Positions 1 to 64,000 of a stretch of DNA of 64,000 bases are shown here, piece after piece. The notes under the pieces are model-generated. The model had not been told where the DNA came from. It searched no databases and saw only the letters and a program-made list of their open reading frames with translations. The DNA lies in IMG/VR virus record IMGVR_UViG_3300017528_000567, positions 186,001 through 250,000 of that record, one strand, 5' to 3'. The translations under genes were made by a program, and so were the position numbers. Position 1 is the stretch's first letter. Every line of letters begins with the position of its first letter.

Positions 1-489
1 CGCCATGCCGGGGAACCGACCCAAGTGCATCCCCTCTACGCGGGCGACGGTCTCTTCATACACTTCACGGCGCAGCAACTCAGGCAGATAGCGTGCGTAC
101 TTGCTCGCGTGGATGTAATCAGAGAGCCCCTTCGGATCGATCGCTTTCTCATGCAGCTGCCGCATCTCCTGACGGTGATGCCGATACAAGATGTAAGCTT
201 TGGCGACCTTGTACTGATGGAGCCGCATCAACGCGATCTCCACAGCATTCTGAATCAGCTCAACGTCAACCACGTCACCCGGCAGCGAGAGCACCACTGT
301 GGTGACCACCTCGTTGATGGCCTTATCGTCGGCAGCTCCTACGCTATCTACCCACGCGGCGTAGATAGCATTGCGCAGCTTCAAAGGATCGAAGGGCTGG
401 ACAGTGACACCATCTCGCTTGCGGATCGAGCTCGGCTGGTGACTGTAGCTGACATGAGAGCCGTTGTGGACTTGAGGTTGGGCCTGCAT
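1..489 (-). CDS. nrdJ: Ribonucleotide reductase, probably class II, with N-terminal ATP-cone (5' part; runs off window edge)
   Basis: Hand translation (absent from ORF track): MQAQ...IRKRDGVTVQPFDPLKLRNAI...VELIQNAVEIALM...VAKAYILYR (ATP-cone) then SKYARYLPELLRREVYEETVARV. Confidence 0.75.
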   Translation of the reverse strand, partial: MQAQPQVHNGSHVSYSHQPSSIRKRDGVTVQPFDPLKLRNAIYAAWVDSVGAADDKAINEVVTTVVLSLPGDVVDVELIQNAVEIALMRLHQYKVAKAYILYRHHRQEMRQLHEKAIDPKGLSDYIHASKYARYLPELLRREVYEETVARVEGMHLGRFPGMA

Positions 490-512
490 GATTACCTAAG
501 ATCTCCTTGTTT

Positions 513-1475
513 TCATTGTGCCATCGATAGGATGACCATCTCGATCATCGTTCGCTTGAATGGGGAAGACGACTTCACATCAACATCTAATTTGCTGAGC
601 TGTCCCATGTAGCGAACGAGTGACCGCAGCTCATGTTTGCGGGCCGTAGGCGCTACGGCATTATTGAAGCGCCAGAGATTCTGGCCGAGAAGTCCCGCCA
701 CATCCGCCGCTGACATCCCTTTGTCAAACATGCTGCGGACCACGGTTGTGTTTTCGACGTGCTTCATCAGCTGATAGACCACGGCGCCGTACTGGGTTTC
801 GCCCGACTTGGCGCAGACTGCTCCAAACAGCTGCAAAGCGCGTTTGACGTCCTTTGCCATCACCGCCTCAGCCACGAGGCTGGGCTCCGCCTCGGGGGCC
901 TGCGTAGCAATCTGAGCTACATGTGCTTCTGTGATCTCGCCGACACTCCCGGCATAGATCGCAAGCTTTTTGATCTCATTGGCGAGCCGATACAGGTCAG
1001 GGCCTGTTGATTGGTACAGCAACTCCACCGCTCGCTTTCGAATCGCGACGCCATTACGTGTCGCCTCCTTGCTGATGAAGTCGGTGTGATATGCCTCCTT
1101 GTCCCAAGGCTTGCACTTTTTCCATTCCAGAGACTTGCCCTTGCTGGCAACAAACGACCACAGCTCCGACAAGCTCTCAGACCTAACGATGGCCGCCAGT
1201 ATCACCGATTGATCAACAGGGTTGCGCCTCTCGACATAGCGCCGCAGTTCCTTGTTCCCCTTCAGCTCTTGAGCATTGTCTAACACAATGGTCCTGGGGT
1301 CCTCCGAGCTAGCTTCGCAGAGCTCAACGAGCTCAATGTCAGTGAGCCCGTCGCCGTCCAACAAGAGCACGCGGCGACGACTCTGCCTGGTCTGTTCAAT
1401 GTAACGGTCGAGGTAAAAAGGCTCACCGCCATATGCGACGTAGAACGCGTTGAATGTGGATCCCTTGCCAGCCAC
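513..1475 (-). CDS. holA: DNA polymerase III delta subunit-like clamp loader
   Basis: YVAYGGEPFY N-terminus, GPDLYRLANEIKKLAIY, C-terminal LSKLDVDVKSS; adjacent to delta-prime. Confidence 0.8.
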   Translation of the reverse strand: MAGKGSTFNAFYVAYGGEPFYLDRYIEQTRQSRRRVLLLDGDGLTDIELVELCEASSEDPRTIVLDNAQELKGNKELRRYVERRNPVDQSVILAAIVRSESLSELWSFVASKGKSLEWKKCKPWDKEAYHTDFISKEATRNGVAIRKRAVELLYQSTGPDLYRLANEIKKLAIYAGSVGEITEAHVAQIATQAPEAEPSLVAEAVMAKDVKRALQLFGAVCAKSGETQYGAVVYQLMKHVENTTVVRSMFDKGMSAADVAGLLGQNLWRFNNAVAPTARKHELRSLVRYMGQLSKLDVDVKSSSPFKRTMIEMVILSMAQ

Positions 1476-1488
1476 ACATCACCCCGCC

Positions 1489-2436
1489 TTAGACGAACGA
1501 TTCTGCGAGCACGGTCTTGAACTGGAAGGACAGATTGACGCTGACCTTGTTGGCGGTGTCTCGCAATGCCCCGACCTTCCGAGCAAGTTTGACCCACGCC
1601 GCCATTGGCACTTTCGCGCCCAGGGCAACGAGTGTATCGGTCACATCCACGTTGGTAGCCCGCAGAGGGTCGAGCCCGCAGATGAGCACGTCGTGAATGA
1701 CCTGCTCCATGAACTGCGCGGCTAATTCCAGGTCCTTCTTCATGGCATCTACCAAAGAAAACACTGCCCAGAGGTCTTTCTCCACGCTCGCGTGGAGGGC
1801 CTTCACGACCTGGTCTCGTAGGACTAACCTACTAGCGTTACAGTAGTCGATCGCTCTACCGGCCGATCCGTCACCCATTCGGCTATAGACAAGTGCTTTA
1901 GTAGGGTCCTCTTCGGACCGCTGAACTATCGATAGGATGAAGTCATCCGGCAAGCGGCGGTATGTGACTACCCCACAACGCGAACGAATCGTCAGCGGCA
2001 CCCTAGATAGGTCTTCCGCGAGTAGAAAGAATCGAGATGTGACCGGAGGCTCCTCGAGTGTTTTCAGGAGCGCATCCGCTGCTTCAGTCGTGAACCGATC
2101 TGCACCGTCAAGAATGAAAACGCTGAACTTGGAGGCCGATGGACAGTTGTGTGCCTCAACGATCAGCGCCCTGATCTCCTTCACATCGATGTGCTTGTCC
2201 GCAGTGACCACATGAATGTCAGAGTGCAAGTTCCGTTGCACCTGGTAGCATCCCGCGCACGGGCAATTGGCGGCGCGGGTCCCCGTACACAGAATCTCGC
2301 GCATCAAGCAGAGCAGAGAATGTCGCTTACCAACCCCCGAAGGCCCGGCCAACAGCAACGGAGACACGAGCGCGCCGGACGCTACTCGACGCAGAAATCT
2401 AGTCGCCGCCTCCTGGTGTCGAATCTCGGAGAGCAT
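1489..2436 (-). CDS. holB: DNA polymerase III delta-prime-like clamp loader AAA+ subunit
   Basis: GPSGVGK P-loop, Cys cluster, DALLKTLEEPP, TIRSRC motifs. Confidence 0.85.
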   Translation of the reverse strand: MLSEIRHQEAATRFLRRVASGALVSPLLLAGPSGVGKRHSLLCLMREILCTGTRAANCPCAGCYQVQRNLHSDIHVVTADKHIDVKEIRALIVEAHNCPSASKFSVFILDGADRFTTEAADALLKTLEEPPVTSRFFLLAEDLSRVPLTIRSRCGVVTYRRLPDDFILSIVQRSEEDPTKALVYSRMGDGSAGRAIDYCNASRLVLRDQVVKALHASVEKDLWAVFSLVDAMKKDLELAAQFMEQVIHDVLICGLDPLRATNVDVTDTLVALGAKVPMAAWVKLARKVGALRDTANKVSVNLSFQFKTVLAESFV

Positions 2437-2605
2437 CGGATAACAGCAGTCCTTCCGTCCTGACGATCGGGGGCACCTGTATGAACTGCAGCACGGCCTG
2501 GAAGTTGCGGTCGCACGTGCTGCAAATGAATCGATGAACCTCTACACCACTAGGCAAGAGTTGCCCTCGACACTCGGGGCAACGGATGAACCCGTCATCG
2601 ATCAC
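2399..2605 (-). CDS. Small zinc-ribbon protein (start approximate)
   Basis: CPEC...CSTC pairs in the 3' part of ORF 2399..2725. Confidence 0.5.
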   Translation of the reverse strand: MIDDGFIRCPECRGQLLPSGVEVHRFICSTCDRNFQAVLQFIQVPPIVRTEGLLLSDALRDSTPGGGD

Positions 2606-2814
2606 AAGTGGATTCTGCCGCCTACCGCGATCCCCCGGGTCACCTTGCACTTGCAGCACTGATACAGCCGGTGCCCGGGTTCTTGGCCTGAAAGCTTGAG
2701 CTCGATGGCTACGATCGAGTCGCAATCAGGGTTCTTACAACGTATGTTGATCTTTGGTGCTTCTGCCGGCTCAGAGGTCAAGCCGGGAGCGGTTCCAGTC
2801 TGATCTACTCGCAT
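2602..2814 (-). CDS. Small zinc-ribbon protein
   Basis: CKNPDC...CCKC motifs; packed in the gene run. Confidence 0.6.
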   Translation of the reverse strand: MRVDQTGTAPGLTSEPAEAPKINIRCKNPDCDSIVAIELKLSGQEPGHRLYQCCKCKVTRGIAVGGRIHL

Positions 2815-2817
2815 GTA

Positions 2818-3402
2818 TCAAACCTGAGATGTAGGAAAGTCTTTAGGGAAGAGGTGCTGAAGTATCTCCACGAGGCGATCATAGACATCTGGCATTCCAG
2901 ACTGGTCAGTACGACGCGGAGGGGGATTGATCTCTATTGGGTCCGGCACAGGATTTGACGGCTTGTAAGCCGTGCCCTTAGCCTCGCGCCCCACATTGGT
3001 CATTGGCAGTAGTCGCTGGATCGCGCTGTACTCGTCCCATGTGAAAAAAGACAGGAACGAGGTGAACCCGTCGCCGGGCTTCTCGGGCGGCACCTGCATT
3101 GTCCTGTTGGGCTGAGGGGACGGGATCGGATCCGGCCGAATCGCCGGTGGGGTCACCGGATGAAAATAGCCGGAACCGTAGCGAACAAACGGAAAGATTC
3201 TTCGCCAGTCCTCCCCGCGAATCACGACCGAGTACGCCCCCGGATACCGGAACTCGATATACGGGGTGCTCCCCACTACCCCGGAAAAGACTTTCGCGCG
3301 GCCGAGCAACTTGTCGACCAAGGCCTGAGCCACTCTAGGAGCGTCCGAATAGAGCAAAGGGACAAGACGCTGCCCACTCACGGTCTTAAGCCTGGAGTCC
3401 AC
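2818..3402 (-). CDS. Hypothetical protein
   Basis: 194 aa ORF preceded by TTTATG-N13-GTG motif. Confidence 0.6.
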   Translation of the reverse strand: MDSRLKTVSGQRLVPLLYSDAPRVAQALVDKLLGRAKVFSGVVGSTPYIEFRYPGAYSVVIRGEDWRRIFPFVRYGSGYFHPVTPPAIRPDPIPSPQPNRTMQVPPEKPGDGFTSFLSFFTWDEYSAIQRLLPMTNVGREAKGTAYKPSNPVPDPIEINPPPRRTDQSGMPDVYDRLVEILQHLFPKDFPTSQV

Positions 3403-3425
3403 ACTAGGGCCGAAGCATAAAACCG

Positions 3426-5433
<2,008 letters not shown>

Positions 5434-5463
5434 CCCTCCGGCTACACCAGGAGGTGACCAGCC

Positions 5464-5859
5464 CTACGCGTCGGGCGATAAACCGATCTGCGGGGCAGCG
5501 CTCGCCGCTTGCTGCCGGTTGTGGCGACGCAACGCATATCCCGCTTCCCGGGTGTAAAACAAAAAAAGGTTGCGTGCGTAGTTGGCCGTATTCCGCTGGT
5601 TTCCCGCCGCCTGCGCCTCACGCCACTGCAACCAATACCCATGCGCTTTAAGGGCGAGCTTCCCCACGCGAGGCGGCACGCTGACACCACCTTGGTGTTG
5701 AGTCAGCTGCCATTGCTCGCGCCGAGACCAGGCTGCGATCCTTCTCTGTGCCAGCCGGCGTCTCGACTCGCTGGTTTCAATTGCAGCGCGCCGCTCCGTT
5801 TTTTCGATATACCAGCGGTACATTTGCGCGGCGAGAAAATGATAGCTGAGTGCTTCCAT
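5464..5859 (-). CDS. Hypothetical basic protein
   Basis: 131 aa ORF on the coding strand. Confidence 0.45.
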   Translation of the reverse strand: MEALSYHFLAAQMYRWYIEKTERRAAIETSESRRRLAQRRIAAWSRREQWQLTQHQGGVSVPPRVGKLALKAHGYWLQWREAQAAGNQRNTANYARNLFLFYTREAGYALRRHNRQQAASAAPQIGLSPDA

Positions 5860-5905
5860 AGCGGTCGTGTTCGTACGCTAACATGACCCGGAGGCCTCGC
5901 TTCGC

Positions 5906-7309
5906 TCAATCCGTGCCCTTCAAATTAGCCACGGGATAGAGCCGGCTCCGGACCGTCGCGATCCTCTCCGCCTCCAGCACCGCAAGGACTTCATCAAGGT
6001 CCTTGTAGACGTGGCCGCACTCGTCCAGCGGCGTGTGCCGATGGTTGCCGATGATGCCCTCGACCATCGTACCGCCGAAGGAGCGCTGCACATTGGCCAT
6101 CTCGTCATCGATGTACTTCTGCTTGTGCTCCAGCTTCCGCTTTGCCTCACCCCGCGCAAGCAGCCGCCCAGACCCATGGTTCACAGAGCAAGCCGACTTG
6201 TGAGCCTCGGAACCGGGGAAAAGGATTGCCGCGCCCTCGTACATCGAGCCAGGAATCAAACATGGGTGTCCCGTCGCCTCCCAAACCGTGCCCATCAGGT
6301 CCGGGTGCCCCGCGGGGAACGCACGGGTCGAGCCCTTGCGATGAACAAAGCCCTTTCTATGCGTCCCGTCCGGCAACACGAGTGTCTCCTGTTGCACCAG
6401 GTTGTGCGAGATCTCGAAATAGACCTCAAGATCCGCGTTGAAGACCTCCTGCGTTGCTTCTCTCACGCCTTCGACGATCAAGTGCCGATTGGCTACCGCA
6501 AAGTTTGCCGCCGAGTTGTGATGCGCCCAGTACTCCTGTCCGAGCGGCTCGTCCATGCGTAGCCAGGATTCTTCGCGGCGGTTCTTTGCCAACCCGCGCA
6601 GCTCCGCACCTGCATAGAAGAAGTGGTTAGCCGTCTGCCACCCGTAACCGCGTGACCCGCAATGCACCATCACCCAAACTTCGCCGGTGTCCCGGTCACA
6701 CTGCATCTCGATGAAATGGTTGCCGCCGCCGACCGAGCCCAGCTGGTCCGAGACCTTGTCGTAGGCCTTCTCGATCTTGTGAAGGTCGAGCGTGTCCGGG
6801 ATTGGGATAAATCTCCGCTCACACAGAGCCTCATCAACCCCGAGCGCCTTCGCCCCATAACGCAGGATCTCATCCGCCTTGTTCTGCGAAAAACGCTTCA
6901 TCAGCGCGGGGCGATTATGTCCCACCCCCGTCGCGACTCGCTTCTCAACTTCATCGATCCACTCGCGCCGCTTGTGCTTGCTCTTGACGGATCCAGCCGA
7001 AAGGTGCGCCTTCATGTACAGAACCCCACAAGAGATGTCGTAGCCAGACCCGCCCTGGATGACGGTATCCTCCGTCACAATCACTGACCCCACGGGCACA
7101 CCGTAGCCAACATGGCAATCGGGAAGCAGGTACGCTCCAATCACACCTTCATAAGACGCCCCATTGGCGATCTGTTGCCACACACCCTCTTCTGACGCCG
7201 CGTAGAGCTCATCAGACAGGAAAGCATGCGCCTCCGTTCGCATGGTGCCGACTCTAGGAAGGACATAATGCGCATCACCAACTTTGTAGGCCTGGTACTT
7301 GAAAGACAT
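5906..7309 (-). CDS. rtcB: RNA-splicing/repair ligase RtcB
   Basis: PDCHVGYGVPVG, GYDISCG, GGGNHFIE, HCGSRG, HRKG, PGSM, HGSGR, DE..YK motifs; start set at MSFKY. Confidence 0.95.
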   Translation of the reverse strand: MSFKYQAYKVGDAHYVLPRVGTMRTEAHAFLSDELYAASEEGVWQQIANGASYEGVIGAYLLPDCHVGYGVPVGSVIVTEDTVIQGGSGYDISCGVLYMKAHLSAGSVKSKHKRREWIDEVEKRVATGVGHNRPALMKRFSQNKADEILRYGAKALGVDEALCERRFIPIPDTLDLHKIEKAYDKVSDQLGSVGGGNHFIEMQCDRDTGEVWVMVHCGSRGYGWQTANHFFYAGAELRGLAKNRREESWLRMDEPLGQEYWAHHNSAANFAVANRHLIVEGVREATQEVFNADLEVYFEISHNLVQQETLVLPDGTHRKGFVHRKGSTRAFPAGHPDLMGTVWEATGHPCLIPGSMYEGAAILFPGSEAHKSACSVNHGSGRLLARGEAKRKLEHKQKYIDDEMANVQRSFGGTMVEGIIGNHRHTPLDECGHVYKDLDEVLAVLEAERIATVRSRLYPVANLKGTD

Positions 7310-7320
7310 GACCCGACTCC

Positions 7321-7355
7321 AAAAGAAAAGGGGCGATGACTCGCGCCACCGCCCC
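7321..7355 (-). terminator. Intrinsic terminator-like hairpin
   Basis: GGGGCGGTGGCGCGAGTCATCGCCCC followed by TTTTCTTTT. Confidence 0.6.
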
Positions 7356-7378
7356 AGCATACTACAGTTTAGGAAAGG

Positions 7379-8959
7379 CTACCAACGCTTTGACTTTTGA
7401 CTGATCTTCCGCTTCTTAGGCTTTTCGGCAGGCAGCTTGTTATCTGCAACCGCGTCCAGTGGCTGGACAACCCATGGCATGGCTCCTGTGGTCAAGGTGC
7501 CAGCCCACGCCGCTGCATCATTCGACCCGCCTGCAATCTGAAAGTCCGCAAGAGCATCGCTGATGCTGAGATGGCCGGTCGGCAAACCTGTATCAGCGAC
7601 ATGGACATCGGGACCTGCGAACGTGGCAGAGACCGTTGCCTGCGATGAGTTCGTCAAGTTGACGCCCAGCGACTGCAGGTCCTGAGCGGCAGACGTCTCA
7701 TAGGTGCCGCTATACCCCCGAGTGCCGCCCCGTGTGACGCTAGCCCGATATGCCTGACTGCCAATATAGCTGTCTCGCGAGCGCAGCTGATCACCGATGT
7801 TCGTAGCCACGTTCCCGAGTCCAACGAGACCACGCGTCGTCACGTCCGTGGAAATAGTATTCATGACGCTCTGCGCACTGATGAAGTCGCCGCGCTTAGC
7901 GTGATCCTCAGCCTCAAGCTGTGCCCGGACCAGTTGAGCCAAGCCTACAACCTGGTCGAGCTCCGGGGTCGGGGTCTCCTGGTGCTCGCCGGCCTTGACG
8001 AACTGCACCTTCGCATTCGTTCCGAGGCTCTTGTGCTCGCGCCGGAGGTTGGCGTCCAAGACGTCGTAGCCGGCCTGGATATTGAACACGTTGACCTCGC
8101 GCGGGAGGGCGGACTTCTGTGCCTGCAACTTCACTGCGAGCACGAAATTCCGCGTCTCACCGGCCAGGATGTCAGACACCTTGAGCTTGACTTGGCCCGT
8201 CTCCTCCTCGTCGGCATCCACGTCCGTGATGACTTGGGTGACCTCATGGCCAGCGAGTGGGCCGATGGCAACCGTCAAATTTGTCGCGTACGTGCTCAGT
8301 AAGCCGCCGAGCTCCTTGCCGAACGCCGTGAGCGCATCGTCCGGATTCTCGACGAATGAATAGTTGCCGTTGCCCGCCTTGGACAGATCCGAAAGAAAGT
8401 CCTGAACCGCATCCTTGCCGTAACCAAAGGCACTGACCGACGCGATCCCGATATTGGGCTTCACCAGGGCAAGGAGCTCCGGCGGGGTCTTGGCCGGACC
8501 TGTGTTGGCCGCCCCATCCGTGAACAAGATGACGCGGGTGATCACCTCACTCGGCAAATCCATGTTGTTCGCGACACGGAAGCCTTCCAGCAAGGCATCG
8601 GCGATGTTCGTGGCGCCACTGAGCGTGAGCCCCTGCACCTTGCGTTTGAGGTCTTCCTTGGCCTCCGGCGTGCACTTCACAGGCTTTGACAACGTCTGCG
8701 CCGAATACGAAAACGCGATCAACCCGCAGTAGTCATTCGCGGAGAGATGATCGATGAGCTTGATCAAAGAGCGCTTCGCATACAGAAGCTTTGCGCCTTC
8801 CATCGAAGGGGATACGTCGATTAGTGGAACGATGCAGAGCGACGGGCGCTTCTCTTCGTTCGTGGTTGCCTCGGGGGCCGAGACGGTGACCACCAAATGG
8901 GCGGCCGTCTCTTGGTCAAAACGGACCTTACCGTATGTGAGTCTAGCTTCTACTTTCAT
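7379..8959 (-). CDS. von Willebrand factor A domain protein
   Basis: MIDAS DVSPSM, GATNI, ILFTDG motifs. Confidence 0.9.
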   Translation of the reverse strand: MKVEARLTYGKVRFDQETAAHLVVTVSAPEATTNEEKRPSLCIVPLIDVSPSMEGAKLLYAKRSLIKLIDHLSANDYCGLIAFSYSAQTLSKPVKCTPEAKEDLKRKVQGLTLSGATNIADALLEGFRVANNMDLPSEVITRVILFTDGAANTGPAKTPPELLALVKPNIGIASVSAFGYGKDAVQDFLSDLSKAGNGNYSFVENPDDALTAFGKELGGLLSTYATNLTVAIGPLAGHEVTQVITDVDADEEETGQVKLKVSDILAGETRNFVLAVKLQAQKSALPREVNVFNIQAGYDVLDANLRREHKSLGTNAKVQFVKAGEHQETPTPELDQVVGLAQLVRAQLEAEDHAKRGDFISAQSVMNTISTDVTTRGLVGLGNVATNIGDQLRSRDSYIGSQAYRASVTRGGTRGYSGTYETSAAQDLQSLGVNLTNSSQATVSATFAGPDVHVADTGLPTGHLSISDALADFQIAGGSNDAAAWAGTLTTGAMPWVVQPLDAVADNKLPAEKPKKRKISQKSKRW

Positions 8960-9164
8960 GGCCTATGCCTCTCGTTGCCGTCTGGCTATGCACTCGAGCG
9001 ACGCGGGACTGGACGGCCCCCAAAATCGGCGCGAGCGAACAGCTGGTTTTCAGAACGTCCTCTGGCAAACCCAAACCCCAGGGGGCGCGGTCAACCAGTA
9101 CGAAAAGCCCAAAACCCAAAGGCGCGGCCTCACGTGCAGATCTCTACACCAACTCCAACAAGAG

Positions 9165-9205
9165 AAACGCAAAAGGGGCGCCGGGGCTACTAACCCCGAC
9201 GCCCA
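9165..9205 (-). terminator. Intrinsic terminator-like hairpin
   Basis: GGGCGTCGGGGTTAGTAGCCCCGGCGCCC then CTTTTGCGTTT, right after the stop of 9212..10015. Confidence 0.6.
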
Positions 9206-9211
9206 CAAGTG

Positions 9212-10015
9212 CTACCCGATCTCGCTCAGACGCTCATTCAAACGCTCGCGCCGGATCACTCGAGAACCGACCTGCTCCCGGCGATGGGCAACACGAGCTC
9301 CCCCGTGCGTCTCAACCAACTCGTTGATCCCATATCCCTTATCGAGTTCCCAGCGGTAGAACTCGTGGAGCTGGTATTTGGTGGGTGGGTAATGCTTGCA
9401 GCGGACCCAATCCTTAAGCACAAGATCATACAAGGGTGCGAACCCAGCGTCGGCTCCGGGCAACGCCTTGTACCAAACCCGGTACCACACCGCATCGATC
9501 TTGTAGTATGCGCTCTGCTCGTCGATCACGATGCCAATGGGCTTGGGCTTGGGCCGCTTCCGGGACTTAGCCGGGACCTGCCGAAGAAACCCGAGCCGGT
9601 CAACATAGAAGCCCTCATTGCGGCTCCGCGTGATCGGCGACGGCTTGTTCCGCCAGAAAAAGCTTAGGTGGGGCGGGTAGCAGGGCACATTGCCGTCCCA
9701 CACGGGCTTGAGGATCACAAAGTCGCGCAGCACGTGGAGTTTCACGTGGTCGACGACCGCCCCTCCGCCGCTCAGTGACGAGCTCAATTCAGAGAACACC
9801 TTGTCCCAAGGACGGCCCACGCTCTTGCGCAGGAACCCCTTGATGGGCGCGAAGTACTCCCCGAATTCCTTCCGTTCAAAATAGAGCCGTCGCATCCCCA
9901 GCTTGGCCGGGGCCTCTTCAGGGTCGCGATTAGCGATGCGCCGGTGCTCGCGGTAGAGTTCCCCTGCGTTGTGCCGGGGGTGCTCCACGAGCAACTGCGC
10001 CATGTCTTTACGCAT
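9212..10015 (-). CDS. Conserved-looking basic hypothetical protein
   Basis: 267 aa, GGAGG RBS, FLRKSVGRPWDKVFSE motif. Confidence 0.75.
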   Translation of the reverse strand: MRKDMAQLLVEHPRHNAGELYREHRRIANRDPEEAPAKLGMRRLYFERKEFGEYFAPIKGFLRKSVGRPWDKVFSELSSSLSGGGAVVDHVKLHVLRDFVILKPVWDGNVPCYPPHLSFFWRNKPSPITRSRNEGFYVDRLGFLRQVPAKSRKRPKPKPIGIVIDEQSAYYKIDAVWYRVWYKALPGADAGFAPLYDLVLKDWVRCKHYPPTKYQLHEFYRWELDKGYGINELVETHGGARVAHRREQVGSRVIRRERLNERLSEIG

Positions 10016-10032
10016 AGTTGCCTCCAGGTTAA

Positions 10033-10098
10033 CTACAAATGACCAGGCTCGAAGCCAGGCATTGTGTTGCCAACCGGGAACATGAGAGCGATGCGCAT
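10033..10098 (-). CDS. Putative 21-aa leader peptide MRIALMFPVGNTMPGFEPGHL
   Basis: AGGAG RBS; stop 17 nt before the downstream start. Confidence 0.4.
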   Translation of the reverse strand: MRIALMFPVGNTMPGFEPGHL

Positions 10099-10170
10099 GG
10101 GTAGCTCCTAAGGGGACTTTGTATAGCCCAGTAAAGGGACGGGCACAAGCTCAATACCAAGAATGGGACA

Positions 10171-10932
10171 CTAGAAGAGCCGTCCCTGTCTGTCCATCGC
10201 AGCATACACCGCACTGAGCACGCGGCGCTTGTTGGCAGGGGTCAAGAACGGCCCGATCTCCCTCCACGTGGCGGACACCTTGAGCCCGGTGTCAACGAGC
10301 TTCCGATTGTTACCGCCGGCATAGTCACGGATCGTGTCGAGCCCGACGTAATGCAGGACCTCATCCGCCACTTGCTGCATGAAGGCACGGACCTCCTTCG
10401 GGTCGTTGTAGTAATCCCGACGGTCGAGGTTCTCCGGATCGTACCCCGGCTTTTTCTTGAACATGGCCTCCGCGGCATGCGTGAGCTCATGAATCAGCAG
10501 GGAGTACAGCCCATATTGGATGTTCTGGTCCAAGCGGTTCGGCGACATTCGATGCTTCAGATAGTCGTGTGCGCTGACACCAGCGTTGAGCCAGGCGTGA
10601 ACGCCAATCTTAAACTCGCCCCGATCCTCGTGTACCTCGGTGACCGCGCCGCCGATCACTGCGTCTCGCGACTGCGATGCCTTGCTTATGACAAACACTT
10701 GCGCTTCGATGAACTCCGCATGGGGGAAACTGCGCGACCGACTTCGCACAGTTTCGATTTCAATCACCCCCTTCGCAATCCGCCTGCCCGCGCCGATCGG
10801 CTCATTCGGGTCCGGGTGGGCACGTAGCCAATGCTCGATATCCGGCATCAAATCATTGGCAACGAAGTGCTGGACCTGGTGAAGGTCGACGCGGACCGTG
10901 CCCGATCCGCGTCGATAGTCATAACGCCACAT
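10171..10932 (-). CDS. HExxH zinc-metallopeptidase-like protein
   Basis: LIHELTHAAE and YYNDPKEVRAF. Confidence 0.65.
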   Translation of the reverse strand: MWRYDYRRGSGTVRVDLHQVQHFVANDLMPDIEHWLRAHPDPNEPIGAGRRIAKGVIEIETVRSRSRSFPHAEFIEAQVFVISKASQSRDAVIGGAVTEVHEDRGEFKIGVHAWLNAGVSAHDYLKHRMSPNRLDQNIQYGLYSLLIHELTHAAEAMFKKKPGYDPENLDRRDYYNDPKEVRAFMQQVADEVLHYVGLDTIRDYAGGNNRKLVDTGLKVSATWREIGPFLTPANKRRVLSAVYAAMDRQGRLF

Positions 10933-10957
10933 GCCAGAGCCAGGCTACAAGCTGATC

Positions 10958-13327
10958 TTAGATCCGGCACTCAATCTCGCGCATCTCAACCTTGCCATCA
11001 ATCTTGGTCCCAGGAACCGGCTCGAACGTGAGAGTTTGGTCATCCAAGGTAGCGAACTCCTTGAACCAGATTTGACCTACGACCAAAACGAAGGTGGTCT
11101 GGGCAATCTTGAAGATCAAGTCACGGACCTTAGCCTTAGCGGCGTCCGCCTGAATGTCCAGCCACGCCCGAACGGTATTATTTCTGCCATTGGCCTTGAC
11201 GAGAAGCTCATCGACCTCCCTGATAGTTGGCTCCATCAAAGCCGTCGGCCCGTTGATCTTGCCCTTCGCGATCGCCGCCTGTGCTTCCTTCAGGCTTGGT
11301 AGCTTAGAGTAGCCCTTGAGCGAGACCTTGAGCTCCTTACCCATATAGAAGTCAGTGCTCTCCGCCTGGACACTCTTCGGAGCAAACCCACCGTCGGTGA
11401 TGCCTTGCTCTTTGAGCCATTGCGCCGCTTCTTCACCGTACTGCTCCTTGATGCCCTCGGAGCGCTCCTTAGGGGCCAGTTCTTTGACGTACCCGTTGTA
11501 TACTTTCTGCTCTGCTTGCGCGGCGAGCAGCTGGTACTGGAGCCCGAAGAAGTCCTTCGCGCTCACGTCCCTGACCATCTTGCGATTGATTACCGGCAGC
11601 TCGCGCAGATTCAGAGTGCCAACCGCCCCGCCCTCATACTCCCAGTTGTCAGACTCGAAAACCTGATCGAGCTTAGCCCCGAGCTTCTCGCGCAAAGCCG
11701 CATAGCTCTCCTCGGTCAGCTTGACCGTCAACCGGTCGATATTGATTAGCCCATCCTTGATCACCGTGTAGTTGCGAAAGACCTGCGTCTTAAACTCAGC
11801 GGGCACCGCGGTGGGCGTCGATGACAGGCTCGCCGGCAACCGATCACTCAAATTGACCGTTCCGGGCTTGCGAATGAGAAACGAAACGTTCGGGCGATCT
11901 TCATTGAAGGTCAATGATGACACCGGATAGCCCGTGGGCGCGGCGTCCTCCTTGAACTTCAAGGCAACCGGCTTGCTCGACGTGATCTCGGTGATGCGAG
12001 CGGTGATTGCAGCAATGCGCGAAGCCTTCTTGGTCAGGCCCATCTCCTCGGTGAGCGTGCGAATCTCTTCCTGCTCCGCGTCAGTGAGCTGGTCACTACT
12101 GTCGACGCGACCGCGGCCAATGCGGCTGTACCGGAAGCGATTGTCGTTAAGCAGTACACGATTGCCGTCATCATTGGAGAGGAGCTGCAGCAGATCCAAA
12201 ACAGTGAAGGCATCATCCGCGGGCACCCGATTGGGGTCATACCCCTTGCTGAACGCCCCCTCACCGAACGCCGCTTTCTTGGCGTGTTCCTGGAACTCCG
12301 AGTACCGCTGCTTGCCGAAGCAATTCGCAAACTCCTCAACGAGCGAGACATCACCGAGCACCTTGAGCAGCGGGTACACGATGTTGGGCTTCATCCTCAC
12401 GGCGTAGAGCGAGACGGCGGCAAAGGCTGCGCAGATGTTGTCTGCGAGCTGCGGCGTCGGCTGCGCGGCTTCATAGGCAACGCTGTCAGCAAACGCCATC
12501 GAGCTCGGGACGCCGACCTGTGCCGGGGAGACGAACCAGAAGCCCGAGAGGTTCTCGGGCACTCGAACCTTGCCGCCCTCGACCGAGTAGGTGACCAAGT
12601 CGCCGTCCTGCAGAGCAAACACAAAGCCCTGGATCGGATCGCCGTCAATCGCCACCTCGACCCGGGGCGCGCCCACCGGCCGCTTCTGCATCGTCGCCTC
12701 GAAGGTCGGCTCGTAACGATTGAAGTCCTCTGCAAAGATATGAGATCCGCCCGCCTTCTCAGCCATAGCGGCCAAGAGATTGCGGTCCGCGTAGTAACCG
12801 TACTCCACAACCGTGGTGCACTGGAAACCGTTGGCGGCTTCTTCCATCGCCTTGAGAATGCTGGCCCGGGTGCCCTGGTTGTCACAGCCATCAGATAGGA
12901 AAAGAAGGCTACTGACACTACCTGGGCGAGCCTTCGCGACGCGCTCCACAACCCTACCCGCTTCTTGAATCGGCTCCGTGAATCCCGTCAGACCGCATGG
13001 CTTGAGCCAGCGATCGATCGCGTGCTCCACGGCCTTGAGGTCCGTGAGCGTTGCTACCGGCTCCGCCTCCAAGAGGGTCCCGAATTCACCCCGACCGCTG
13101 AACCAGATCAGCGAAATCGTGTCCTGCTCCTTCAGCAGCTTGGGAAGCTTTCGCTTCAGCTGCTCGCGGATGCGCGGAAGGTCCCAGTACATCGAGCCCG
13201 AGCAATCGATGACCGCAAAGTGGTTTGTCGGGAGCTCGACTGCGACTACCGGTGCTTGGTCAGCTGCGTGCCTCTGATGAACTAAAAATAGGTCCTTGGA
13301 TATTTGGTACGAAACGGTGTTCGGCAT
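10958..13327 (-). CDS. Large vWA-domain protein (phage type)
   Basis: DCSGSM MIDAS and FLSDG in the N-terminal third; GGTGTA-N9-ATG. Confidence 0.85.
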   Translation of the reverse strand: MPNTVSYQISKDLFLVHQRHAADQAPVVAVELPTNHFAVIDCSGSMYWDLPRIREQLKRKLPKLLKEQDTISLIWFSGRGEFGTLLEAEPVATLTDLKAVEHAIDRWLKPCGLTGFTEPIQEAGRVVERVAKARPGSVSSLLFLSDGCDNQGTRASILKAMEEAANGFQCTTVVEYGYYADRNLLAAMAEKAGGSHIFAEDFNRYEPTFEATMQKRPVGAPRVEVAIDGDPIQGFVFALQDGDLVTYSVEGGKVRVPENLSGFWFVSPAQVGVPSSMAFADSVAYEAAQPTPQLADNICAAFAAVSLYAVRMKPNIVYPLLKVLGDVSLVEEFANCFGKQRYSEFQEHAKKAAFGEGAFSKGYDPNRVPADDAFTVLDLLQLLSNDDGNRVLLNDNRFRYSRIGRGRVDSSDQLTDAEQEEIRTLTEEMGLTKKASRIAAITARITEITSSKPVALKFKEDAAPTGYPVSSLTFNEDRPNVSFLIRKPGTVNLSDRLPASLSSTPTAVPAEFKTQVFRNYTVIKDGLINIDRLTVKLTEESYAALREKLGAKLDQVFESDNWEYEGGAVGTLNLRELPVINRKMVRDVSAKDFFGLQYQLLAAQAEQKVYNGYVKELAPKERSEGIKEQYGEEAAQWLKEQGITDGGFAPKSVQAESTDFYMGKELKVSLKGYSKLPSLKEAQAAIAKGKINGPTALMEPTIREVDELLVKANGRNNTVRAWLDIQADAAKAKVRDLIFKIAQTTFVLVVGQIWFKEFATLDDQTLTFEPVPGTKIDGKVEMREIECRI

Positions 13328-13355
13328 CTCCGGCCCTACACCGAGACGCCAAAAC

Positions 13356-13601
13356 TCAACTCCTGGAGCGCGCCACTCCCTGCAGCACTTTCGATGCCTG
13401 CAAAATGGACTGCCGCTCAGACGCGCTCAGGTCTTCGGAGAAAGCCTTCACGAGGGCATGCGCCAAATCCCCGGCCCGGTGCAGAGAGTCGACCAGATAA
13501 GTCTGGCGCTCCTCAGCGTCCATCCTGGCCCACTCATCCGGAGTAATCCCTAAGACCGACGGATCCCAATACGCCGTCCGGTGATCATACGCGTGTGGCA
13601 T
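13356..13601 (-). CDS. Hypothetical protein (MPHAYDHRTA N-terminus)
   Basis: ORF with the shared YDxR motif. Confidence 0.55.
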   Translation of the reverse strand: MPHAYDHRTAYWDPSVLGITPDEWARMDAEERQTYLVDSLHRAGDLAHALVKAFSEDLSASERQSILQASKVLQGVARSRS

Positions 13602-13663
13602 CGATACAGCTGCTCCGATAAGATGAAATGCCACCTGTTGAGGCCGGTGGCCCGCCGAGTCTA

Positions 13664-14200
13664 TCAGCCGGATGCGAACTCAAGGTGCGGAATCCCCTGG
13701 AGATAGAACACCCAAGCCTCCGGGACCTTCGCGAGCGGGACCGCCGGCATCTTCAGCGGCAGCCACTTCGGCCGCTCCGGGACCTTGAGTAACTGCATCC
13801 CGGCCTGCTTTGGCGTGCGACCACCCTTCCAAGAGTTGCACGGAATACAGCTGGAAACCACATTGGTCCAGACGGTCTTGCCGCCCTGCGCTCTCGGGAT
13901 CACATGGTCGTAGTTCAGCTGACGGCGCGGAAAGCGGTGCCCGCAGTACTGGCACTGATAGTTGTCACGTGACAGCACGTTCTCGCGCGAGAACTTCACA
14001 CCCTTCTTGTTGTGCGGGACCTCTGTCTTGATTCGCGCCACAGACGGGATGTAGAAGGTAACACTCGGAGACGACACGGTTGCGTCGTGATTCACGAGCA
14101 CCTCGATCTCACCCTCGACTAGCTTGCAGATAGCCGTCCGCCAATCGACGATTCTGTGAGGTTGCATCCAAGACGTTAGTAGAAGTGTGTGATGTTCCAT
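13664..14200 (-). CDS. HNH endonuclease (McrA-like)
   Basis: RDNYQCQYCG, DHVIPRAQGG, CIPCNSWKG. Confidence 0.92.
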   Translation of the reverse strand: MEHHTLLLTSWMQPHRIVDWRTAICKLVEGEIEVLVNHDATVSSPSVTFYIPSVARIKTEVPHNKKGVKFSRENVLSRDNYQCQYCGHRFPRRQLNYDHVIPRAQGGKTVWTNVVSSCIPCNSWKGGRTPKQAGMQLLKVPERPKWLPLKMPAVPLAKVPEAWVFYLQGIPHLEFASG

Positions 14201-14204
14201 GCAA

Positions 14205-14231
14205 TTACCGCCTGCGTCTTAACCGCTTCAT
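14205..14231 (-). CDS. Arg-rich micro-ORF MKRLRRRR
   Basis: GAGAGG RBS, ATG AAG CGG TTA AGA CGC AGG CGG TAA, ending 4 nt before the HNH start. Confidence 0.45.
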   Translation of the reverse strand: MKRLRRRR

Positions 14232-14263
14232 CTGGCGCCTCTCTGTTGTGTCAATGAACGTGT

Positions 14264-14354
14264 CGGTACTCGGGGCAGGAGTTCGAACCTGCATGCGTTT
14301 CCGCAGCCGGGCCAACTAGACCCTGCCGTGTCTACCAAATTCCACCACCCGAGC
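14264..14354 (-). tRNA. Atypical tRNA-Leu-like gene (irregular anticodon arm, 8-nt T loop)
   Basis: GCTCGGG/CCCGAGT acceptor, Leu-type D arm GTGGAATTTGGTAGACAC, GCAGG-TTCGAACT-CCTGC. Confidence 0.6.
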
Positions 14355-14381
14355 GTAGTTTGCCTAACATAAGATGCCAGG

Positions 14382-14597
14382 CTAATTCAGACGTGAAAGT
14401 TTGAGCTTCAAGATTGCCTGGCGGCTGATCGCGACTACCCGTCCAGCAGCGCCAACCTCGAGGGCGCTCAACGGGAGCTGCACGGCGCCGTGAGCGCACC
14501 AACCAAGCCCGGCCTTCTCGACCGCGAGCCTGCCGCAGCTCAGGCAAACATATGCCAGCGCGGAAGGAATAGCTGTTGCGGTGAGGTCTTTACCCAC
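14382..14597 (-). CDS. Small Cys-containing hypothetical protein
   Basis: CLSC...WCAH. Confidence 0.45.
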   Translation of the reverse strand: MGKDLTATAIPSALAYVCLSCGRLAVEKAGLGWCAHGAVQLPLSALEVGAAGRVVAISRQAILKLKLSRLN

Positions 14598-14623
14598 ACC
14601 CTAGCCGTGACACCAGAACAATC

Positions 14624-15115
14624 TCACGCCCCAGGATCGGGACTTTCTTGATGGTCCATTTTGACCCCCTCCAAGAACTTCGCGAGCACCTGGGCAAAGA
14701 AATCTCGATTCATGCTCTCATTGTCGCAATGAATGAGCCCATCCTTGCCCATGTAGAAGCTGGTCTCCCCGTCCCCGACGCCGATCGCCGTCCACGAAAG
14801 CGTGAAGCCCATCTCGCCCTCGCCTGGCCTCCGCTCCTGCCCCTCCGCGCCGTTCCAAGCATCGATGAGCTTGGATTCCGTCACGACCCACTTCCCACCA
14901 AGCATCGCCTCTAGATCAGCGATCGTCTGGTGCATAGAGCTCACGTGGCCCTTATGGTAATCAGTGAGGCCGAGCATCGCCTCGACCCCCAACATGAACT
15001 CGATGATTGCGCGCTTGTTCTCCAGCATCACCCGGATCTTACTGATCAAGTCCAAGGCAGCTTCCTTGAGACGCGGGTGCGGAGTGCGCTCTGGGTCATT
15101 CCAGGTCCACGCCAT
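14624..15115 (-). CDS. Hypothetical protein
   Basis: 163 aa with AGGAGA RBS. Confidence 0.65.
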   Translation of the reverse strand: MAWTWNDPERTPHPRLKEAALDLISKIRVMLENKRAIIEFMLGVEAMLGLTDYHKGHVSSMHQTIADLEAMLGGKWVVTESKLIDAWNGAEGQERRPGEGEMGFTLSWTAIGVGDGETSFYMGKDGLIHCDNESMNRDFFAQVLAKFLEGVKMDHQESPDPGA

Positions 15116-15126
15116 GTCAATCTCTC

Positions 15127-15696
15127 CTAGGTCCTGGTTACACCAGTAGGATGGACCTCGAAGCCAATCTTACGGCCGTCCCTCAAAAACTCTTGAGCAG
15201 CGCGAGACAAGAGGGATGACACTAGAGAGATGAAAGGCAGGTGCTCCCCATCCTCGCAGGTGGCCGCCCCCGGAGCCGCGGCATCGATCACGAAGTACTC
15301 ATCCCAGACGACGCGTCCATATTGCCCATTCGCTGCCAACGCACCATGCAGACACGGGGTGCCCCTAGAGCGAGCAAAGGACTGAACGAGCTCACGTGAA
15401 GGCGCGTTGTCCAAGCAATCGACCAAGAGGTCCGCATCACCAAGCAGCTTCTGCTGATTGTACAGGGTGAGCCGGTGCGGCACTGCTACGAGCTTAACCC
15501 CAAACAAGAACTGCATGGTCTGCTGGAGAGCCGGCGCCTTGCTGCGGTCAACCTGCGTCTTGCTATGGAACTGTGACAGAGGGCTCTTCGACTTCACACG
15601 ACCATCATCGATGACTGTCAGCTCTGCGAAGTTCCGTGCGCACAAAATGAAATGGGAGCCAAGGGCTCCCACTCCGATGACCGTGACCTTTCTCAT
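15127..15696 (-). CDS. ThiF/E1-like ubiquitin-activating adenylyltransferase
   Basis: MRKVTVIGVGALG nucleotide-binding loop, DDGRV, DCLDN, candidate catalytic Cys in ATCE. Confidence 0.88.
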   Translation of the reverse strand: MRKVTVIGVGALGSHFILCARNFAELTVIDDGRVKSKSPLSQFHSKTQVDRSKAPALQQTMQFLFGVKLVAVPHRLTLYNQQKLLGDADLLVDCLDNAPSRELVQSFARSRGTPCLHGALAANGQYGRVVWDEYFVIDAAAPGAATCEDGEHLPFISLVSSLLSRAAQEFLRDGRKIGFEVHPTGVTRT

Positions 15697-15866
15697 TCTG
15701 TCTTTCGCCTTGTCCATGTCCCAGTCTCCGGATCAAGCACGCAACCCCCAGGGCATTTAGGCGGTGGACCACCGCCCCACCCGTGCTGACTCTCTACTAT
15801 GGCGCCACACGCTAGACAGCTATATCTGTGCACCCTCTGCCAGCCTTCCCAACCTAGGAAATACAT
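15693..15866 (-). CDS. 57-aa zinc-ribbon protein (missed by ORF track)
   Basis: MYFLGWEGWQRVHRYSCLACGAIVESQHGWGGGPPPKCPGGCVLDPETGTWTRRKTE; TGATG overlap with Ubl stop, ATGA overlap with E1 start. Confidence 0.7.
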   Translation of the reverse strand: MYFLGWEGWQRVHRYSCLACGAIVESQHGWGGGPPPKCPGGCVLDPETGTWTRRKTE

Positions 15867-16144
15867 CAGGCCCCGGCACCAAAAGGCGTCTTGGGTCTCA
15901 AAAACATGACGTGATGCCCTCGCTCAGCAGAAGCGCTGAACCGATCCACCATGTAATCGCTGAGCTCGACATCCTTATCCAGAGGGATGCCAGGAAGGCT
16001 GCCCGTCCGGATCGCCTCCTCAACAAGCCCTTTGACTACAGAATCCGTCGTGTCGAAAGGCACAGGATCCGGGAGGTCCGCGTTGACCCCAGCATAGGTA
16101 ACGTTGACGCGAGCTTCAAAGTCTTCCATCGATCCTCCAATCAA
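15866..16144 (-). CDS. Ubiquitin-like (beta-grasp) small protein
   Basis: 92 aa between JAB and E1; C-terminus LRPKTPFG-AGA; fold inferred from size and context. Confidence 0.7.
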   Translation of the reverse strand: MIGGSMEDFEARVNVTYAGVNADLPDPVPFDTTDSVVKGLVEEAIRTGSLPGIPLDKDVELSDYMVDRFSASAERGHHVMFLRPKTPFGAGA

Positions 16145-16515
16145 AATCTAGAGAGCGTGCGCAGCTCCGACATCCATTCGGGCTCGTACATCACTGGCAC
16201 CGTGCCGTACGAAAGCTTGCCAGGCCCCGACCAAAACAACTCCACAGACTCGTCTCGGCTGGTGACCCACCACACGAGCCGCTTACCAAGAGCCGACTCA
16301 ACCGCCGCAAATGTCGTCAAATCCTCATCTGACGGTACAGGCACACCCGAACCTGGGTGACTATGCGCGAAGCCCAGCACCTCGTCTCTGTGATCCCAGA
16401 TGATGGTCCACAGGTCCCGACTATCCGGCAGCGATCCGACTGCGCGGCCCTCGGGGAGATGCCAAAAAAGGGGCTCGCTATCGAGATTGACTAGTACGCC
16501 GGCTTCGAGGCTCAT
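16141..16515 (-). CDS. JAB/MPN metallo-isopeptidase
   Basis: N-terminal EAG and HSHPGSGVPVPSDED JAMM motif. Confidence 0.88.
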   Translation of the reverse strand: MSLEAGVLVNLDSEPLFWHLPEGRAVGSLPDSRDLWTIIWDHRDEVLGFAHSHPGSGVPVPSDEDLTTFAAVESALGKRLVWWVTSRDESVELFWSGPGKLSYGTVPVMYEPEWMSELRTLSRF

Positions 16516-16538
16516 CTTCACCTATTACACCGAAATCG

Positions 16539-17498
16539 TTAATCGACGTGGCGGAACACAACGAGCTTCCCCTCCCGGTCCGCTTGCCTAATGACTGCCG
16601 GCAAACTCTCGAGAGTGAAGAACGAATCACCTTTGGTACCACGCTCAAAATCATCGTCGTCCCCGTGAGCTGTCAGACAGATACCAGCATCGAGAATCCG
16701 CAGACTGCGGCGATCGCAGGTGCATTCAAAGCGACGACCGTCGAGCCGAAACCGCACCACCATCTCTTCCGGACGATGCGACCTCCGGTACTCCAGATAC
16801 GTCACGCCGCCAACCGTCAGTGCAGCTCGCGCCGCCGCCTCGAAATCGACACCAGCCATCTCCCGACGCGATGCACCATCACCCAGCCTCGAGAGAAGAT
16901 CCCGACGACGGGCCTCTTGATCTCTCGCTTCTTCCTCTCGACGGAGCTGGATCTCTACCTCCGCTCGCCTGCGGTCGGCCTCGATACGCTGCCAGCGCGC
17001 CATGCGAAAAGCGGCGTCCAACGCAGGCGTGACCCCAGGGACGTCATCGACGGTTGCCTTGCGATCATAATAGGCCGCTCGCACCTCCACATCCGGCCCA
17101 AGAGGCATCTCCTGTTGAATGAAGACCAGCGGCCCACCCTCCTGGGCGCGACCCGCTGAGATCCGAACAAACCGATCCAAGCCAGGGTCGATCAAATGCA
17201 CGCGCTCGGAATAAGCGGCGATGACTTTAGGATGAGGGTCCACCCGAACATCGGCGGCCATGATTCGGTCGCCCACCAAGTACCCGACGACCCGCTGAGA
17301 CAAGCTGTCCGGCTCCGGGTAACAGACCTCCATCACCCTCGCTTTACGGCCAGTCAACTGGAACTTGACCCAAGCGTGTTCCTTGGGAAGAACCCCCTCG
17401 ATAGACCAAACTCGAACGCCGGAACAGAGAGACCTACCACCAACCCAAGGCAGCACGATTGAGCTGCCCTCTGTCTCAAGCAAGTCTCTCCAGCCCAT
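16539..17498 (-). CDS. Unknown protein of the Ubl operon (charged helix, C-terminal Cys motifs)
   Basis: 319 aa; RRAEVEIQLRREEEARDQEARRR; FECTC...DAGICL. Confidence 0.75.
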   Translation of the reverse strand: MGWRDLLETEGSSIVLPWVGGRSLCSGVRVWSIEGVLPKEHAWVKFQLTGRKARVMEVCYPEPDSLSQRVVGYLVGDRIMAADVRVDPHPKVIAAYSERVHLIDPGLDRFVRISAGRAQEGGPLVFIQQEMPLGPDVEVRAAYYDRKATVDDVPGVTPALDAAFRMARWQRIEADRRRAEVEIQLRREEEARDQEARRRDLLSRLGDGASRREMAGVDFEAAARAALTVGGVTYLEYRRSHRPEEMVVRFRLDGRRFECTCDRRSLRILDAGICLTAHGDDDDFERGTKGDSFFTLESLPAVIRQADREGKLVVFRHVD

Positions 17499-17510
17499 GA
17501 TTGTCTCCGG

Positions 17511-19382
17511 TCATGCCGCCCACGTGGGCTTCACCAGCAGCTTAGTCTTCAAGATCGTGTCTACCAGGGACACCCGCGGAACAAAGACCGGGCCGCCGTG
17601 AGTCTTACCCACTGGAGTAGCTGAGATCAACGCACGCAGAACACGAGGGATAGCATAGACGTCGGAAAAGGTCTGCGGTTCGATCATGAAGCAGGGGATC
17701 CCCAGTCTTGCTGCAGTGTCGCGCACACTAGACGACACGCACTCACGCACCTTGAGTAGACCGAACGCAACCGGGTTGATACCAGACTCGCGCACGGCCA
17801 CTTCGAATGTTGAGTGCTCTTCTTCATCGCCGACGAAAATCATCAGCGCATCCTCATCTGCCGTTGGCTTGTACTTGCTAAGAACCCGCACGCCCTGGGA
17901 GTGCAATGTGCCGCCGCCCGCTGTAATGCCGCGGAACGCGTTCTCAACGCCAGCTGCTGATGCGTGAGTGATCTTGACCTCACGACCCGAGGTGCTGAAC
18001 ACCGAGACATGCAGCTGCTCCGGTGGGAACGCCTGCAAGAACTTTGCGATATACTGCTTGGCCTGAACGATCGCGTTGTTCATTGATCCCGAGATATCCA
18101 CGATCACATAGATGCGGAGACCCTTGACGACCTCAGCCACAGCTAGCTTGACCGCGTTATCCGCCGCTTCGTGTAGCTTCTCTTGAGTGGCCAAAGACTT
18201 GACGCGAGTCGCGATGTTCGCAGCACGCATATCCTCAGCAGCCTGGATCGCCCTCTCCCAACGCCCTCGAACCTCCTGGACCTCCAAGAGCCCGAGCTCC
18301 TCAAGCGTCGGAGTGGCGATGATCAAATCCTTGTCAGACATCGACCCAACCTCGATTGCCGCAGCGACGATCGCACGAGTGAGCCCCTGACCCTTCGGTA
18401 AAAGCCCGACCACGCGCTTGAAGCTTGGCCTGGTGCGAACAATCGCCTCACAAATCTGTTGCTCGGTGAAGCCTTCCCAAGATTCAGCCGCCTGCACCGC
18501 CTGGCCAATCGCAATCGAGCGACGGCCGTCCTGGGCCTGCACCTGCTTCCAGCGCAGAGCCTCAAAGAATCGAGGCGTCGCCGGCCGATAGTGAATGCGA
18601 CGCGCGAGCTCCATCACCGTACGACGGAAGCCAGCCTTCACCAGCCCGTCGAGCAGCTTTGGGTTTTCCTCACGGTAAAGCAACCACTTCTCTACAGCCT
18701 TAGTCCAACGACCCAAGAATGGATTGCGCGCCGAGCTCCCAAAGCCGAGCTCGCGGTTGATCTCCGCCACGCCTGGCAGCATCAACACGTCATGCACCCG
18801 GAGCAAGAGCTTCGGGTTGAACGTCTTTACATCCTTAAAGTCCTTGCCGCCCAAGAGCAACATCGCCTCGCCAACGTCGCGTAGATCGTCATCGAAGAAG
18901 GCGACTTTGCCAGCATCGATCACCGGGTCGCCCTTGCGAGACTGAACCAAGAGAAATGCCGCCATGATCACCTTGAGGTCACGGCGCTCCTGCAATAGCA
19001 AGAACTCGTGCGACGCCCAGCGAGCCGCAAACTCGTTGTCGAGTTTCCAGACCTCAGCAACCTGGCGATACAACCAAACCGCCACGTCTGCGAAGATCCC
19101 TGCCGGCTGGTAGCGGCCAACGACCCGATTCACATCCTTGATGCGACCGTCATCCTTGAGCTTGCCAAGCTTAACCTTGGCGGTCTTCTTCCCAACCTTG
19201 CGGAGCTCGTAGACGACCTTATCCCCGTCTTCAACGACGTGGGTGACCGGAAGCCACTTTACCCCGATCACAGAGCCGACGTCCGGGATCACAATACCAG
19301 CGCGATTGTGGACACAGTGATCCGAATACCCAATCACAGTCTCGAGAATGCGCTCTGCCGGGCCTAGGTTTTCGTTTGCCAT
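17511..19382 (-). CDS. Ro60/TROVE-like protein with C-terminal vWA domain
   Basis: vWA DISGSM, GGT, VGDEE; helical N-part DNEFAARWAS..RRDLKVIMAAFL and MELARRIHYRP reminiscent of TROVE motifs. Confidence 0.65.
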   Translation of the reverse strand: MANENLGPAERILETVIGYSDHCVHNRAGIVIPDVGSVIGVKWLPVTHVVEDGDKVVYELRKVGKKTAKVKLGKLKDDGRIKDVNRVVGRYQPAGIFADVAVWLYRQVAEVWKLDNEFAARWASHEFLLLQERRDLKVIMAAFLLVQSRKGDPVIDAGKVAFFDDDLRDVGEAMLLLGGKDFKDVKTFNPKLLLRVHDVLMLPGVAEINRELGFGSSARNPFLGRWTKAVEKWLLYREENPKLLDGLVKAGFRRTVMELARRIHYRPATPRFFEALRWKQVQAQDGRRSIAIGQAVQAAESWEGFTEQQICEAIVRTRPSFKRVVGLLPKGQGLTRAIVAAAIEVGSMSDKDLIIATPTLEELGLLEVQEVRGRWERAIQAAEDMRAANIATRVKSLATQEKLHEAADNAVKLAVAEVVKGLRIYVIVDISGSMNNAIVQAKQYIAKFLQAFPPEQLHVSVFSTSGREVKITHASAAGVENAFRGITAGGGTLHSQGVRVLSKYKPTADEDALMIFVGDEEEHSTFEVAVRESGINPVAFGLLKVRECVSSSVRDTAARLGIPCFMIEPQTFSDVYAIPRVLRALISATPVGKTHGGPVFVPRVSLVDTILKTKLLVKPTWAA

Positions 19383-19475
19383 ATTACCATCCGATCTGCG
19401 CGCCAAATAAGAGTGGGCCGACGCGTGCCCAAATAGACATCGAGCTGGCAACTGAATAGGAATTCGAGACCATCA

Positions 19476-19796
19476 CTACACCTCTTTGAGGTGCTGCCAG
19501 ATCGTCTTGCGTGGGCGCCCCACTGCGAACGCCTGCAAGAGCTGCTCACGACCTTCCCGAGTCCGGAACTGTTCAAAGAGAAGCTCTTCCCGGTGACAGC
19601 TAGGGCAAGCACTCTTCACCGAAACCAGGCTGATCCACCAGACGTTCTCAGAGCTTCGCATGCCAAGCATACGACTCACAGGATCGTTGCATGACACGAC
19701 GTGCTCGCCAGCCAGCACGTGCTTGCGAACATCCTCAAGCATCGAAAATAGATCCGTCCAGGTGGTTTCGACCATCAAGACCCCGGCCAACCACAA
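19476..19796 (-). CDS. Hypothetical protein
   Basis: 106 aa ORF between the SpoU and TROVE-like genes. Confidence 0.5.
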   Translation of the reverse strand: MWLAGVLMVETTWTDLFSMLEDVRKHVLAGEHVVSCNDPVSRMLGMRSSENVWWISLVSVKSACPSCHREELLFEQFRTREGREQLLQAFAVGRPRKTIWQHLKEV

Positions 19797-20347
19797 TCAT
19801 CGTAGAGCCCCATCCCCTTGGGGTCGGTCTCCACGTATGGCAGCTCGGGTTCCTCTTCAGGAATCTCCCCAAGCTTGAGAGCTCGGTCCCATAGGATCGT
19901 CGCCGTAGCTGTCGCGAGGTTGAGGCAATACCGGTTGCGCGTCGGGATGATCACGAAGCGATGGCAATGCCGGAGCACCGATTGCGGGATGGAGCCGTCC
20001 TCGGGGCCGAACACATAGACGGCGTTCTTCGGGTGCTCGAAGTCCTGCAGCCGCTCCGAGCTCGGACGCACCTCGACAGCCACGGGCGTGCAGTCGCGAA
20101 ACTGCTCAAGCGGACGATCGAACTGGACGATCTCCACTTCCTTGTAGCCCTTCATCCGCTCTTCACGTGGGAGCTTGCCGCGGCGCTCGACCTCCATGCG
20201 GACGCGGTCGCCTGTGTACCAGACCTGCTGGAGCCCGTAGCAGCTCGCGAGCCGCACGACCATTCCGACGTTGTAGGCGAACCGTGGATCGATGAGCGCG
20301 ATTGCCGGGGCGACGCCCGCGGGTGCAGCGTTCTTGCCGATGAGCAT
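19775..20347 (-). CDS. SpoU/TrmH-family RNA 2'-O-methyltransferase
   Basis: PRFAYNVGMVVR, YVFGPEDGSI, CLNLATA SPOUT motifs. Confidence 0.88.
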   Translation of the reverse strand: MLIGKNAAPAGVAPAIALIDPRFAYNVGMVVRLASCYGLQQVWYTGDRVRMEVERRGKLPREERMKGYKEVEIVQFDRPLEQFRDCTPVAVEVRPSSERLQDFEHPKNAVYVFGPEDGSIPQSVLRHCHRFVIIPTRNRYCLNLATATATILWDRALKLGEIPEEEPELPYVETDPKGMGLYDDCGWPGS

Positions 20348-20364
20348 GCGGCTGGTTACACCGC

Positions 20365-20438
20365 TGGTTCGGGGTGAGAGGATCGAACTCCCACAGCGAG
20401 TTCCAAAGACTCGCGTCCTACCATTAGACGAACCCCGA
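20365..20438 (-). tRNA. tRNA-Gln(TTG)
   Basis: Cloverleaf, loop CTTTGGA, CCA end. Confidence 0.9.
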
Positions 20439-20442
20439 ATAG

Positions 20443-20514
20443 TAGGCCTGGCGGGGATCGAACCCGCTGCTTTTTCCTTGTCGAGGAAACACTCTACCAG
20501 TGAGTTACAGGCCT
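20443..20514 (-). tRNA. tRNA-Val(GAC)
   Basis: Loop TCGACAA. Confidence 0.88.
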
Positions 20515-20518
20515 ATTT

Positions 20519-20591
20519 TGTTGGGGCGGAAAGACTCGAACTTTCGAGCACAGGTGTCAGAGACCCGGCTACCAACCCGTGGCGCGCCCCA
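20519..20591 (-). tRNA. tRNA-Gln(CTG), reduced D arm
   Basis: TGGGGCG/CGCCCCA acceptor, loop CTCTGAC. Confidence 0.75.
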
Positions 20592-20595
20592 ATAA

Positions 20596-20964
20596 TCACT
20601 CCCGAATCGCGTGCCGCACATACTGCTCTGGCGACATGTTCTTCAGATCATTCGTGTCATACGAAACAGTTCGTGCGTCTCCGAAGTCGTGACGCCCCCC
20701 GCCGCTCGACAGATACACGGCCTGCGTCTTGAACCATAGACGATGCTTGCCGTCCGGCGATGTCGCGTACGGGATCTTCAGCGTTCGGCTCGAAAGCTTC
20801 CAGTGCTTGGATTCAAGGTAATCGAGCAGACGGTTCCGAGCTTCCATGAAGGTCTTCGGCTTGCCGCTCTTTTTGTCATCGGCTGGCGCATCGTCCTCCT
20901 TCGCGAAGCGTTGAGCTACCCGATCCACCACTAGTGCGCTCTCAAAGGCTTGTCTGGCATCCAT
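20596..20964 (-). CDS. Hypothetical protein with RVAQRF motif
   Basis: Start MDARQ, TTTGTG-N13-ATG. Confidence 0.65.
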   Translation of the reverse strand: MDARQAFESALVVDRVAQRFAKEDDAPADDKKSGKPKTFMEARNRLLDYLESKHWKLSSRTLKIPYATSPDGKHRLWFKTQAVYLSSGGGRHDFGDARTVSYDTNDLKNMSPEQYVRHAIRE

Positions 20965-20998
20965 GCCCTTGCAGGCGCACAAAACCATTCGCGACATT

Positions 20999-21087
20999 CG
21001 GCGGAGAGAGGAAGGCTCGAACTCCAGACCCTTGCAGGTCCGCACTGTTTAGCAAACAGGCTTCGCCCCACGGCGAATTCACTCTCC
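20999..21087 (-). tRNA. tRNA-Ser(GCT), 8/4 fold
   Basis: 8-position acceptor (one mismatch), AA linker, 6-bp D stem, 4-bp T stem, loop TTGCTAA. Confidence 0.85.
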
Positions 21088-21094
21088 AAAGACT

Positions 21095-21181
21095 AGCGGA
21101 AAATCGAGGTCCCGACCCCCACAGACTTTCGCCTGCCCACCGCTTTCAAGGCGGGTCCCGCACCTTGCGAGTTGATCTTCC
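21095..21181 (-). tRNA. tRNA-Ser(TGA), 8/4 fold
   Basis: GGAAGATC/GATTTTCC, loop CTTGAAA. Confidence 0.85.
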
Positions 21182-21182
21182 G

Positions 21183-21272
21183 TGGCGGAAGCCGGAGGTC
21201 TCGATCCCCAGACCCCTTTCGGGGTCCGCACCGTTTTCGAAACGGGCTCGGCCCTTGGCCGATTCAGCTTCC
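21183..21272 (-). tRNA. tRNA-Ser(CGA), 8/4 fold
   Basis: GGAAGCTG/CGGCTTCC, loop TTCGAAA, CCA. Confidence 0.88.
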
Positions 21273-21276
21273 ATGT

Positions 21277-21564
21277 CTAATTCTTGCCGCCCTCTCGGAG
21301 CGACTTCATCTTCTCGAGCTCGAGCAGCGCCGCCGCAGAGACCTCCGGATTCGAAGACTCAGCCTGCAGCATCAGCAGCACGGCACACAGCGGCCACAGC
21401 TTGCGGACCTCCGCCCGTACAGCTCGGGCCTCTGCCGGCGAAGCGCTCGCCATGTACTGCTCAAACCAGTGGCTCATCTCGGGGAGCTTATGGCGGTCCG
21501 CTTCAGTGGCGTGCGCCATGAGGTGCCCGAGCTCTCTAATCTTGTCTGCGACTGCTTGGTTCAC
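21277..21564 (-). CDS. Hypothetical helical protein
   Basis: GGTGTA-N9-GTG. Confidence 0.65.
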   Translation of the reverse strand: MNQAVADKIRELGHLMAHATEADRHKLPEMSHWFEQYMASASPAEARAVRAEVRKLWPLCAVLLMLQAESSNPEVSAAALLELEKMKSLREGGKN

Positions 21565-21580
21565 AAGAGTCGCTACACCA

Positions 21581-21655
21581 TGGCGCCCACGGAGAGACTC
21601 GAACTCTCAGCATCTGCGTTCGAAGCGCAGCGCTCGTCCATTGAGCTTCGCGGGC
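21581..21655 (-). tRNA. tRNA-Arg(TCG)
   Basis: Loop CTTCGAA, CCA. Confidence 0.9.
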
Positions 21656-21656
21656 G

Positions 21657-21731
21657 TGGCGTCCTCGACAGGACTCGAACCTGTGTAGCGACCTTCGGAG
21701 AGTCGTGCCTGATCCACTAGGCTACGAGGAC
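21657..21731 (-). tRNA. tRNA-Arg(CCG)
   Basis: Loop CTCCGAA, CCA. Confidence 0.9.
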
Positions 21732-21734
21732 ATA

Positions 21735-21923
21735 TCACCAAGAATCGTAGTCTGTGACGTTCTTCTCCTTGTGGCAGTAACAGCATCGCACGTGGACCCC
21801 GAGCCCGATGCCGGTGATGGTGAATGTCACCTCCATCGTCCCCTGGCATTTTTTTGAGTGGCGCTTCTCGAACCCAATGAGCGCCTTGTGCTCCTTCTCA
21901 TTCGGCTTGAACACGCTCAACAT
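21735..21923 (-). CDS. Small Cys-rich phage protein
   Basis: TITGIG...CCYC...TDYDSW; AGGAG RBS. Confidence 0.65.
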   Translation of the reverse strand: MLSVFKPNEKEHKALIGFEKRHSKKCQGTMEVTFTITGIGLGVHVRCCYCHKEKNVTDYDSW

Positions 21924-21936
21924 GGCCAGACTCCTT

Positions 21937-22010
21937 TGGCGCCCCCGGAAGGAATTGAACCTTCACCATCGGCTTAGGAAACCGCCGCTCGTCCATCGAG
22001 CTGCGAGGGC
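21937..22010 (-). tRNA. tRNA-Arg(CCT)
   Basis: Loop TTCCTAA, CCA. Confidence 0.9.
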
Positions 22011-22015
22011 ATTCT

Positions 22016-22091
22016 TGGCGCTCCCGGAAGGAATCGAACCCTCGCGGTCCCGAGGTAGAAACTCGGCGCTCTTCCTCTGAGCTACGGGAGC
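22016..22091 (-). tRNA. tRNA-Arg(TCT)
   Basis: Loop TTTCTAC, CCA. Confidence 0.9.
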
Positions 22092-22106
22092 ATGGTGTCA
22101 GTACAC

Positions 22107-22180
22107 CGGAGGCGCGGGCCGGAATCGAACCGACGTAGGCTGGGTTGCAACCAGCTGCCTAACCATTCGACCACCGCGCC
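22107..22180 (-). tRNA. tRNA-Cys(GCA)
   Basis: Loop TTGCAAC, U73. Confidence 0.9.
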
Positions 22181-22189
22181 GTTATCTAG

Positions 22190-22260
22190 TGCGAGCAGGG
22201 ATAATCGAAATCCCGTCTACTGGTTGGGAACCAGCCATCCTACCACTGAACGATGCTCGC
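22190..22260 (-). tRNA. tRNA-Gly(CCC)
   Basis: Loop TTCCCAA. Confidence 0.88.
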
Positions 22261-22261
22261 G

Positions 22262-22335
22262 CGGTGCGGGTAGAGGGGGTCGAACCCACTCGAACTGGTT
22301 GGAAGCCAGCCATGCAGCCGTTACATCTTACCCGC
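22262..22335 (-). tRNA. tRNA-Gly(TCC)
   Basis: Loop CTTCCAA. Confidence 0.88.
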
Positions 22336-22341
22336 AGAATC

Positions 22342-23076
22342 TTAGTGCCCGCCGTGCGCGCCGGTCTCGTACTTGGGCTTGCCGTCCCATTTATGAGCAT
22401 ACGCGAAACTCGTGATCTTGATCGAGTTCCCAGGCGACACGCGCTTCTTCATCTCGGGGCCAATATAGTCCCCCGGGGTCGGCATCATGTAGTCGTTGCC
22501 GGCGCTATCAGTCCGCCTAGTTGTTGCGCCGATCTCGCGGATAATAACTGACTGCGGCCCTGTGACCTCGACGACCTCGTACCAATCGACGTTCGTCTGG
22601 TCGTAGCCCCAACTCGTATACAGGATGTCACCCATGAAAAGGTCGGTCGAGAACTTCCGCTTCTCTGCTTGCTCCTCCTCCTTGACCTTCATCCGAGCCT
22701 TGCGGCTGTCTATAAGCTTCTGGATGGCTTCATCGCGCTCATGCGCTCGAGTCCCGAACGAATGGTGCCAGATGGGCTTGCTCTGCTTACCCACGAAGGC
22801 GATTGCATAATAGATGACCCTGCCGGTCTTATCGGTCCCATCGTACGTCCAGGCCGAGACATCGGTGCCTTGCGGATCAACTGGTTCCGTGTCGCGGGCT
22901 TGAGGCGGCAAGTACCGTGTGGGAGCGATCCGAGCCTCATGTTGCCCCGCGACCCGTTCGCTGAGGTCCTGACAAGCACTGGCCAGCTGTAGACGTGAGG
23001 GGCGCTGGCTCTGCGCATAACTCAGCAGGCGGCGGAGCTCGCGTTGCAACTCACTGGTGTTGGCGATCTTCTGCAT
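22342..23076 (-). CDS. Hypothetical phage protein (WGYDQTNVDWYEV motif)
   Basis: 244 aa with AAGGA RBS. Confidence 0.75.
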   Translation of the reverse strand: MQKIANTSELQRELRRLLSYAQSQRPSRLQLASACQDLSERVAGQHEARIAPTRYLPPQARDTEPVDPQGTDVSAWTYDGTDKTGRVIYYAIAFVGKQSKPIWHHSFGTRAHERDEAIQKLIDSRKARMKVKEEEQAEKRKFSTDLFMGDILYTSWGYDQTNVDWYEVVEVTGPQSVIIREIGATTRRTDSAGNDYMMPTPGDYIGPEMKKRVSPGNSIKITSFAYAHKWDGKPKYETGAHGGH

Positions 23077-23157
23077 CGGTCAAATCCTTTGGGCTCGGAC
23101 CGCACGTCACGCCGTGCCTTGCCTCGCAGAAAATGGCGAAAGATAAGAGCTTTACCG

Positions 23158-23247
23158 CAGCGGAGAGAGACGTACTCGAAACGCGCCCCCCTTGCGGGGT
23201 GCCCTCCGCTTTCCAGGCGGTGACAGGCCCTGCCTGCTTCACTCTCC
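23158..23247 (-). tRNA. tRNA-Ser(GGA), 8/4 fold
   Basis: GGAGAGTG-AA-GCAGGC D stem, loop CTGGAAA, GCGT/ACGT T stem. Confidence 0.85.
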
Positions 23248-23248
23248 T

Positions 23249-23326
23249 CGGTAGGCCGTGCTGGAATTGAACCAGCCTGATGCCCGCATATAAGGCGGGT
23301 GAATTCGACCAGATTTCTAACGGCCC
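23249..23326 (-). tRNA. tRNA-Ile(TAT)
   Basis: CCCGC-CTTATAT-GCGGG anticodon arm. Confidence 0.82.
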
Positions 23327-23334
23327 ACAAGCCT

Positions 23335-23409
23335 AGAGCCTACGACTGGAGTCGAACCAGCAAACTCTAACATACCAAGTTAGCGCTCCGCCTCCGGAGC
23401 AACGTAGGC
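23335..23409 (-). tRNA. tRNA-Thr(GGT)
   Basis: Loop TTGGTAT. Confidence 0.85.
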
Positions 23410-24153
23410 AAATTCTGGTACCCGCGGACGGTCTCGCACCGACACTACACCGGGCTTAAGCCGGTTGCCTCTGCTTTGGGCTACGCGGGCATGATAACGA
23501 ACAAATGTGCGCACTCTGTGACAGTTGGAACAGACCAGATCGCACTTCGCAATCTCAGTCTGGATGGCCTCAAGGGACAAGCGACTCGCCATCCTAGAGA
23601 CGTTAAACCTCTTCGCCTCGCCCTCTCGATGATCGAAGTCCATGGCACACGGATGAAATTTTCCCCCACAATCCATGCAGGGTTTCGTGGCTTTGTGCTC
23701 CTGCAGCCACTCCCTATTACGAGCCGCGACCCTAGGGGCGCTACACCGCGCCCGCTGAGCGTACGCTGCCTTGTTGGACTTATAATGCCCGGCTGCGTAG
23801 GTTTTATGACACTGCTTGCATTGCGACTGCCGTACCCCTGACGCCTTTCGCTTGAACCCGAACTGATCTTGGTGCTTGTAAGCGTCACACTTCGCGCAAT
23901 AGAGCAGGGCCTGCCCAGAGGAATCATACGTCCGTTTCCGAGGCACGCCTCCTTTGTGCGCCGCCCCGTAATTAGTGGCCAGCCTTCTGAAGTGAGCAGT
24001 GCTGATCCCCAAAGATTGGATCTTCTGCTTCAGGTGGCTTTGGGTGCCACCTCCTTGCTTTAGCCCCAACGCGCGAAGCACTCCCGCCATTGAAACGTTG
24101 CCGGAGACCGCTCTTTCAAGGGACTGTCTTGAGTGGTGATCCGTCATGACCAC
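23380..24153 (-). CDS. HNH (homing-type) endonuclease; 3' end overlaps tRNAs
   Basis: CAKC, CKQC, CMDCG, MDFDH, EIAKCDLVCSNCHRVRT. Confidence 0.85.
   Translation of the reverse strand: MVMTDHHSRQSLERAVSGNVSMAGVLRALGLKQGGGTQSHLKQKIQSLGISTAHFRRLATNYGAAHKGGVPRKRTYDSSGQALLYCAKCDAYKHQDQFGFKRKASGVRQSQCKQCHKTYAAGHYKSNKAAYAQRARCSAPRVAARNREWLQEHKATKPCMDCGGKFHPCAMDFDHREGEAKRFNVSRMASRLSLEAIQTEIAKCDLVCSNCHRVRTFVRYHARVAQSRGNRLKPGVVSVRDRPRVPEFAYVAPEAER
23417..23490 (-). tRNA. tRNA-Leu(TAA), short variable arm
   Basis: ACCGG-CTTAAGC-CCGGT, CCA. Confidence 0.82.
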
Positions 24154-24197
24154 GACCCAGATGGCGCATAAGTGCCTTTGCGCCTAGTCTGCCCTTC

Positions 24198-24283
24198 AGT
24201 GCGAGCGACAGGAGTCGAACCTGCAGGTGCCACTAGGGTAGTCGGGTTTGAGCCGACCGCGTTTGCCGTTACGCCACGCTCGC
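24198..24283 (-). tRNA. tRNA-Leu(CAA)
   Basis: Loop CTCAAAC, long variable arm. Confidence 0.88.
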
Positions 24284-24457
24284 AACACATACTTGAAGAT
24301 GCCCCATCGCTAGTACGCTTAGGCACCCTCCAAAATTCAAACCACAAGCCGAGTGTCAATGCCGCGCACCCCTCCCGCCGCACAGCTCAGCACAGGTCGG
24401 CGCCTCGTTCTGGAAGGCGAGGCAGGACCACAGCACCGAGTTGAAAGCTGCGTGCTA

Positions 24458-24497
24458 TCTTGAGGGAGCCGCCTCCTGCCAATTGGGCTACGTCCGC
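24458..24497 (-). pseudogene. 5' half of a short-arm tRNA-Leu(CAA)
   Basis: GCGGACGTAGCCCAATTGGCAGGAGGCGGCTCCCTCAAGA with no 3' half found. Confidence 0.6.
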
Positions 24498-24670
24498 ATT
24501 TTGAGCAGGTTGGTCGCGACATTACTAACCGCGGCCCGCCATGCTTCCTGAATCCTAGGCGTGAGCTCCTCCCACTTCGGCATGGGCAGCCCCGCATAGT
24601 TTTTGAAACCAGTGACCTCCCCATAGGCGTTGTATGCGCTCATAGCGAAGGCCTCAACATCGTATAGCAT
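24488..24670 (-). CDS. Small phage protein (MPKWEELTPRIQEAW)
   Basis: GGTGTA-N9-ATG. Confidence 0.65.
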   Translation of the reverse strand: MLYDVEAFAMSAYNAYGEVTGFKNYAGLPMPKWEELTPRIQEAWRAAVSNVATNLLKMRT

Positions 24671-24685
24671 CCCGATCCCTACACC

Positions 24686-24760
24686 AGGGTGACCGACGGG
24701 AATCGAACCCGCTAACACGTGATCCACAATCACGCCGCGATCCTAGTTGCGTTCGGCCAC
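24686..24760 (-). tRNA. tRNA-His(GTG)
   Basis: Loop TTGTGGA. Confidence 0.88.
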
Positions 24761-24835
24761 AGTGCGGATAGGAGGAGTCGAACCTCCACTGGACGGCTTC
24801 TCGAACCGTTGCCTCTGCCGTTGGGCTACATCCGC
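24761..24835 (-). tRNA. tRNA-Leu(GAG), short variable arm
   Basis: Loop TCGAGAA; D arm GCCCAACGGCAGAGGC. Confidence 0.82.
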
Positions 24836-24841
24836 ATCATC

Positions 24842-24927
24842 AGTGCATGAGAGAGGACTCGAACCTCCACGGTCTTGCGACCAGTCGGACCTGAGCCGAC
24901 CGCGTTTGCCTATTACGCCACCCATGC
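24842..24927 (-). tRNA. tRNA-Leu(CAG)
   Basis: Loop CTCAGGT, long variable arm. Confidence 0.88.
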
Positions 24928-24929
24928 AT

Positions 24930-25004
24930 TGGTACGGGGTGAGGGATTCGAACCCCCGGCCAGTTGCTTGTAGGGCAACCACTCTACCGCTGAGTTAACC
25001 CCGC
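24930..25004 (-). tRNA. tRNA-Val(TAC)
   Basis: Loop CCTACAA, CCA. Confidence 0.9.
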
Positions 25005-25318
25005 GTACCGAAATCTTGCCTTTGCTCCGCAGCTACTCGCAACGCCTGGACGTCGCGCGCCGAAAGCCAGCCCTCGAAAACCAGGTCCCGCTCCTCTTGA
25101 GTGAGCTCAAAACCCGGGCACCCGGCCTTGGTCAACGTGCCCTCCACACCCCCGCAGCGCCCGCAGATCCATAGATTGCAGAGACGGCAGTCTCCACAAT
25201 CTTTAGGGCAACGAGCTCTAAAGTGTACATAGGCGACCTTGACTGATATTTCACGACATCCCCGAGCAACTTCCCGCATCCTGCGTGGCTGGGGGGCCGC
25301 GTGAGTGTCTCTATTCAT
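24995..25318 (-). CDS. Cys-rich hypothetical protein
   Basis: CPKDCGDCRLC..CGRCGG..CPG. Confidence 0.55.
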   Translation of the reverse strand: MNRDTHAAPQPRRMREVARGCREISVKVAYVHFRARCPKDCGDCRLCNLWICGRCGGVEGTLTKAGCPGFELTQEERDLVFEGWLSARDVQALRVAAEQRQDFGTRG

Positions 25319-25473
25319 AGAGCAGATGCTACCCGTACAACCGCTCCATGCAACCTTCTGCAGAACCCTTTTTAAGTGGTCTCAAGATCTTGGTAACACA
25401 AGGTGATCCAAGTACCAGCTTACCCCTAACGCCACATGACTCCTGCCAATCGGCCATTCCTAAGAACCGTCAC

Positions 25474-26049
25474 TCATGCGCGCAACACAACAAATGGCTG
25501 TCTGACTCCCCCTGAGAACTTCTCTGCTACTGCCAATGCCTGCCTAACGCGCTTCTCGGGATCGATGACTGAAGATGCCTCAAGAGCTCCCAAGGCATAA
25601 CAGTCACCGCACCCTATGGCGGCGTAGTCAGCGATAGCCTCGCCGACCTGAAAATCCGAGTCGACCTCAAAGATGCGCCCCCGAAAGCCGACCAAGAAGT
25701 GCCCACCACGCTCGACGTTGCTGTCAACCTGGGAGAAACCACCCTTCTTGAGCGTTCGCCGCACCGCATCCACGAAGCTCGTACACATGTATCGGAACGG
25801 GTCCGTGCCTTGCTTCATCGGAGGTGGTTGAAACTTGAACCGCAGCAGCTGACCCATCCGAAAGCTGCTCGTGTAGCCAATCAAGCACTCCCCATTCCTA
25901 AATACCTTAGGGTCCTTCCGGACCGTGACATCCAGGTGGGAGACACCGGCTGAATCACCGCCCATCACCACTTGGTGGCGCGAGTCTCTCTTGACCTTGA
26001 GCGCTACGATGCAGGTCACCCCAACCAGTACACCGAGCTGGTGGGGCAA
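25474..26049 (-). CDS. HslV/proteasome-beta-like Ntn threonine protease
   Basis: (V)TCIVAL...GGDS...KVF...IG...AAIGCG...ALGAL pattern; alternative start at 26019 places Thr at the N-terminus. Confidence 0.8.
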   Translation of the reverse strand: MPHQLGVLVGVTCIVALKVKRDSRHQVVMGGDSAGVSHLDVTVRKDPKVFRNGECLIGYTSSFRMGQLLRFKFQPPPMKQGTDPFRYMCTSFVDAVRRTLKKGGFSQVDSNVERGGHFLVGFRGRIFEVDSDFQVGEAIADYAAIGCGDCYALGALEASSVIDPEKRVRQALAVAEKFSGGVRQPFVVLRA

Positions 26050-26081
26050 CCGCTTTCGTACACCGAGGGGACGCGATCGAA

Positions 26082-28040
26082 TCAGACGGGTGGGGACCCT
26101 ACGTCACTCGTACGATCACTGGACGCGAATTGGCGCCTGATCACCCTCACGAAGTCTTCCAAGTTCACGGGCTTCGTCAGGTAGTCCAAGAATCCTGCAC
26201 GCAAACCGCGCTGCTTGTCCTGCTCCGAGGCTGCCGCCGACACCGCGATCACCGGCACGTGTTGCGTCTTCGGGTCATTGCGAAGTTCGCGTAGCGCATC
26301 AAACCCTGACATTCCCGGCAGGTTGATGTCCATGACGATCACATCCAACCTGTGAGCCCGTGCCAGCTGCAAACCGAGCTCGCCGGTGGTCGCGCTCATC
26401 AACGAGACGTCCTCGAGAAGACTGGCGACGATATCTTGCATGAACGCGAGGTTGTCTGGACTGTCTTCTACGTACAAAACGGTCCGACGCACTTGCTGCT
26501 GCTTGGTGCGCACAGCCGGTAGGTCCACCCAGAACTCCGAGCCCTCACCGAGCACACTGCGGAACCCCACATCGCCGTGCATAAGCTGAGCAAGGCGCTT
26601 CGTGATGAACAGACCGACGCCCGTACCTTCGATTGGCCCGAGCTCCTGTCCAGCGCGTTGAAATGCCTGGAAGAGCTTGCCTTGCTTGTCGAGCGGGATT
26701 CCGATGCCCGTATCCGACACCGTCAACCGAACGTGGTTCGCATCCACAACCGAGAGGTGCAGCCCAACTTTGCCCCCAGGCCGATTGTACTTGATCGCGT
26801 TCGTAGCGAAGTTCATCAAGATCTGCGTAAACCGCAGACGATCGGCGGCTATCAGCGGCAGCTCCGCGGCTGGCGGCTCCAACGTAATTTCAACCTCTGA
26901 GCGCACCGCGAGCGGCTCAAGGGTGGGCAGCACTTGCACAAGGACCTCATACGCATTCGTCGGCTCGATGGAGACGGTCACACCGCCCGAATCGATCTGC
27001 GACAAGTTCAGGATGTCCTCGATCAAGCACCGCAAGTGCTCGCCGCTGGTCAAGATCCGAGCGACTCGTTCCCGCTGTAGGCCGGACAGCGGCTGCTTCT
27101 GGTCGAGCTGCATCAGTTGTGCGAACCCCAGGATGACACTCAGCGGCGTGCGTAGCTCGTGGCTAATCAACGAGAAAAACTCGCTCCTTGCCCTGCTAGC
27201 CACGTCAGCACGCAGCTCCTCCGCACGCTTGCTATCGCTCAGATTCAAAACAAAGCGCAGCCCCTTATCCGGGTTGTTGTCAAAAGTGGTTCCGCCGACC
27301 AAAATCGGAATACGTCGGCCATCCTTGTTTAGGAGTTCTTTCTCGTAGGGATGAACCACTTTCGTAGCCCGACTCTGCTCCAGCGCACGTGCGTCTAGCT
27401 CCCACCACTCCGGTGGCGTGACTTGATCCCACCGCACTTGTTGGGTGGCCAGTTCGGCCGCGGAGTAACCGATCATATCCAAGAACGCCGTATTGGCGTC
27501 CAGTATCCACCCCTCATAGTCAGTCGTGACAATGCCGATAATCCCGGAGCTGACGAGGCCTTGGAGGAGCAATTCGCCCTTGCGGAGCGCAGCGTCTATG
27601 CGTATGTGCGCCTCTCGGAGCTGCTCGGCACGCTTGCGATCGCTCAGATCGAGTACGAAGCAGATGCCCTCACTTCCGTCGCTCACGGAACCGCCAAGCA
27701 AGATGGGGATTCGGCGACCGCCCTTATGGATGAGTTCGCTCTCATACGGAGGCCCCTCTTTCGCCCCCTCCGCCTCTTGCGACAACAACCCCAAAGGGGT
27801 GAGTTGGTCCCAGCGGACTTGTCCAGACAACAATTCTTCTTGCGAGTAACCAGTCATCTCCAAGAAGGCCGCATTCGCGTCCAGGAGGATCCCACGGCCG
27901 TCAACCGTAACGAGGCCAAGACCTCCAGAGTCGAAAAATCTCTGAAGCCGCGCCTCACTCTTGCTGAGTGCCGCTCCTACGCGTTTGCATTCAACGAGCT
28001 CGGAACGCAGTTCGTCTTCAACGGGGTAGTCAGCGCCCAT
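26082..28040 (-). CDS. Hybrid sensor histidine kinase (2 PAS, HisKA, HATPase, REC)
   Basis: SHELRTPL, NFATNAIKY, DTGIG, GTGVGL, VEDS...MDINLP...TKP. Confidence 0.95.
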   Translation of the reverse strand: MGADYPVEDELRSELVECKRVGAALSKSEARLQRFFDSGGLGLVTVDGRGILLDANAAFLEMTGYSQEELLSGQVRWDQLTPLGLLSQEAEGAKEGPPYESELIHKGGRRIPILLGGSVSDGSEGICFVLDLSDRKRAEQLREAHIRIDAALRKGELLLQGLVSSGIIGIVTTDYEGWILDANTAFLDMIGYSAAELATQQVRWDQVTPPEWWELDARALEQSRATKVVHPYEKELLNKDGRRIPILVGGTTFDNNPDKGLRFVLNLSDSKRAEELRADVASRARSEFFSLISHELRTPLSVILGFAQLMQLDQKQPLSGLQRERVARILTSGEHLRCLIEDILNLSQIDSGGVTVSIEPTNAYEVLVQVLPTLEPLAVRSEVEITLEPPAAELPLIAADRLRFTQILMNFATNAIKYNRPGGKVGLHLSVVDANHVRLTVSDTGIGIPLDKQGKLFQAFQRAGQELGPIEGTGVGLFITKRLAQLMHGDVGFRSVLGEGSEFWVDLPAVRTKQQQVRRTVLYVEDSPDNLAFMQDIVASLLEDVSLMSATTGELGLQLARAHRLDVIVMDINLPGMSGFDALRELRNDPKTQHVPVIAVSAAASEQDKQRGLRAGFLDYLTKPVNLEDFVRVIRRQFASSDRTSDVGSPPV

Positions 28041-28198
28041 ACGCGATGTTTTAGCCGCCCTCCCATGGCCACGTCCAGTACGTGAGGCAATTGGCGCACG
28101 ACTGCCTCAGTTGGGCATCGGATCGAATGGCTCTAGCGCCGTTGCGATTGTATCGAGCCTCGATACAGATGAGCAGCTAAGCCGTCTGCGATCTCAAC

Positions 28199-31100
28199 TC
28201 ATTCGGTCACGGGACGCGAAGCGAATTGGCGCCTGATCACACTCACGAACTCCTCAACAATCAATGGCTTCGTGAGGTACGCCACAAAGCCAGCCCGCAC
28301 TCCTCGCTGTTTATCGCGCTCCGATACAGCTGCCGAAATCGCAATCACCGGCACATGTTGCGTCTTTGGGTCATTACGAAGTTCGTAGAGCGCCTCAAGC
28401 CCCGACATTCCCGGCAGGTTGATATCCATGAGTATCACATCCAACCTGTGAGCCCGAGCGATCTCGAGGCCAAGCTCACCGGTCGTCGCAGTCAGCAACG
28501 CAACATCTTCAAAAAAGTTGCTTACCAAGTCCTGCATGAGCACGAGATTGGCAGGGTTATCCTCCACATAAAGGATGCGCCGTGCGTTCACCGACGCAAC
28601 TTTTGACTGCAGTGGGCGGTCCTGTAAGCGACTTCGGTCGTCAGGAGACGCGATCGGGATGTCAACCCAAAACTCCGAGCCCTCACCGAGCACACTGCGA
28701 AAGCCCACCTCGCCGTGCATGAGTTGCACCAACCGTTTTGCAACGAACAGACCGACGCCCGTGCCTTCGATCACTCCCGCTTCCTGTCCAGCGCGTTGGA
28801 AGGCTTGGAAGAGTTTGTCTTGCTTATCTTTCGGAATACCGCAGCCCGTATCCGATACGGCGAGTCGCACGTGGTTCGCATCCACAACCGAGAGGTGCAG
28901 CCCGACTTTGCCCCCAGGCCGATTGTACTTGATCGCGTTCGTAGCGAAGTTCATCACGATTTGATTAAGGCGTGTGCGGTCGGCAGCCACCAACGGCAAC
29001 TTCTCGGGAGCGGGTTCCAGAGTGATCGTGATGTCGGACTGAGCTGCCAACGGCTCAAGCGTAGGCATCAGCTCTTCCATGGCATCGTACGCGCTCGTCG
29101 GTTCGATAGACATCGACATGCCCCCCGATTCGATCCGCGACAAGTCCAAAATGTCCTCGATCAAGCGCAGCAAGTGCTCGCCGCCTTTGAGCACGTGTTG
29201 AGCTCGCTCGCGTTGGCGTTCAGGCAGCGGCGTCTTCCTGTCTTGCAACAAGAGCTGGGTGAACCCCAGGATGGAATTGAGCGGCGTACGCAGCTCGTGG
29301 CTCACTAGCGAGAGAAACTCGCTCTTGGCTCTGCTTGAAGCTTCGGCGATGGCGTGCGCCTCACGCAGTTCCTCGGCTCGCTTGCGATCACTCAGGTCCA
29401 ATACAAAGCAGATACCCTCGTCGCCGGTGCCATCGCGCAGAGCGCCACCCATCAAGACCGGGATCCGGTGGCCGTCCTTGTGGACGAATTCTTGCTCGTA
29501 CACGGGAATCACTCCCGTGCGCCGACACTGCTCCGCCACAAGAGCGCCTTGCTCCCAATACTCCGGAGGCGTGAAGTCACGCCAGCTGAGTTGTCCGGAG
29601 GCCAGTTCCTCGCGCGAGTATCCGATCATCTCCGCGAACGAAGCATTGGCATCCAAGATCGTCCCTTCATAGTTGCCCGTGACAACGCCGAAAATCCCAG
29701 ACTCAACCAGTCTTTGGAAGCGGGACTCACTATGGCGCAGCGCGGTTTCTACACGTAGGCGTTCGGCTGTTTCAGCTTCAGCAACTGCATGCGCCCCGCG
29801 CAACTGCTCTGCCCGCTTGCGATCGGTCAGATCCAGCACAAAGCAGATGCCCTCGCTCCCAGCGTCGTCAGTCAGGGCAGAGCCGATCAGGACGGAGATT
29901 CGGCGGCCGTCTTTATGGATAAATTCTTTCTCGTACGCCGGATGCGATCTCGTACTGGAGGCCCGAGACAGCTTAATCACACTCGCATCTAGCTCCCGAT
30001 ACTCTCTGGGTGTGAGGTCGTCCCAGCGCATTTGTCCGGAGGCCAAATCGTCTCGCGAGAAACCGAGCAGATTCAGAAACGCATCATTGGCATCCAGGAT
30101 GTCTCCTTGCGTGCCCGCCGTGAAAATGCCGATGATCCCGCTGGCACCGAGCCTTTCGAAACGCGCCTCACTCTGGTGGAGCGCAGCTTCGATGCGCTTA
30201 AACCCAGTTAGGTCCAGCACGAAGCATGTGCCCTGTGCAGCGTCCTCGATCTGAGCCCCACCGATCAAAACGGGTACTCGGTGGCCGTCTTTGTGTAGAT
30301 ATTCCTTCTCGTACACGGGAATCACACCCGTGCTCTGACATCGCTCCACCATCAGCGCATCTTGCGCCCGCAACTCCTGTGGCGTGATTTGATCCCAGCG
30401 TATCTGGCCAGAGGTGTAATCCTCTCGCGAGTAACCAAGCATATCCAGGAACGCCCCATTAACATCCAGGATGTTCCCCTTGAGGTCGCCCGTAATGATC
30501 CCGATGATCCCGGACTCGGCGAGTCTTTGAAAACGCCGTTCACTCTTGCGTAGCTCGAGCTCGGCGCGCTTACGTTCGGCCTCCACACGCTTGCGGTCGC
30601 TCAGGTCCAAGACGAAACAAACACCCTCATCGGGGTCGTCGTCGATCTGGGCACCGCCAATCAAGACAGGGACTCGGCTGCCGTCCTTGTGGAAGTACTC
30701 TTTCTCGTACACGGGAGCCACTCTCGTGTCCCGACAGGCCGCCGTCACACGCGCATCCTGCTCCCAGAACTCCGGAGGCGTGAGTCGATCCCAACGGAGC
30801 GATCCAGAGGCCACATCCTCTCGCGAATAGCCGAGCATCTCCAAGAATGCGGCGTTGGCTTCCACGATTGTGCCGTCATATCCGGCGGTGATAATCCCGA
30901 TGACTCCGGCCTCAGCCAGTCTGTGGAAGCGCGACTCGCTCCTACGGAGCGCAGTTTCGGTCCGCTTGTGCTCCCTCAGGTCGAGAACACAGCTGATAGC
31001 CTCGCGCCCCTGCCCAGGCTCATCAAGCACCGCAGAACCAATCAGAACTGGGACTCGGCTGCCGTCCTTGTGGAAGTACTCTTTCTCGTACCCGTGAAGT

Positions 31101-31960
31101 ACTCCCGTGCGCTCTAATTGTTCGCGCGCACGATCGTCTCTCTCCCAATACTCCGGAGGCGTGAGCCGCCTCCCGCCAAGTCGGCAGAATTCCTCCCGCG
31201 AGTAACCCAGCATCGTCACGAACGCCTCATTGACATCCACGATGTTCCGATCCAGGTCGGCCGACACGATGCCAAGAATCCCCGCATCGGCCAGTCGCTT
31301 GAAGCGTCTTTTACTCTTGACGAGCTCCGCTTCTACGCGCTGACGTTCAGCGATTTCTGCCTCAGCAATCGCTTGCGCCTTCTTGACCTCCTCAGCGCGC
31401 TTCTGACCACTCAGGTCCAGGACAATGCAGATGGCTTCGTCCGCGGTACTGTCGAGATGGGCACCACCGATCAATACTGGGATTCGCCGGCCGTCTTTAT
31501 GTACGAGTTCTTTCTCGTACGGGAGGACCACGCCTGTGCCCCGGCCGTCCGCCTTCACCCTCATGTCCCGGTCCAATAACTCCGGAGGAGTCAGCCGGTC
31601 CCAACGGATTTTCCGCGAGATCAGTTCGTCTCGCGAGTAACCAACCATACCCAGAAAAGCGGCATTCGCCTCTAGGATGGTCATTTGAGAGTTGGTCGTG
31701 AAAATGCCGATGAGCCCGGTATCGGCGAGGCGCTGGAACCGCAACTCGCTCTTACGGAGCGCTGCTTCTACGCGCTCGCGTTCGGCGATTTCGGCCTGCA
31801 GAGCGGCCTCCAGTCGTTTACACTCGAGGGTCTGTGCCGTCAATCGTGACAGCTCTAGTTGAGGGTCGCAGGCCCCTGGTTCAGTACCCATGTGTCTCTT
31901 TACATGCTCATGACTGCGCTCGTCCAGTGCATGTTTCGATCGGCTTATCAAAAACCACAA
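28199..31960 (-). CDS. Hybrid sensor histidine kinase (6 PAS, HisKA, HATPase, REC)
   Basis: Six TPxE..YEKE..HKDG-type repeats plus the same kinase/receiver motifs; start uncertain. Confidence 0.95.
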   Translation of the reverse strand: MWFLISRSKHALDERSHEHVKRHMGTEPGACDPQLELSRLTAQTLECKRLEAALQAEIAERERVEAALRKSELRFQRLADTGLIGIFTTNSQMTILEANAAFLGMVGYSRDELISRKIRWDRLTPPELLDRDMRVKADGRGTGVVLPYEKELVHKDGRRIPVLIGGAHLDSTADEAICIVLDLSGQKRAEEVKKAQAIAEAEIAERQRVEAELVKSKRRFKRLADAGILGIVSADLDRNIVDVNEAFVTMLGYSREEFCRLGGRRLTPPEYWERDDRAREQLERTGVLHGYEKEYFHKDGSRVPVLIGSAVLDEPGQGREAISCVLDLREHKRTETALRRSESRFHRLAEAGVIGIITAGYDGTIVEANAAFLEMLGYSREDVASGSLRWDRLTPPEFWEQDARVTAACRDTRVAPVYEKEYFHKDGSRVPVLIGGAQIDDDPDEGVCFVLDLSDRKRVEAERKRAELELRKSERRFQRLAESGIIGIITGDLKGNILDVNGAFLDMLGYSREDYTSGQIRWDQITPQELRAQDALMVERCQSTGVIPVYEKEYLHKDGHRVPVLIGGAQIEDAAQGTCFVLDLTGFKRIEAALHQSEARFERLGASGIIGIFTAGTQGDILDANDAFLNLLGFSRDDLASGQMRWDDLTPREYRELDASVIKLSRASSTRSHPAYEKEFIHKDGRRISVLIGSALTDDAGSEGICFVLDLTDRKRAEQLRGAHAVAEAETAERLRVETALRHSESRFQRLVESGIFGVVTGNYEGTILDANASFAEMIGYSREELASGQLSWRDFTPPEYWEQGALVAEQCRRTGVIPVYEQEFVHKDGHRIPVLMGGALRDGTGDEGICFVLDLSDRKRAEELREAHAIAEASSRAKSEFLSLVSHELRTPLNSILGFTQLLLQDRKTPLPERQRERAQHVLKGGEHLLRLIEDILDLSRIESGGMSMSIEPTSAYDAMEELMPTLEPLAAQSDITITLEPAPEKLPLVAADRTRLNQIVMNFATNAIKYNRPGGKVGLHLSVVDANHVRLAVSDTGCGIPKDKQDKLFQAFQRAGQEAGVIEGTGVGLFVAKRLVQLMHGEVGFRSVLGEGSEFWVDIPIASPDDRSRLQDRPLQSKVASVNARRILYVEDNPANLVLMQDLVSNFFEDVALLTATTGELGLEIARAHRLDVILMDINLPGMSGLEALYELRNDPKTQHVPVIAISAAVSERDKQRGVRAGFVAYLTKPLIVEEFVSVIRRQFASRPVTE

Positions 31961-32067
31961 GCACTACAGACGCTTGTGGCCGCTGTAGCTAGCCACCGTC
32001 CCGCGACGCACTCATGACACCCAGCGGAGCCGCGGCCCCATTGTTCTTTTTCTGCCGTCTCTGAAGC

Positions 32068-32598
32068 GTGAGCCACTCCGCGCGAAAAGTCTTGGCCAGA
32101 TTTCTTGCTGCCGACCTGCAACCACCGCTAGGCGATCCGGGTGGCCCATGTCAAGTGGTTCGGCGGATTCGAGACGAAGTACTCTCCCCGGCACTACAAA
32201 AGCACCTAATAGACGAGGTCGAACACGGAGACGACCTCTCTAACCCGGAGGCAGCCAAGATCTATCAGCTCGATCGTGAGCCCGGCGCGGGCTTCATCAG
32301 GCAGCTCCTGATTGGCCCCCACGCTCAATACCGAATGGACCTCCGGTCAGTTACGGTCGACGATGTACGGAGCGCATTGGGTATGTTCAACAAACAGCTC
32401 GAAGAGCACCTGACCCGAAACCCCAAGCTGCACACACAGCTCACGACAAAGCTGACGTACGGCGACGAAATTCGTTTTGAGAGCCCCTCCGGCCTCACCG
32501 TGGTTTTCGCCATGAAGAGCGCGGGCGCGATGATCATCACGACATTCTGGGACGGGATCCCGGACCCGCGGATGCCATCGCAAGGTTGCCCGACCTAG
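32068..32598 (+). CDS. Hypothetical protein (KVLARFLAA N-terminus)
   Basis: TTTCTG-N13-GTG. Confidence 0.65.
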   Translation: MSHSARKVLARFLAADLQPPLGDPGGPCQVVRRIRDEVLSPALQKHLIDEVEHGDDLSNPEAAKIYQLDREPGAGFIRQLLIGPHAQYRMDLRSVTVDDVRSALGMFNKQLEEHLTRNPKLHTQLTTKLTYGDEIRFESPSGLTVVFAMKSAGAMIITTFWDGIPDPRMPSQGCPT

Positions 32599-32801
32599 CG
32601 CGGCGGCAAGACAATCCGAGCAAGGTGCTTGACCCAGTCCCCCTCGATGCGCTTCTCCACCGCGTCCTTCCGGACCACGATGTCGATCGTATGGGCGTCC
32701 TGGACCCTCGGGTCAGCCCCGAGGCTCCGGACCATGAGCTCGAACAGGTCATCGCCGAGCGCAACGCGCAAGAGATAGATTTGCTGCTCAGTCGCTTCCA
32801 T
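32595..32801 (-). CDS. Small hypothetical protein
   Basis: MEATEQQ... portion of ORF 32595..32966. Confidence 0.45.
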   Translation of the reverse strand: MEATEQQIYLLRVALGDDLFELMVRSLGADPRVQDAHTIDIVVRKDAVEKRIEGDWVKHLARIVLPPR

Positions 32802-32803
32802 GC

Positions 32804-33274
32804 TCACCGGAGATTGAAGAAGTACAGAAACGCAGCCCACCCCGACTCCAGCAACTGCGGCGCCGTATCCTGCTCCCTGAACTTCCGACCGTGCCGGACC
32901 GCCATCTCCAGCATGAATTTCGCGTGGAAAAATGCCTCGACCATCGGCCGAGCTCGCTCTAGCCAATTCTCGTTATGGCACCACTCGAACGTGTGCCCGA
33001 TGCCCCGCTGATATATCTCGAGAAAGAAGGGATTGAGCGTGGCGTCGGGAGCGAGCGCCTGCAGCGCCTCGACGATCTCTACCGTGTACGGCTGAATCTT
33101 ATAGACCTTGAAGCTCTGGTGGTAGAACCGATACACGTGATCTTCGTAGATCCACCCATCATCGATACGCCTATACAGCTCCTCCAGCTGCGGGAGATGA
33201 TCCCGCAGGCGAAAAAACAGGATGGATTGGGTCGTCGGATTATGAGTAGCGGCTTCTGGCTGGTCCATAGTCAT
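32804..33274 (-). CDS. Hypothetical protein
   Basis: YRFYHQSFKVY, EAFFHAKF, SGWAAFLY conserved-looking blocks. Confidence 0.7.
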   Translation of the reverse strand: MTMDQPEAATHNPTTQSILFFRLRDHLPQLEELYRRIDDGWIYEDHVYRFYHQSFKVYKIQPYTVEIVEALQALAPDATLNPFFLEIYQRGIGHTFEWCHNENWLERARPMVEAFFHAKFMLEMAVRHGRKFREQDTAPQLLESGWAAFLYFFNLR

Positions 33275-33295
33275 CCGAATGAGCCTTCACTACGT

Positions 33296-33370
33296 CAGAG
33301 CCCAGTGCGGGGCACGATCCCGCATCACCGGGGTACAAATCCGGTGCACTGCCTATTGTGCTAACTGGGC
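33296..33370 (-). tRNA. tRNA-Thr(TGT)
   Basis: GCCCAGT/ACTGGGC acceptor, loop TTTGTAC. Confidence 0.8.
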
Positions 33371-33378
33371 AAACTTCT

Positions 33379-33780
33379 TCACTCCCCAGAGTCACAGACT
33401 CGGCACCACAAGCCGCATACCCGTCCCATCACTCTATTGTAGAGAGCGTGCTTTGCCGGGTCCAACTCGTTGTCTGTGATGGCTGACTCCAGAAGTGTTG
33501 TCAGCTGCTTCCTGACCCGGTCTAGGCTTGTGTGCTCGGTATCGACAAACACGCCTTGAGGCGTCTGCACGATCGTGAACTCCCCCCATCCGACTCCGCT
33601 CTCAGAGTGCTGCAACACTACGGCAAGCCGTTCGGGCTCGACCTGCCCCCTATATTGCCCGGCCTTGGGGACACCCTCTTTGTAATACGCATGTTGCAGC
33701 CGCGCTCGTGTTGGCAAACCATCCAAGAGTTCTCGAAAGCTTGTCCTCATATCGGCAATCCCTATTTCGTGGTCGTTCAC
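33379..33780 (-). CDS. Hypothetical protein, paralog A (start approximate)
   Basis: Similar to 33777..34145. Confidence 0.65.
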   Translation of the reverse strand: MNDHEIGIADMRTSFRELLDGLPTRARLQHAYYKEGVPKAGQYRGQVEPERLAVVLQHSESGVGWGEFTIVQTPQGVFVDTEHTSLDRVRKQLTTLLESAITDNELDPAKHALYNRVMGRVCGLWCRVCDSGE

Positions 33781-34145
33781 TCTTCCGGGAAACAGACGCG
33801 ACACCGCGGGCCGCATCCGCGCTTCATGACTTCATTGTAGAGAGCGTGCTTCTCGGGGTCTTGATCATTGTCCGTGATGGCTGAGTCTACTAGCGCCGCC
33901 AGGTATTTCTTGACCCGCTCTGAGCTCATACACTCCGTGTTGAGAAACACGCCTTGAGCGGTTTGCTTGATCGTGATCTCGCCGAAACCGAAGCCACTCT
34001 CGCTGAACTGGAGCCCGACCACAACCATCTCCGGCGGAGTGTCCCACTCTCGCCCCCCGTCCTTGGGTACGCCCGCCTTGCTATCGGCGTAGCACAACGA
34101 CACATGGGTTGGCAGACCCTTCAGAACCTCTATAAAATCAGGCAT
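33777..34145 (-). CDS. Hypothetical protein, paralog B
   Basis: SESGFGFGE...SAITDN..DPEKHALYN..CGPRCRVC. Confidence 0.7.
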   Translation of the reverse strand: MPDFIEVLKGLPTHVSLCYADSKAGVPKDGGREWDTPPEMVVVGLQFSESGFGFGEITIKQTAQGVFLNTECMSSERVKKYLAALVDSAITDNDQDPEKHALYNEVMKRGCGPRCRVCFPEE

Positions 34146-34220
34146 GGTCGCTCCGTCGGGTAACGATCCCGCAGCCTTGCCACCTTATGAGAGTGGGGCA
34201 CCCACCATGGGCGCGGAGCG
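34145..34220 (-). tRNA. tRNA-Met/Ile2(CAT), reduced D arm
   Basis: CGCTCCG/CGGAGCG acceptor, loop CTCATAA, CCA. Confidence 0.75.
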
Positions 34221-34221
34221 A

Positions 34222-34297
34222 TGGTAGCGACGAGAGGATTTGAACCTCCACTAAACACGGCCTAAACGTGTCGCCTCTGCCGTTGGGCTACGTCGCC
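34222..34297 (-). tRNA. tRNA-Leu(TAG), short variable arm
   Basis: Loop TTTAGGC, CCA. Confidence 0.82.
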
Positions 34298-34317
34298 AAA
34301 CAATCACAATCACTTCT

Positions 34318-34453
34318 TAGAGGCCGCCCGTGGAGTCGAACCACTGACTTGTAAGAGCGATGCGGTGTCCCCTCGCGGGAACGAGTTCATCACTCTGGGA
34401 GCTTGCGCTCCAGCTCCGTAGGCTGGCGGGGAACCGATCCCCTGTAGGCGGCC
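34318..34453 (-). ncRNA. Expanded tRNA-like RNA
   Basis: GGCCGCCT/GGGCGGCC acceptor, GTGG-TTCGACT-CCAC T arm, multi-hairpin middle domain. Confidence 0.7.
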
Positions 34454-34462
34454 AAGACTTCG

Positions 34463-34601
34463 TTCTCGCTCGAGTGCCGGACCTGGTTAGCTTGTATGCC
34501 TGGTTAATAGCCGGGTGCGAGTACCATCTCGCGTTCATAGGGCTTGCGCCTTATGTCAGGATTCGAACCTGTGCGTGTAAGGTCATGCTAGTGAACGAGA
34601 A
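34463..34601 (-). ncRNA. YrlA-like (circularly permuted tRNA-mimic) RNA
   Basis: Paired termini TTCTCGTTC/GAGCGAGAA; order T arm, GCAA-capped acceptor-like stem, D-like arm. Confidence 0.7.
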
Positions 34602-34602
34602 C

Positions 34603-34715
34603 TGGTGGGGCCTGAAAGAGTCGAACTTTCAAGGTCTTGTGGGCACTCGAGAGGGATCCTTGCAGACCCGAGGTACTAGTGCCGTGTCAGTAGGCGGCCA
34701 CCCGCCAAAAGCCCC
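34603..34715 (-). ncRNA. Expanded tRNA-like RNA with CCA end
   Basis: GGGGCTT/AGGCCCC-ACCA, GAAAG-TTCGACT-CTTTC, long bulged stem instead of an anticodon arm. Confidence 0.7.
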
Positions 34716-34931
34716 ATGTGACCGTCTTTCCGGCCTGTCACTCAACTCGCTCGATGCCACTCTAGATAGAGGGTGACACAAGCTAACTCCTTGCGTGCTT
34801 GCTACACAGCCGGTGCCGAACAGGACAACCGACAGCGCAATCAATGCGTTCATCTCTATAACTCCGTCGCGCCACAGTGCCATCCCTTCATACACCGAAA
34901 GATCACAAAACCGCGCGACGCACCAAAAAAG

Positions 34932-36098
34932 TCACTTCATCTGAGCAGCCGCGGCTTGCAGAACCGCACGCGTGTCATCTGAAATTCCCGTCAGTTTCTG
35001 CACCATCCACTCAAGAATGACTTTGCCCTTCTGCATGCGCGTGAGGACCTTGGAGCCACCTTGATAGAAGTACTCGCCAAAAACCGCGTTCAGCAGGCGT
35101 TTGCCGCCAAGTCTCACGGAGATCAGCGCCACAGTATCGTGCTCACCCAACACAACAGGCTTGCCATTGAGAACGAGCGTGACCTGATACCCATCCTTGT
35201 TATACGCGCCAGCCTTGGGGTCATTGTAATGACCGGGCTCCGGCCCAAAAGTCGCCACATGCAGCTTGAGCTCGACAACCTGCTTGCGGCCCGCCACTGC
35301 TGGCGCGTCACCGGCAACTTGGCCGGACTCTACTAGCCAGTGCTTGAGAGAGATCTCTGGGCTGGCCGGCAGTTTCTCGGAGAGGCTCCAGCCTCTCGCA
35401 TCCCGCACCTTGGAGTTGAAGCGCCCGTTGTACTCGAAGTCGCCGGTCGGTAGCCCGAACGCCGTCGAGATCTGGCGATGCAGCCACGCCGGGTTACTCT
35501 GCTCGTCCTTCTTGATCGGCAGCTTGTGTGTCTGCATATCCCAGACATCACGCCGCCCACCGCCGCCAACGTAGTAGTCACTTCTTGAGACATGGACAGC
35601 AACCACAAACACATGCTGGTCAGCCGTTCGCCCATAGTACGCATACGCGTGTCGCGAGAACGATGACTCGTCACCCGAGTAGCCCCCCTTATCCCGCTGT
35701 GTCGCGGTCGTGAACTGCCACTCCACCCCACCCGGGATACCAGCGCCAGCTCGGGCCTGCTCCCAAGTGACCACCACATCCTTCGGCGGCGTCCACTGCT
35801 GCCGTGGTGGCGCATCATCAGCCCACGAAGGTTCTGTCTGCGGGACTGGCTGTGATGACCCCGGATCCTCACGGTACAGAGGCTGAGGCTTTTTCGGAAA
35901 GAGCAGATCGTACGCCCGATTGACCTCTTGCATCGCGAAGGTAGAACCGCCGCTATCGGGGTGCACATCGCGTAGCTTCGACCGAACCGCTTTCTTAGCG
36001 TCTGCCTCGGTCGGTGCGTCGTGAGGCCCGAAACCAAGCAAAGCCAGAGCTTCCTGCCTGGTCATCGTGATTCGAGCTTCGCGAAAATCGTACGTCAT
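34932..36098 (-). CDS. Protein with N-terminal DnaJ-like J domain
   Basis: ALALLGF...RDVHPDSGGS...EVNRAYDLL; starts MTYDFR. Confidence 0.75.
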   Translation of the reverse strand: MTYDFREARITMTRQEALALLGFGPHDAPTEADAKKAVRSKLRDVHPDSGGSTFAMQEVNRAYDLLFPKKPQPLYREDPGSSQPVPQTEPSWADDAPPRQQWTPPKDVVVTWEQARAGAGIPGGVEWQFTTATQRDKGGYSGDESSFSRHAYAYYGRTADQHVFVVAVHVSRSDYYVGGGGRRDVWDMQTHKLPIKKDEQSNPAWLHRQISTAFGLPTGDFEYNGRFNSKVRDARGWSLSEKLPASPEISLKHWLVESGQVAGDAPAVAGRKQVVELKLHVATFGPEPGHYNDPKAGAYNKDGYQVTLVLNGKPVVLGEHDTVALISVRLGGKRLLNAVFGEYFYQGGSKVLTRMQKGKVILEWMVQKLTGISDDTRAVLQAAAAQMK

Positions 36099-36283
36099 AC
36101 GTTGGAGCCTCAGAAGCGCAGTAGGCGGCCAAAGAAGGGGTGGCGCGCCCGACTCCCCAGGTTGAGCTCTAGCGCTACACCGGAGCGCGCAGAGCTCGAC
36201 CTGTTCAGGTCGATCCAACAATAGAAAAGCGGTGGAGGGCCGCAGCCTGTTGCGTAATTTGGAAGCGCCGCAGCGACGCAGGA

Positions 36284-36790
36284 CTAGGTCAAGTCAACGC
36301 GTCGATTGAAAGGCTGCGATCGCCAAGCCCCAAAGAGCCCAAACTCTCGCGCCTGGCGGACGGCTGGGACGAGATGCAACCAAGCTTCGTAGGGCATGGA
36401 TCCCCGCATATAGTTACATCTCAAGCAGGCGGGCAGGACGTTGGCTCGAGTATGCGCCAGCGAGTTGTCGATACGGTCAAGAGTGATCCGCATCTCGGTC
36501 TCACCACAATAGCAGCACCCCTGCCTAATCAACGCGGCCACAAAATCGCGATTCAGATCGTTACCCGGCCTACCGCGCTTCTTGTCAGAACTTCTAGAAT
36601 CCGTAACCAGAACCACAACAGGATGGTTAGCTCTGTACCGAGCATCTTTTTTGCTTCGCGCCTCCGGATGGAGAGCCCTTTTGCGCTGCGTACGGCAATT
36701 GCTACACGTCCTCCGTCGGTACCCAGAGGACGAAAGGTCAAAGCCGGACAACGGCTTCTCAACCTGACAAACTCTACAGACCCTTGTCAT
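36284..36790 (-). CDS. HNH endonuclease
   Basis: CRVC, CSNC, CCYCG, LDRIDNSLAHTRANVLPACLRCN. Confidence 0.85.
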   Translation of the reverse strand: MTRVCRVCQVEKPLSGFDLSSSGYRRRTCSNCRTQRKRALHPEARSKKDARYRANHPVVVLVTDSRSSDKKRGRPGNDLNRDFVAALIRQGCCYCGETEMRITLDRIDNSLAHTRANVLPACLRCNYMRGSMPYEAWLHLVPAVRQAREFGLFGAWRSQPFNRRVDLT

Positions 36791-36793
36791 CGT

Positions 36794-36930
36794 TAGTGGG
36801 GGATGAAGGAGTCGAACCTTCTATGCTTGAAAGCACCCGAAAGGGTTCCCGACGACTGCCGAAAACGAGTGTGCGGTGCTGGTCGATGCTTTCGATTTAC
36901 CGTCGAAGTGGGGCCAACCCCCAACCCCCC
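36794..36930 (-). ncRNA. Expanded tRNA-like RNA
   Basis: GGGGGGT/ATCCCCC acceptor, GAAGG-TTCGACT-CCTTC, GAAAGCA/TGCTTTC stem. Confidence 0.68.
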
Positions 36931-36947
36931 AATGGACCGAGTCCCTG

Positions 36948-37016
36948 ACTGCCGCGCCGTCGTTCGACCCAGGTACTCGGCGGAGCTGGGCAACTCTTTG
37001 GCGACGTGGCAGCACC
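36948..37016 (-). ncRNA. Hairpin RNA with Y-RNA-like bulged helix
   Basis: GTTG-CCCAG pairs with CTGGG-T-CGAAC; begins 9 nt after GGTGTA. Confidence 0.45.
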
Positions 37017-37044
37017 TCAGCGAGCTACACCACTAGGGTGCCGC

Positions 37045-37117
37045 AGTGCGGGTAGAGGGAATTGAACCCTCACCTCATGCTTGGCAAGCATGCGTTCGAC
37101 CGTTGAACTATACCCGC
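37045..37117 (-). tRNA. tRNA-Gly(GCC)
   Basis: Loop TTGCCAA. Confidence 0.9.
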
Positions 37118-37134
37118 GAAACTACTGCCACTAC

Positions 37135-38220
37135 TCAAAAGGAGTAGTCGAATAACGCTGATGACGCCGTCTTCTCCTCACCGGCCTCACTCAACACCTT
37201 GTTGAGATGCGCTGCCAGATACTCCGCAATCTTGGCGGGCGTGCCTGACTTGGCGCGGAGCAATGTCTTGGCGCGGTCACCGCCGAAGAAGTTCGTGAAC
37301 TGCTCGACCTTGACCTTGACCACCGCCTGGTCGCGATCCTTCCGATCAAACCCAGCAATGGTGAACTGCAGGCGGCCCTTATCTTTGATGAAGAGTTTGC
37401 AGTACAGCGCCCCACTTCCACCGAGCTGGTGCTCCGACCGGTCGATCGTAAACTCTGCGTCACCCTTGACCTTGACCTTGACCTTGACCTTCGATTCGAG
37501 CCAATCGGCGAACTTGTTGAAGCTCATCGCGCCGGGAGTCTTCTTGACCTCTTCAGCCTTCGCCGCCGCGGCCTCCTCCTGCTCGACCTTCATCTTTGCT
37601 TTCATCTCTTCGGGATCGACAACCGTCGGAGCGACCTTGCCATCGATCAGGTCCTGCACAAGCGGCGCGGCCTTCAGCCCAACTTCCTTGCCGATCGCCG
37701 ACCAAGTTTCCAATTCCTTGCGCGCCTCGCCGAGCTCGTGCATCGACGCTGGCTTCGGCTCACCGTTGATGACCCAAGTCGCCCCCTTCAGTTGGGCTAC
37801 CAGGTGCTTGGTCTGCGCAAATACCAGCGCCTTGATCCCATCAAAGTCAGCCTTCGGAAACTCTTTCATGAACTCCGAGACGGCAGAGGCATTCGAGTAC
37901 CCGGTAAGACCAGCCCACTGAACGTGGTCTTGTGCATCCAGATACATACACCCTGCCACACCCGCATACGTACTGGCCTTGGGTTTGTTCCAGCTCAACG
38001 CGGCATCCTTCTCAGGCTCACCACCCGGATACCACGCCTTCGAAGTCTGCTCGACAAGGCGAAAGCCCTGCCTCGCCTTGAACTCTAGCCATACACGCTT
38101 GCGGCACCTGGCTTTGAAGCCACTAGGATAGTCGTCGATCACATAAGCGTTCTGAGGGCTATCGTGTCCGTACAGAGGTTTCTTGCTGCTGGCGGTGCGC
38201 ACTCGAAAGTCGTAGGTCAT
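37135..38220 (-). CDS. Hypothetical protein (MTYDFRVRTA N-terminus)
   Basis: CTTATG-N13-ATG. Confidence 0.75.
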   Translation of the reverse strand: MTYDFRVRTASSKKPLYGHDSPQNAYVIDDYPSGFKARCRKRVWLEFKARQGFRLVEQTSKAWYPGGEPEKDAALSWNKPKASTYAGVAGCMYLDAQDHVQWAGLTGYSNASAVSEFMKEFPKADFDGIKALVFAQTKHLVAQLKGATWVINGEPKPASMHELGEARKELETWSAIGKEVGLKAAPLVQDLIDGKVAPTVVDPEEMKAKMKVEQEEAAAAKAEEVKKTPGAMSFNKFADWLESKVKVKVKVKGDAEFTIDRSEHQLGGSGALYCKLFIKDKGRLQFTIAGFDRKDRDQAVVKVKVEQFTNFFGGDRAKTLLRAKSGTPAKIAEYLAAHLNKVLSEAGEEKTASSALFDYSF

Positions 38221-38492
38221 GTCTAGAACGTGACATAAGAAGCCTATGGCAGTTAGGGGGCAACGTCCCAATCTATGAAGATCTATTGCAGACTATTTGC
38301 CAGACTATTTTGCACCTACATCTCGAGTGAAAAGCGCTAGGTTTCCCCACCGCGTCCCCTAGCGGACGCCCATTCGCCAAGCCCCCGGCTCGGCTGGTGG
38401 TCATTGCGCTCTGTGCGCTGCTTCTGGCGCGGGCAGGGAGGCACCCTACGCGCCGTAATCCTCTGGTGAGCCCGCTCATAAGAAGGGCTCTC

Positions 38493-38660
38493 ATGACTCA
38501 TTTCGTTTGCTCTAGTTGCGGCGCCGGCGTCCATCACGATGAACACCCGGAAGGCCGGCCTGTCCTTGCCTGCGATTGCGACCCCAACGAAGCCAAGCCG
38601 ATCGAGGTTCCCTACTATTCTGAAGCCGAAGAGTGGGATGACTGGATTCGAAGGCGTTGA
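38493..38660 (+). CDS. Small zinc-binding protein
   Basis: MTHFVCSSCG...CDC. Confidence 0.5.
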   Translation: MTHFVCSSCGAGVHHDEHPEGRPVLACDCDPNEAKPIEVPYYSEAEEWDDWIRRR

Positions 38661-38673
38661 CTCCCGGCACAGC

Positions 38674-38748
38674 TGGCGCACACGACCCGACTCGAACGGG
38701 CATTATCCTGGGTGAAAACCAAGGGTCCTACCATTAGACGACGTGTGC
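38674..38748 (-). tRNA. tRNA-Glu(TTC)
   Basis: Loop TTTTCAC, CCA. Confidence 0.88.
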
Positions 38749-38750
38749 AG

Positions 38751-38870
38751 AGGTCCGTGACGGCGGCATAGAACGCAAGCCTCGCAGCCGGGCGCAGACC
38801 TCGTTGATCAAGCGAGCGCCGCCACTACGACTTAGAAGGTCGCCGCGTATTCTTAAAGCCTGTGTCACGA
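38751..38870 (-). ncRNA. tRNA-like RNA with Arg(TCT)-type anticodon arm and expanded T arm
   Basis: TCGTGAC/GTCACGG-ACC, GCGAC-CTTCTAA-GTCGT, GGCGGC...GCCGCC enclosing about 50 nt. Confidence 0.5.
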
Positions 38871-38872
38871 AC

Positions 38873-38949
38873 CGGCACCCCCACGGGGCGACGATCCCCG
38901 TTCACGTCACTGAGAATGACGTATCCTAACCAACGTAGACGATGGGGGC
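38873..38949 (-). tRNA. tRNA-Glu(CTC)
   Basis: Loop TTCTCAG. Confidence 0.85.
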
Positions 38950-39239
38950 ATGTAACCTGTAACCATACATCATGCAGGCGCTTGAACATTCACCGGCGCC
39001 CGATTGTATTCGCAGGGTCACGCAAACCGAACAGGAGTCGCCATGAAGCCACGCATGACCGCCCTCACTTGCACCTTGCTTGTACGAACCTTCGCCTCTT
39101 TAGAAGCCGGAGCCAAAGAGGTAACCGAGGCACTTGGCTGGGTGAACTATTTTCTCGCCACTTGGATCAGCCTCGACCATTCGAGCTCGGTCGGACGTAA
39201 ACGTGCGGTCAAACTGCCGCCAGCTTCGAACTAGGCGTG

Positions 39240-39317
39240 TGGTGGGTTGTCCAGGAGTCGAACCCGGTTCTACCGCTCTTCAGGCGGTCGCTGAATAACC
39301 GTACTAGCTCACAACCC
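39240..39317 (-). tRNA. tRNA-Phe(GAA)
   Basis: Loop CTGAAGA, CCA. Confidence 0.88.
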
Positions 39318-39319
39318 AT

Positions 39320-39395
39320 AGAGCCCGTGATGGGGATCGAACCCACCGAAGTCCGCGGTACGAGTGCGGTGCCTCACCATTGAGGCGACACGGGC
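39320..39395 (-). tRNA. tRNA-Thr(CGT)
   Basis: Loop CTCGTAC. Confidence 0.85.
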
Positions 39396-39416
39396 AGAAT
39401 CATAAGGCGATCACGC

Positions 39417-40031
39417 TCAAGTCACGGGGCTCTCTATCGGAGCGATTGCGAAGCGGATGCGGCGGACCTGGGCCGTGTTTGCCGAGCCCACTCTGCGCAG
39501 CTGCAGCACAAGCGAAGGTGCGTCGAGTGCATTAGCCGCCAAGATAACAGACCCCGAAAAAGAAGTGTAGAAAGTCAGGTTGTTGGAGCTTTCAGCCCGC
39601 TCCACCCCCGCCCACAAGATTCTAGCCGAGACCCCTGATGTTGAATCCGCGGTCACGACGGCTAGCTCACTGTAAAAGGAGACCAGATAGTTTCCGCCTG
39701 CCAAAAGCCCTGACTGCATCGTAGCCTTGGTAACGTAAGTCGTGCCCGGCTCCGTTTGAACGCCCTCCGAAAACAACGTCTGAGCTCCACGCACGTACCC
39801 CACACCAGTGTGAGTATTACAGACATTGTCGATGGCGGTCAGATCTGCGGCGCTCGGGGTAACGTTGAACTGAAGGACGAGGGTCCCAGTCGCCACAGTG
39901 GAAAAAGTGCTCACACACTTGGCACTGGTAATGGCCGCACCGATCTGCGCCTCAAGGACCTCGATGTTTGGCCAAGAGGTAGTGAGGGCCGAGAAGCCCC
40001 CGGGCACATTCTTAGTGATTTGGTAAGCCAT
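39417..40031 (-). CDS. Hypothetical beta-rich, possibly virion protein
   Basis: Thr/Ser/Ala-rich 204 aa, AAGGA RBS. Confidence 0.65.
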   Translation of the reverse strand: MAYQITKNVPGGFSALTTSWPNIEVLEAQIGAAITSAKCVSTFSTVATGTLVLQFNVTPSAADLTAIDNVCNTHTGVGYVRGAQTLFSEGVQTEPGTTYVTKATMQSGLLAGGNYLVSFYSELAVVTADSTSGVSARILWAGVERAESSNNLTFYTSFSGSVILAANALDAPSLVLQLRRVGSANTAQVRRIRFAIAPIESPVT

Positions 40032-40173
40032 CGGTCGTCCTTTGGACCTTGGTACACCGAGAACTCCCGCCGTCCCATGCCGGCCGCGGCGGAAACCAAA
40101 ATATGCGGTTGCCTACTGATTTGTTCGGGCCGCACCCGGCACTCTCGGGCCTATCTCTCACGTAGGTGGTTCT

Positions 40174-40247
40174 CGGCACGCCGCCCGGGACTCGAACCCG
40201 GATGAAGAGTTTTGGAGGCTCCCATCTTGCCATTAGATGAACGACGT
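40174..40247 (-). tRNA. tRNA-Trp(CCA)
   Basis: Loop CTCCAAA. Confidence 0.87.
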
Positions 40248-40252
40248 AAGAC

Positions 40253-40345
40253 CCACGGGCACCACTGGAACGTCTCGAGGACGACTTACCCAGAGTAACC
40301 GCAACGTTCTTAGAACGACTTACGCGGCTTTGGTGCTGGACGTGG
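40253..40345 (-). ncRNA. Twin-hairpin small RNA
   Basis: Closing stems CCACG/CGTGG and GCACCA/TGGTGC; two GTAAGTCGT..ACGTT hairpins. Confidence 0.55.
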
Positions 40346-40346
40346 T

Positions 40347-40421
40347 TGGTCGAGCTGGCGGGAATTGAACCCGCTGCCTCCTGTTCCCGAAACAGGCGTC
40401 ATACCGATTGACTACAGCTCG
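40347..40421 (-). tRNA. tRNA-Pro(CGG)
   Basis: Loop TTCGGGA, CCA. Confidence 0.9.
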
Positions 40422-40422
40422 T

Positions 40423-40499
40423 TGGTCTAGATGGAGGGATTCGAACCCACGGCCTCACCGCCCCAAACGGTGCGCACTACCAGGCTGTGCTACATCTAG
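40423..40499 (-). tRNA. tRNA-Pro(TGG)
   Basis: Loop TTTGGGG, CCA. Confidence 0.9.
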
Positions 40500-40518
40500 A
40501 TACTCGTCACAACATTCT

Positions 40519-40594
40519 CGGTCGGCCGTAGAGGAGTTGAACCTCTTTCTCCACGTTATCAGCGTGGCAAACTAAACCCTAGTTATAACGGCCG
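40519..40594 (-). tRNA. tRNA-Ile(GAT)
   Basis: Loop CTGATAA. Confidence 0.85.
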
Positions 40595-40654
40595 TGGCTA
40601 AAGCCGCCTCTCGCGAGACGGCCTCGTTGCTCCTTCCGCACATGGCGGATGAGC

Positions 40655-40846
40655 TCAGTTCGGGAGATCTTCCTCTGAGTTGACCAACGCCACCACGAGC
40701 TCGGTACCATTCGGCCCGATGCCTTCGGCGTTGAGGTAGACCTCATCAAGCGACGCCGAGTACCTCTGCCTCTTGATACCGATGGTCACGGGCCGGTCAG
40801 GGTCCGTGCATTGACTCAAGATGCGGATGAGCTCGCCGACGGTCAT
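40655..40846 (-). CDS. Small phage protein (MTVGELIRIL)
   Basis: Typical phage small-ORF start motif. Confidence 0.6.
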   Translation of the reverse strand: MTVGELIRILSQCTDPDRPVTIGIKRQRYSASLDEVYLNAEGIGPNGTELVVALVNSEEDLPN

Positions 40847-40857
40847 ACGAAAAAAAT

Positions 40858-40991
40858 AGAGAGCGCTCGAGGAATCAGGCAGGATAACCTCTTTCGAGGG
40901 CGACTGGGATCGAACCAGCAACATTCTGTGTACAAGACAGATGCTCTACCAAATGAGCTACGCGTGTATGCCTGATGAAGTGAACGCTCTC
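40858..40991 (-). ncRNA. Y-like RNA: conserved terminal stem enclosing a tRNA-Thr(TGT)-like domain with a broken acceptor
   Basis: GAGAGCG-TTCACTTC-ATCAGGCA...TGCCTGAT-TCCTCGAG-CGCTCTC, followed by a U tract. Confidence 0.7.
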
Positions 40992-41067
40992 GGATGCGAA
41001 CCCCTGGAGTCGAACCAGGTTTCTCCGGCTTATGAGGCCGGCGGATTGCCGTCTTCCCCGGCCGCCA
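40992..41067 (-). tRNA. tRNA-Met(CAT), irregular acceptor
   Basis: CCGGC-CTCATAA-GCCGG, canonical T arm. Confidence 0.72.
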
Positions 41068-41094
41068 TGTAGAGAACTTACACCAAAAGAAAAT

Positions 41095-41226
41095 GAGAGC
41101 AGCGCTCGAGAGATCAAGCAGAGAGTTCGCAAAGCGGGGATTGAACCCGCCTAGTCTTTTTTGGATGAAAGGTGCCCCACCTTGGGGCGATTTGCTTGTG
41201 TGCTCGATCGAAGTGAATGCTGCTCG
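41095..41226 (-). ncRNA. Y-like RNA: same terminal stem enclosing a degenerate tRNA domain
   Basis: GAGCAGC-ATTCACTTC-GATCGAGCA...TGCTTGATC-TCTCGAGC-GCTGCTC; D arm GCCCC/GGGGC; T arm GCGGG-TTCAATC-CCCGC; U tract. Confidence 0.7.
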
Positions 41227-41299
41227 GCTCCTAGGGAGGGTAACGATCCCCCAACCACGCCGTTAACAGCGGCGCGCTCTACCGTTGAGCTACCTAGGA
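41225..41299 (-). tRNA. tRNA-Asn(GTT)
   Basis: Loop CTGTTAA. Confidence 0.87.
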
Positions 41300-41302
41300 A
41301 AA

Positions 41303-41380
41303 TGGCTGGGACGGAGGGCCTCGAACCCCCAAATCACTTGGTTAACAGCCAAGCGGCTTACCTGCTTTGCCTACATCCCA
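41303..41380 (-). tRNA. tRNA-Asn(GTT), second copy
   Basis: Loop CTGTTAA, CCA. Confidence 0.87.
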
Positions 41381-41408
41381 ATGAACCGGGGACACCCCGG
41401 CAGAAACT

Positions 41409-41624
41409 TTAGAAGCAGCTCTCAACGCCCATCCCGATCGGAGCGGGGCGATGATACTGACAGCGGACTTTCTCGAGCTGCAGCTTGAGCTTACCGTCCG
41501 CGCCGACCACGTGTTGAAAATAGTGCCCGTGAGCCACGCCATCTTGGATGGCATCTGTGGAGGGCTGCAGGACTGCGATCCCACAAATGCCACACACCCC
41601 TGGTCTGATGTTCTTGTTCGGCAT
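41409..41624 (-). CDS. Small Cys/His-containing protein
   Basis: CGIC...CQYH; GGAG RBS. Confidence 0.55.
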   Translation of the reverse strand: MPNKNIRPGVCGICGIAVLQPSTDAIQDGVAHGHYFQHVVGADGKLKLQLEKVRCQYHRPAPIGMGVESCF

Positions 41625-41639
41625 TGGTCTCCCCGATGG

Positions 41640-42008
41640 TCACCAATCGTAACAAGGGCGTTTGAAGTCCTCCAACGAGTGCCGGCTCGGAACCGTCTGC
41701 CCTGACCGCGCTCCAAGCATGTCCTTGCGAACCACTGCCGTCCCGTCAGCTCGAACGTCTTCTCGATACCACGCGCCAAAGTTTACAGCCTTCGGGACCC
41801 TCTGGCCCTCTACCACGAACAAGCACAAGCGAGGTGGTCCCCCTAATGTGCCGGCCATGTCCGTAAATTCGAGGATTGCTTTACCCGCTAGCAGCCGGTT
41901 AATCACCTTCAAGGTGGCTATACACGGCTTGTCCGGACCCAGGATCCTCATGAGATAGTTGAACCTCTTCGTTTCAAAATCTATCGCTTTTGGCATTGAC
42001 TGGCTCAA
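41640..42008 (-). CDS. Hypothetical protein
   Basis: 122 aa ORF. Confidence 0.55.
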   Translation of the reverse strand: MSQSMPKAIDFETKRFNYLMRILGPDKPCIATLKVINRLLAGKAILEFTDMAGTLGGPPRLCLFVVEGQRVPKAVNFGAWYREDVRADGTAVVRKDMLGARSGQTVPSRHSLEDFKRPCYDW

Positions 42009-42024
42009 TGAACCGGGCCTCTCC

Positions 42025-42103
42025 CCGGTAGGTCACGCCTGATTCGGTCGACTGGCTTTGTGCCAAGTGGCAGTGGCGTTCCTTCGTGCGGCGCTACACC
42101 GCG
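42025..42103 (-). repeat. About 80-nt promoter/leader repeat, copy 1 (copy 2 at 43146..43224)
   Basis: CCGCGGTGTAG.GCCGCAC.AAGGAACGC.ACTGCCACT...GTCGACCGAATCAGGCGTGACCTACCGGGGA. Confidence 0.85.
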
Positions 42104-42107
42104 GCGC

Positions 42108-42491
42108 CTACCTGCGAGCGCCGATAATCTCAAGAACCATTTCGGCAACCATGTCGACAGTGATGAGGCCGATCTTGGCCGCGTGCGACCGCTGAACCTT
42201 CCGCTTGTACATGGAATCGAAGTCCAGATGGACCGTCGCCTCGAAGTTCGCCGACGCCAACGTGAGGGACACCGAGCCACTCAAGTCGAAGTCGCTGATG
42301 TCCGTGCCCTCGACGATGAGGAAACTCATCGAGATGCCATCGCGGACCCTACATGTACAGTACTTCTGCTTGGCATTCACAATCCTGCCAACTTCCCCGA
42401 GGAACTCCGCTTCAGCGCGCTTCAGGTAGTCGTTGAAGGACTTGCTAGTGTCGGTGCGGGGATCGGAGGACTCGGTTGCTGACTTGGACAT
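42108..42491 (-). CDS. Hypothetical protein
   Basis: MSKSATES... portion of ORF 42108..42590. Confidence 0.55.
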   Translation of the reverse strand: MSKSATESSDPRTDTSKSFNDYLKRAEAEFLGEVGRIVNAKQKYCTCRVRDGISMSFLIVEGTDISDFDLSGSVSLTLASANFEATVHLDFDSMYKRKVQRSHAAKIGLITVDMVAEMVLEIIGARR

Positions 42492-42652
42492 GTTCTTTAC
42501 CTTCCGGTCTAGGAACAATCCACAGGGGCCATTCTTCAAGCTCAAGATGCGTTTTCCAGAACGCACCCTTGCACACACTGACCCCTCCATCGAGCTACCC
42601 CGGCGCGGGACCCTGAGTGGACCCCATAAATCTCTGATTTGAGGCCTTATGC

Positions 42653-43066
42653 ATGCGTACCATAGGTCTCGCTCTACTATTCGCCCTCATCGCGCCCTTC
42701 TCAGCTAACGCACAGGAAAACACCCCTGCTGCGACGGGAGGATCGACCGAGGTAACATCAACCCCAAGCCACCATTCCGACACAGAGCACAAATTCGGGT
42801 TCGGGCTTCGCTTGAAAGCTGCTGTTGGTGTCCACGCTCGCGACATAGTCGACGGGCGGAGACTTCTTGACTCCGGAGACGTCGGAATAATGATTGAGCC
42901 GCTCCACTTTTACCGCGCTAACCTGAACGCGTTCGCAAGCTTTCGCTCCGTTGGAATAGGTCTCGGCCACGATGTCACTCCGCACTTCGGCCTAGCAATC
43001 CTGGCCAACACGCCCTGGGAACAATGGCGACCTACGCCATTCCTAAGTGCGTACTTCGTATTTTGA
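42653..43066 (+). CDS. Secreted/outer-membrane beta-strand protein
   Basis: Signal peptide ending ANA-Q; amphipathic strands; C-terminal YFVF. Confidence 0.6.
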   Translation: MRTIGLALLFALIAPFSANAQENTPAATGGSTEVTSTPSHHSDTEHKFGFGLRLKAAVGVHARDIVDGRRLLDSGDVGIMIEPLHFYRANLNAFASFRSVGIGLGHDVTPHFGLAILANTPWEQWRPTPFLSAYFVF

Positions 43067-43089
43067 GAGGGGCGTACTCTGACGAGGGC

Positions 43090-43143
43090 TGGCGTCCCCG
43101 GAAGGATTTGAACCTTCACGCCAGCCTTCGTGGCGCCTTTCCA
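43090..43143 (-). pseudogene. Degenerate 3' copy of tRNA-Arg(ACG)
   Basis: GGAAAGGCGC..ACG.AGGCTG..TGAAGGTTC.A.TCCTTCCGGGGACGCCA matches 44134..44207. Confidence 0.7.
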
Positions 43144-43145
43144 TC

Positions 43146-43224
43146 CCCGGTAGGTCACGCCTGATTCGGTCGACCGGCCGATGGCCAGTGGCAGTTGCGT
43201 TCCTTTGTGCGGCTCTACACCGCG
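43146..43224 (-). repeat. About 80-nt promoter/leader repeat, copy 2
   Basis: Near-identical to 42025..42103. Confidence 0.85.
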
Positions 43225-43347
43225 GCGACGAAAGGTTGTGCCGCCAAGAGCTTGCGCGCGGACACATTATGGCGGTAACTTGAGAGCTTGCGCGCAGGGC
43301 CAGTTCGGCGGTAACGTTCAGGGCATTGCGCTTGGAGGAGCGTAACC

Positions 43348-44121
43348 ATGCCAGAAAACAGCCTGCAGGATTTAAGGGACGACTGGGCCGTCGGCGACGA
43401 TGTCCTGGTTGAATATCCAGGTTATGGCGGCGTAACGAGCTCGGTGAAAGCTGGCCGCATAGTGGACAAGGAGTCGGCGTTCGCGACAGTCCGGGTCGAA
43501 AATGGCGGGAATCAGAAGATCCCCTACAAACGCCTGAGACCAGTCGCCAGGCCAACCCGCCGTGTCCCGAACCCACAAGCGGCGCAACAATCGTTGCCCT
43601 TGCCGCAGTCGGTGCCGGGGCTGAGAGCAGTCCCACCAGCGCTTGCAGGTCTCGCTGAGGCACTCACGCCCGCATCAGCCGTGGTGACAGCCGAGCCCAC
43701 TCTCGCTCCCAGTCCCGCGCCTGTAGAAGAACAGAAACTCGTCAGGCTCGCCCCACGGTCCGCAGCACCGCGAGTCATACCGGCGCAGCCAGAGCTCGAA
43801 GCGACGCCAGAGCTCGAAGCGACGCCAGTGCCCGTGCCGACACCGGTAGCGACACCGAGGAAGCGCAAAACTGACAACATCGCTGCCTGGCTTGAGAACG
43901 GCGAAACAATCCTTGATCAGCTAGCCGCCAAGGAAAAAGATCTCAAAGCAGAGACCAAGGAGCTGGAGGAACTCCGGAGAGAGGTCGAAGAGGAAGCCGC
44001 CGCGAAGCTGGCCGCCCTAGTGAAAATCCAGGCGGACATCGAGTCTTTCCGGAAGCTCAGGAAGTTCATCGCTACAGTTCGCCCGAACATCCCCCTCGTT
44101 CAGGCCGAGCAGCACGCCTAG
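43348..44121 (+). CDS. Protein with SH3/Tudor-like N-terminus, Pro/Ala linker and C-terminal coiled coil
   Basis: GGAGGAG RBS; WAVGDDVLVEY; PELEAT repeat. Confidence 0.7.
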   Translation: MPENSLQDLRDDWAVGDDVLVEYPGYGGVTSSVKAGRIVDKESAFATVRVENGGNQKIPYKRLRPVARPTRRVPNPQAAQQSLPLPQSVPGLRAVPPALAGLAEALTPASAVVTAEPTLAPSPAPVEEQKLVRLAPRSAAPRVIPAQPELEATPELEATPVPVPTPVATPRKRKTDNIAAWLENGETILDQLAAKEKDLKAETKELEELRREVEEEAAAKLAALVKIQADIESFRKLRKFIATVRPNIPLVQAEQHA

Positions 44122-44133
44122 GATTCAGTGCCT

Positions 44134-44207
44134 TGGCGTCCCCGGAAGGACTCGAACCTTCATAGCAGCCTCCGTAGGACTGCGCCTTTCCTTTAGACGA
44201 CGGGGAC
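44134..44207 (-). tRNA. tRNA-Arg(ACG)
   Basis: Loop CTACGGA, CCA. Confidence 0.88.
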
Positions 44208-44261
44208 AACGGGGATAAGGGTGCCCACATCTGGCCCTTATCCCCACTGAGTGTTCAGAGA

Positions 44262-44336
44262 CGGTGGAGTCACGGGGACACGATCCCCGATTTCCTGGGT
44301 GCAAACCAGGTGTCTTCCCAATTGGACGATGACCCC
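44262..44336 (-). tRNA. tRNA-Ala(TGC)
   Basis: G3-U70, loop TTTGCAC. Confidence 0.88.
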
Positions 44337-44347
44337 GAACATTGATC

Positions 44348-44421
44348 TGGTGGAGAGCACGGGAATCGAACCCGCCAACCGCTGAATGCGAAACAGCGCC
44401 GGCCCCTTGCCTGTCACCCCC
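44348..44421 (-). tRNA. tRNA-Ala(CGC)
   Basis: G3-U70, anticodon CGC, CCA; irregular stems. Confidence 0.75.
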
Positions 44422-44520
44422 CGTCGACGCCGCTGCGAGTACGGTCGCGGCTACCGGCTAGATTCTCGACACTCGCTGTGATCTAACAGACCCTCTGTCA
44501 GATTGGCTCTGCAGCCGTCT

Positions 44521-44595
44521 AGGCGCCCCCGACAGGAGTCGAACCTGCCTCAGCTGATCGACAATCAGCCCGCCTCACCCGATGCGTACGAGGGC
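44521..44595 (-). tRNA. tRNA-Asp(GTC)
   Basis: Loop TTGTCGA. Confidence 0.85.
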
Positions 44596-44837
44596 ACAAC
44601 ACGTTGCGATAGCTCCGCAATGGAGCTACATGTCTTTCGCGGGGGCCTCGGGCCTTAGGAGCCCAAGACCCCCGCTAAGACGGATGACACACGTCACACT
44701 CATCGCCCAGGGATCCGCCCGGTACGACCCCAATGACGTGGTCATCTCGAATTCCTATATTCAGTTGTCAACGAACGAAGACGCCACAATCGCTTATCCA
44801 GGCTGATCCCGGTATTCGGGGCCTTTCGCGTCTTCAC

Positions 44838-44911
44838 AGTGCCGCACCAGGGAGTCGAACCCTGTGGAGCCATCTTAAGAGGATGGTGCTCGACCGTTGA
44901 GCGTGCGCGGC
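44838..44911 (-). tRNA. tRNA-Lys(CTT)
   Basis: Loop CTCTTAA. Confidence 0.88.
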
Positions 44912-44913
44912 GT

Positions 44914-44988
44914 TGTAGGGTCGGAGGGGATCGAACCCTCGATCGTCCGATTAAAAGTCGGCTGCTTTGTCCACTTAGCTACGACCCC
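44914..44988 (-). tRNA. tRNA-Lys(TTT)
   Basis: Loop CTTTTAA. Confidence 0.9.
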
Positions 44989-45046
44989 AAAATAGGCGGC
45001 GTCGCAGCGTTCGTTTGAGTCGTCTCATGGATACCTATTTTCTCTC

Positions 45047-45130
45047 TAGTGGTGGGGGGCGGAATTTGCACCGCCACAGGATTAACGGCTGATTTACAGT
45101 CAGTTGGGCTCACTCGTGCCCAGCCCCACC
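45047..45130 (-). tRNA. tRNA-Tyr(GTA)
   Basis: Loop CTGTAAA, long variable arm. Confidence 0.85.
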
Positions 45131-45202
45131 AGAATCATCTGGGTAGCGGCTGAGCGTCGATAGCGTTCGTGTAGCGGTTCGTGTCGCATGGTCTGAGCTC
45201 TA

Positions 45203-45240
45203 GAAACGAAAAGAGCCGCCTGGTTTCCCGGGCGGCTCTC
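45203..45240 (-). terminator. Attenuator terminator upstream of the tRNA array
   Basis: GAGAGCCGCC-CGGGAAACCA-GGCGGCTCTT then TTCGTTTCT. Confidence 0.8.
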
Positions 45241-45266
45241 GATTCAATCCTACTTTCGTGGATTGG

Positions 45267-45461
45267 TTAGTCGAGTGCCGCCCTATGATCTGCCTCGGGT
45301 CGCGGATTGCGGGTGCTAAACACCGAGGCTTGGTGGGACGTAATGTTCTTACCGCCGAGATAGCTCGCCGACAGACCTTCAGAGCCCAAGCTCAGGACGC
45401 ACCACATCCCCGCGGTTTTCACCGACTGGGATAAGGGTCTTGATGTGAGCTGAGTCGTCAT
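45267..45461 (-). CDS. 64-aa attenuator leader peptide
   Basis: Last codons (GGGCGGCACTCGA) complementary to the terminator 5' arm; upstream GGTGTA at 45524-45529. Confidence 0.7.
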   Translation of the reverse strand: MTTQLTSRPLSQSVKTAGMWCVLSLGSEGLSASYLGGKNITSHQASVFSTRNPRPEADHRAALD

Positions 45462-45659
45462 GTCCGTGTTCTCTTGAACCAAGGGCGGGCGCCTAGCCCA
45501 CCAGCTACTGGTTCGTGGGTTGTTACACCTGCGAGCCTAGCACGCAAGCGGTTTCATAAAGAAAAGTGCAAAGGTTTCTTGAGAAAGTTGCAAGTTGTTG
45601 AAAGGACGGCTGGAATCACGGGCCAAGGGTAAAGATGAAGGGGTGTAGGCTCCGAGCTC

Positions 45660-46751
45660 CTACCGAAACTGCGTGGGAGGCGGTTTGATCGCCTGGCCCT
45701 CTTCGGGCAACGGCTGCGGCTTCCATTCTGCGATGAGCTTGCGGAGTACCTGCAGATCTTTCACAAGCCGCTGTAGGATGTGCTTCGTGTCGTCAATCCG
45801 GCCCTTGAGTAAGCGGTCCCAAGCCGGCTCTCCTGGCTTGACCATTTTTACATTGCCGGACAACTCATAGGCCAGCTGGTCGACCTCTCCATTCTCGAGG
45901 CGTCGAAGGAAGTCCTTGTGGTGAGCTTCACTCTTGTCGAGCACGCCCACTAGATGCTCAGTGCCTTCACATGAGAGCTCGAAAGGCTGGTAGCCAACCC
46001 CGTAGCAACTACCCTGAATCTGCCCCCAACCGGGCCGCTGGTAGCCGTGGAGCACGACAGTGGGCGGCGCACTACTGCGGGCCTTCAGCTTGATGTTGCG
46101 AAAACAGCACGAGCACGTCCCGCTGGCGCTACGCGTCTTGGGCTTCTTCTTCTCTCGCTCGGCCTCGTGCGTTTCCAAGCCAAGGTAGTTAGAGGCCTGC
46201 TCTTTCAGCTTGGTCTTCTTGTCGAGCCAAGCGGCGAGTGCGTAAGGCGTCATCTTTTTGTAGTCGCCGCGCTCCACCTGATTTAGATCGGCGCCCAGCT
46301 CGAAGACTTGTCCCTCCGGTGACGTAATAAGGAACCCGTCGGTCCCGACGAACTCGTGATAGGTGACATACCAAGATCCCGGCTGTCCCTCCTTCACATC
46401 CGAGAGGTCCATCACGTACTTTTGCCCGAACTTCGGAGCAGAGGGCTTGCTCGAAACCTCGAGGCGCTTCAGCTGCGTGTGCCGCGCCTGAATCTGCTCA
46501 AGGCCATACTCGAAGTGGTGTTGGGGCCGGTTATCCGCCGTCTCATAGCCCCGGGTGGTAACGAAGGCGACGGTCTTTTCCACCTTCCAGCCCCCGCCCA
46601 ACCGAGCCAGCACCTCCAACCACTGCTTGATCGTCAAGCTCGTGGTCGCGCCCTTGCGTATCTTGATGAGCAGCTCCCGGAACTTCTCTTCGGACATTGC
46701 CGCTGCGGCATAGCGCCGCGCAACACGATTTGCAATTCGCTCTCTAATCAT
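45660..46751 (-). CDS. Hypothetical protein (RVARRYAAA N-terminus)
   Basis: 363 aa; CSCC..HGY..C cluster. Confidence 0.75.
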   Translation of the reverse strand: MIRERIANRVARRYAAAAMSEEKFRELLIKIRKGATTSLTIKQWLEVLARLGGGWKVEKTVAFVTTRGYETADNRPQHHFEYGLEQIQARHTQLKRLEVSSKPSAPKFGQKYVMDLSDVKEGQPGSWYVTYHEFVGTDGFLITSPEGQVFELGADLNQVERGDYKKMTPYALAAWLDKKTKLKEQASNYLGLETHEAEREKKKPKTRSASGTCSCCFRNIKLKARSSAPPTVVLHGYQRPGWGQIQGSCYGVGYQPFELSCEGTEHLVGVLDKSEAHHKDFLRRLENGEVDQLAYELSGNVKMVKPGEPAWDRLLKGRIDDTKHILQRLVKDLQVLRKLIAEWKPQPLPEEGQAIKPPPTQFR

Positions 46752-46757
46752 GAGGGG

Positions 46758-47366
46758 TCACATGGGTTGGTCGCCAACCTGAAAGTTCAGGAGTGTTCCG
46801 TTAAAATCGGCCAGGAGAGTGCCGTAGCCGACGCGGACGTATCTCATATAGTCCGTTGCCCATGGGTCGTTCGGGATATCACCCATGCCGCCAGGAACAG
46901 GGGCACCGTTCAGAAGCGTGAAGTCCACGTACTGACCACTAGGGAGCGGGTTTATCGAATTCCACGAAACGCGGACCTGGACTGTGGCCCCAGCGGGGAG
47001 CGCCGGACCGCCAGGCGTCGACGCTGTAATGATAGCGGCACCTTGAAAGGCAATCGTTAGCACCGGCCGATTCTGCGTATCGAGCGAAAGCTGGACCGTA
47101 TCCCGAGGTGGACTGGTCAACTCGGAAGTGAGTTTGATGAGCGCACGGGCCGCGCCGGGCGGCCCTGTGACAACCTCCGCGGTCAGCGATCCACAGGTTC
47201 CAATGTGCTCGACCTCGAACTGTCCAAGGCCACGGGTCTGAAGCAATTGACCAGGGACAGGCCGATACACGTAGCCGTTAAATGCGTCGGTCCCATTCAC
47301 TCGTGTCAGGATCTGGTTGCTGGTCTGCACCATTCCGGTGGAACTAGGGATGAAGAGGTCCGGCAT
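46758..47366 (-). CDS. Hypothetical beta-rich (virion-like) protein
   Basis: TTTATG-N13-ATG (MPDLF). Confidence 0.65.
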   Translation of the reverse strand: MPDLFIPSSTGMVQTSNQILTRVNGTDAFNGYVYRPVPGQLLQTRGLGQFEVEHIGTCGSLTAEVVTGPPGAARALIKLTSELTSPPRDTVQLSLDTQNRPVLTIAFQGAAIITASTPGGPALPAGATVQVRVSWNSINPLPSGQYVDFTLLNGAPVPGGMGDIPNDPWATDYMRYVRVGYGTLLADFNGTLLNFQVGDQPM

Positions 47367-47392
47367 ACCCAAGCAATCCCATAAAAGTTCTT

Positions 47393-48019
47393 TTGTCACG
47401 CTATGGCATGACCTCTATCCCCGAGGGGGTGCGCGAGACTCTCCGCACCGCCAGCACGGCGCTGCCGACCCAGAGTTTCACCTGTGCCTTTTACCCAGAC
47501 CACTGGAACGCATTCGTCGAGCTCTGGGCGCCCAAAATTCACGCGTTCGTTGAAGACGCCCTGGGTCCGTACGGAACCCAGCCCAAGAGCAAGATCCTAC
47601 CCCTGTCGGACGGCTTTCACATGGCCTGCGCAAACGCGAGCTTCGATCTCGTGTCAGGCCAGATCTGCTTAGGCTCTCATCTCTTTGACCAGCCCGGGGC
47701 CACGCTAGAGAAGCTCACGCACGAGATGATCCACGGCTCGCTGGCCGACTTCCCCGAGGGTGACCCGTTCTACGAAGAAGCCGTCGCTGATTACGGGACG
47801 TGGGTACTGGCACACGCGCCTCTGTGGGAGCCGTATCGCCAAGAAATGATCCAGGCTGCGGCGGACAACATCCGCAATCGCCGTGAGCGAGCTCTGAGAA
47901 CCGGCAGCGACTACGACCGCAAGAGATGGGCCGGAGGCGTCTACATGATGCACGCGTACGGCCCGTACGTGATCGCCACATTCCGGCAGCGGAAGGCTGA
48001 AGGCAACCTCACCTGGTGA
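47393..48019 (+). CDS. HExxH metallopeptidase-like protein
   Basis: LTHEMIH...YEEAVAD. Confidence 0.65.
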   Translation: MSRYGMTSIPEGVRETLRTASTALPTQSFTCAFYPDHWNAFVELWAPKIHAFVEDALGPYGTQPKSKILPLSDGFHMACANASFDLVSGQICLGSHLFDQPGATLEKLTHEMIHGSLADFPEGDPFYEEAVADYGTWVLAHAPLWEPYRQEMIQAAADNIRNRRERALRTGSDYDRKRWAGGVYMMHAYGPYVIATFRQRKAEGNLTW

Positions 48020-48028
48020 TCACAGACC

Positions 48029-48373
48029 GTGTCTCTGATCAAGAGCATTCAACGGGTGCTCACGCCAGATCTTCTCCTGCCTCAGTGGCGCGGCAACCCT
48101 CACCCATTGGCGGGGCACTGCTACGCAGCCGCCGAATCTCTATTTCACATGATCGGCGGGAGTGTGGCGGGGGCCAAACCCTACTCGGCCCCCTGCCCCG
48201 GCGGCGTGCATTGGTGGATACAGCAAGGCGGAACCCGGCTCGATCCCACGGGCGCGCAGTTCGATAGCGAGACGCGAAAAGAGATCTACGCCCAAGGTCG
48301 AGGCAGAGGGTTCTTAACCAAGCAGCCCAGCAAGCGAGCTCAAGAGATCATCCGGCGCGTCGAGAATCAGTGA
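48029..48373 (+). CDS. Hypothetical protein with Cys-His-Asp triad-like motif
   Basis: GHCYAAAE..HWW..DPT. Confidence 0.6.
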   Translation: MSLIKSIQRVLTPDLLLPQWRGNPHPLAGHCYAAAESLFHMIGGSVAGAKPYSAPCPGGVHWWIQQGGTRLDPTGAQFDSETRKEIYAQGRGRGFLTKQPSKRAQEIIRRVENQ

Positions 48374-48552
48374 TGCAGCAGCATCGCCAGCGCCACTCCA
48401 GCACCAAAGGACAGCGCGAGCATGAATAGCAATATCGGCAGGGCGATCCAATCAGCACGAGGCGTGCGGACCAAAGGACCCTTGGTCTCTACAGGTTCAA
48501 TCTCTGGGTCCATGCCGGTACCATTGCCATCGTAAGAAAAGGTCGAGATCAT
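48367..48552 (-). CDS. Small membrane protein
   Basis: Hydrophobic C-terminal helix. Confidence 0.45.
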   Translation of the reverse strand: MISTFSYDGNGTGMDPEIEPVETKGPLVRTPRADWIALPILLFMLALSFGAGVALAMLLHH

Positions 48553-49225
48553 CGTCCGACACAGCTTCTTCTTTTGAAGGGACCGCCTCGCTTACAGCTG
48601 GAGGTGCCTCCGATCCCCACGTGTCCCAGCCGGGCCACGCCTCCCTCGCGAAGAGCTCGATGCGGGGCCTGTCGCCCAGGAGCTCGACGATCAAGTCGCG
48701 GAAGATGGCGGGCTTGCGCGAGTGCACCTGCTGCTTGGGCGCCAGCACGTAATCGACCGGCCACTCTGGCGGCAGCACCTCATAACCATCGTGGTCGAGC
48801 TCAAACACATGCTGGACCTGGCTCTCACTGAGCAGCGGGAACACACGCTCATTCGGATGCGTCGAGAAGACCAGCAGCAGCTCATCGAGCGGCTTTACGA
48901 ATCGGGGCCGTGGGCCGCTTGCCCTGATGGGCGTGCCGTCCTTCGTGGTCTTCACCCAGATGTACGCGATGCCCTGGTAGTGCAGACCGTGCCGCTCACG
49001 CCATTGCTCGCCGCAACGCATCGCAAGGGCGAGCTTTGGACCCGTGACCCACGAAAAGACAGCGCAGCGTTTGGCCATGAACCGAGACCAATCGAACGCT
49101 GCGATCTCGAGCTCCGGCATTTGCTCGTACGTGAGCTTGGCAGTGCCGAATGACGTGTACGGCCACGGGAAGTCCGCGTAGATGATCTCGTACGGGCCGC
49201 TCTTTTCTGCGGCTGCGGCTGACAT
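48497..49225 (-). CDS. MT-A70-family adenine methyltransferase
   Basis: IIYADFPWPY, IWVK, HSRKP, RIELFAR, GWDTWG; GGTGTA-N9-ATG. Confidence 0.9.
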   Translation of the reverse strand: MSAAAAEKSGPYEIIYADFPWPYTSFGTAKLTYEQMPELEIAAFDWSRFMAKRCAVFSWVTGPKLALAMRCGEQWRERHGLHYQGIAYIWVKTTKDGTPIRASGPRPRFVKPLDELLLVFSTHPNERVFPLLSESQVQHVFELDHDGYEVLPPEWPVDYVLAPKQQVHSRKPAIFRDLIVELLGDRPRIELFAREAWPGWDTWGSEAPPAVSEAVPSKEEAVSDDDLDLFLRWQWYRHGPRD

Positions 49226-49295
49226 GTCATCGGCTACACCAAGGGGTTGGCGCGCCGTTCGACGGAACCACCCATTTGTGCTATCCTTACCTGTA

Positions 49296-49871
49296 ATGGC
49301 TAGCGCACTCCCAACCCCCAAGCTGACTCCGGCAGAGTTCATCGAATGGGAGAAGACGCAGCTAGACAGGCATGAGTTTGTTGGCGGTGAAGTCTTCGCA
49401 ATGGCCGGTGCTTCCCCGCGCCACAACAAACTCGCCTCTAACCTGCACTCTGTTCTAGGGCGTCTTCTCCGGGGCACGCCGTGCGATGCGTTAGAATCGA
49501 ATCAACGGGTCTGCGTAGAGACTGAGTCAGGTTACGTCTACCCAGACATGAGCATCGTGTGCGGAGAGCCTAATTTTGACGAGGTCGGCCAGGCCCTCTT
49601 GAACCCGACGGTGCTTGTGGAAATCCTGTCCAAGGGCACCGAGGCTTTTGACCGAGGCGACAAGTTCCGCCTCTACCGGGCTCGCCCGTCCCTTCTTGAC
49701 TACCTTCTGGTGTCGCAGCGTGCGGCGCTGATCGAGCATTTTCAGCGCCGCGATTCCACCTGGGTGCTTGTTGAAGCTGGCGCTGAAGCCAAGGTTACTC
49801 TGGCAAACGGGACCAGTTTCTCAGTCGACGAAGTCTATGAAGGCGCGTGGCGCTTCCCGGGCGACGACTGA
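49296..49871 (+). CDS. Uma2-family endonuclease
   Basis: HEFVGGEVFAMAG, YPDMSIVC, VEILSKGT, DRGDKF. Confidence 0.9.
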   Translation: MASALPTPKLTPAEFIEWEKTQLDRHEFVGGEVFAMAGASPRHNKLASNLHSVLGRLLRGTPCDALESNQRVCVETESGYVYPDMSIVCGEPNFDEVGQALLNPTVLVEILSKGTEAFDRGDKFRLYRARPSLLDYLLVSQRAALIEHFQRRDSTWVLVEAGAEAKVTLANGTSFSVDEVYEGAWRFPGDD

Positions 49872-49883
49872 AAAGGAGCCGGG

Positions 49884-51482
49884 TCATAGCCCCGCGAGCT
49901 CCTCAAAGAGGTCGGGCTCACGAGTCGTGCGAAGCACCGCAACCTGATGCGACTCCGGGTCGCGCTCGATGCCAATGAACCGGCAGCCCTCCTCGAGCGC
50001 CGCCAAGCATGTGGTGCCGCTTCCGCAATACGGGTCCAGGACCGTGCCGCCCTTGGGCGTGACGAGCCTGACCAGCCAACGCATCACAGCGAGCGGCTTC
50101 ACCGTCGGGTGCTTGTTGGTCCCCTTCGGCAGCCCGCGATCGCGCTCGGCCTTGCTGACCTTGGCTGAATAGAAGAACGGGGCGTCGGGCTCGAACTGTC
50201 CGAAGAAGCGAGAGGCACCTCCGGTATCGCCGAAGCCACCCGCAGTTGCCACGGGATTCGAACCACTGAAGCCGCCTTCATATGAGACAGCTCCAGCGAA
50301 TTTACCTCCGCTCTTCCCACCCAGCGATGTCGACACCCCACTCTGCTCATCCAGGGTCTTTACGGGGCAACCGTCAGCGCATTCGTAGACAGGTACTTCA
50401 GCGGCGTCGGTTTCAAACTGGCTGAAGAAGCGGGAGGCCCCTCCAGCATCCGAGTAGCCTTGCGACGTCCGCGCGTATTCTCGGCCCTTGGCTACGTTTG
50501 TCTCGCACGCCGAGTTGTTTCGAATCCCCGGAGCCCCACCCGCCGGCCCACTCTGCGCATCCAGAGTCTTGACCGGACACCCGACTTCGCATTCATAGAC
50601 AGGCACCTCCTCCATGCCGTCCGCGTCGCCCGTCTGCTCCGACGTGTAGGCGTGGCCGGCACCCTCACCGAAGGGCTTCATCCCGTCGTCGAAACGGTTG
50701 ATGACGGGCGCTGGCAAACGCTTGGTCCCGGTGATTTTGCAATCGGCTGCGTGAGTAAGCAGGAGGTTGGCGGGCCATCGACCGTGATTGTGAACCACGG
50801 TTTCAGTCCCTTGAGTCATGCCGCCAGTCTGCTTCGACCCCGGCCCACTAGTGCGCTCCGCTCTAGGTTTTGAGCTATTGGTGCGGGTCTGGACACCAAC
50901 GCGACAAGCATCGATGTTCATCGCCCCAGTGTCAGTCGCGAGCACTTGCTTGGCGACCGTCGACTCAGCGAGCGGCTTACGAAAAATCAGCGCCGGCTCC
51001 CAACTAGGCTTGAGCGCCGTGGCCCAGCCCTCCCAAGAGGAAGCTTCCTCAGCACTGAGCCCAGCCTTCTCAAGTGCTTTTTGAACAGATAGCGCTTTGG
51101 GAAAACCAGACCCGTTCAACCACTGAAAACACTGGACCCCGAACTGACTCGCGATCGTGTCGCGACACTCGAAACCCGCAGCGCGGATCCCGATCGAGAT
51201 CAGATCGAAAGTACGCGTTCCGCCGAATGAGACCAGGTGCCCACCAGGCTTCAGAACACGGAGGCACTCACGCCAAACCGAGATCGGCGGGATGCTCCAA
51301 TCACGACCCATGAAGTCGCCCGACGTATCGAGCTCCCCGCCCTGCAGGTACGCGATGATCTCGTCCGCGGTCGGCTCTCTCGTGCCTAGCCCATAGGGCG
51401 GGTCGGTCACGACCGAGTGCACCGACTCATCCGGCAACGTCTTAAGAACGTCCAGGCAGTCGCCAAGCAGGATCTGGTTCAC
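49884..51482 (-). CDS. DNA N4/N6 methyltransferase (beta class)
   Basis: VTDPPY, HPTVKP, VLDPYCGSGTT. Confidence 0.92.
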   Translation of the reverse strand: MNQILLGDCLDVLKTLPDESVHSVVTDPPYGLGTREPTADEIIAYLQGGELDTSGDFMGRDWSIPPISVWRECLRVLKPGGHLVSFGGTRTFDLISIGIRAAGFECRDTIASQFGVQCFQWLNGSGFPKALSVQKALEKAGLSAEEASSWEGWATALKPSWEPALIFRKPLAESTVAKQVLATDTGAMNIDACRVGVQTRTNSSKPRAERTSGPGSKQTGGMTQGTETVVHNHGRWPANLLLTHAADCKITGTKRLPAPVINRFDDGMKPFGEGAGHAYTSEQTGDADGMEEVPVYECEVGCPVKTLDAQSGPAGGAPGIRNNSACETNVAKGREYARTSQGYSDAGGASRFFSQFETDAAEVPVYECADGCPVKTLDEQSGVSTSLGGKSGGKFAGAVSYEGGFSGSNPVATAGGFGDTGGASRFFGQFEPDAPFFYSAKVSKAERDRGLPKGTNKHPTVKPLAVMRWLVRLVTPKGGTVLDPYCGSGTTCLAALEEGCRFIGIERDPESHQVAVLRTTREPDLFEELAGL

Positions 51483-51490
51483 CCGTGGGG

Positions 51491-53281
51491 CTACACCACT
51501 GCCACAAGGAAGCGGTGCGCGACGCGCTCAACCACGTTACCCCGGCGATGAGCGCCCGGCTTGGACAACACCGACCGGAACGATTCCATCTGGTCTCGCG
51601 TGATGTCGTAGTTCAGCACGTAGTGCGCGAACACTTCGGCGAAGGCTTCATCGATGTCGCTCTTCCCGTAGTCAGACACTGCCTCAACCGGCGCTGGGTT
51701 GTCGAAGTAACTTTGCTGCCAAGCCTTGGACTTGGGGTCAAGTTTAGCTTCCGCTTCCGCGTTGTGGACCTTGAGCGCGAGGTCAAGGGTCGCCATGGCA
51801 TTATCGACCAACTGCTTGAGCAGAACTCTCGCGGTAGTGACCCACTGATCTCGTTGCGCGGGCCTCACCTTGGAGAGGTCGTCGGCATGCCACCTGACGC
51901 TGACCCCCTCGCTCCAGGTGGCTCTATTCAACTTCTCAACATCCGGGTTCTTGAAGGCGTCGCGCAAGCCGCGGACCCCAGACAGAGCGTCGGTTATGTC
52001 CGACGAAAGATCTCGAATCTGTTTCCTGTGCCCATCTTCCTCCTCGGGAGTCGAGACACCTGTCGCTACTGCAGAGACCAGCGCTAGAATAGCACGCTCT
52101 GCAGTCCGTATCAGGTACTTGGGCTTACTGAGATGGTTCTCGCTGTAGAGCGCGACGTCCTTCGGAGCGTTGGCGGGCCGTGGAACAGTTCGAGCTTTCA
52201 CCAACTCGGAGAACCGATGGCGCTGCTCGGGCCGCATCTGCTTGAACCAGTAGCGGTGACCAAGTTCGTGTACAACCAGCTCAACAATGAACGTGCTCGG
52301 CCGAGAGTAGATCCGGACCGTGTCCGGACCAATGAAGTAATGGCCTCCAACGCCGCCACCCGTGTTCTGGTTCGCACCGCCGCAATCATTGCACTTGATG
52401 AACGTGGTCCCGTACCACGCGCTCTCCAGACCTCGGATCTTGAGCCGTGCGTGTGCCTCCCTCAGGTAGCCGATATATTCGCGGACCTCTTTGTCGATGA
52501 CGGTCGAGTCGTCCACCACGATCTTCATGCCGAGCAGGTCGAAGTTCCGATACGCGGTTGTCAGCCCTTGCCCGTAGTTCTCCTCGAAGATCTCGCGCGT
52601 CTTCTCGAACCACTCCAGCGGGCTCCAGTCGAGCTTGCTCTTCTTCGCAGCCTTGCCGGCCGCGGCATAGAAACCGACCCGCGTGAGAAACTCCCACTTG
52701 ACGCGCCACTCACTGTCAGAGTCACCCATGATGGACGCGATCTCAACGGGCGTCGCCTTCTTGACGGTCTTCTGCGCAAGCTTATCAAGGACGGTCTGAT
52801 CGACAGTCCACTCATACTTGATGAGGTCCGCAATGGTCGGGCAAGCCTTCTCCATTCTCGACGTGACCTCAGACCACCCAAACTGTTTCAAGGATCGGAC
52901 AGGGTCCCGCTGCTCGTCAGAGCCGTAGTACTGCGACGACAGCTCACCCTGTCTTCTGTGCTTGGCCGCCACCGCCTCAAGATACTCTATGGCAAAGTCG
53001 ACCGCTCGCTTGATCACGAGACGGGCCTGGTCGTTGCTAATCATGGCATCGAACTCGGACTGAAACTTCCTGAAGTACGAGACCAGCCGATCTTCGATGA
53101 CCCACCCCCAAGCCCGAGCGCTCTCGTGATGTGGGGTCTTCAAGAGTGCCTTCAGCTCGGCCAGCTTGGTCGCAAACCATTTCTTGGGCACAACCTCATC
53201 GGCCGCCAAACGGAAGCGCTCTGCCACCCGGAGAGCAGGACTATCAGCTACGTGAATCAGGCTCGACGATGACCGCGCCAT
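51491..53281 (-). CDS. Large protein with HExxH and EAFAE metallopeptidase-like motifs, probably virion-associated
   Basis: VHELGHRY, SDYGKSDIDEAFAEVF; RVAERF and RVAHRF at both ends. Confidence 0.7.
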   Translation of the reverse strand: MARSSSSLIHVADSPALRVAERFRLAADEVVPKKWFATKLAELKALLKTPHHESARAWGWVIEDRLVSYFRKFQSEFDAMISNDQARLVIKRAVDFAIEYLEAVAAKHRRQGELSSQYYGSDEQRDPVRSLKQFGWSEVTSRMEKACPTIADLIKYEWTVDQTVLDKLAQKTVKKATPVEIASIMGDSDSEWRVKWEFLTRVGFYAAAGKAAKKSKLDWSPLEWFEKTREIFEENYGQGLTTAYRNFDLLGMKIVVDDSTVIDKEVREYIGYLREAHARLKIRGLESAWYGTTFIKCNDCGGANQNTGGGVGGHYFIGPDTVRIYSRPSTFIVELVVHELGHRYWFKQMRPEQRHRFSELVKARTVPRPANAPKDVALYSENHLSKPKYLIRTAERAILALVSAVATGVSTPEEEDGHRKQIRDLSSDITDALSGVRGLRDAFKNPDVEKLNRATWSEGVSVRWHADDLSKVRPAQRDQWVTTARVLLKQLVDNAMATLDLALKVHNAEAEAKLDPKSKAWQQSYFDNPAPVEAVSDYGKSDIDEAFAEVFAHYVLNYDITRDQMESFRSVLSKPGAHRRGNVVERVAHRFLVAVV

Positions 53282-53283
53282 AA

Positions 53284-54117
53284 CTATTCCGCCGCGTCCT
53301 CCAGCTCCTCGACCATCGCCGGATACTCGCCCTTGATCGCTTGGAAGATGAGCTTCTTGTATCGGACCCAAGCCGTCGCCGTTAGCGGGCCGCCCGACGC
53401 ATTCGTCGCATGGTCCAGCATCGACGGCTTCCCCCGTGCAGGGTTACCAAGGATCTCAACATCGCTAAAGCCTTCCATCAAGAGCCGAACGTACTGCTCG
53501 GCCGACGGGTGAATGCGACGGAGCTTCGCTTTCATCTCGGGAGAGTCTAGGACGGTTTCCTCGTCCCCTGGCTCCATGCCTTGGCTCGGAGAGCGATCGA
53601 GGAACCCAGGCCCTTCATCTTCATCATCACGCCGCAGAGTCGACTCACCGAGCTCGAACCGCTTCCGCCGCAGAAGGTTGATCCCGTCGTTGTACAGACT
53701 GCGCATGACGTAGGCCTCAGCCTGCCGGAGCGAAGTGCCGGCTTTGATGTACTGGTCCGCCTTCCCCATGAACTTCACCAGGAACGCGCTCAGGATGTCC
53801 TCGACGATCTCTGGCTTGTGGTACTTGCGCATCAGCGACAAGAACGCCTTCTTGCCGAACTCGCGGCCGTAGGCCGCCGGCAAGCGGTTCACGGAATGCT
53901 GCGCGATCCACTCACTCGCGGGCTTCCCATTGATCGCCGGCATCCCCTCGACCCCGTTCTCAACGAACAGGCCGTACATGGCGACGCCGAAAGCGTCGGT
54001 TGTGCTACTGGCTAGTCGGCATACGACCTGTGCGAAGCGCTCCCATAAAGGGAGGGAGGCCCAAATCATGCGCCGGATCTGTGCGGCGGTCCTAATCAGC
54101 TGTGCGACGCGTTCCAT
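53284..54117 (-). CDS. Sigma-70/ECF-like protein
   Basis: VEDILSAFLVKF...AYVMRSLYNDGINLLRR (region 2-like), LLMEGFSDVEI (region 4-like). Confidence 0.55.
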   Translation of the reverse strand: MERVAQLIRTAAQIRRMIWASLPLWERFAQVVCRLASSTTDAFGVAMYGLFVENGVEGMPAINGKPASEWIAQHSVNRLPAAYGREFGKKAFLSLMRKYHKPEIVEDILSAFLVKFMGKADQYIKAGTSLRQAEAYVMRSLYNDGINLLRRKRFELGESTLRRDDEDEGPGFLDRSPSQGMEPGDEETVLDSPEMKAKLRRIHPSAEQYVRLLMEGFSDVEILGNPARGKPSMLDHATNASGGPLTATAWVRYKKLIFQAIKGEYPAMVEELEDAAE

Positions 54118-54146
54118 TACCCCTGCAGGGGCACAAAAGCACTAAC

Positions 54147-55112
54147 TCACCCCTCAGCGGCTTCATCGCTTTCGATCACGTCGTCAGCGGGCAAGCCCCC
54201 GCCCAGCTGGATGGATCTGATCACAGACTTGCGCACTCGTATTGGGAAGCCGGCGCCCCTGAGCGCCTGCGGTAGCGTCGCCCCCTCTTGAAGTTGGGCG
54301 AAGACCCGCTCTTCAGCAGTGCCGTCTGGTGGGACTCCAAACGCCACGAGGCACGATTGAAGGGTCTCAGCGAGCAGAGCTCGAGCCTCGCTCAAAGCGA
54401 TCTTCACCTCGGGGGGCGCTTGCCTCACCTCCTCCAAGGTATCCTCCCAAGGGATCGCGTCCCCCTCCTGCCCGCGAAGCGCTTGGGGTCGCTCCTTGTG
54501 GCGTCGCTTGAGGGTGCGACAGAAATTCGCGTAGTGATTGAGGACTGCCGTGGTCAAGTAATTTTTGAACTGGCTCTGGGTCGCTCGCGGCTCAGGGATC
54601 TTTGCATTCCCCTCGGGGCGACTCATCCCATAGATGCCGCCATCTTTTACATCCAGCCCCCAGACCTTAAACGGGTAACGAAGCTTCCCCTTGATGATCT
54701 CACCCCATGTGAGCGCGATCACATCTTCATAGGCAAAGCATGCGTCCTTGGCCGTGAGCCAATCGACCCCTCGAATCCTGAAGTCCGCTATGTTCACCGG
54801 CGTTGGCATCCACACCCGGCATTTGCCGGTGTGGTACGCCTTTGCCGCCTGAACCCATTGAAACCAGCTCACCCCAAGAAGGTCACAAGCTCCGATCGCT
54901 GTGAGCACCTTTGGTGTTTGCTTTTGAAGGTGAGCCTCAAATCGCTCTAAGAGGCGGGCTTCCAAGATTTTCACCCACACGTAGCTGTGAAGATCCTCGA
55001 AGTTACTCTCCACTTGGTTTGATCGCTGAAGAAGCTTTTTGATGTGTGATCCATACAGCCTTTGAAGCTCTGGGTAAGAACTCGGGACGATGAATCGCTC
55101 GGACGACATCAT
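54147..55112 (-). CDS. Sigma-70/ECF-like protein with insertion
   Basis: FEDLHSYVWVKIL...QFKNYLTTAVLNHYANFCR (split region 2-like). Confidence 0.55.
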   Translation of the reverse strand: MMSSERFIVPSSYPELQRLYGSHIKKLLQRSNQVESNFEDLHSYVWVKILEARLLERFEAHLQKQTPKVLTAIGACDLLGVSWFQWVQAAKAYHTGKCRVWMPTPVNIADFRIRGVDWLTAKDACFAYEDVIALTWGEIIKGKLRYPFKVWGLDVKDGGIYGMSRPEGNAKIPEPRATQSQFKNYLTTAVLNHYANFCRTLKRRHKERPQALRGQEGDAIPWEDTLEEVRQAPPEVKIALSEARALLAETLQSCLVAFGVPPDGTAEERVFAQLQEGATLPQALRGAGFPIRVRKSVIRSIQLGGGLPADDVIESDEAAEG

Positions 55113-55890
55113 AGCTTTCTCTAAGAACGTCGATTGACTCAGCTCAGCTGACTCAAACTCGGGCGAATCGGTCTCTGGGAAACATCTCTACGAAGTCGAG
55201 TGAAGTGTGTCAACGAAGACCTGAACGAAGTGGATCACTCGTGTGACCAAAAGGATGACTGTGAATGTTTTGTGTTTAGCGGGAGGGAGCAGGTGAACTC
55301 ATTGAAGCTGTTTCTCTCGGTGTCGGATGATTTGGTTGAGTCGATTGTGTCGGTTGATTTGAAGGAGTAGCGGGAGCCGGTCTTCTTATCGTGAGTTGAG
55401 AACGCGTTGCTTCTTGAGCTGGTTGATTTGGTTGAAGTAAATCATGGGTTGATGGAGGAGTTGAAAGAGAGGTAGTTCTGAGATGAGCGGTGGGACTGGG
55501 ATTTTGAGTAACTCCAACTTCAGCTAACCCTAGAGTGGAAAAGAACTAAAGATCTCTTCTGTCTAAGGGGAAAGTCTTATCTCTTAGGGATACGTTCAGA
55601 CTCTCTCAGCCTACTTAGCTGGGATACCCTGTCTCTGGGGAAGAACGATCCCCTGGGTACCCATAACCATCGAACACCTTGTAGTGCTTATCTACTCTGG
55701 CGGTGTTCGAAGCATCCGACCCTCGTAAGCGTCGGTTGGAGCAACGAGGCCTTTCCTCTCAGATCCCGAGTAAGCTCTCAGGTTGATGGGGTCACCGCGG
55801 TGACCAAGGGGCTTAGGACCTAGACCCGTGCGGCCACGGGTTATCATCCCCGTACACCGTGGGGCGGCGCCCTGGTGTACTAATTCGACC

Positions 55891-56187
55891 ATGACCCCTG
55901 CTTTTTTGACCCTCTCGGATGTCTTGGGAGAGCCCAAGGTACGCATGGATTTGCCACTGCTTAGGCTAGGGGACAGGCTGGAACTACGATTCAACCTTCA
56001 ACGGCGAAACTCTGGTCGGACCGAAGAACTCTGTGTGTCCGGCGAGTACAAGGTGATTTCTTTGGTAGTCGACACGACTCGAGGCGCACCGCGGCAACTC
56101 GTTCACGTGTCTGCCACCGGCGTAGCACCCGGGTGGAGGTCTATCAAGAATCCGCCACCGTCACGCTTCCCGCTTCATGGCCTCTAG
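55891..56187 (+). CDS. Hypothetical protein
   Basis: GGTGTA 11 nt before ATG. Confidence 0.55.
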   Translation: MTPAFLTLSDVLGEPKVRMDLPLLRLGDRLELRFNLQRRNSGRTEELCVSGEYKVISLVVDTTRGAPRQLVHVSATGVAPGWRSIKNPPPSRFPLHGL

Positions 56188-56592
56188 GTAACGCCAAAGG
56201 ACTGCCCTAGCGGAAGCTGTGACTACGGGGGAAAACTTCTTGAGCTTTTTCCACCGGCGCTTCGGTGAAGGCTCGGGCACCTTCATGGGCTTGACCTCGG
56301 GCACCTCGACGACGGGCTCGGTGAGCTTGAACGGCTTCTTTTCGTCCTGGGGGTGGATCGGGGCTGGGGGTGACTTGCGTGGCACCTCTGGCTTATCGGG
56401 CTTCCTGGGGCGTCTGGGAGGCTTTGCTTTGCCTCGCCAGCGTGGGTCGCCCGCCCGGTCCTTCGGAACCTTGCCGAAGTCACTCGGGTTCTCCTTGAGC
56501 GTCTCGGGCAAGACGTAGACCGTGCGCCCCGTATCCTTGTTTTTGACCGGGACGCCTTTGGTGCGTTTTTTGTATGCCTGCTTGGGGCTCAC
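56161..56592 (-). CDS. Basic Lys/Pro-rich protein
   Basis: 143 aa; C-terminal ASARAVLWRYL. Confidence 0.65.
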   Translation of the reverse strand: MSPKQAYKKRTKGVPVKNKDTGRTVYVLPETLKENPSDFGKVPKDRAGDPRWRGKAKPPRRPRKPDKPEVPRKSPPAPIHPQDEKKPFKLTEPVVEVPEVKPMKVPEPSPKRRWKKLKKFSPVVTASARAVLWRYLEAMKREA

Positions 56593-56719
56593 GCTTGAGG
56601 GATCCGAACGAAGGATCCGTCAACGCCGAGTCGCGTTTGGGCACGTCGAGCTCGACGGTCTCCAAACGCAATCAGGGCGGGACGCATAGCGCGCCCCGCC
56701 CTGATCGATTCAACGCCTG

Positions 56720-59700
56720 TTAGCGAGTGACGGCGGTCGCCCCGCTCCGAGCCTTTGCACGCTTCGCCGGCTTTGCTTCCGGCACCGTGCCGCTCGACAG
56801 CATTGCCCACAGCTGCTTACCAATACTGAGCCCGGTCAGGTAGTTGTCCGGCCCGACACCGGAAGCGAGCAACGAGGACTCGGGATCCAATCCGTCCGTG
56901 GCGGTGCTGACCGCCACCTTGTGGAGCAGGAGCTCGTGTAGTTGCTCCTGCAACGTGTCTTTGTAGATGGCAAACAGGATCCGGGTTTCTTTGTCCTGTC
57001 CGATACGGTCAACACGGCCCGTCGCTTGACGGTAAATCAAGGGGTTACAGGTCGGGTTCTCCAGCCAGATCTCGGTGGAAAAATGCACCAGGTTGTTAAG
57101 ACCGGTCTGAATGGCGACCGGATTCGTAACCAGCACGCGCGCCTTCTTCTTGACCACATTCTTAGTGATCCACTCCTGCCGCTTGGCCGTCCCCACCTTG
57201 TCAGCATACAGAATCGGGACCTTCTCGCCGATGGCGGCAGAGATGAGCCCCGCGATACGGGGCAACAAGCTAACGTGCCAAGGGAACACCATGACGTTAC
57301 GCCCCTCCGCGAGCTCGCTCTTGATGCGATCGAGCATCCACTGCTCTTTAGGCAGGATGGTACTCGCCGGTAGCCCTTCTTGAGAAGTGACCAGCTCGCC
57401 GCTCGCTGATTTCGGGTACCTGATCTCATAGGCACCCGAATCGGAGTTACCCAAGTCAACCGTGGCCCGATCCAAGAAGCTGGGAAACTCCGCCAGCTGC
57501 CCGAAGAGCTTACCCGACAGATCGGGAGTGAATTTATCCTTTTTGATACGCGCGATCAACTCGCTCTTGAGCCTGTCGTAGCGCGCCTTAAGAACCGGCC
57601 CCGGCTCGATAAGGTGCCGCTCTTGGATGCACTGCGGCAAGTCCAGAGCTAGATCGGCCTTGTGTAGAGTCACGGAGATCGGCAACAGGTGCCGCAGCAG
57701 GAATAGCGGCAGAACACCGGGAGCGTTGCCGATCACCCTCTCCGTGGTCGTCACGCGATCCGAGACTGCCCCGAAGGTGATCACCTCATCGTCTTTATCC
57801 GAGCGCTCCGTTACGAGGCGCTTGCGGTAGCCGTAGCGATCGATGAAGCGCTGCTTGTCGGCCCGTGAAAACTCAGCCCGAAACGCCGCAGAACACGACC
57901 ACATGGTCATGAATAGGTGTTCGGCGTAACCATTCATGATTGACCCGGACATCTGAATCGTAGGCAGTGCCAGCCCCGTGAGCCGGTGAGCGGACTTCTC
58001 TTGAGCCGACGACTCTGATCCGTACTCGTGACACTCATCCAAGACCAGGAAATCGAACGTCGAGGGATAGCGGGTCTGAATGTGCTTTGCGAGGGCAATG
58101 CGCCGTGGTTCGGGCACGGCCTGAAACAGAAACTCGCCACACTCGGCCCCCCAATGGAGATTAGAACGAGACGTGAGAGCGCGGGTTGCCCGGCAACAAG
58201 CCTCTAGACTGGTGGCCTCCACACCGCCAAGCTTGAGCTTTCCGCCCTCCCAGGACACCCCGAGGTCTAGGACCCTGACATGGGTCGCACCATTCTTAAC
58301 ATCCTCGACCGAGCTCTCAAAACCCGTCCAAGGGTTGTAGATTGTCGTAGCCGACGGTTTACGGTGCCGCGCCACCAGCTCGGTCTGTAGCGCGCAGCCG
58401 GGAGTCAAGAGATGGAGCAGTTGACGGCCGAACTCCTGATCCGAGTAGATGATCTGCCTTAGAAAATAGTCGGCCATATCGGCCGTCTTGGTCTGGTCAT
58501 TCAAGGCAACCAAGGACCAAGCGATGGCACGCCGGAGAGACTCGTTCGCAGCTTCGTCCGCTTGCGCGGTACTCTTGAGCTGTTCGATCGCGGCGTCCAA
58601 GTAGCCGCTAGGCAACCCGGCGAACGCCTGAACGTTGTCCTTGTGCCATGCCAGCGAGCGCAAGCCCCAGCGCTGCTTAACCAGGCTCTCGATGGTGTCG
58701 TTACCCGGAGCGAACCGCTTCAAGTAATGCACCAGCTGCAGGACCGTGCGAGAGATCACGCCCGTGCCGTGCAGAGTCTTTGCCTCGCAGCGGGTCCGCT
58801 TTTTGGCGTGGTCCTCCGTGGGCGTGAGTGCCCCGCACCGCGGGCAAATGTCGCCAACACTGATCCAGCCGTGGCCAAGCTTGGCGGTTTCTCGAGACAG
58901 AACCGAGATGATCATCCGCTCGGATGTGTCTCGCGCGACCGCCTCGAGCTCACTCACCTCGGTCAGGATCCTGACTTCGGCTTCCGGGATGACAGCGGCA
59001 ACTTCATCCGACCAGGACTTCAAAAGATGAGGCGGACACACCACAAGCGGGCGTTTAGAGCCGACAGTTTTGGCGACCACCAGGGCGACCGTGGTCTTGC
59101 CCGACCCGATCTCGCCGAGCAAGAAGGCAGACTTGCCGCGCCGTTTCCTAATGGGTAACCCGTGACCGCCGAGCAACATTACAAGCGCCTTCGCGGCGTC
59201 CTGTTGCGCCAGGAAAGGAGTCCGTGCCGTAGGTGCCAGTGGGATCGAGTCACGATCCCGTCGAGGGTCGTACAGGATCGGACACTGTTGCTCCATGACA
59301 CGCGTGAGGCTGTTGCCGTAGTGCTTGAGCAACCCCGACACCGATAGCGTGTCGATCGTCCCCGCGAAGTCCCCTTCGCTGTTCAACGTACGGTACTGGT
59401 AAGTCGAGAGGTCGAGGACCGTGACGTCAAGTTTGGGTTGCTGAACTTGAACCCACGCTTTGACCTCGCCGTGCTTGTCCTGCTTCTCTTCAACGGTCCG
59501 GTATTCTTGAGTAAAGACTCCCTTGACCAGCAGCGGCGGCAGCGTCGCATCATCGGAGGTTACGCGCGAGCCATTGAATATCCCCGACGCGATACCACTC
59601 GCGATATGCGCCGGCCTAGGCGGCGTGGCCACGGGGTACGTGCGAAGCAGCAGCTCATCGAGCGGGAGCTCTGGAAGTATCCCCGGGACCCTGACCCAAG

Positions 59701-60481
59701 AGCCGTTGCGCCCGGTCTGCACCCACGGCCTGACTTTCTTGAGCAACCCCGCGACATCCGCCGGGCGCTCCTTCCACTCGGTCAGGATATCCCCATGGCG
59801 AGCAACTTCAGGCATTGCCGCCAGCGGCGCATCCCCAAAACGCGGGAGCTCGGGAAGCCCTTTGCCCGTCGCGAAGCGCTCGACCTGGCTCACGATCTTC
59901 GGGTCTGGCTGCATGCGAGCCTCGACACGTTGGGCAAATAGGACGACCTGTTTGAACGCGTCGAAGTCCTGATCGGGGAACTTGAAGCAGTGGAGGTTAT
60001 GGTAGTGCGTGGCGAGCTCAGTCGCGGAAGCCTTCAAGGCGTAGAACGGCACCACGAAAAGCAGGATCCCTTGGTCTGCGAGCGCGCCAGTGAAGCGAAC
60101 GAGGAACTTGTTTTCGAGTCGCCCGTGCACCTTGTCTGTGTCGTAGGGCGGATTGAGGTACAACAGCGAGATCCCCGTGCCCCGCTTGTAAGTGATTCGG
60201 AACGCGTCACTGTGCAACGCATGCTTGATCATGCCGCCCGTCGACCGAAGCACCTCATAACGAGTGCTTTCCATCTCGCAGGCGTAGAGACGTGACGACG
60301 CCCCTTTTGACAGCGACTTCATCAACGCGTGTATGGCTTCGCCGTCGCCCGCACACGGGTCCATGAACGACACCTGGGTGTCTTTACCCAGGTAGGGTTT
60401 CACGAGGTGTGCGATACGCGGGATCAGGTGGCCCGGGGTAGGAAAGTAGCCGCCGATTGCAACGGATTCAAGGCGTGCCAT
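56720..60481 (-). CDS. N6-methyltransferase fused to a SNF2-like SF2 helicase
   Basis: GYFPTP, DPCAGDG, LNPPY; GEIGSGKT, DECHE, MSGS, QTGLN, QATGRVDRIGQ. Confidence 0.9.
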   Translation of the reverse strand: MARLESVAIGGYFPTPGHLIPRIAHLVKPYLGKDTQVSFMDPCAGDGEAIHALMKSLSKGASSRLYACEMESTRYEVLRSTGGMIKHALHSDAFRITYKRGTGISLLYLNPPYDTDKVHGRLENKFLVRFTGALADQGILLFVVPFYALKASATELATHYHNLHCFKFPDQDFDAFKQVVLFAQRVEARMQPDPKIVSQVERFATGKGLPELPRFGDAPLAAMPEVARHGDILTEWKERPADVAGLLKKVRPWVQTGRNGSWVRVPGILPELPLDELLLRTYPVATPPRPAHIASGIASGIFNGSRVTSDDATLPPLLVKGVFTQEYRTVEEKQDKHGEVKAWVQVQQPKLDVTVLDLSTYQYRTLNSEGDFAGTIDTLSVSGLLKHYGNSLTRVMEQQCPILYDPRRDRDSIPLAPTARTPFLAQQDAAKALVMLLGGHGLPIRKRRGKSAFLLGEIGSGKTTVALVVAKTVGSKRPLVVCPPHLLKSWSDEVAAVIPEAEVRILTEVSELEAVARDTSERMIISVLSRETAKLGHGWISVGDICPRCGALTPTEDHAKKRTRCEAKTLHGTGVISRTVLQLVHYLKRFAPGNDTIESLVKQRWGLRSLAWHKDNVQAFAGLPSGYLDAAIEQLKSTAQADEAANESLRRAIAWSLVALNDQTKTADMADYFLRQIIYSDQEFGRQLLHLLTPGCALQTELVARHRKPSATTIYNPWTGFESSVEDVKNGATHVRVLDLGVSWEGGKLKLGGVEATSLEACCRATRALTSRSNLHWGAECGEFLFQAVPEPRRIALAKHIQTRYPSTFDFLVLDECHEYGSESSAQEKSAHRLTGLALPTIQMSGSIMNGYAEHLFMTMWSCSAAFRAEFSRADKQRFIDRYGYRKRLVTERSDKDDEVITFGAVSDRVTTTERVIGNAPGVLPLFLLRHLLPISVTLHKADLALDLPQCIQERHLIEPGPVLKARYDRLKSELIARIKKDKFTPDLSGKLFGQLAEFPSFLDRATVDLGNSDSGAYEIRYPKSASGELVTSQEGLPASTILPKEQWMLDRIKSELAEGRNVMVFPWHVSLLPRIAGLISAAIGEKVPILYADKVGTAKRQEWITKNVVKKKARVLVTNPVAIQTGLNNLVHFSTEIWLENPTCNPLIYRQATGRVDRIGQDKETRILFAIYKDTLQEQLHELLLHKVAVSTATDGLDPESSLLASGVGPDNYLTGLSIGKQLWAMLSSGTVPEAKPAKRAKARSGATAVTR

Positions 60482-61288
60482 CTAGCGACTCCCCGCGTGC
60501 TTGAAAAAAGTTTCAACTTCTCGTGCCAAGACTGTCTCGAAATTCTCGTGGTTGGAGCGGAACACTAGCCCTTGCCTGAAGCCAACTGTTTGCACGTCTG
60601 TCTCATAATAGCTGTGTTCCTGATGGGTGCCAAAGTCACGCCCAACAGAAAAGCTATCTTTCGGGGCGAACGAGGCGAGGCTATTTTTGAGGCATGCTGT
60701 CATCAGTTGCATGTAGAATCGGCCATCAGCGATCAGAGGGCACCGCGTGCGGCGATCCAAGTAAGCCGCAAACAAGTACGCGGTTGTAGCCCACTGCTTG
60801 ACCCACTCCGGCCCGAGCTCATAGCCACATCGTTCAAGGTGCCGCGCGAGCGCCGCCGTGGGTAGACTCTGTTGCTCGTGCCACTCTTGCGTCGGCAAGA
60901 GCACGAAGCCGATCCCCTGTGGGTCAACCATTCCGGGATCTATCTTGAAGAGCTCAGGCAAGAAAATCGTGGCCAGGGATCCTTCTTCCTCTTTTTGCCA
61001 GATCGTTTGATAGTGTGCCGACCGCAAGAACTCGAAGCGATCTTCCTTACCACTGCGGTAGTATCCGTAACGTTTCTCGCAGGTTACCCGCCGCCCCGAC
61101 GTCAAATTCGCCATGAAGGCCCGGAGCTCCTGATCGGACCCGCCGAACATCGCCCAGACCGGACGCATGTTGTCAGACCCGGACGCACCGCCACTCCAGA
61201 GCAGATCGGCCTCTACCGAGGCCAGCAGGACAGCACGAAACGTGCGGCCCTTACCTTCGCTCTTGGGTTCTATCCAGACGTTGCGCAT
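60482..61288 (-). CDS. Hypothetical partner of the MTase-helicase
   Basis: Abutting gene, 268 aa. Confidence 0.7.
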   Translation of the reverse strand: MRNVWIEPKSEGKGRTFRAVLLASVEADLLWSGGASGSDNMRPVWAMFGGSDQELRAFMANLTSGRRVTCEKRYGYYRSGKEDRFEFLRSAHYQTIWQKEEEGSLATIFLPELFKIDPGMVDPQGIGFVLLPTQEWHEQQSLPTAALARHLERCGYELGPEWVKQWATTAYLFAAYLDRRTRCPLIADGRFYMQLMTACLKNSLASFAPKDSFSVGRDFGTHQEHSYYETDVQTVGFRQGLVFRSNHENFETVLAREVETFFKHAGSR

Positions 61289-61352
61289 CTACACTCCCGA
61301 CTTAGCCCGCCCTATACACGTCAGGCGTCGGGAAACTTCAAGCGCTTATGCA

Positions 61353-62096
61353 TCAAGTGCTGGTCGGCTGAAACCCGTCGTAATACACGGCTTTAGCGGG
61401 CACATGCGCAAATTCCACTCTTGGGTGGCCCGGGGTCACGATCATCGCCGTCAACTGGCCGCCGTACACGCACCCCGTGTCGATCCCATAGCAGGCCCCG
61501 CCCGCGAACCGATCGATGCGCGGCTCGGTCAACGAGTAGATCGCGTGCCCGTACACGACAGACTCCGGACCTGTCCAGCGGCTCGACCAAAAGACCGTGT
61601 CGGCGGGCTGCTCGAGACGCCCCTCTTGAAAGCCGACCATCTTACCCTCTGCATCCACGTACCGCACCCGTGCGACCGCATTGGATTGCTTGGCCACGGG
61701 GTATGCCGGCTCGAGCCCGCCGTGCACTGCGACCAGGCCCTCCCCTAAATCGAGCATCAGGGGGTTGCCGTTGAGCCACTGAAGGTCCTGGTCTGACAGG
61801 GCCAGGTTCTGCTCGGCACGTACTCCATGTATCCCCTGAACCGGATTCTTTTTGGCGCCGCGTGTTTGCTCGTGTCGACGCCAGCGGATGTGCTTGTCTT
61901 CATGATTGCCGCGCAGCACCTCGATGCCCTGCTCTTGCGCGAGACGCACACACCCCACCGGGTCTGGACCTCGGTCCATCAGGTCTCCGAGCTGCACAGC
62001 TCGATCGCGCCCGAGCTCGTACGAGACCAATGTCAACAACGCCCGGAACTCTTCCAAGCACCCGTGAACGTCGCCTATGATGATAGTACGGCCCAT
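61353..62096 (-). CDS. Calcineurin-like metallophosphoesterase (PrpA/ApaH/Pnkp-phosphatase type)
   Basis: GDVHG, GDLMDRG, GNHE, VHGG, GH, IDTGC. Confidence 0.92.
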   Translation of the reverse strand: MGRTIIIGDVHGCLEEFRALLTLVSYELGRDRAVQLGDLMDRGPDPVGCVRLAQEQGIEVLRGNHEDKHIRWRRHEQTRGAKKNPVQGIHGVRAEQNLALSDQDLQWLNGNPLMLDLGEGLVAVHGGLEPAYPVAKQSNAVARVRYVDAEGKMVGFQEGRLEQPADTVFWSSRWTGPESVVYGHAIYSLTEPRIDRFAGGACYGIDTGCVYGGQLTAMIVTPGHPRVEFAHVPAKAVYYDGFQPTST

Positions 62097-62141
62097 TTGG
62101 CCGATTACACCAAAGTCTCCTGAACGCCAGACGGTCGCCGG

Positions 62142-62495
62142 CTACACGGTCCAAGTATCGACGACGTGAACATCTCTGAGCGGGCGGTTCAGGGCTCCTG
62201 TGTAGCTCCCCGCTGAATAGTCAGGCGCACCGGTGACGACCCAGGTCGCATAGAGGCCATTTGTCGTCTGATCCATCCCTCGCATCTTGTAGTACGTGGC
62301 TCCAGCAGACCACTTCGTTGTGTTCTTGCTCAAGTCGCCTACCGTATCGTTGATCCAACATGAGAGCTGGTTCGTTGCCGCCGCGGCCAAGCTGTCATTA
62401 GCAGTCTGAACGTTTGCGTACACGTTCAACTTGCACGTTGACGCAGTGCTAGACGCGCTTGCCAGCCAATCGATGTTTAGCGCCGAATCTGCCAT
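62142..62495 (-). CDS. Hypothetical virion-like protein
   Basis: MADSAL... portion of ORF 62142..62603. Confidence 0.55.
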   Translation of the reverse strand: MADSALNIDWLASASSTASTCKLNVYANVQTANDSLAAAATNQLSCWINDTVGDLSKNTTKWSAGATYYKMRGMDQTTNGLYATWVVTGAPDYSAGSYTGALNRPLRDVHVVDTWTV

Positions 62496-62499
62496 CTTA

Positions 62500-63873
62500 T
62501 CACCCCGCCGGAGTTGTGACCCCATCCCAGGGAAGCCAGAAATCCCCCACAGCGATGAAGGACTTACCCTCGATAGTATCCTTGAACGTAGCTCTTGGCC
62601 CACCGGTATGCCTAACCATGGTTGACCAGCCCTTCACCCCTGAGTAAGGAACGGCTATAATCCCACCAGTTCCACCCGAGGTTGGGAAAGTCCAGGGGCT
62701 TGCCCTCATATACACGATGGGAAGAGCTTCTGGCTTTCCGCTAAACGGATTCGAGGCCAGTCCACGGGCCGCCTGAACCAGCATCTGGGTTGTACTGGTG
62801 TTGCCGATTCCATAGAAGCACGGTTGCACAAACAAGAATTGTGTAGCCGCTGGGTCCATAAAGGCCCAACAACCATCGTTGATAATGCCAGGAGCTAACC
62901 CCCACGTCGTAAGAGGCTGGGTCGCGTCCTTGATATATCCAAGACCCGTGGTCCCCGTATAGCCGCCAACTGCGGAGAACACGTTGGCTCCCCCGATATG
63001 AAAGACGAAAGGGTCGGGATCTTCAGGCACAGATCTTACAGGATCCATGATGATTCCACCTCGCAAGGCGCCGCGTGGGAACTCTTGCATGGCGAACCAG
63101 AAACCGTACGGCGCCGTACCGGAAGCGAACCCTTGACAGATGACTTGCGATTTCGTGACTCCTTGAGATATCCATTGACCAGGGGTAGAACTCGCGACCC
63201 CGCTGTAATAGTCATTATTGGACGACGTACCAACCTGCCCCGCGATGTACGCTTCATCGGTTGCAGTCGGTGGCAAGTCGAAGGCCACGGCACCTCCATA
63301 CGCGCCCGTGAACTTCGCCGCCCGAGAATATTTGATCTTCACTCTCCCCACGGCATCATGTTGGACCACCAGTTCGCGGACGCCAGCAGGATCCTGCAAT
63401 CTTGCCCACGCTGACGGGTTGTCCCATCCAAACGCCCCTGTTCCTGTGCCGGTGAACAACTTGGCTGAATTCGTTCCTGTGTGGGTACCAGACTGGGTAC
63501 CACCACTCGTACTGATACCGATTCCGCCTGGACTCGCCGATATTCGGAAGGAGTTGGTTGTCCACCCCGTAGGCAACACATAATATGTCGCACCGGCAGT
63601 AATCCCAGTCGGAAGAGTCCCTGTCGTCGTAATTACGAAGGGGGCATTCGAGTTCGAAGGCATACCATGGTTTACCCACGTTACTACTGCATTCACTGAA
63701 ATAGATATCGTGATCGTGGACGTGCCTGATGCCACAGAGTAGATAGGGGCAGTGAGGAACCCATTCCCAGAGCCCAGGTAGCGCCAGCCCGCACGAACCA
63801 ACATCTCAACCAGCGTTGAGATGACGCCACCGTAGCTATCGGGAAACTGATTCAAAACATACGCGTCTGGCAT
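62500..63873 (-). CDS. Gly/Thr-rich virion/tail-associated protein
   Basis: TTTGTLPTGITAGATYYV beta-rich module; C-terminal FWLPWDG. Confidence 0.65.
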   Translation of the reverse strand: MPDAYVLNQFPDSYGGVISTLVEMLVRAGWRYLGSGNGFLTAPIYSVASGTSTITISISVNAVVTWVNHGMPSNSNAPFVITTTGTLPTGITAGATYYVLPTGWTTNSFRISASPGGIGISTSGGTQSGTHTGTNSAKLFTGTGTGAFGWDNPSAWARLQDPAGVRELVVQHDAVGRVKIKYSRAAKFTGAYGGAVAFDLPPTATDEAYIAGQVGTSSNNDYYSGVASSTPGQWISQGVTKSQVICQGFASGTAPYGFWFAMQEFPRGALRGGIIMDPVRSVPEDPDPFVFHIGGANVFSAVGGYTGTTGLGYIKDATQPLTTWGLAPGIINDGCWAFMDPAATQFLFVQPCFYGIGNTSTTQMLVQAARGLASNPFSGKPEALPIVYMRASPWTFPTSGGTGGIIAVPYSGVKGWSTMVRHTGGPRATFKDTIEGKSFIAVGDFWLPWDGVTTPAG

Positions 63874-63875
63874 GG

Positions 63876-64000
63876 TCAGTCATTCCTCGGGGTTGTCGCG
63901 CCATCCCAAGGCAACCAGAACGGTCCCACACAGATCCATCGTTTGTCATCCATCGTGTCTGAAAAAGACGTTCTATAGACGGTCGTCCAACGCAACATGG
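63876..64000 (-). CDS. 3' end of a paralog of 62500..63873
   Basis: ...SFSDTMDDKRWICVGPFWLPWDGATTPRND-stop. Confidence 0.65.
   Translation of the reverse strand, partial: MLRWTTVYRTSFSDTMDDKRWICVGPFWLPWDGATTPRND

What the first reader, a model, noticed from the sequence alone, without database searches (positions are those of the whole stretch)
34463..41226. Family of Y-RNA-like tRNA mimics sharing a UUCACU / CUCGAGCG terminal stem motif
Seen: three RNAs (34463-34601, 40858-40991, 41095-41226) have paired termini with the same internal-loop motif (5' TTCACT, 3' CTCGAGCG), while the flanking base pairs differ yet still pair. Each carries a tRNA-like domain in a different form: one has YrlA order (T arm, loop-closed acceptor, D arm), one wraps an almost intact tRNA-Thr with a broken acceptor, one wraps a degenerate cloverleaf. 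34603-34715 has a variant (CACTAG/CTCGAGTG). Known: bacterial Y RNAs (YrlA) are tRNA mimics bound by Ro60 and linked to rtcB. Inference: a new Y-like class with a non-canonical protein-binding stem, probably for the divergent TROVE protein, possibly decoys for host anticodon nucleases.
Basis: partly seen in the sequence, partly recalled or inferred. Interest (0 to 1): 0.9.

Follow-up and report, generated by a model that had tools for sequence, protein, structure and literature searches.

The report
Stem-clamped tRNA mimics in huge phages
The three RNAs are real members of a large, undescribed family of tRNA-shaped RNAs in huge phages, whose two ends pair into a stem with a conserved loop and which usually lie beside a gene for a Ro60-like RNA-binding protein, much as bacterial Y RNAs do.

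Summary
Three minus-strand RNAs (34462-34602, 40859-40991, 41097-41225) pair their 5' and 3' ends and share UUCACU/CUCGAG. Each encloses a tRNA-like body. The fourth "variant" (34603-34715) is a different tRNA-like RNA.

Two covariance models found about 100 further members in about 45 related huge-phage contigs. Covariation is strong: 92-96% of cells pair, against 25-44% when partners are slid.

The module is grafted onto tRNA bodies in two circularly permuted ways. In one it extends the acceptor end (B, C). In the other it leaves the variable-loop position of a body with a closed acceptor stem (A).

Anticodon loops keep tRNA geometry, but the triplet is unconstrained: A34 is 29% against 4% in neighbouring tRNAs. 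Decoding tRNAs are therefore unlikely.

The RNAs usually follow a conserved operon that starts with a protein whose predicted fold best matches Ro60/TROVE. Rfam YrlA does not match.

Best reading: a new Y-RNA-like class. Protein binding and the decoy idea are untested.

The parts
34462..34602 (-). RNA A, permuted ('A-type') member. Order: P1 (10 bp including UUC/GAG), internal loop, P2, UACACGC junction, T arm, acceptor-like stem capped by a GCAA tetraloop, D arm, hairpin with a 7-nt loop (CUAUUAA).
   Evidence: Sequence. Fold z = -3.4. Model R2 scores 158.7 bits. Homologues L133:11840-11979 and L143:4497-4638 carry compensatory changes.
40859..40991 (-). RNA B, standard-order ('B-type') member. 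Order: P1, loop, P2, UACACGC, then a tRNA-Thr(UGU)-like cloverleaf with a 3-bp acceptor stem and an extra CCUCGAAAGAGG hairpin, then P2' and P1'. A U-run follows.
   Evidence: Sequence. Fold z = -4.8. Rfam tRNA 50.3 bits to model positions 5-66. Model R1 scores 147.2 bits. Acceptor analysis.
41097..41225 (-). RNA C, a degenerate B-type member. It starts directly after tRNA-Asn (41226-41299).
   Evidence: Sequence. Fold z = -4.3. Model R1 scores 61.1 bits. The homologue L133:7650-7777 has UCC/GGG in place of UUC/GAG. The RNA is absent from a nearly identical contig.
34590..34595 (-). 5' motif UUCACU of A. UUC pairs with GAG; the C of the invariant C-A closes P1.
34469..34474 (-). 3' motif CUCGAG of A (invariant CUC-G).
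40979..40984 (-). 5' motif UUCACU of B.
40866..40871 (-). 3' motif CUCGAG of B.
41212..41217 (-). 5' motif UUCACU of C.
41105..41110 (-). 3' motif CUCGAG of C.
17511..19382 (-). Ro60-like protein: an N-terminal beta domain, helical repeats and a C-terminal VWA domain. It is the candidate protein partner and the first gene of a conserved operon.
   Evidence: Pfam finds only VWA. AlphaFold pLDDT 87.7, pTM 0.79. The Foldseek top five full-length hits are all Ro60/TROVE: 9kop, 9l5y, 1yvr, 1yvp, 2i91. 1605 homologues on contigs up to 620 kb.
15127..17498 (-). Rest of the conserved operon: a 319-aa protein (16539-17498), a JAB-like protein (16141-16521) and an E1-like ThiF protein (15127-15717). In relatives the A/B RNA cluster follows ThiF.
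40995..41065 (-). tRNA-Met-like gene (CAU) between C and B. B begins 3 nt after it. The unit 'tRNA-Met then B-type RNA' recurs in L133 and in Virus Rctr197k.
   Evidence: Rfam tRNA 35.6 bits

Best explanation
A, B and C belong to a large family of 120-150-nt RNAs derived from tRNAs and encoded by a clade of huge phages.

Shown:
- Each RNA is a tRNA-shaped body whose acceptor end is unavailable. In B-type it is clamped by the module; in A-type it is closed by a loop.
- The body is joined to a common module. The 5' and 3' ends form a 10-bp stem (P1) closed by an invariant C-G pair. An internal loop follows, starting with A on the 5' strand and ending with CUC on the 3' strand. Then come a second stem (P2) and a UACAMGC junction.
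- The module is attached either at the acceptor end (B, C) or at the variable-loop position of a circularly permuted body (A).
- The anticodon loop keeps tRNA geometry, but the triplet is free to vary.
- The genes lie inside tRNA arrays, butted against neighbouring tRNAs. In most relatives they directly follow an operon that starts with a protein of predicted Ro60 fold.

Inferred:
- The RNAs are cut out of polycistronic tRNA transcripts by the enzymes that process the flanking tRNAs.
- They do not decode.
- They work like bacterial Y RNAs. The P1-loop-P2 module would be the binding site for the Ro60-like ring protein. The exposed tRNA-like body would engage tRNA-binding host or phage factors, either gating or tethering the protein or soaking up such factors.
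For: Structure and family:
- Model R1 finds 64 full-length matches of at least 60 bits in 1.32 Mb of related loci. Ordinary tRNAs match only the core, at 51.3 bits or less. In 520 kb of unrelated viral DNA the best score is 34 bits.
- In the R1 alignment 96% of cells pair, 26 of 28 pairs show double changes, and the covariation score is 0.775. Shuffled controls give 0.21 and slid controls 0.14 or less.
- Model R2 finds about 38 permuted members. 92% of cells pair, 37 of 39 pairs show double changes, score 0.703.
- The motif is nearly invariant. 5' CA occurs in 58 of 64 B-type and 29 of 38 A-type RNAs. 3' CUCG occurs in 61 of 64 and 36 of 38.

Not decoders:
- A34 occurs in 27 of 92 family members, against 28 of 654 canonical tRNAs in the same loci (p = 2e-12).
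- There are 28 different triplets among 60 B-type loops. Positions 32, 33, 37 and 38 stay tRNA-like.
- Acceptor stems are capped by tetraloops or reduced to 3 bp in many members, including the window copies.

Link to the Ro-like gene:
- 45 of 57 non-redundant loci carry at least one member within 10 kb on the same strand, at a median of 4.2 kb downstream. Some lie within about 100 nt upstream.
- The operon Ro-like, p319, JAB, ThiF is present in 50-54 of 58 loci.
- The Ro60 fold is supported.

Precedent:
- Y RNAs carry the Ro60 site in the stem formed by their two ends, and bacterial Y RNAs mimic tRNA in two different arm orders (PMC4201824).
- A phage Ro60 binds phage-encoded Y-like RNAs (PMC12135203).
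Against: - No expression or binding data exist.
- Pfam TROVE does not match the protein or its remote relatives. The Foldseek TM-scores are only 0.31-0.48.
- The conserved RNA motif differs from the GNCGAA/CGAA Ro-binding motif and lies on the other strand.
- The window's own copies are 15-22 kb from the Ro-like gene.
- The RNAs always sit in tRNA arrays, which themselves surround the Ro-like gene. The linkage could therefore reflect the arrays rather than the protein.
- The Ro-like gene looks like a core gene of the clade, so co-occurrence is weak evidence.
- Some members keep 7-bp acceptor stems followed by NCCA, and ARAGORN calls them tRNAs.
- The covariation counts come from alignments fitted to the models.
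Confidence: 0.5

Rival explanations
1. They are unusual tRNA precursors. A leader-trailer helix (P1-loop-P2) directs processing, and the permuted A-type genes are rearranged into working tRNAs. This could happen by cleavage and RtcB ligation, as with permuted tRNA genes of algae and archaea. Alternatively they could function as two-piece tRNAs held together by the helix.
For: - A-type RNAs have the 3' acceptor strand before the 5' strand, with 6-7 pairs in 36 of 40.
- 13 of 40 have N-CCA directly after the 3' strand, followed by a short spacer before G1.
- 14 of 64 B-type RNAs have NCCA after the acceptor stem.
- ARAGORN members tRNAs.
- The phage encodes RtcB at 5906-7360.
Against: - Most A-type acceptor stems, including the window's, are capped by 4-6-nt loops such as GCAA, GAAA or UUCG. 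These leave no leader or trailer.
- Many B-type acceptor stems have only 3-5 pairs.
- A34 in 29% of members and an apparently unconstrained triplet are not what a decoding set looks like.
- The CCA frequency (22-33%) is below that of neighbouring canonical tRNAs (39%), so it looks like a remnant.
- The loop is a symmetric-type internal loop, not a bulge-helix-bulge.
- RtcB is near in only 4 of 58 loci.
Confidence: 0.2
2. They are free-standing decoys or sponges for tRNA-targeting host defences (anticodon nucleases) or for tRNA-modifying enzymes, and act without the Ro-like protein. The clamp merely protects them from exonucleases and from entering translation.
For: - The anticodon loop geometry is conserved while the triplet varies widely, even between close relatives: UGU in the window's B against AUU in L135.
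- The acceptor end is blocked.
- There are several copies per genome, inside tRNA arrays that are generally thought to counter tRNA-directed defences.
Against: - A nearly invariant C-A/CUC-G loop and UACAMGC junction are not needed for mere end protection. They point to a specific ligand.
- The triplet composition looks close to random rather than matched to known nuclease targets.
- There is no functional evidence.
Confidence: 0.15
3. The clamp is a processing or cassette-boundary element of the tRNA arrays. It could be a double-strand RNase site or a recombination hotspot that moves tRNA cassettes. The enclosed tRNA-like bodies would then be decaying tRNA genes with no function of their own.
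For: - RNA C is replaced by a different tRNA-like cassette in an otherwise nearly identical contig, with the junction at its 3' end.
- HNH endonuclease genes lie in the arrays.
- Members abut neighbouring tRNAs.
Against: - D-arm and T-arm tertiary nucleotides and the anticodon-loop geometry are maintained across Ro-like protein identities as low as 45-50%.
- The RNA cluster is about 90% identical between the window and L133, while the neighbouring protein is 59% identical.
- Decaying pseudogenes would not keep compensatory changes in every helix.
Confidence: 0.1

Closest known systems
YrlA-type bacterial Y RNAs (Rfam RF02553; Chen et al. 2014, PMC4201824)
   Same: - Length of about 100-140 nt.
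- The 5' and 3' ends pair in a stem that carries a short conserved motif.
- The rest mimics tRNA.
- A-type members have the YrlA arm order: T arm, closed acceptor-like stem, D arm.
- They are encoded close to a Ro60-type gene, also in phages.
   Different: - No match to the Rfam model at E up to 10.
- The conserved motif is C-A/CUC-G in an internal loop, with CUCG on the 3' strand. It is not GNCGAAN0-1G on the 5' strand.
- The module leaves the body at the variable-loop or acceptor position, so a complete anticodon arm is present. In YrlA the stem replaces the anticodon arm.
- The partner protein is far from canonical TROVE in sequence.
Deinococcus radiodurans Yrn1 Y RNA (as described in PMC4201824)
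   Same: According to that paper the arm order differs from YrlA: an anticodon-like arm lies between D-like and T arms, and the terminal stem sits at the acceptor position. That is the topology of B-type members.
   Different: Yrn1 has a partial D arm and a 6-nt 'anticodon' loop. B-type members have full cloverleaves with 7-nt loops and often a residual acceptor stem.
Yrl1/Yrl2 of Thermus phage phiLo with phage Ro60 (PMC12135203; PDB 9kop, 9l5y)
   Same: These are phage-encoded Y-like RNAs next to a phage Ro60. That Ro60 is the best structural match of the window's protein.
   Different: The phiLo RNAs were picked by a CGAA motif in a large internal bulge and are not described there as tRNA mimics. 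The protein here has an extra N-terminal beta domain and heads an operon with JAB and E1-like genes.
Permuted tRNA genes of red/green algae and archaea
   Same: A-type members encode the T arm and 3' acceptor strand upstream of the 5' acceptor strand, D arm and anticodon arm. The transcript ends pair with each other. A third of relatives have NCCA plus a spacer between the acceptor strands.
   Different: There is no bulge-helix-bulge motif. Most members have the acceptor stem sealed by a tetraloop. The anticodons are atypical. The same terminal module also clamps non-permuted bodies.

Membership tests
YrlA (Rfam RF02553) | Score at or above the family's gathering threshold (69 bits) with the Rfam covariance model | tested here: not met
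   A, B and C have no YrlA match even at E up to 10. The only YrlA match in the region (41249-41359, 29.5 bits) spans two tandem tRNA-Asn genes and is an artefact.
YrlA (Rfam RF02553) | GNCGAAN0-1G motif near the 5' end (PMC4201824) | tested here: not met
   The 5' strand reads N7-UUCACU. A CGA(G/A) string occurs only on the 3' strand, and across the family only CUCG is invariant.
YrlA (Rfam RF02553) | tRNA-like domain in the order (V) - T arm - closed acceptor-like stem - D arm | tested here: met
   Met for A and about 38 A-type relatives. Not met for B and C, which have standard tRNA order.
Y RNAs in general | Small RNA whose 5' and 3' ends form a long stem carrying a conserved bulge or loop used as the Ro60 site | tested here: inconclusive
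   The stem and a conserved internal loop are present and covary. Whether the loop is a Ro60 site is unknown.
Y RNAs in general | Encoded next to a Ro60 orthologue (bacteria and phages) | tested here: inconclusive
   At family level 45 of 57 loci have a member within 10 kb of the Ro-like gene on the same strand. The window's three copies are 15-22 kb away, and the tRNA arrays confound the linkage.
Y RNAs in general | Physical binding to Ro60 | not testable with these tools
   Needs EMSA, RIP or CLIP.
tRNA (Rfam RF00005) | Complete cloverleaf with a 7-bp acceptor stem and a free 3' end | tested here: not met
   B matches only model positions 5-66 (50.3 bits) and has 3 acceptor pairs. A and C have no tRNA match and ARAGORN calls none of the three.
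tRNA (Rfam RF00005) | Anticodon usage typical of decoding tRNAs | tested here: not met
   A34 in 27 of 92 family members against 28 of 654 neighbouring tRNAs, p = 2e-12.
Permuted tRNA genes | 3' half encoded upstream of the 5' half | tested here: met
   True of A and A-type relatives.
Permuted tRNA genes | Bulge-helix-bulge motif formed by the transcript ends | tested here: not met
   The ends form P1, an opposed internal loop (3-7 by 5 nt) and P2. There are no staggered 3-nt bulges 4 bp apart.
Permuted tRNA genes | Intervening sequence between the acceptor strands that can be removed to free the CCA end and G1 | tested here: not met
   The window's A has a GCAA tetraloop. NCCA plus a spacer is present in 13 of 40 relatives only.
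Ro60/TROVE proteins (for the 17511-19382 product) | Match to Pfam TROVE (PF05731) | tested here: not met
   No match at E up to 5 in 18 members, nor in remote relatives at E up to 0.01. An hmmsearch against PDB sequences finds only VWA proteins.
Ro60/TROVE proteins (for the 17511-19382 product) | Helical-repeat domain followed by a C-terminal VWA domain, with overall fold similar to solved Ro60 structures | tested here: met
   AlphaFold pLDDT 87.7, pTM 0.79. The Foldseek top five hits (9kop, 9l5y, 1yvr, 1yvp, 2i91) align over 536-573 columns, with E from 7e-8 to 1e-5, probability 1.00 and TM 0.31-0.48. VWA domain at residues 425-519.

The most novel reading that the evidence does not exclude
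The RNAs may be the RNA subunits of a previously unknown phage ribonucleoprotein system. In it a Ro60-like ring, encoded with ubiquitin-like conjugation enzymes (E1, JAB), would be loaded with interchangeable tRNA look-alikes of two circularly permuted designs. Their hypervariable anticodon loops would act as baits for host tRNA-directed defence proteins or other anticodon-binding proteins. That would make it a programmable 'tRNA-bait' counter-defence rather than an RNA quality-control particle.
Probability: 0.15. Interest if true: 0.92.

Novelty: new variant of a known kind. Interest (0 to 1): 0.78.

Why it matters
- It adds a large, well-supported RNA family to the short list of tRNA-mimicking Y-like RNAs: about 100 members seen here, with two permuted architectures sharing one conserved module.
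- It ties that family to a very divergent Ro60-like protein that looks like a core gene of a widespread clade of huge phages. This gives a concrete RNA-protein pair to test. It also offers a natural example of one protein-binding module grafted onto a tRNA body at two different positions.
- It has a practical consequence. tRNA finders call a share of these RNAs as tRNAs, often with odd A34 anticodons. This inflates and distorts tRNA inventories of huge phages.
- In the one GenBank relative (Virus Rctr197k) both members are unannotated.

Tried and rejected
- **Megablast of 33000-42000 against GenBank phages:** no match.
- **Exact-pattern scan of viral contigs** for TTCACT...GTTCRA...CTCGAGCG: only the window's own two contigs were true. 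L008 and L063 paired by chance and lack tRNA features.
The family became visible through blastn and the covariance models.
- **Loci fetched through the 378-aa neighbour protein:** L137-L142 hold no clear members. L143 holds two A-type copies that the exact-motif scan missed.
- **K-turn or bulge-helix-bulge reading of the loop:** rejected by inspection, since there are no tandem G-A pairs and no staggered bulges.
- **Intrinsic terminators or promoters round the RNAs:** none beyond chance. The U-runs after P1 more likely belong to the leader of the next tRNA.
- **Sequence-level link of the protein to TROVE** (Pfam, PDB hmmsearch, profile search of 1.84 billion representatives followed by Pfam): none. 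The first AlphaFold model, from a shallow alignment, was too poor (pTM 0.43). A deeper alignment fixed this.
- **RtcB as a regular neighbour:** rejected (4 of 58 loci).
- **Scan of cellular genomes for the family:** not attempted. The conserved bases are too few for the pattern tool to give a usable signal.

Full report
**Setting**

The window is part of a 255-kb IMG/VR contig. All genes run on the minus strand and G+C is about 0.59. It carries:
- clamp-loader genes, a chaperonin, RtcB and several VWA proteins;
- an E1-like ThiF protein and a SpoU methylase;
- two PAS-rich hybrid histidine kinases and DNA methylases;
- 38 tRNA genes.

It is a huge phage. Its only relative in GenBank phages is the metagenomic 'Virus Rctr197k'.

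**The observation**

The minus strand reads as three RNAs: A 34462-34602, B 40859-40991 and C 41097-41225.
- Each begins with a 7-nt segment that pairs with its last 7 nt. The segments differ between copies.
- Each has UUCACU after the 5' segment and CUCGAG before the 3' segment.
- The combined pattern occurs three times, against 0.40 expected. The extra requirement of paired flanks makes chance negligible by my own estimate of about 0.002 per window.
- All three fold better than any of 200 shuffles.
- In the folds UUC pairs with GAG. The terminal stem P1 therefore has 10 pairs and the internal loop is 5' ACU(N) against 3' (N)CUC. A second stem, P2, follows.

- B holds a tRNA match of 50.3 bits to Rfam model positions 5-66. 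Only three acceptor pairs are left, and a small hairpin is inserted.
- A has a T arm, an acceptor-like stem sealed by GCAA, a D arm and a hairpin with a 7-nt loop.
- C is a worn cloverleaf.

The 'variant' at 34603-34715 is a different thing. It is a tRNA-like RNA with its own 7-bp acceptor stem, T arm and ACCA end, and its CACU and AGUG simply pair. Neither model built later matches it.

**Relatives**

The exact motif finds nothing outside the window's own contigs.

The protein at 17511-19382 has 1605 homologues on contigs of up to 620 kb. I fetched 68 loci round it. I fetched further loci through the 378-aa neighbour protein.

Blastn with the RNAs then found diverged copies. Their folds show the same architecture with different stem sequences. 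Examples of P1:
- GAGAGUG/CACUCUC
- GAAAGCG/CGCUUUC
- ACUCACG/CGUGAGU
- GGAAGUGC/GCGCUUCC

In the L133 copy of C, UCC/GGG replaces UUC/GAG.

**B-type model (R1)**

A covariance model from eight B-type sequences gave 64 full-length matches of 60-147 bits in 1.32 Mb of non-redundant related loci.
- Ordinary tRNAs match only the core, at 51.3 bits or less.
- 520 kb of unrelated viral DNA gave nothing above 34 bits.
- On the resulting alignment 96% of cells pair and 26 of 28 pairs show changes on both sides.
- The covariation score is 0.775, against 0.21 for shuffles and 0.14 or less for slid partners.
- All ten P1 pairs covary.

**A-type model (R2)**

A second model, built from three A-type sequences, found about 38 full-length members. 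In that alignment 92% of cells pair and 37 of 39 pairs show double changes.

Both alignments were fitted to their models, which flatters the counts. The slid controls, and pairs such as UA 25 / CG 24 / GC 9 / AU 5 with no mismatch, still leave little doubt.

**What is conserved**

- The C-G pair closing P1 is present in 61 of 64 B-type members.
- 5' C-A occurs in 58 of 64 B-type and 29 of 38 A-type members.
- 3' CUC-G occurs in 61 of 64 and 36 of 38.
- After P2 comes a UACA(C/A)GC junction.

The same module is joined to the tRNA body in two ways.
- In B-type RNAs it extends from the acceptor end of a normal-order cloverleaf. The acceptor stem has 3-7 pairs.
- In A-type RNAs the body is circularly permuted: T arm, 3' acceptor strand, a loop of 2-26 nt, 5' acceptor strand, D arm, anticodon-like arm. 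The module leaves at the variable-loop position.

**Are they tRNAs?**

Arguments for:
- 13 of 40 A-type RNAs have N-CCA directly after the 3' acceptor strand.
- 14 of 64 B-type RNAs have NCCA after the acceptor stem.
- ARAGORN members tRNAs.

Arguments against:
- Most A-type acceptor stems are sealed by short stable loops.
- Many B-type stems are stumps.
- CCA is no more frequent than in neighbouring canonical tRNAs, where it is 39%.
- The anticodon triplet looks unconstrained although the loop keeps tRNA geometry: 7 nt, C32 80%, U33 83%, purine-37 98%.
- A34 occurs in 27 of 92 members, against 28 of 654 canonical tRNAs in the same loci (p = 2e-12).

I therefore read them as tRNA-derived mimics, not decoders. 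The window's three copies are clearly of the blocked kind.

**Context**

The RNAs sit in tRNA arrays. The base before P1 is normally the 3' end of a tRNA. A few bases after P1 comes a short U-run and then the GG that starts the next tRNA. This suggests, as an inference, release by the enzymes that process the neighbours.

Linkage to the Ro-like gene:
- In 45 of 57 non-redundant loci at least one member lies within 10 kb of the Ro-like gene on the same strand.
- A- and B-types are usually adjacent.
- The median distance is 4.2 kb downstream. Some lie within about 100 nt upstream.
- Six of the twelve loci without a member have truncated flanks.

The stretch in between is a conserved operon: Ro-like protein, a 320-aa protein, small proteins, a JAB-like protein and an E1-like ThiF protein. 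It is present in 50-54 of 58 loci. The RNA cluster follows ThiF.

In Virus Rctr197k both an A-type (46.9 bits) and a B-type RNA (62.6 bits) lie unannotated at that spot, flanking a tRNA-Met.

In the window itself the RNAs have moved 15-22 kb upstream. A nearly identical contig has a different cassette in place of C. RtcB is within 10 kb in only 4 of 58 loci.

**The protein**

Sequence methods see only a VWA domain. A first AlphaFold model was poor. With a deeper alignment of 49 sequences the model reached pLDDT 87.7 and pTM 0.79.

Its five best full-length PDB matches are all Ro60/TROVE structures, led by the Ro60 of Thermus phage phiLo. E-values run from 7e-8 to 1e-5 and TM-scores from 0.31 to 0.48.

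The architecture is helical repeats followed by a C-terminal VWA domain, as in Ro60. There is an extra N-terminal beta domain.

**Comparison with what is known**

According to the literature:
- Bacterial and phage Y RNAs lie next to Ro60 genes.
- They carry the presumed Ro60 site (GNCGAA, 5' strand) in the stem formed by their ends.
- They mimic tRNA, in two arm orders: YrlA, and Yrn1 of Deinococcus (PMC4201824).
- A phage Ro60 binds two phage Y-like RNAs and host PNPase (PMC12135203).
- TROVE proteins were noted in a few jumbo phages (PMC7824862).

The present family shares the design but fails the YrlA tests. There is no Rfam match. The motif is different and on the other strand. The point of attachment is different, so a full anticodon arm is present. 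Literature searches found no description of this family.

**Verdict**

- The interpretation as a new Y-like class of tRNA mimics is the best-supported reading. It rests on architecture, covariation, genomic linkage and a predicted fold, not on any binding or expression data.
- The main rival is that some members are unusual, partly permuted tRNA precursors.

Noticed in passing
window 34603-34715 (-): A 113-nt tRNA-like RNA with a 7-bp acceptor stem (GGGGCUU/AGGCCCC), a T arm and an encoded ACCA. Its D and anticodon regions are aberrant. It abuts the 5' end of RNA A. It is 94% identical in L133 and about 73% identical in L094:14910-15017. Rfam gives only a 14-bit tRNA-Sec match.
   Followed up: partly
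window 34318-34452 (-): A 135-nt tRNA-like RNA with a 7-bp acceptor stem (GGCCGCC/GGCGGCC), a T arm and four extra hairpins (fold z = -3.3). Homologues lie next to A- or B-type RNAs in L133, L129/L130:15147-15271, L135:13202-13320, L128:16731-16785 and L077:16808-16941. It may be a third RNA family of these clusters.
   Followed up: partly
window 15127-19451 (-); L128:10001-15714: Conserved operon of Ro60-like/VWA protein, a 320-aa protein, small proteins, a JAB-like protein and an E1-like ThiF protein. It is present in 50-54 of 58 related loci. A ubiquitin-like conjugation set coupled to a Ro-like protein is unusual.
   Followed up: partly
L001:4960-5180 versus L002:4960-5160 (window 41097-41225): A contig otherwise nearly identical over the 460 bases compared lacks RNA C. 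It carries instead a tRNA-Asn(GUU)-like gene with a long variable arm. The junction lies at the 3' end of C, which suggests cassette exchange inside the tRNA array.
   Followed up: partly
window 26082-28040 and 28199-31960 (-): Two hybrid histidine kinases with multiple PAS domains, HisKA, HATPase and receiver domains, encoded in the middle of a phage tRNA region. A homologue is present in L133.
   Followed up: no
window 14265-14354 (-): ARAGORN calls a 90-nt tRNA-Arg(UCU) with a long extra arm. It lies at the position after ThiF where relatives carry the A/B RNA cluster. Neither model matches it.
   Followed up: partly
window 41249-41359 (-): The only Rfam YrlA match in the region (29.5 bits, below threshold) spans the T arm of one tRNA-Asn and the D arm of the next. 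Tandem tRNAs can imitate the YrlA arm order, which is a trap for automated Y RNA calls.
   Followed up: yes
window 13664-14200 and 36284-36790 (-): HNH or endonuclease-VII-like genes sit inside the tRNA arrays. They are possible homing endonucleases that drive cassette turnover.
   Followed up: no
L144 (KX853510.1) 11129-13078: In Virus Rctr197k the Ro-like gene is annotated only as a misc_feature 'similar to conserved hypothetical protein'. It may be interrupted there. The A-type (21644-21820) and B-type (21969-22097) RNAs are not annotated.
   Followed up: partly
L135:15498-15851: ARAGORN finds a tmRNA gene (tag ANDNGFAVAA) inside the tRNA array of a related phage contig.
   Followed up: no

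Follow-up and report, generated by a model that had tools for sequence, protein, structure and literature searches.

Transcription attenuators of the trp, his, leu, thr, ilv, and phe operons of Proteobacteria consist of a translated leader ORF followed by an intrinsic terminator, and their antiterminator shares a strand with this terminator. The stop codon is placed so that the terminating ribosome covers the 5' strand of the antiterminator, while the sequence of the peptide is largely unconstrained. The leader ORFs of these amino-acid operons are 14–32 codons long (trpL 14, hisL 16, ilvL 32), carry a codon run for a single amino acid, and precede genes of biosynthetic enzymes. The leader of E. 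coli pyrBI is longer (pyrL, 44 codons), and its outcome depends on how closely the ribosome trails the polymerase and not on one starved codon; a close ribosome suppresses the terminator directly, so that tight coupling means readthrough. T-box riboswitches tie the antiterminator/terminator choice to tRNA economy as well, but they are untranslated, located before aminoacyl-tRNA synthetase or amino-acid genes, and found mainly in Firmicutes.

The tRNA arrays that phages carry protect them against tRNA-cleaving immunity and, more generally, against the loss of host tRNAs; the control of their expression has hardly been described. Described pairs of a phage tRNA and a tRNA-cleaving defence are T5 tRNA-Tyr and retron-Eco7, T1/T7 tRNA-Lys and PrrC, and T5 tRNA-Lys and PARIS (PMC11555353; PMC11464382). 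High expression in T5 is reported to come from a strong promoter (PMC11555353). A search of the literature returned no leader-peptide attenuator for tRNA genes and no translation-sensing control of phage tRNA arrays, an absence that is not proof of novelty.

The stretch analysed here (64,000 nt, further called the window) is part of IMG/VR UViG 3300017528_000567, a large metagenomic contig of a soil jumbo phage, 255 kb long. The window has G+C content of 58.6%, the minus strand carries nearly all genes, and 38 tRNA genes were predicted by ARAGORN with default settings, all on the minus strand. A module located entirely on this strand, between 45203 and 45593, may be a ribosome-coupled transcription attenuator heading the first tRNA operon of the phage, a reading to which we give about even confidence. 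As in the attenuators of amino-acid operons, an apparently translated ORF is followed by an intrinsic terminator, the potential antiterminator shares a strand with it, the stop codon is placed at the end of the antiterminator 5' strand, and the peptide is largely unconstrained. Unlike there, phage tRNA genes are located downstream, the ORF is much longer, there is no codon run for a single amino acid but nearly all amino acids and 39–46 different codons, the 1:2 pause or anti-antiterminator helix is a candidate only, and no Rfam leader family matches. With pyrBI, the module shares the long leader ORF and an outcome that would be set by the distance between ribosome and polymerase; its geometry, however, predicts the opposite sign, acting through an antiterminator. 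The choice between the two hairpins may be tied to tRNA economy as in T-boxes, but neither T-box sequence, nor Stem I architecture, nor an Rfam match is present. The first genes behind the leader encode tRNA-Tyr and tRNA-Lys, the species shown to rescue phages in counter-defence arrays. Judged from sequence, a ribosome-read switch before phage tRNA genes looks like a combination not described before; if the reading is correct, it is the first attenuator found before tRNA genes.

Relatives of the Module

Thirteen DNA copies of the module were gathered from metagenomic phage contigs by gene context, a DNA-pattern scan, and protein look-ups. They comprise the window, its 99% relative L001, and, at about 82% to <68% DNA identity, L008, L009, L014, L023, L003, and L025–L030. 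Four more members are known as peptides only. Copies L008 and L009 were found via the neighbouring gene, and L014 and L023 via the DNA pattern; the ORF was not used to find these four, so they carry no bias in favour of an intact ORF. The 13 DNA copies and the four peptide-only members have the same order of parts, and the module stands always directly before tRNA-Tyr and then tRNA-Lys, even where the upstream genes differ or are reversed. A profile search recognized the element exactly once at each locus, and likewise just once in the 64-kb window.

Relatives of the neighbouring 363-aa protein and of the small ORF come from soil, rhizosphere, and freshwater metagenomes. No matches to the region were found in phage GenBank by megablast, and the neighbouring gene has there distant protein matches to jumbo phages only. 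When three conserved DNA patterns were compared with IMG/VR, only the contig of the window itself and one 99% relative were recognized. The DNA-pattern scan of metagenomes returned 13 loci, of which three have the element (two of them new copies) and ten are chance matches. The element was not found in RNA runs; from one run of unknown kind, a single contig of 222 nt was obtained, which begins within the promoter region and is probably DNA, hence uninformative. Rfam scans of the window and seven relatives, with E up to 5, revealed only tRNAs and chance matches on the terminator hairpin. T-box, amino-acid leaders, tmRNA, RNase P, and 6S RNA were ruled out by these permissive scans, which gave no match to any such family.

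Leader ORF

The leader ORF (45267..45461) starts with ATG at 45461 and ends with TAA at 45269–45267. The original prediction had counted 64 codons of 45 different kinds that cover all 20 amino acids. A recount on the minus strand, with 64 sense codons, agrees exactly; the codons listed there (TTA, AGA, AGG, CGA, ACA, and TCA) are each present once. The ORF is preceded by a 5' untranslated region of 62 nt (45462..45523) with a small hairpin GGGC...GCCC at 45499–45487, in place of which the relatives hold a hairpin with differing sequences. A purine-rich, weak Shine-Dalgarno-like stretch AAGAGAA lies 9–15 nt before the ATG and is conserved in relatives; the ribosome-binding site of the ORF is thus weak.

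The reading frame is open in all 13 copies, with no stop in frame 0, while the other five frames contain 0–6 stops each, about three per copy. Spacings between conserved anchors vary by 3, 6, 9, or 12 nt, and their remainder modulo 3 is constant despite at least nine indel events. The ATG is invariant, and the ORF is 63–70 codons long across the family. The last 13 nt before the final base and stop codon (45271..45283, GGGCGGCACTCGA) are further called region 2. In L003, a deletion of 1 nt alters the last six amino acids, yet region 2 is preserved in its bases, and the adjoining stop stays in place.

Protein constraint is weak in comparison. Over all pairs of copies, differences at the three codon positions of the ORF number 1170, 1182, and 1304, with dN/dS of about 0.6 in variable and conserved columns alike; the adjacent 363-aa gene, compared for the same genome pairs, has 25, 21, and 95 differences and dN/dS of 0.13. 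AlphaFold (AF2, 16 sequences) predicted no secondary structure for the peptide (pLDDT 57, pTM 0.12). No match to Pfam was found, nor to PHROGs for 16 members, and recognition in the ESM Atlas was low, with the best score of 0.65. With its frame kept, its substitutions even, and neither fold nor family recognized, the ORF does not look like a normal protein gene. The pattern suggests that selection acts on the reading frame and hardly on the peptide, as would be expected of a leader ORF, and the ORF is probably translated.

About 20 residues are nevertheless conserved in the peptide (WC.LS., YL, QAS.F, and RNPR.PEA). Several nucleotide blocks in the ORF are identical including third codon positions, and one identical block of 40 nt is common to copies with flanking proteins only about 45% identical. 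These long blocks and conserved residues are beyond what an attenuator explains; part of them is RNA structure.

Codon Diversity

The original prediction described the leader as pan-codon, responding to a stall at any starved or cleaved-tRNA codon. As background, 12,096 overlapping 64-codon windows were taken from 40 long minus-strand ORFs, which were regarded as the coding sequences of the window. Forty-five distinct codons are reached by 0.2% of these windows (mean 35.0, sd 3.0), all 20 amino acids are present in 5%, and both together in none, but this background is too easy to exceed because real genes are biased in codon usage and composition. Stop-free shuffles of the ORF's own bases have on average 39.4 distinct codons (sd 2.4), and 45 are reached by 1.5–1.8% of them. 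The ORFs of the relatives contain 39–46 distinct codons, corresponding to z of −0.2 to +2.7 against composition-matched random ORFs. The mean z is +1.1, so family diversity is only slightly above random and a pan-codon design is not supported. All 20 amino acids are present in 12 of 13 DNA copies and, by reading, in the four peptide-only members, but these copies are not independent because most residues sit in conserved columns inherited from one ancestor.

The codon adaptation of the leader is low, at the 8.5th percentile of the CDS windows, and the high diversity mostly represents absent codon bias. No codon run for a single amino acid was found in the leader ORF, and no enrichment for codons of the directly downstream tRNAs (19–30% vs. 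27% background). A coupled loss and gain of Trp in L030, where the conserved Trp is gone and another appears elsewhere, was given no weight, as the chance expectation is high.

Terminator, Antiterminator, and Other RNA Structures

The predicted intrinsic terminator ahead of the first tRNA was recognized at 45239–45203 (45203..45239) as a hairpin and U-tract of about −24 kcal/mol. Its stem is formed by AGAGCCGCCCGG and CCAGGCGGCTCT, closed by a GAAA loop and followed by TTTCGTTTC; after stem and loop comes UUUCGUUUC. An internal mismatch hid the terminator from a simple scan. The GAAA loop is conserved in all copies, and the stem has compensatory changes across them (AU/GC, CG/AU, and CG/GC). 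In L001, a 6-nt insertion and several substitutions are located right after the U-tract (about 7550–7560, corresponding to 45195–45203 of the window).

A complementarity of 12 of 13 nt between the ORF end and the terminator had also been predicted, and it is present: the reverse complement of GGGCGGCACTCGA (45283–45271) is, save one position, TCGAGAGCCGCCC (45242–45230). The latter, further called region 3 (45230..45242), covers the 5' arm of the terminator and would be at the same time the 3' arm of an antiterminator, with region 2 as its 5' arm. Pairing of the ORF end with the terminator arm has −24.9 kcal/mol, while the best of 6000 random 17-mers of the window reached −23.0, and in all 13 copies no other segment of the leader pairs with the terminator 5' arm as well as the ORF end does. 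When the nascent RNA of each copy was folded, beginning 25 nt ahead of the stop and ending with the terminator loop, the same antiterminator was obtained in 13/13 copies: the last 12–13 nt of the ORF pair with the terminator 5' arm around a nested small hairpin between stop and terminator (45245..45265), which is itself present in all 13 folds. Three versions of the stem of the nested hairpin were identified (AAUCC/GGAUU, AUCCC/GGGAU, and ACCUG/CAGGU). Predicted energies are −24 to −34 kcal/mol for the antiterminator and −23 to −27 kcal/mol for the terminator. The two structures are mutually exclusive, as they share region 3.

The pairing, conservation of which in relatives had been named as decisive in the original prediction, is held in 13/13 copies as pairing potential. 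Region 2 is nearly invariant, and no compensatory changes between regions 2 and 3 were seen among the 13 copies. Variation in region 3 is always compensated in the terminator 3' arm; opposite region 2, two lineages have wobble pairs as a result, and in two others a mismatch close to the end of the helix is left uncompensated. The antiterminator thus appears conserved as pairing potential, with covariation not proving it. In region 2, L001 has a single change from C to U, by which a G-C pair becomes G-U and Ala becomes Val.

The stop codon lies 1 nt past region 2 in 12 of 13 copies and 2 nt past it in L003, and the terminator stem starts 20–27 nt past the stop codon. In E. coli, a terminating ribosome no longer blocks the terminator hairpin at distances beyond 27–30 nt (PMC4824070). 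As the spacing is near this limit, a ribosome at the stop codon would cover region 2 and leave the terminator free. In equilibrium folding with simulated ribosome masks, the terminator state was favoured in 11 of 12 copies whichever segment was masked, with no shift between states; any switch must therefore be kinetic, as in classical attenuators.

Candidate region 1 (GGUGCGUC, 45396..45403) is able to pair with region 2. In RNAalifold analysis of the 13 copies, GGUGCGYC (codons 20–22) and GGCGGCAC form canonical pairs in 98% of cells with wobble variation only, and the pairing energy of −12 to −18 kcal/mol is ordinary. Two further structures lie within the ORF. Hairpin H2 (CGGU-GAAA-ACCG, 45413..45424) has compensatory changes in L028 (UA to CG) and L030 (GC to CG and UA to AU), and its loop remains GNRA while the encoded amino acids change. 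A conserved RNA domain (45292..45329) consists of helix GCCUCGG/CCGAGGC around two small hairpins; one compensatory change (GC to AU) is present in two copies, and third codon positions are invariant there. A helix between the start region and the CUGAGCUUG block, suggested on seven sequences, was gone when 13 were compared and has broken pairs; it was rejected.

Proposed Mechanism and Alternative Explanations

Read as a ribosome-coupled attenuator, the module would work as follows. Transcription from the promoter-like motif would start a leader RNA of about 310 nt that carries the translated ORF of 63–70 codons. Region 2 can pair with region 3 and, with the nested hairpin, would form an antiterminator whose stability about equals or exceeds that of the terminator. 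A lead ribosome keeping pace with RNA polymerase would cover region 2 when it reaches the stop codon, so the terminator would form and transcription would end before tRNA-Tyr. With a ribosome that lags, or that stalls at any point upstream, region 2 would be free as region 3 emerges, the antiterminator would form first, and readthrough into the genes for tRNA-Tyr, Lys, Lys, Asp, Ala, Ala, and Arg would follow. We infer that translation decides termination, and infer also the direction of the response and any tie to tRNA shortage; the anatomy, its conservation, the constraint on the frame, and the weak constraint on the protein are read directly from the copies. The predicted leader-peptide attenuator is supported in part: the anatomy, open frame, stop placement, and pairing are kept in 13 copies and fit the logic proposed for it, but the pan-codon design and the gating of the whole array find no support. 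Speaking against an attenuator are the missing regulatory codon run, the missing enrichment for codons of the downstream tRNAs, the weak ribosome-binding site, the nearly invariant region 2 that does not co-vary with region 3, and the ORF that is two to four times longer than classical leaders; furthermore, the conserved block past the terminator could be an independent tRNA promoter.

The leader could also be a general sensor of translation capacity, in which slow decoding of any codon would raise the output of phage tRNA-Tyr, Lys, Asp, Ala, and Arg. We regard this as speculative and rather unlikely. Some 40 codons of nearly every kind lie between the ORF start and region 2, and slow decoding, whether from host tRNA depletion, anticodon-nuclease cleavage, or starvation, would delay the ribosome and thereby lead to the antiterminator. 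The idea of a sensor of tRNA damage would fit recent findings on phage tRNA-Tyr and tRNA-Lys that defeat tRNA-cleaving defences (PMC11555353; PMC11464382). If true, it would be a feedback loop dosing counter-defence tRNAs by need and the first leader reporting on translation in general, not on one amino acid.

The module may instead be a self-contained small gene or dual-function RNA, with a short stable transcript and a product (peptide, structured RNA, or both) that acts in trans; we consider this possible, if doubtful. Pairing of the ORF end with the terminator would then only shape or stabilise the 3' end, and the tRNAs would be constitutive via leak-through or via the downstream block. 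Such a gene would be expected to have its own promoter-like motif and an efficient-looking terminator, as the module has, and in Sinorhizobium, both the leader peptides and the terminated RNAs of attenuators are reported to be capable of acting in trans (PMC7298713). The approximately 20 conserved residues and dN/dS below 1 are consistent with a functional peptide, but substitutions are even over codon positions and no fold or family was predicted. Likewise, hairpins with compensatory changes inside the ORF and the conserved 45-nt block past the terminator would suit a functional RNA, but the nucleotides of the ORF end and the stop position survive the frameshift in L003, and the module is invariably attached to the first tRNA cluster. 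A dedicated terminator would moreover be counteracted by an antiterminator of equal stability, which is conserved in 13/13 copies.

A factor-sensing RNA switch, whose structured core would bind a protein, tRNA, or small molecule and thereby select one of the same two structures, antiterminator or terminator, with translation secondary, appears improbable. It would account for the perfectly identical nucleotide blocks including third codon positions, for the GNRA hairpin with compensatory changes and the enclosed helix domain, and for the GAAA loop of the terminator conserved in all copies. No Rfam family, T-box and amino-acid leaders included, was however recognized in the window and seven relatives with E up to 5, and a frame, start codon, and stop position kept through nine or more indels would be left unexplained. 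An ordinary gene end, with a spurious or minor ORF, a normal terminator, and coincidental complementarity and codon diversity, is highly improbable: GC-rich terminator arms readily find GGCGGC-like partners and the codon diversity of the relatives is near that of random sequence, but the pairing energy is beyond all 6000 random 17-mers, the partner is the best one in 13/13 copies, and the whole arrangement is conserved at 68–82% DNA identity and beyond.

The ribosome-coupled attenuator would be compact, with a length of about 330 nt, and amenable to testing. When evidence of frame, substitutions, and RNA fold is combined, an open frame that is conserved while its peptide is unconstrained can be recognized in metagenomes.

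Downstream tRNA Genes

The first gene past the terminator is tRNA-Tyr(GTA) at 45049..45130 (−), which starts 73 nt past the terminator end. It has a 3-bp D stem and an unusual T loop; it was missed by default ARAGORN and Rfam, found by relaxed ARAGORN, and called outright in L008. In relatives, tRNA-Tyr follows the module too. The second gene of the cluster, tRNA-Lys(UUU) at 44915..44988 (−), is present in every relative. Behind the leader, the cluster encodes, in order, tRNA-Tyr, Lys, Lys, Asp, Ala, Ala, and Arg. A tRNA-Lys(CUU) is probable at about 44840–44913 (−), beside tRNA-Lys(UUU); it was called in relatives and not in the window. With the additional tRNA-Tyr and the probable tRNA-Lys(CUU), the array has at least 39–40 tRNAs. 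In L025, a ParE/ParD toxin–antitoxin pair is encoded after the first tRNA cluster (2690–3195). In L003, adjacent tRNAs at 5387–5460 and 5462–5536 (the same in L004) have four-base anticodons cgca and ctga according to ARAGORN, but Rfam rates both as ordinary tRNAs. Either the calls are wrong, or the two may be tRNAs similar to frameshift suppressors.

Between terminator and tRNA-Tyr, a block of about 45 nt (45150..45190, −) is conserved in all copies reaching it. Two occurrences of ACACGAAC, spaced 12 nt apart, lie within it, as does a GCUAUC motif present also inside the ORF. The block may serve as a pre-tRNA leader, as a binding site, or as a second promoter. Gating of the whole tRNA array, as originally predicted, is not favoured by this arrangement, in which only the first cluster is directly downstream and the block after the terminator could be a second promoter.

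Promoter-like Motif

The GGTGTA motif (45529–45524) had been noted ahead of the ORF. It is located 63 nt upstream of the ATG, hence it is not the ribosome-binding site of the ORF. It represents the second half of a conserved promoter-like bipartite motif TTGC(G/A)N-N12-GGTGTA, in the window CTTGCGT-12 nt-GGTGTA (45524..45548, −). Among the copies other than L023 and L028, both halves and their spacing are kept in most and degenerate in a few (GGTGGC in L025). The upstream genes of L003 and L004 face the opposite way, so a promoter must lie at the module there, and the bipartite motif is probably this promoter. A conserved upstream box TTGCAACTTTC (45583..45593, −) occurs once in the window and is kept in nearly all relatives.

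Further upstream, the stretch 45625–45661 (−) is possibly the own terminator of its gene; in that case, the leader would be transcribed as a unit of its own. DNA methyltransferases of the MT-A70 and N6_N4_Mtase families are encoded by two genes just upstream of the module at 48497–51482 (−) and were found again in relatives L007 and L008. The whole window has 34 copies of GGTGTA, and 30 of these lie on the minus strand, which is the coding one, e.g., at 13342, 20362, 26064, 51497, and 62111 (−). Many copies precede a start codon by exactly 9 nt, follow immediately upon the 3' end of a tRNA, or occupy the loop of a hairpin (e.g., gggcgc-GGTGTA-gcgccc at 23747). The motif could act as a phage promoter or −10-like element from which transcripts with a short 5' leader or none would start, or else as an RNA signal.
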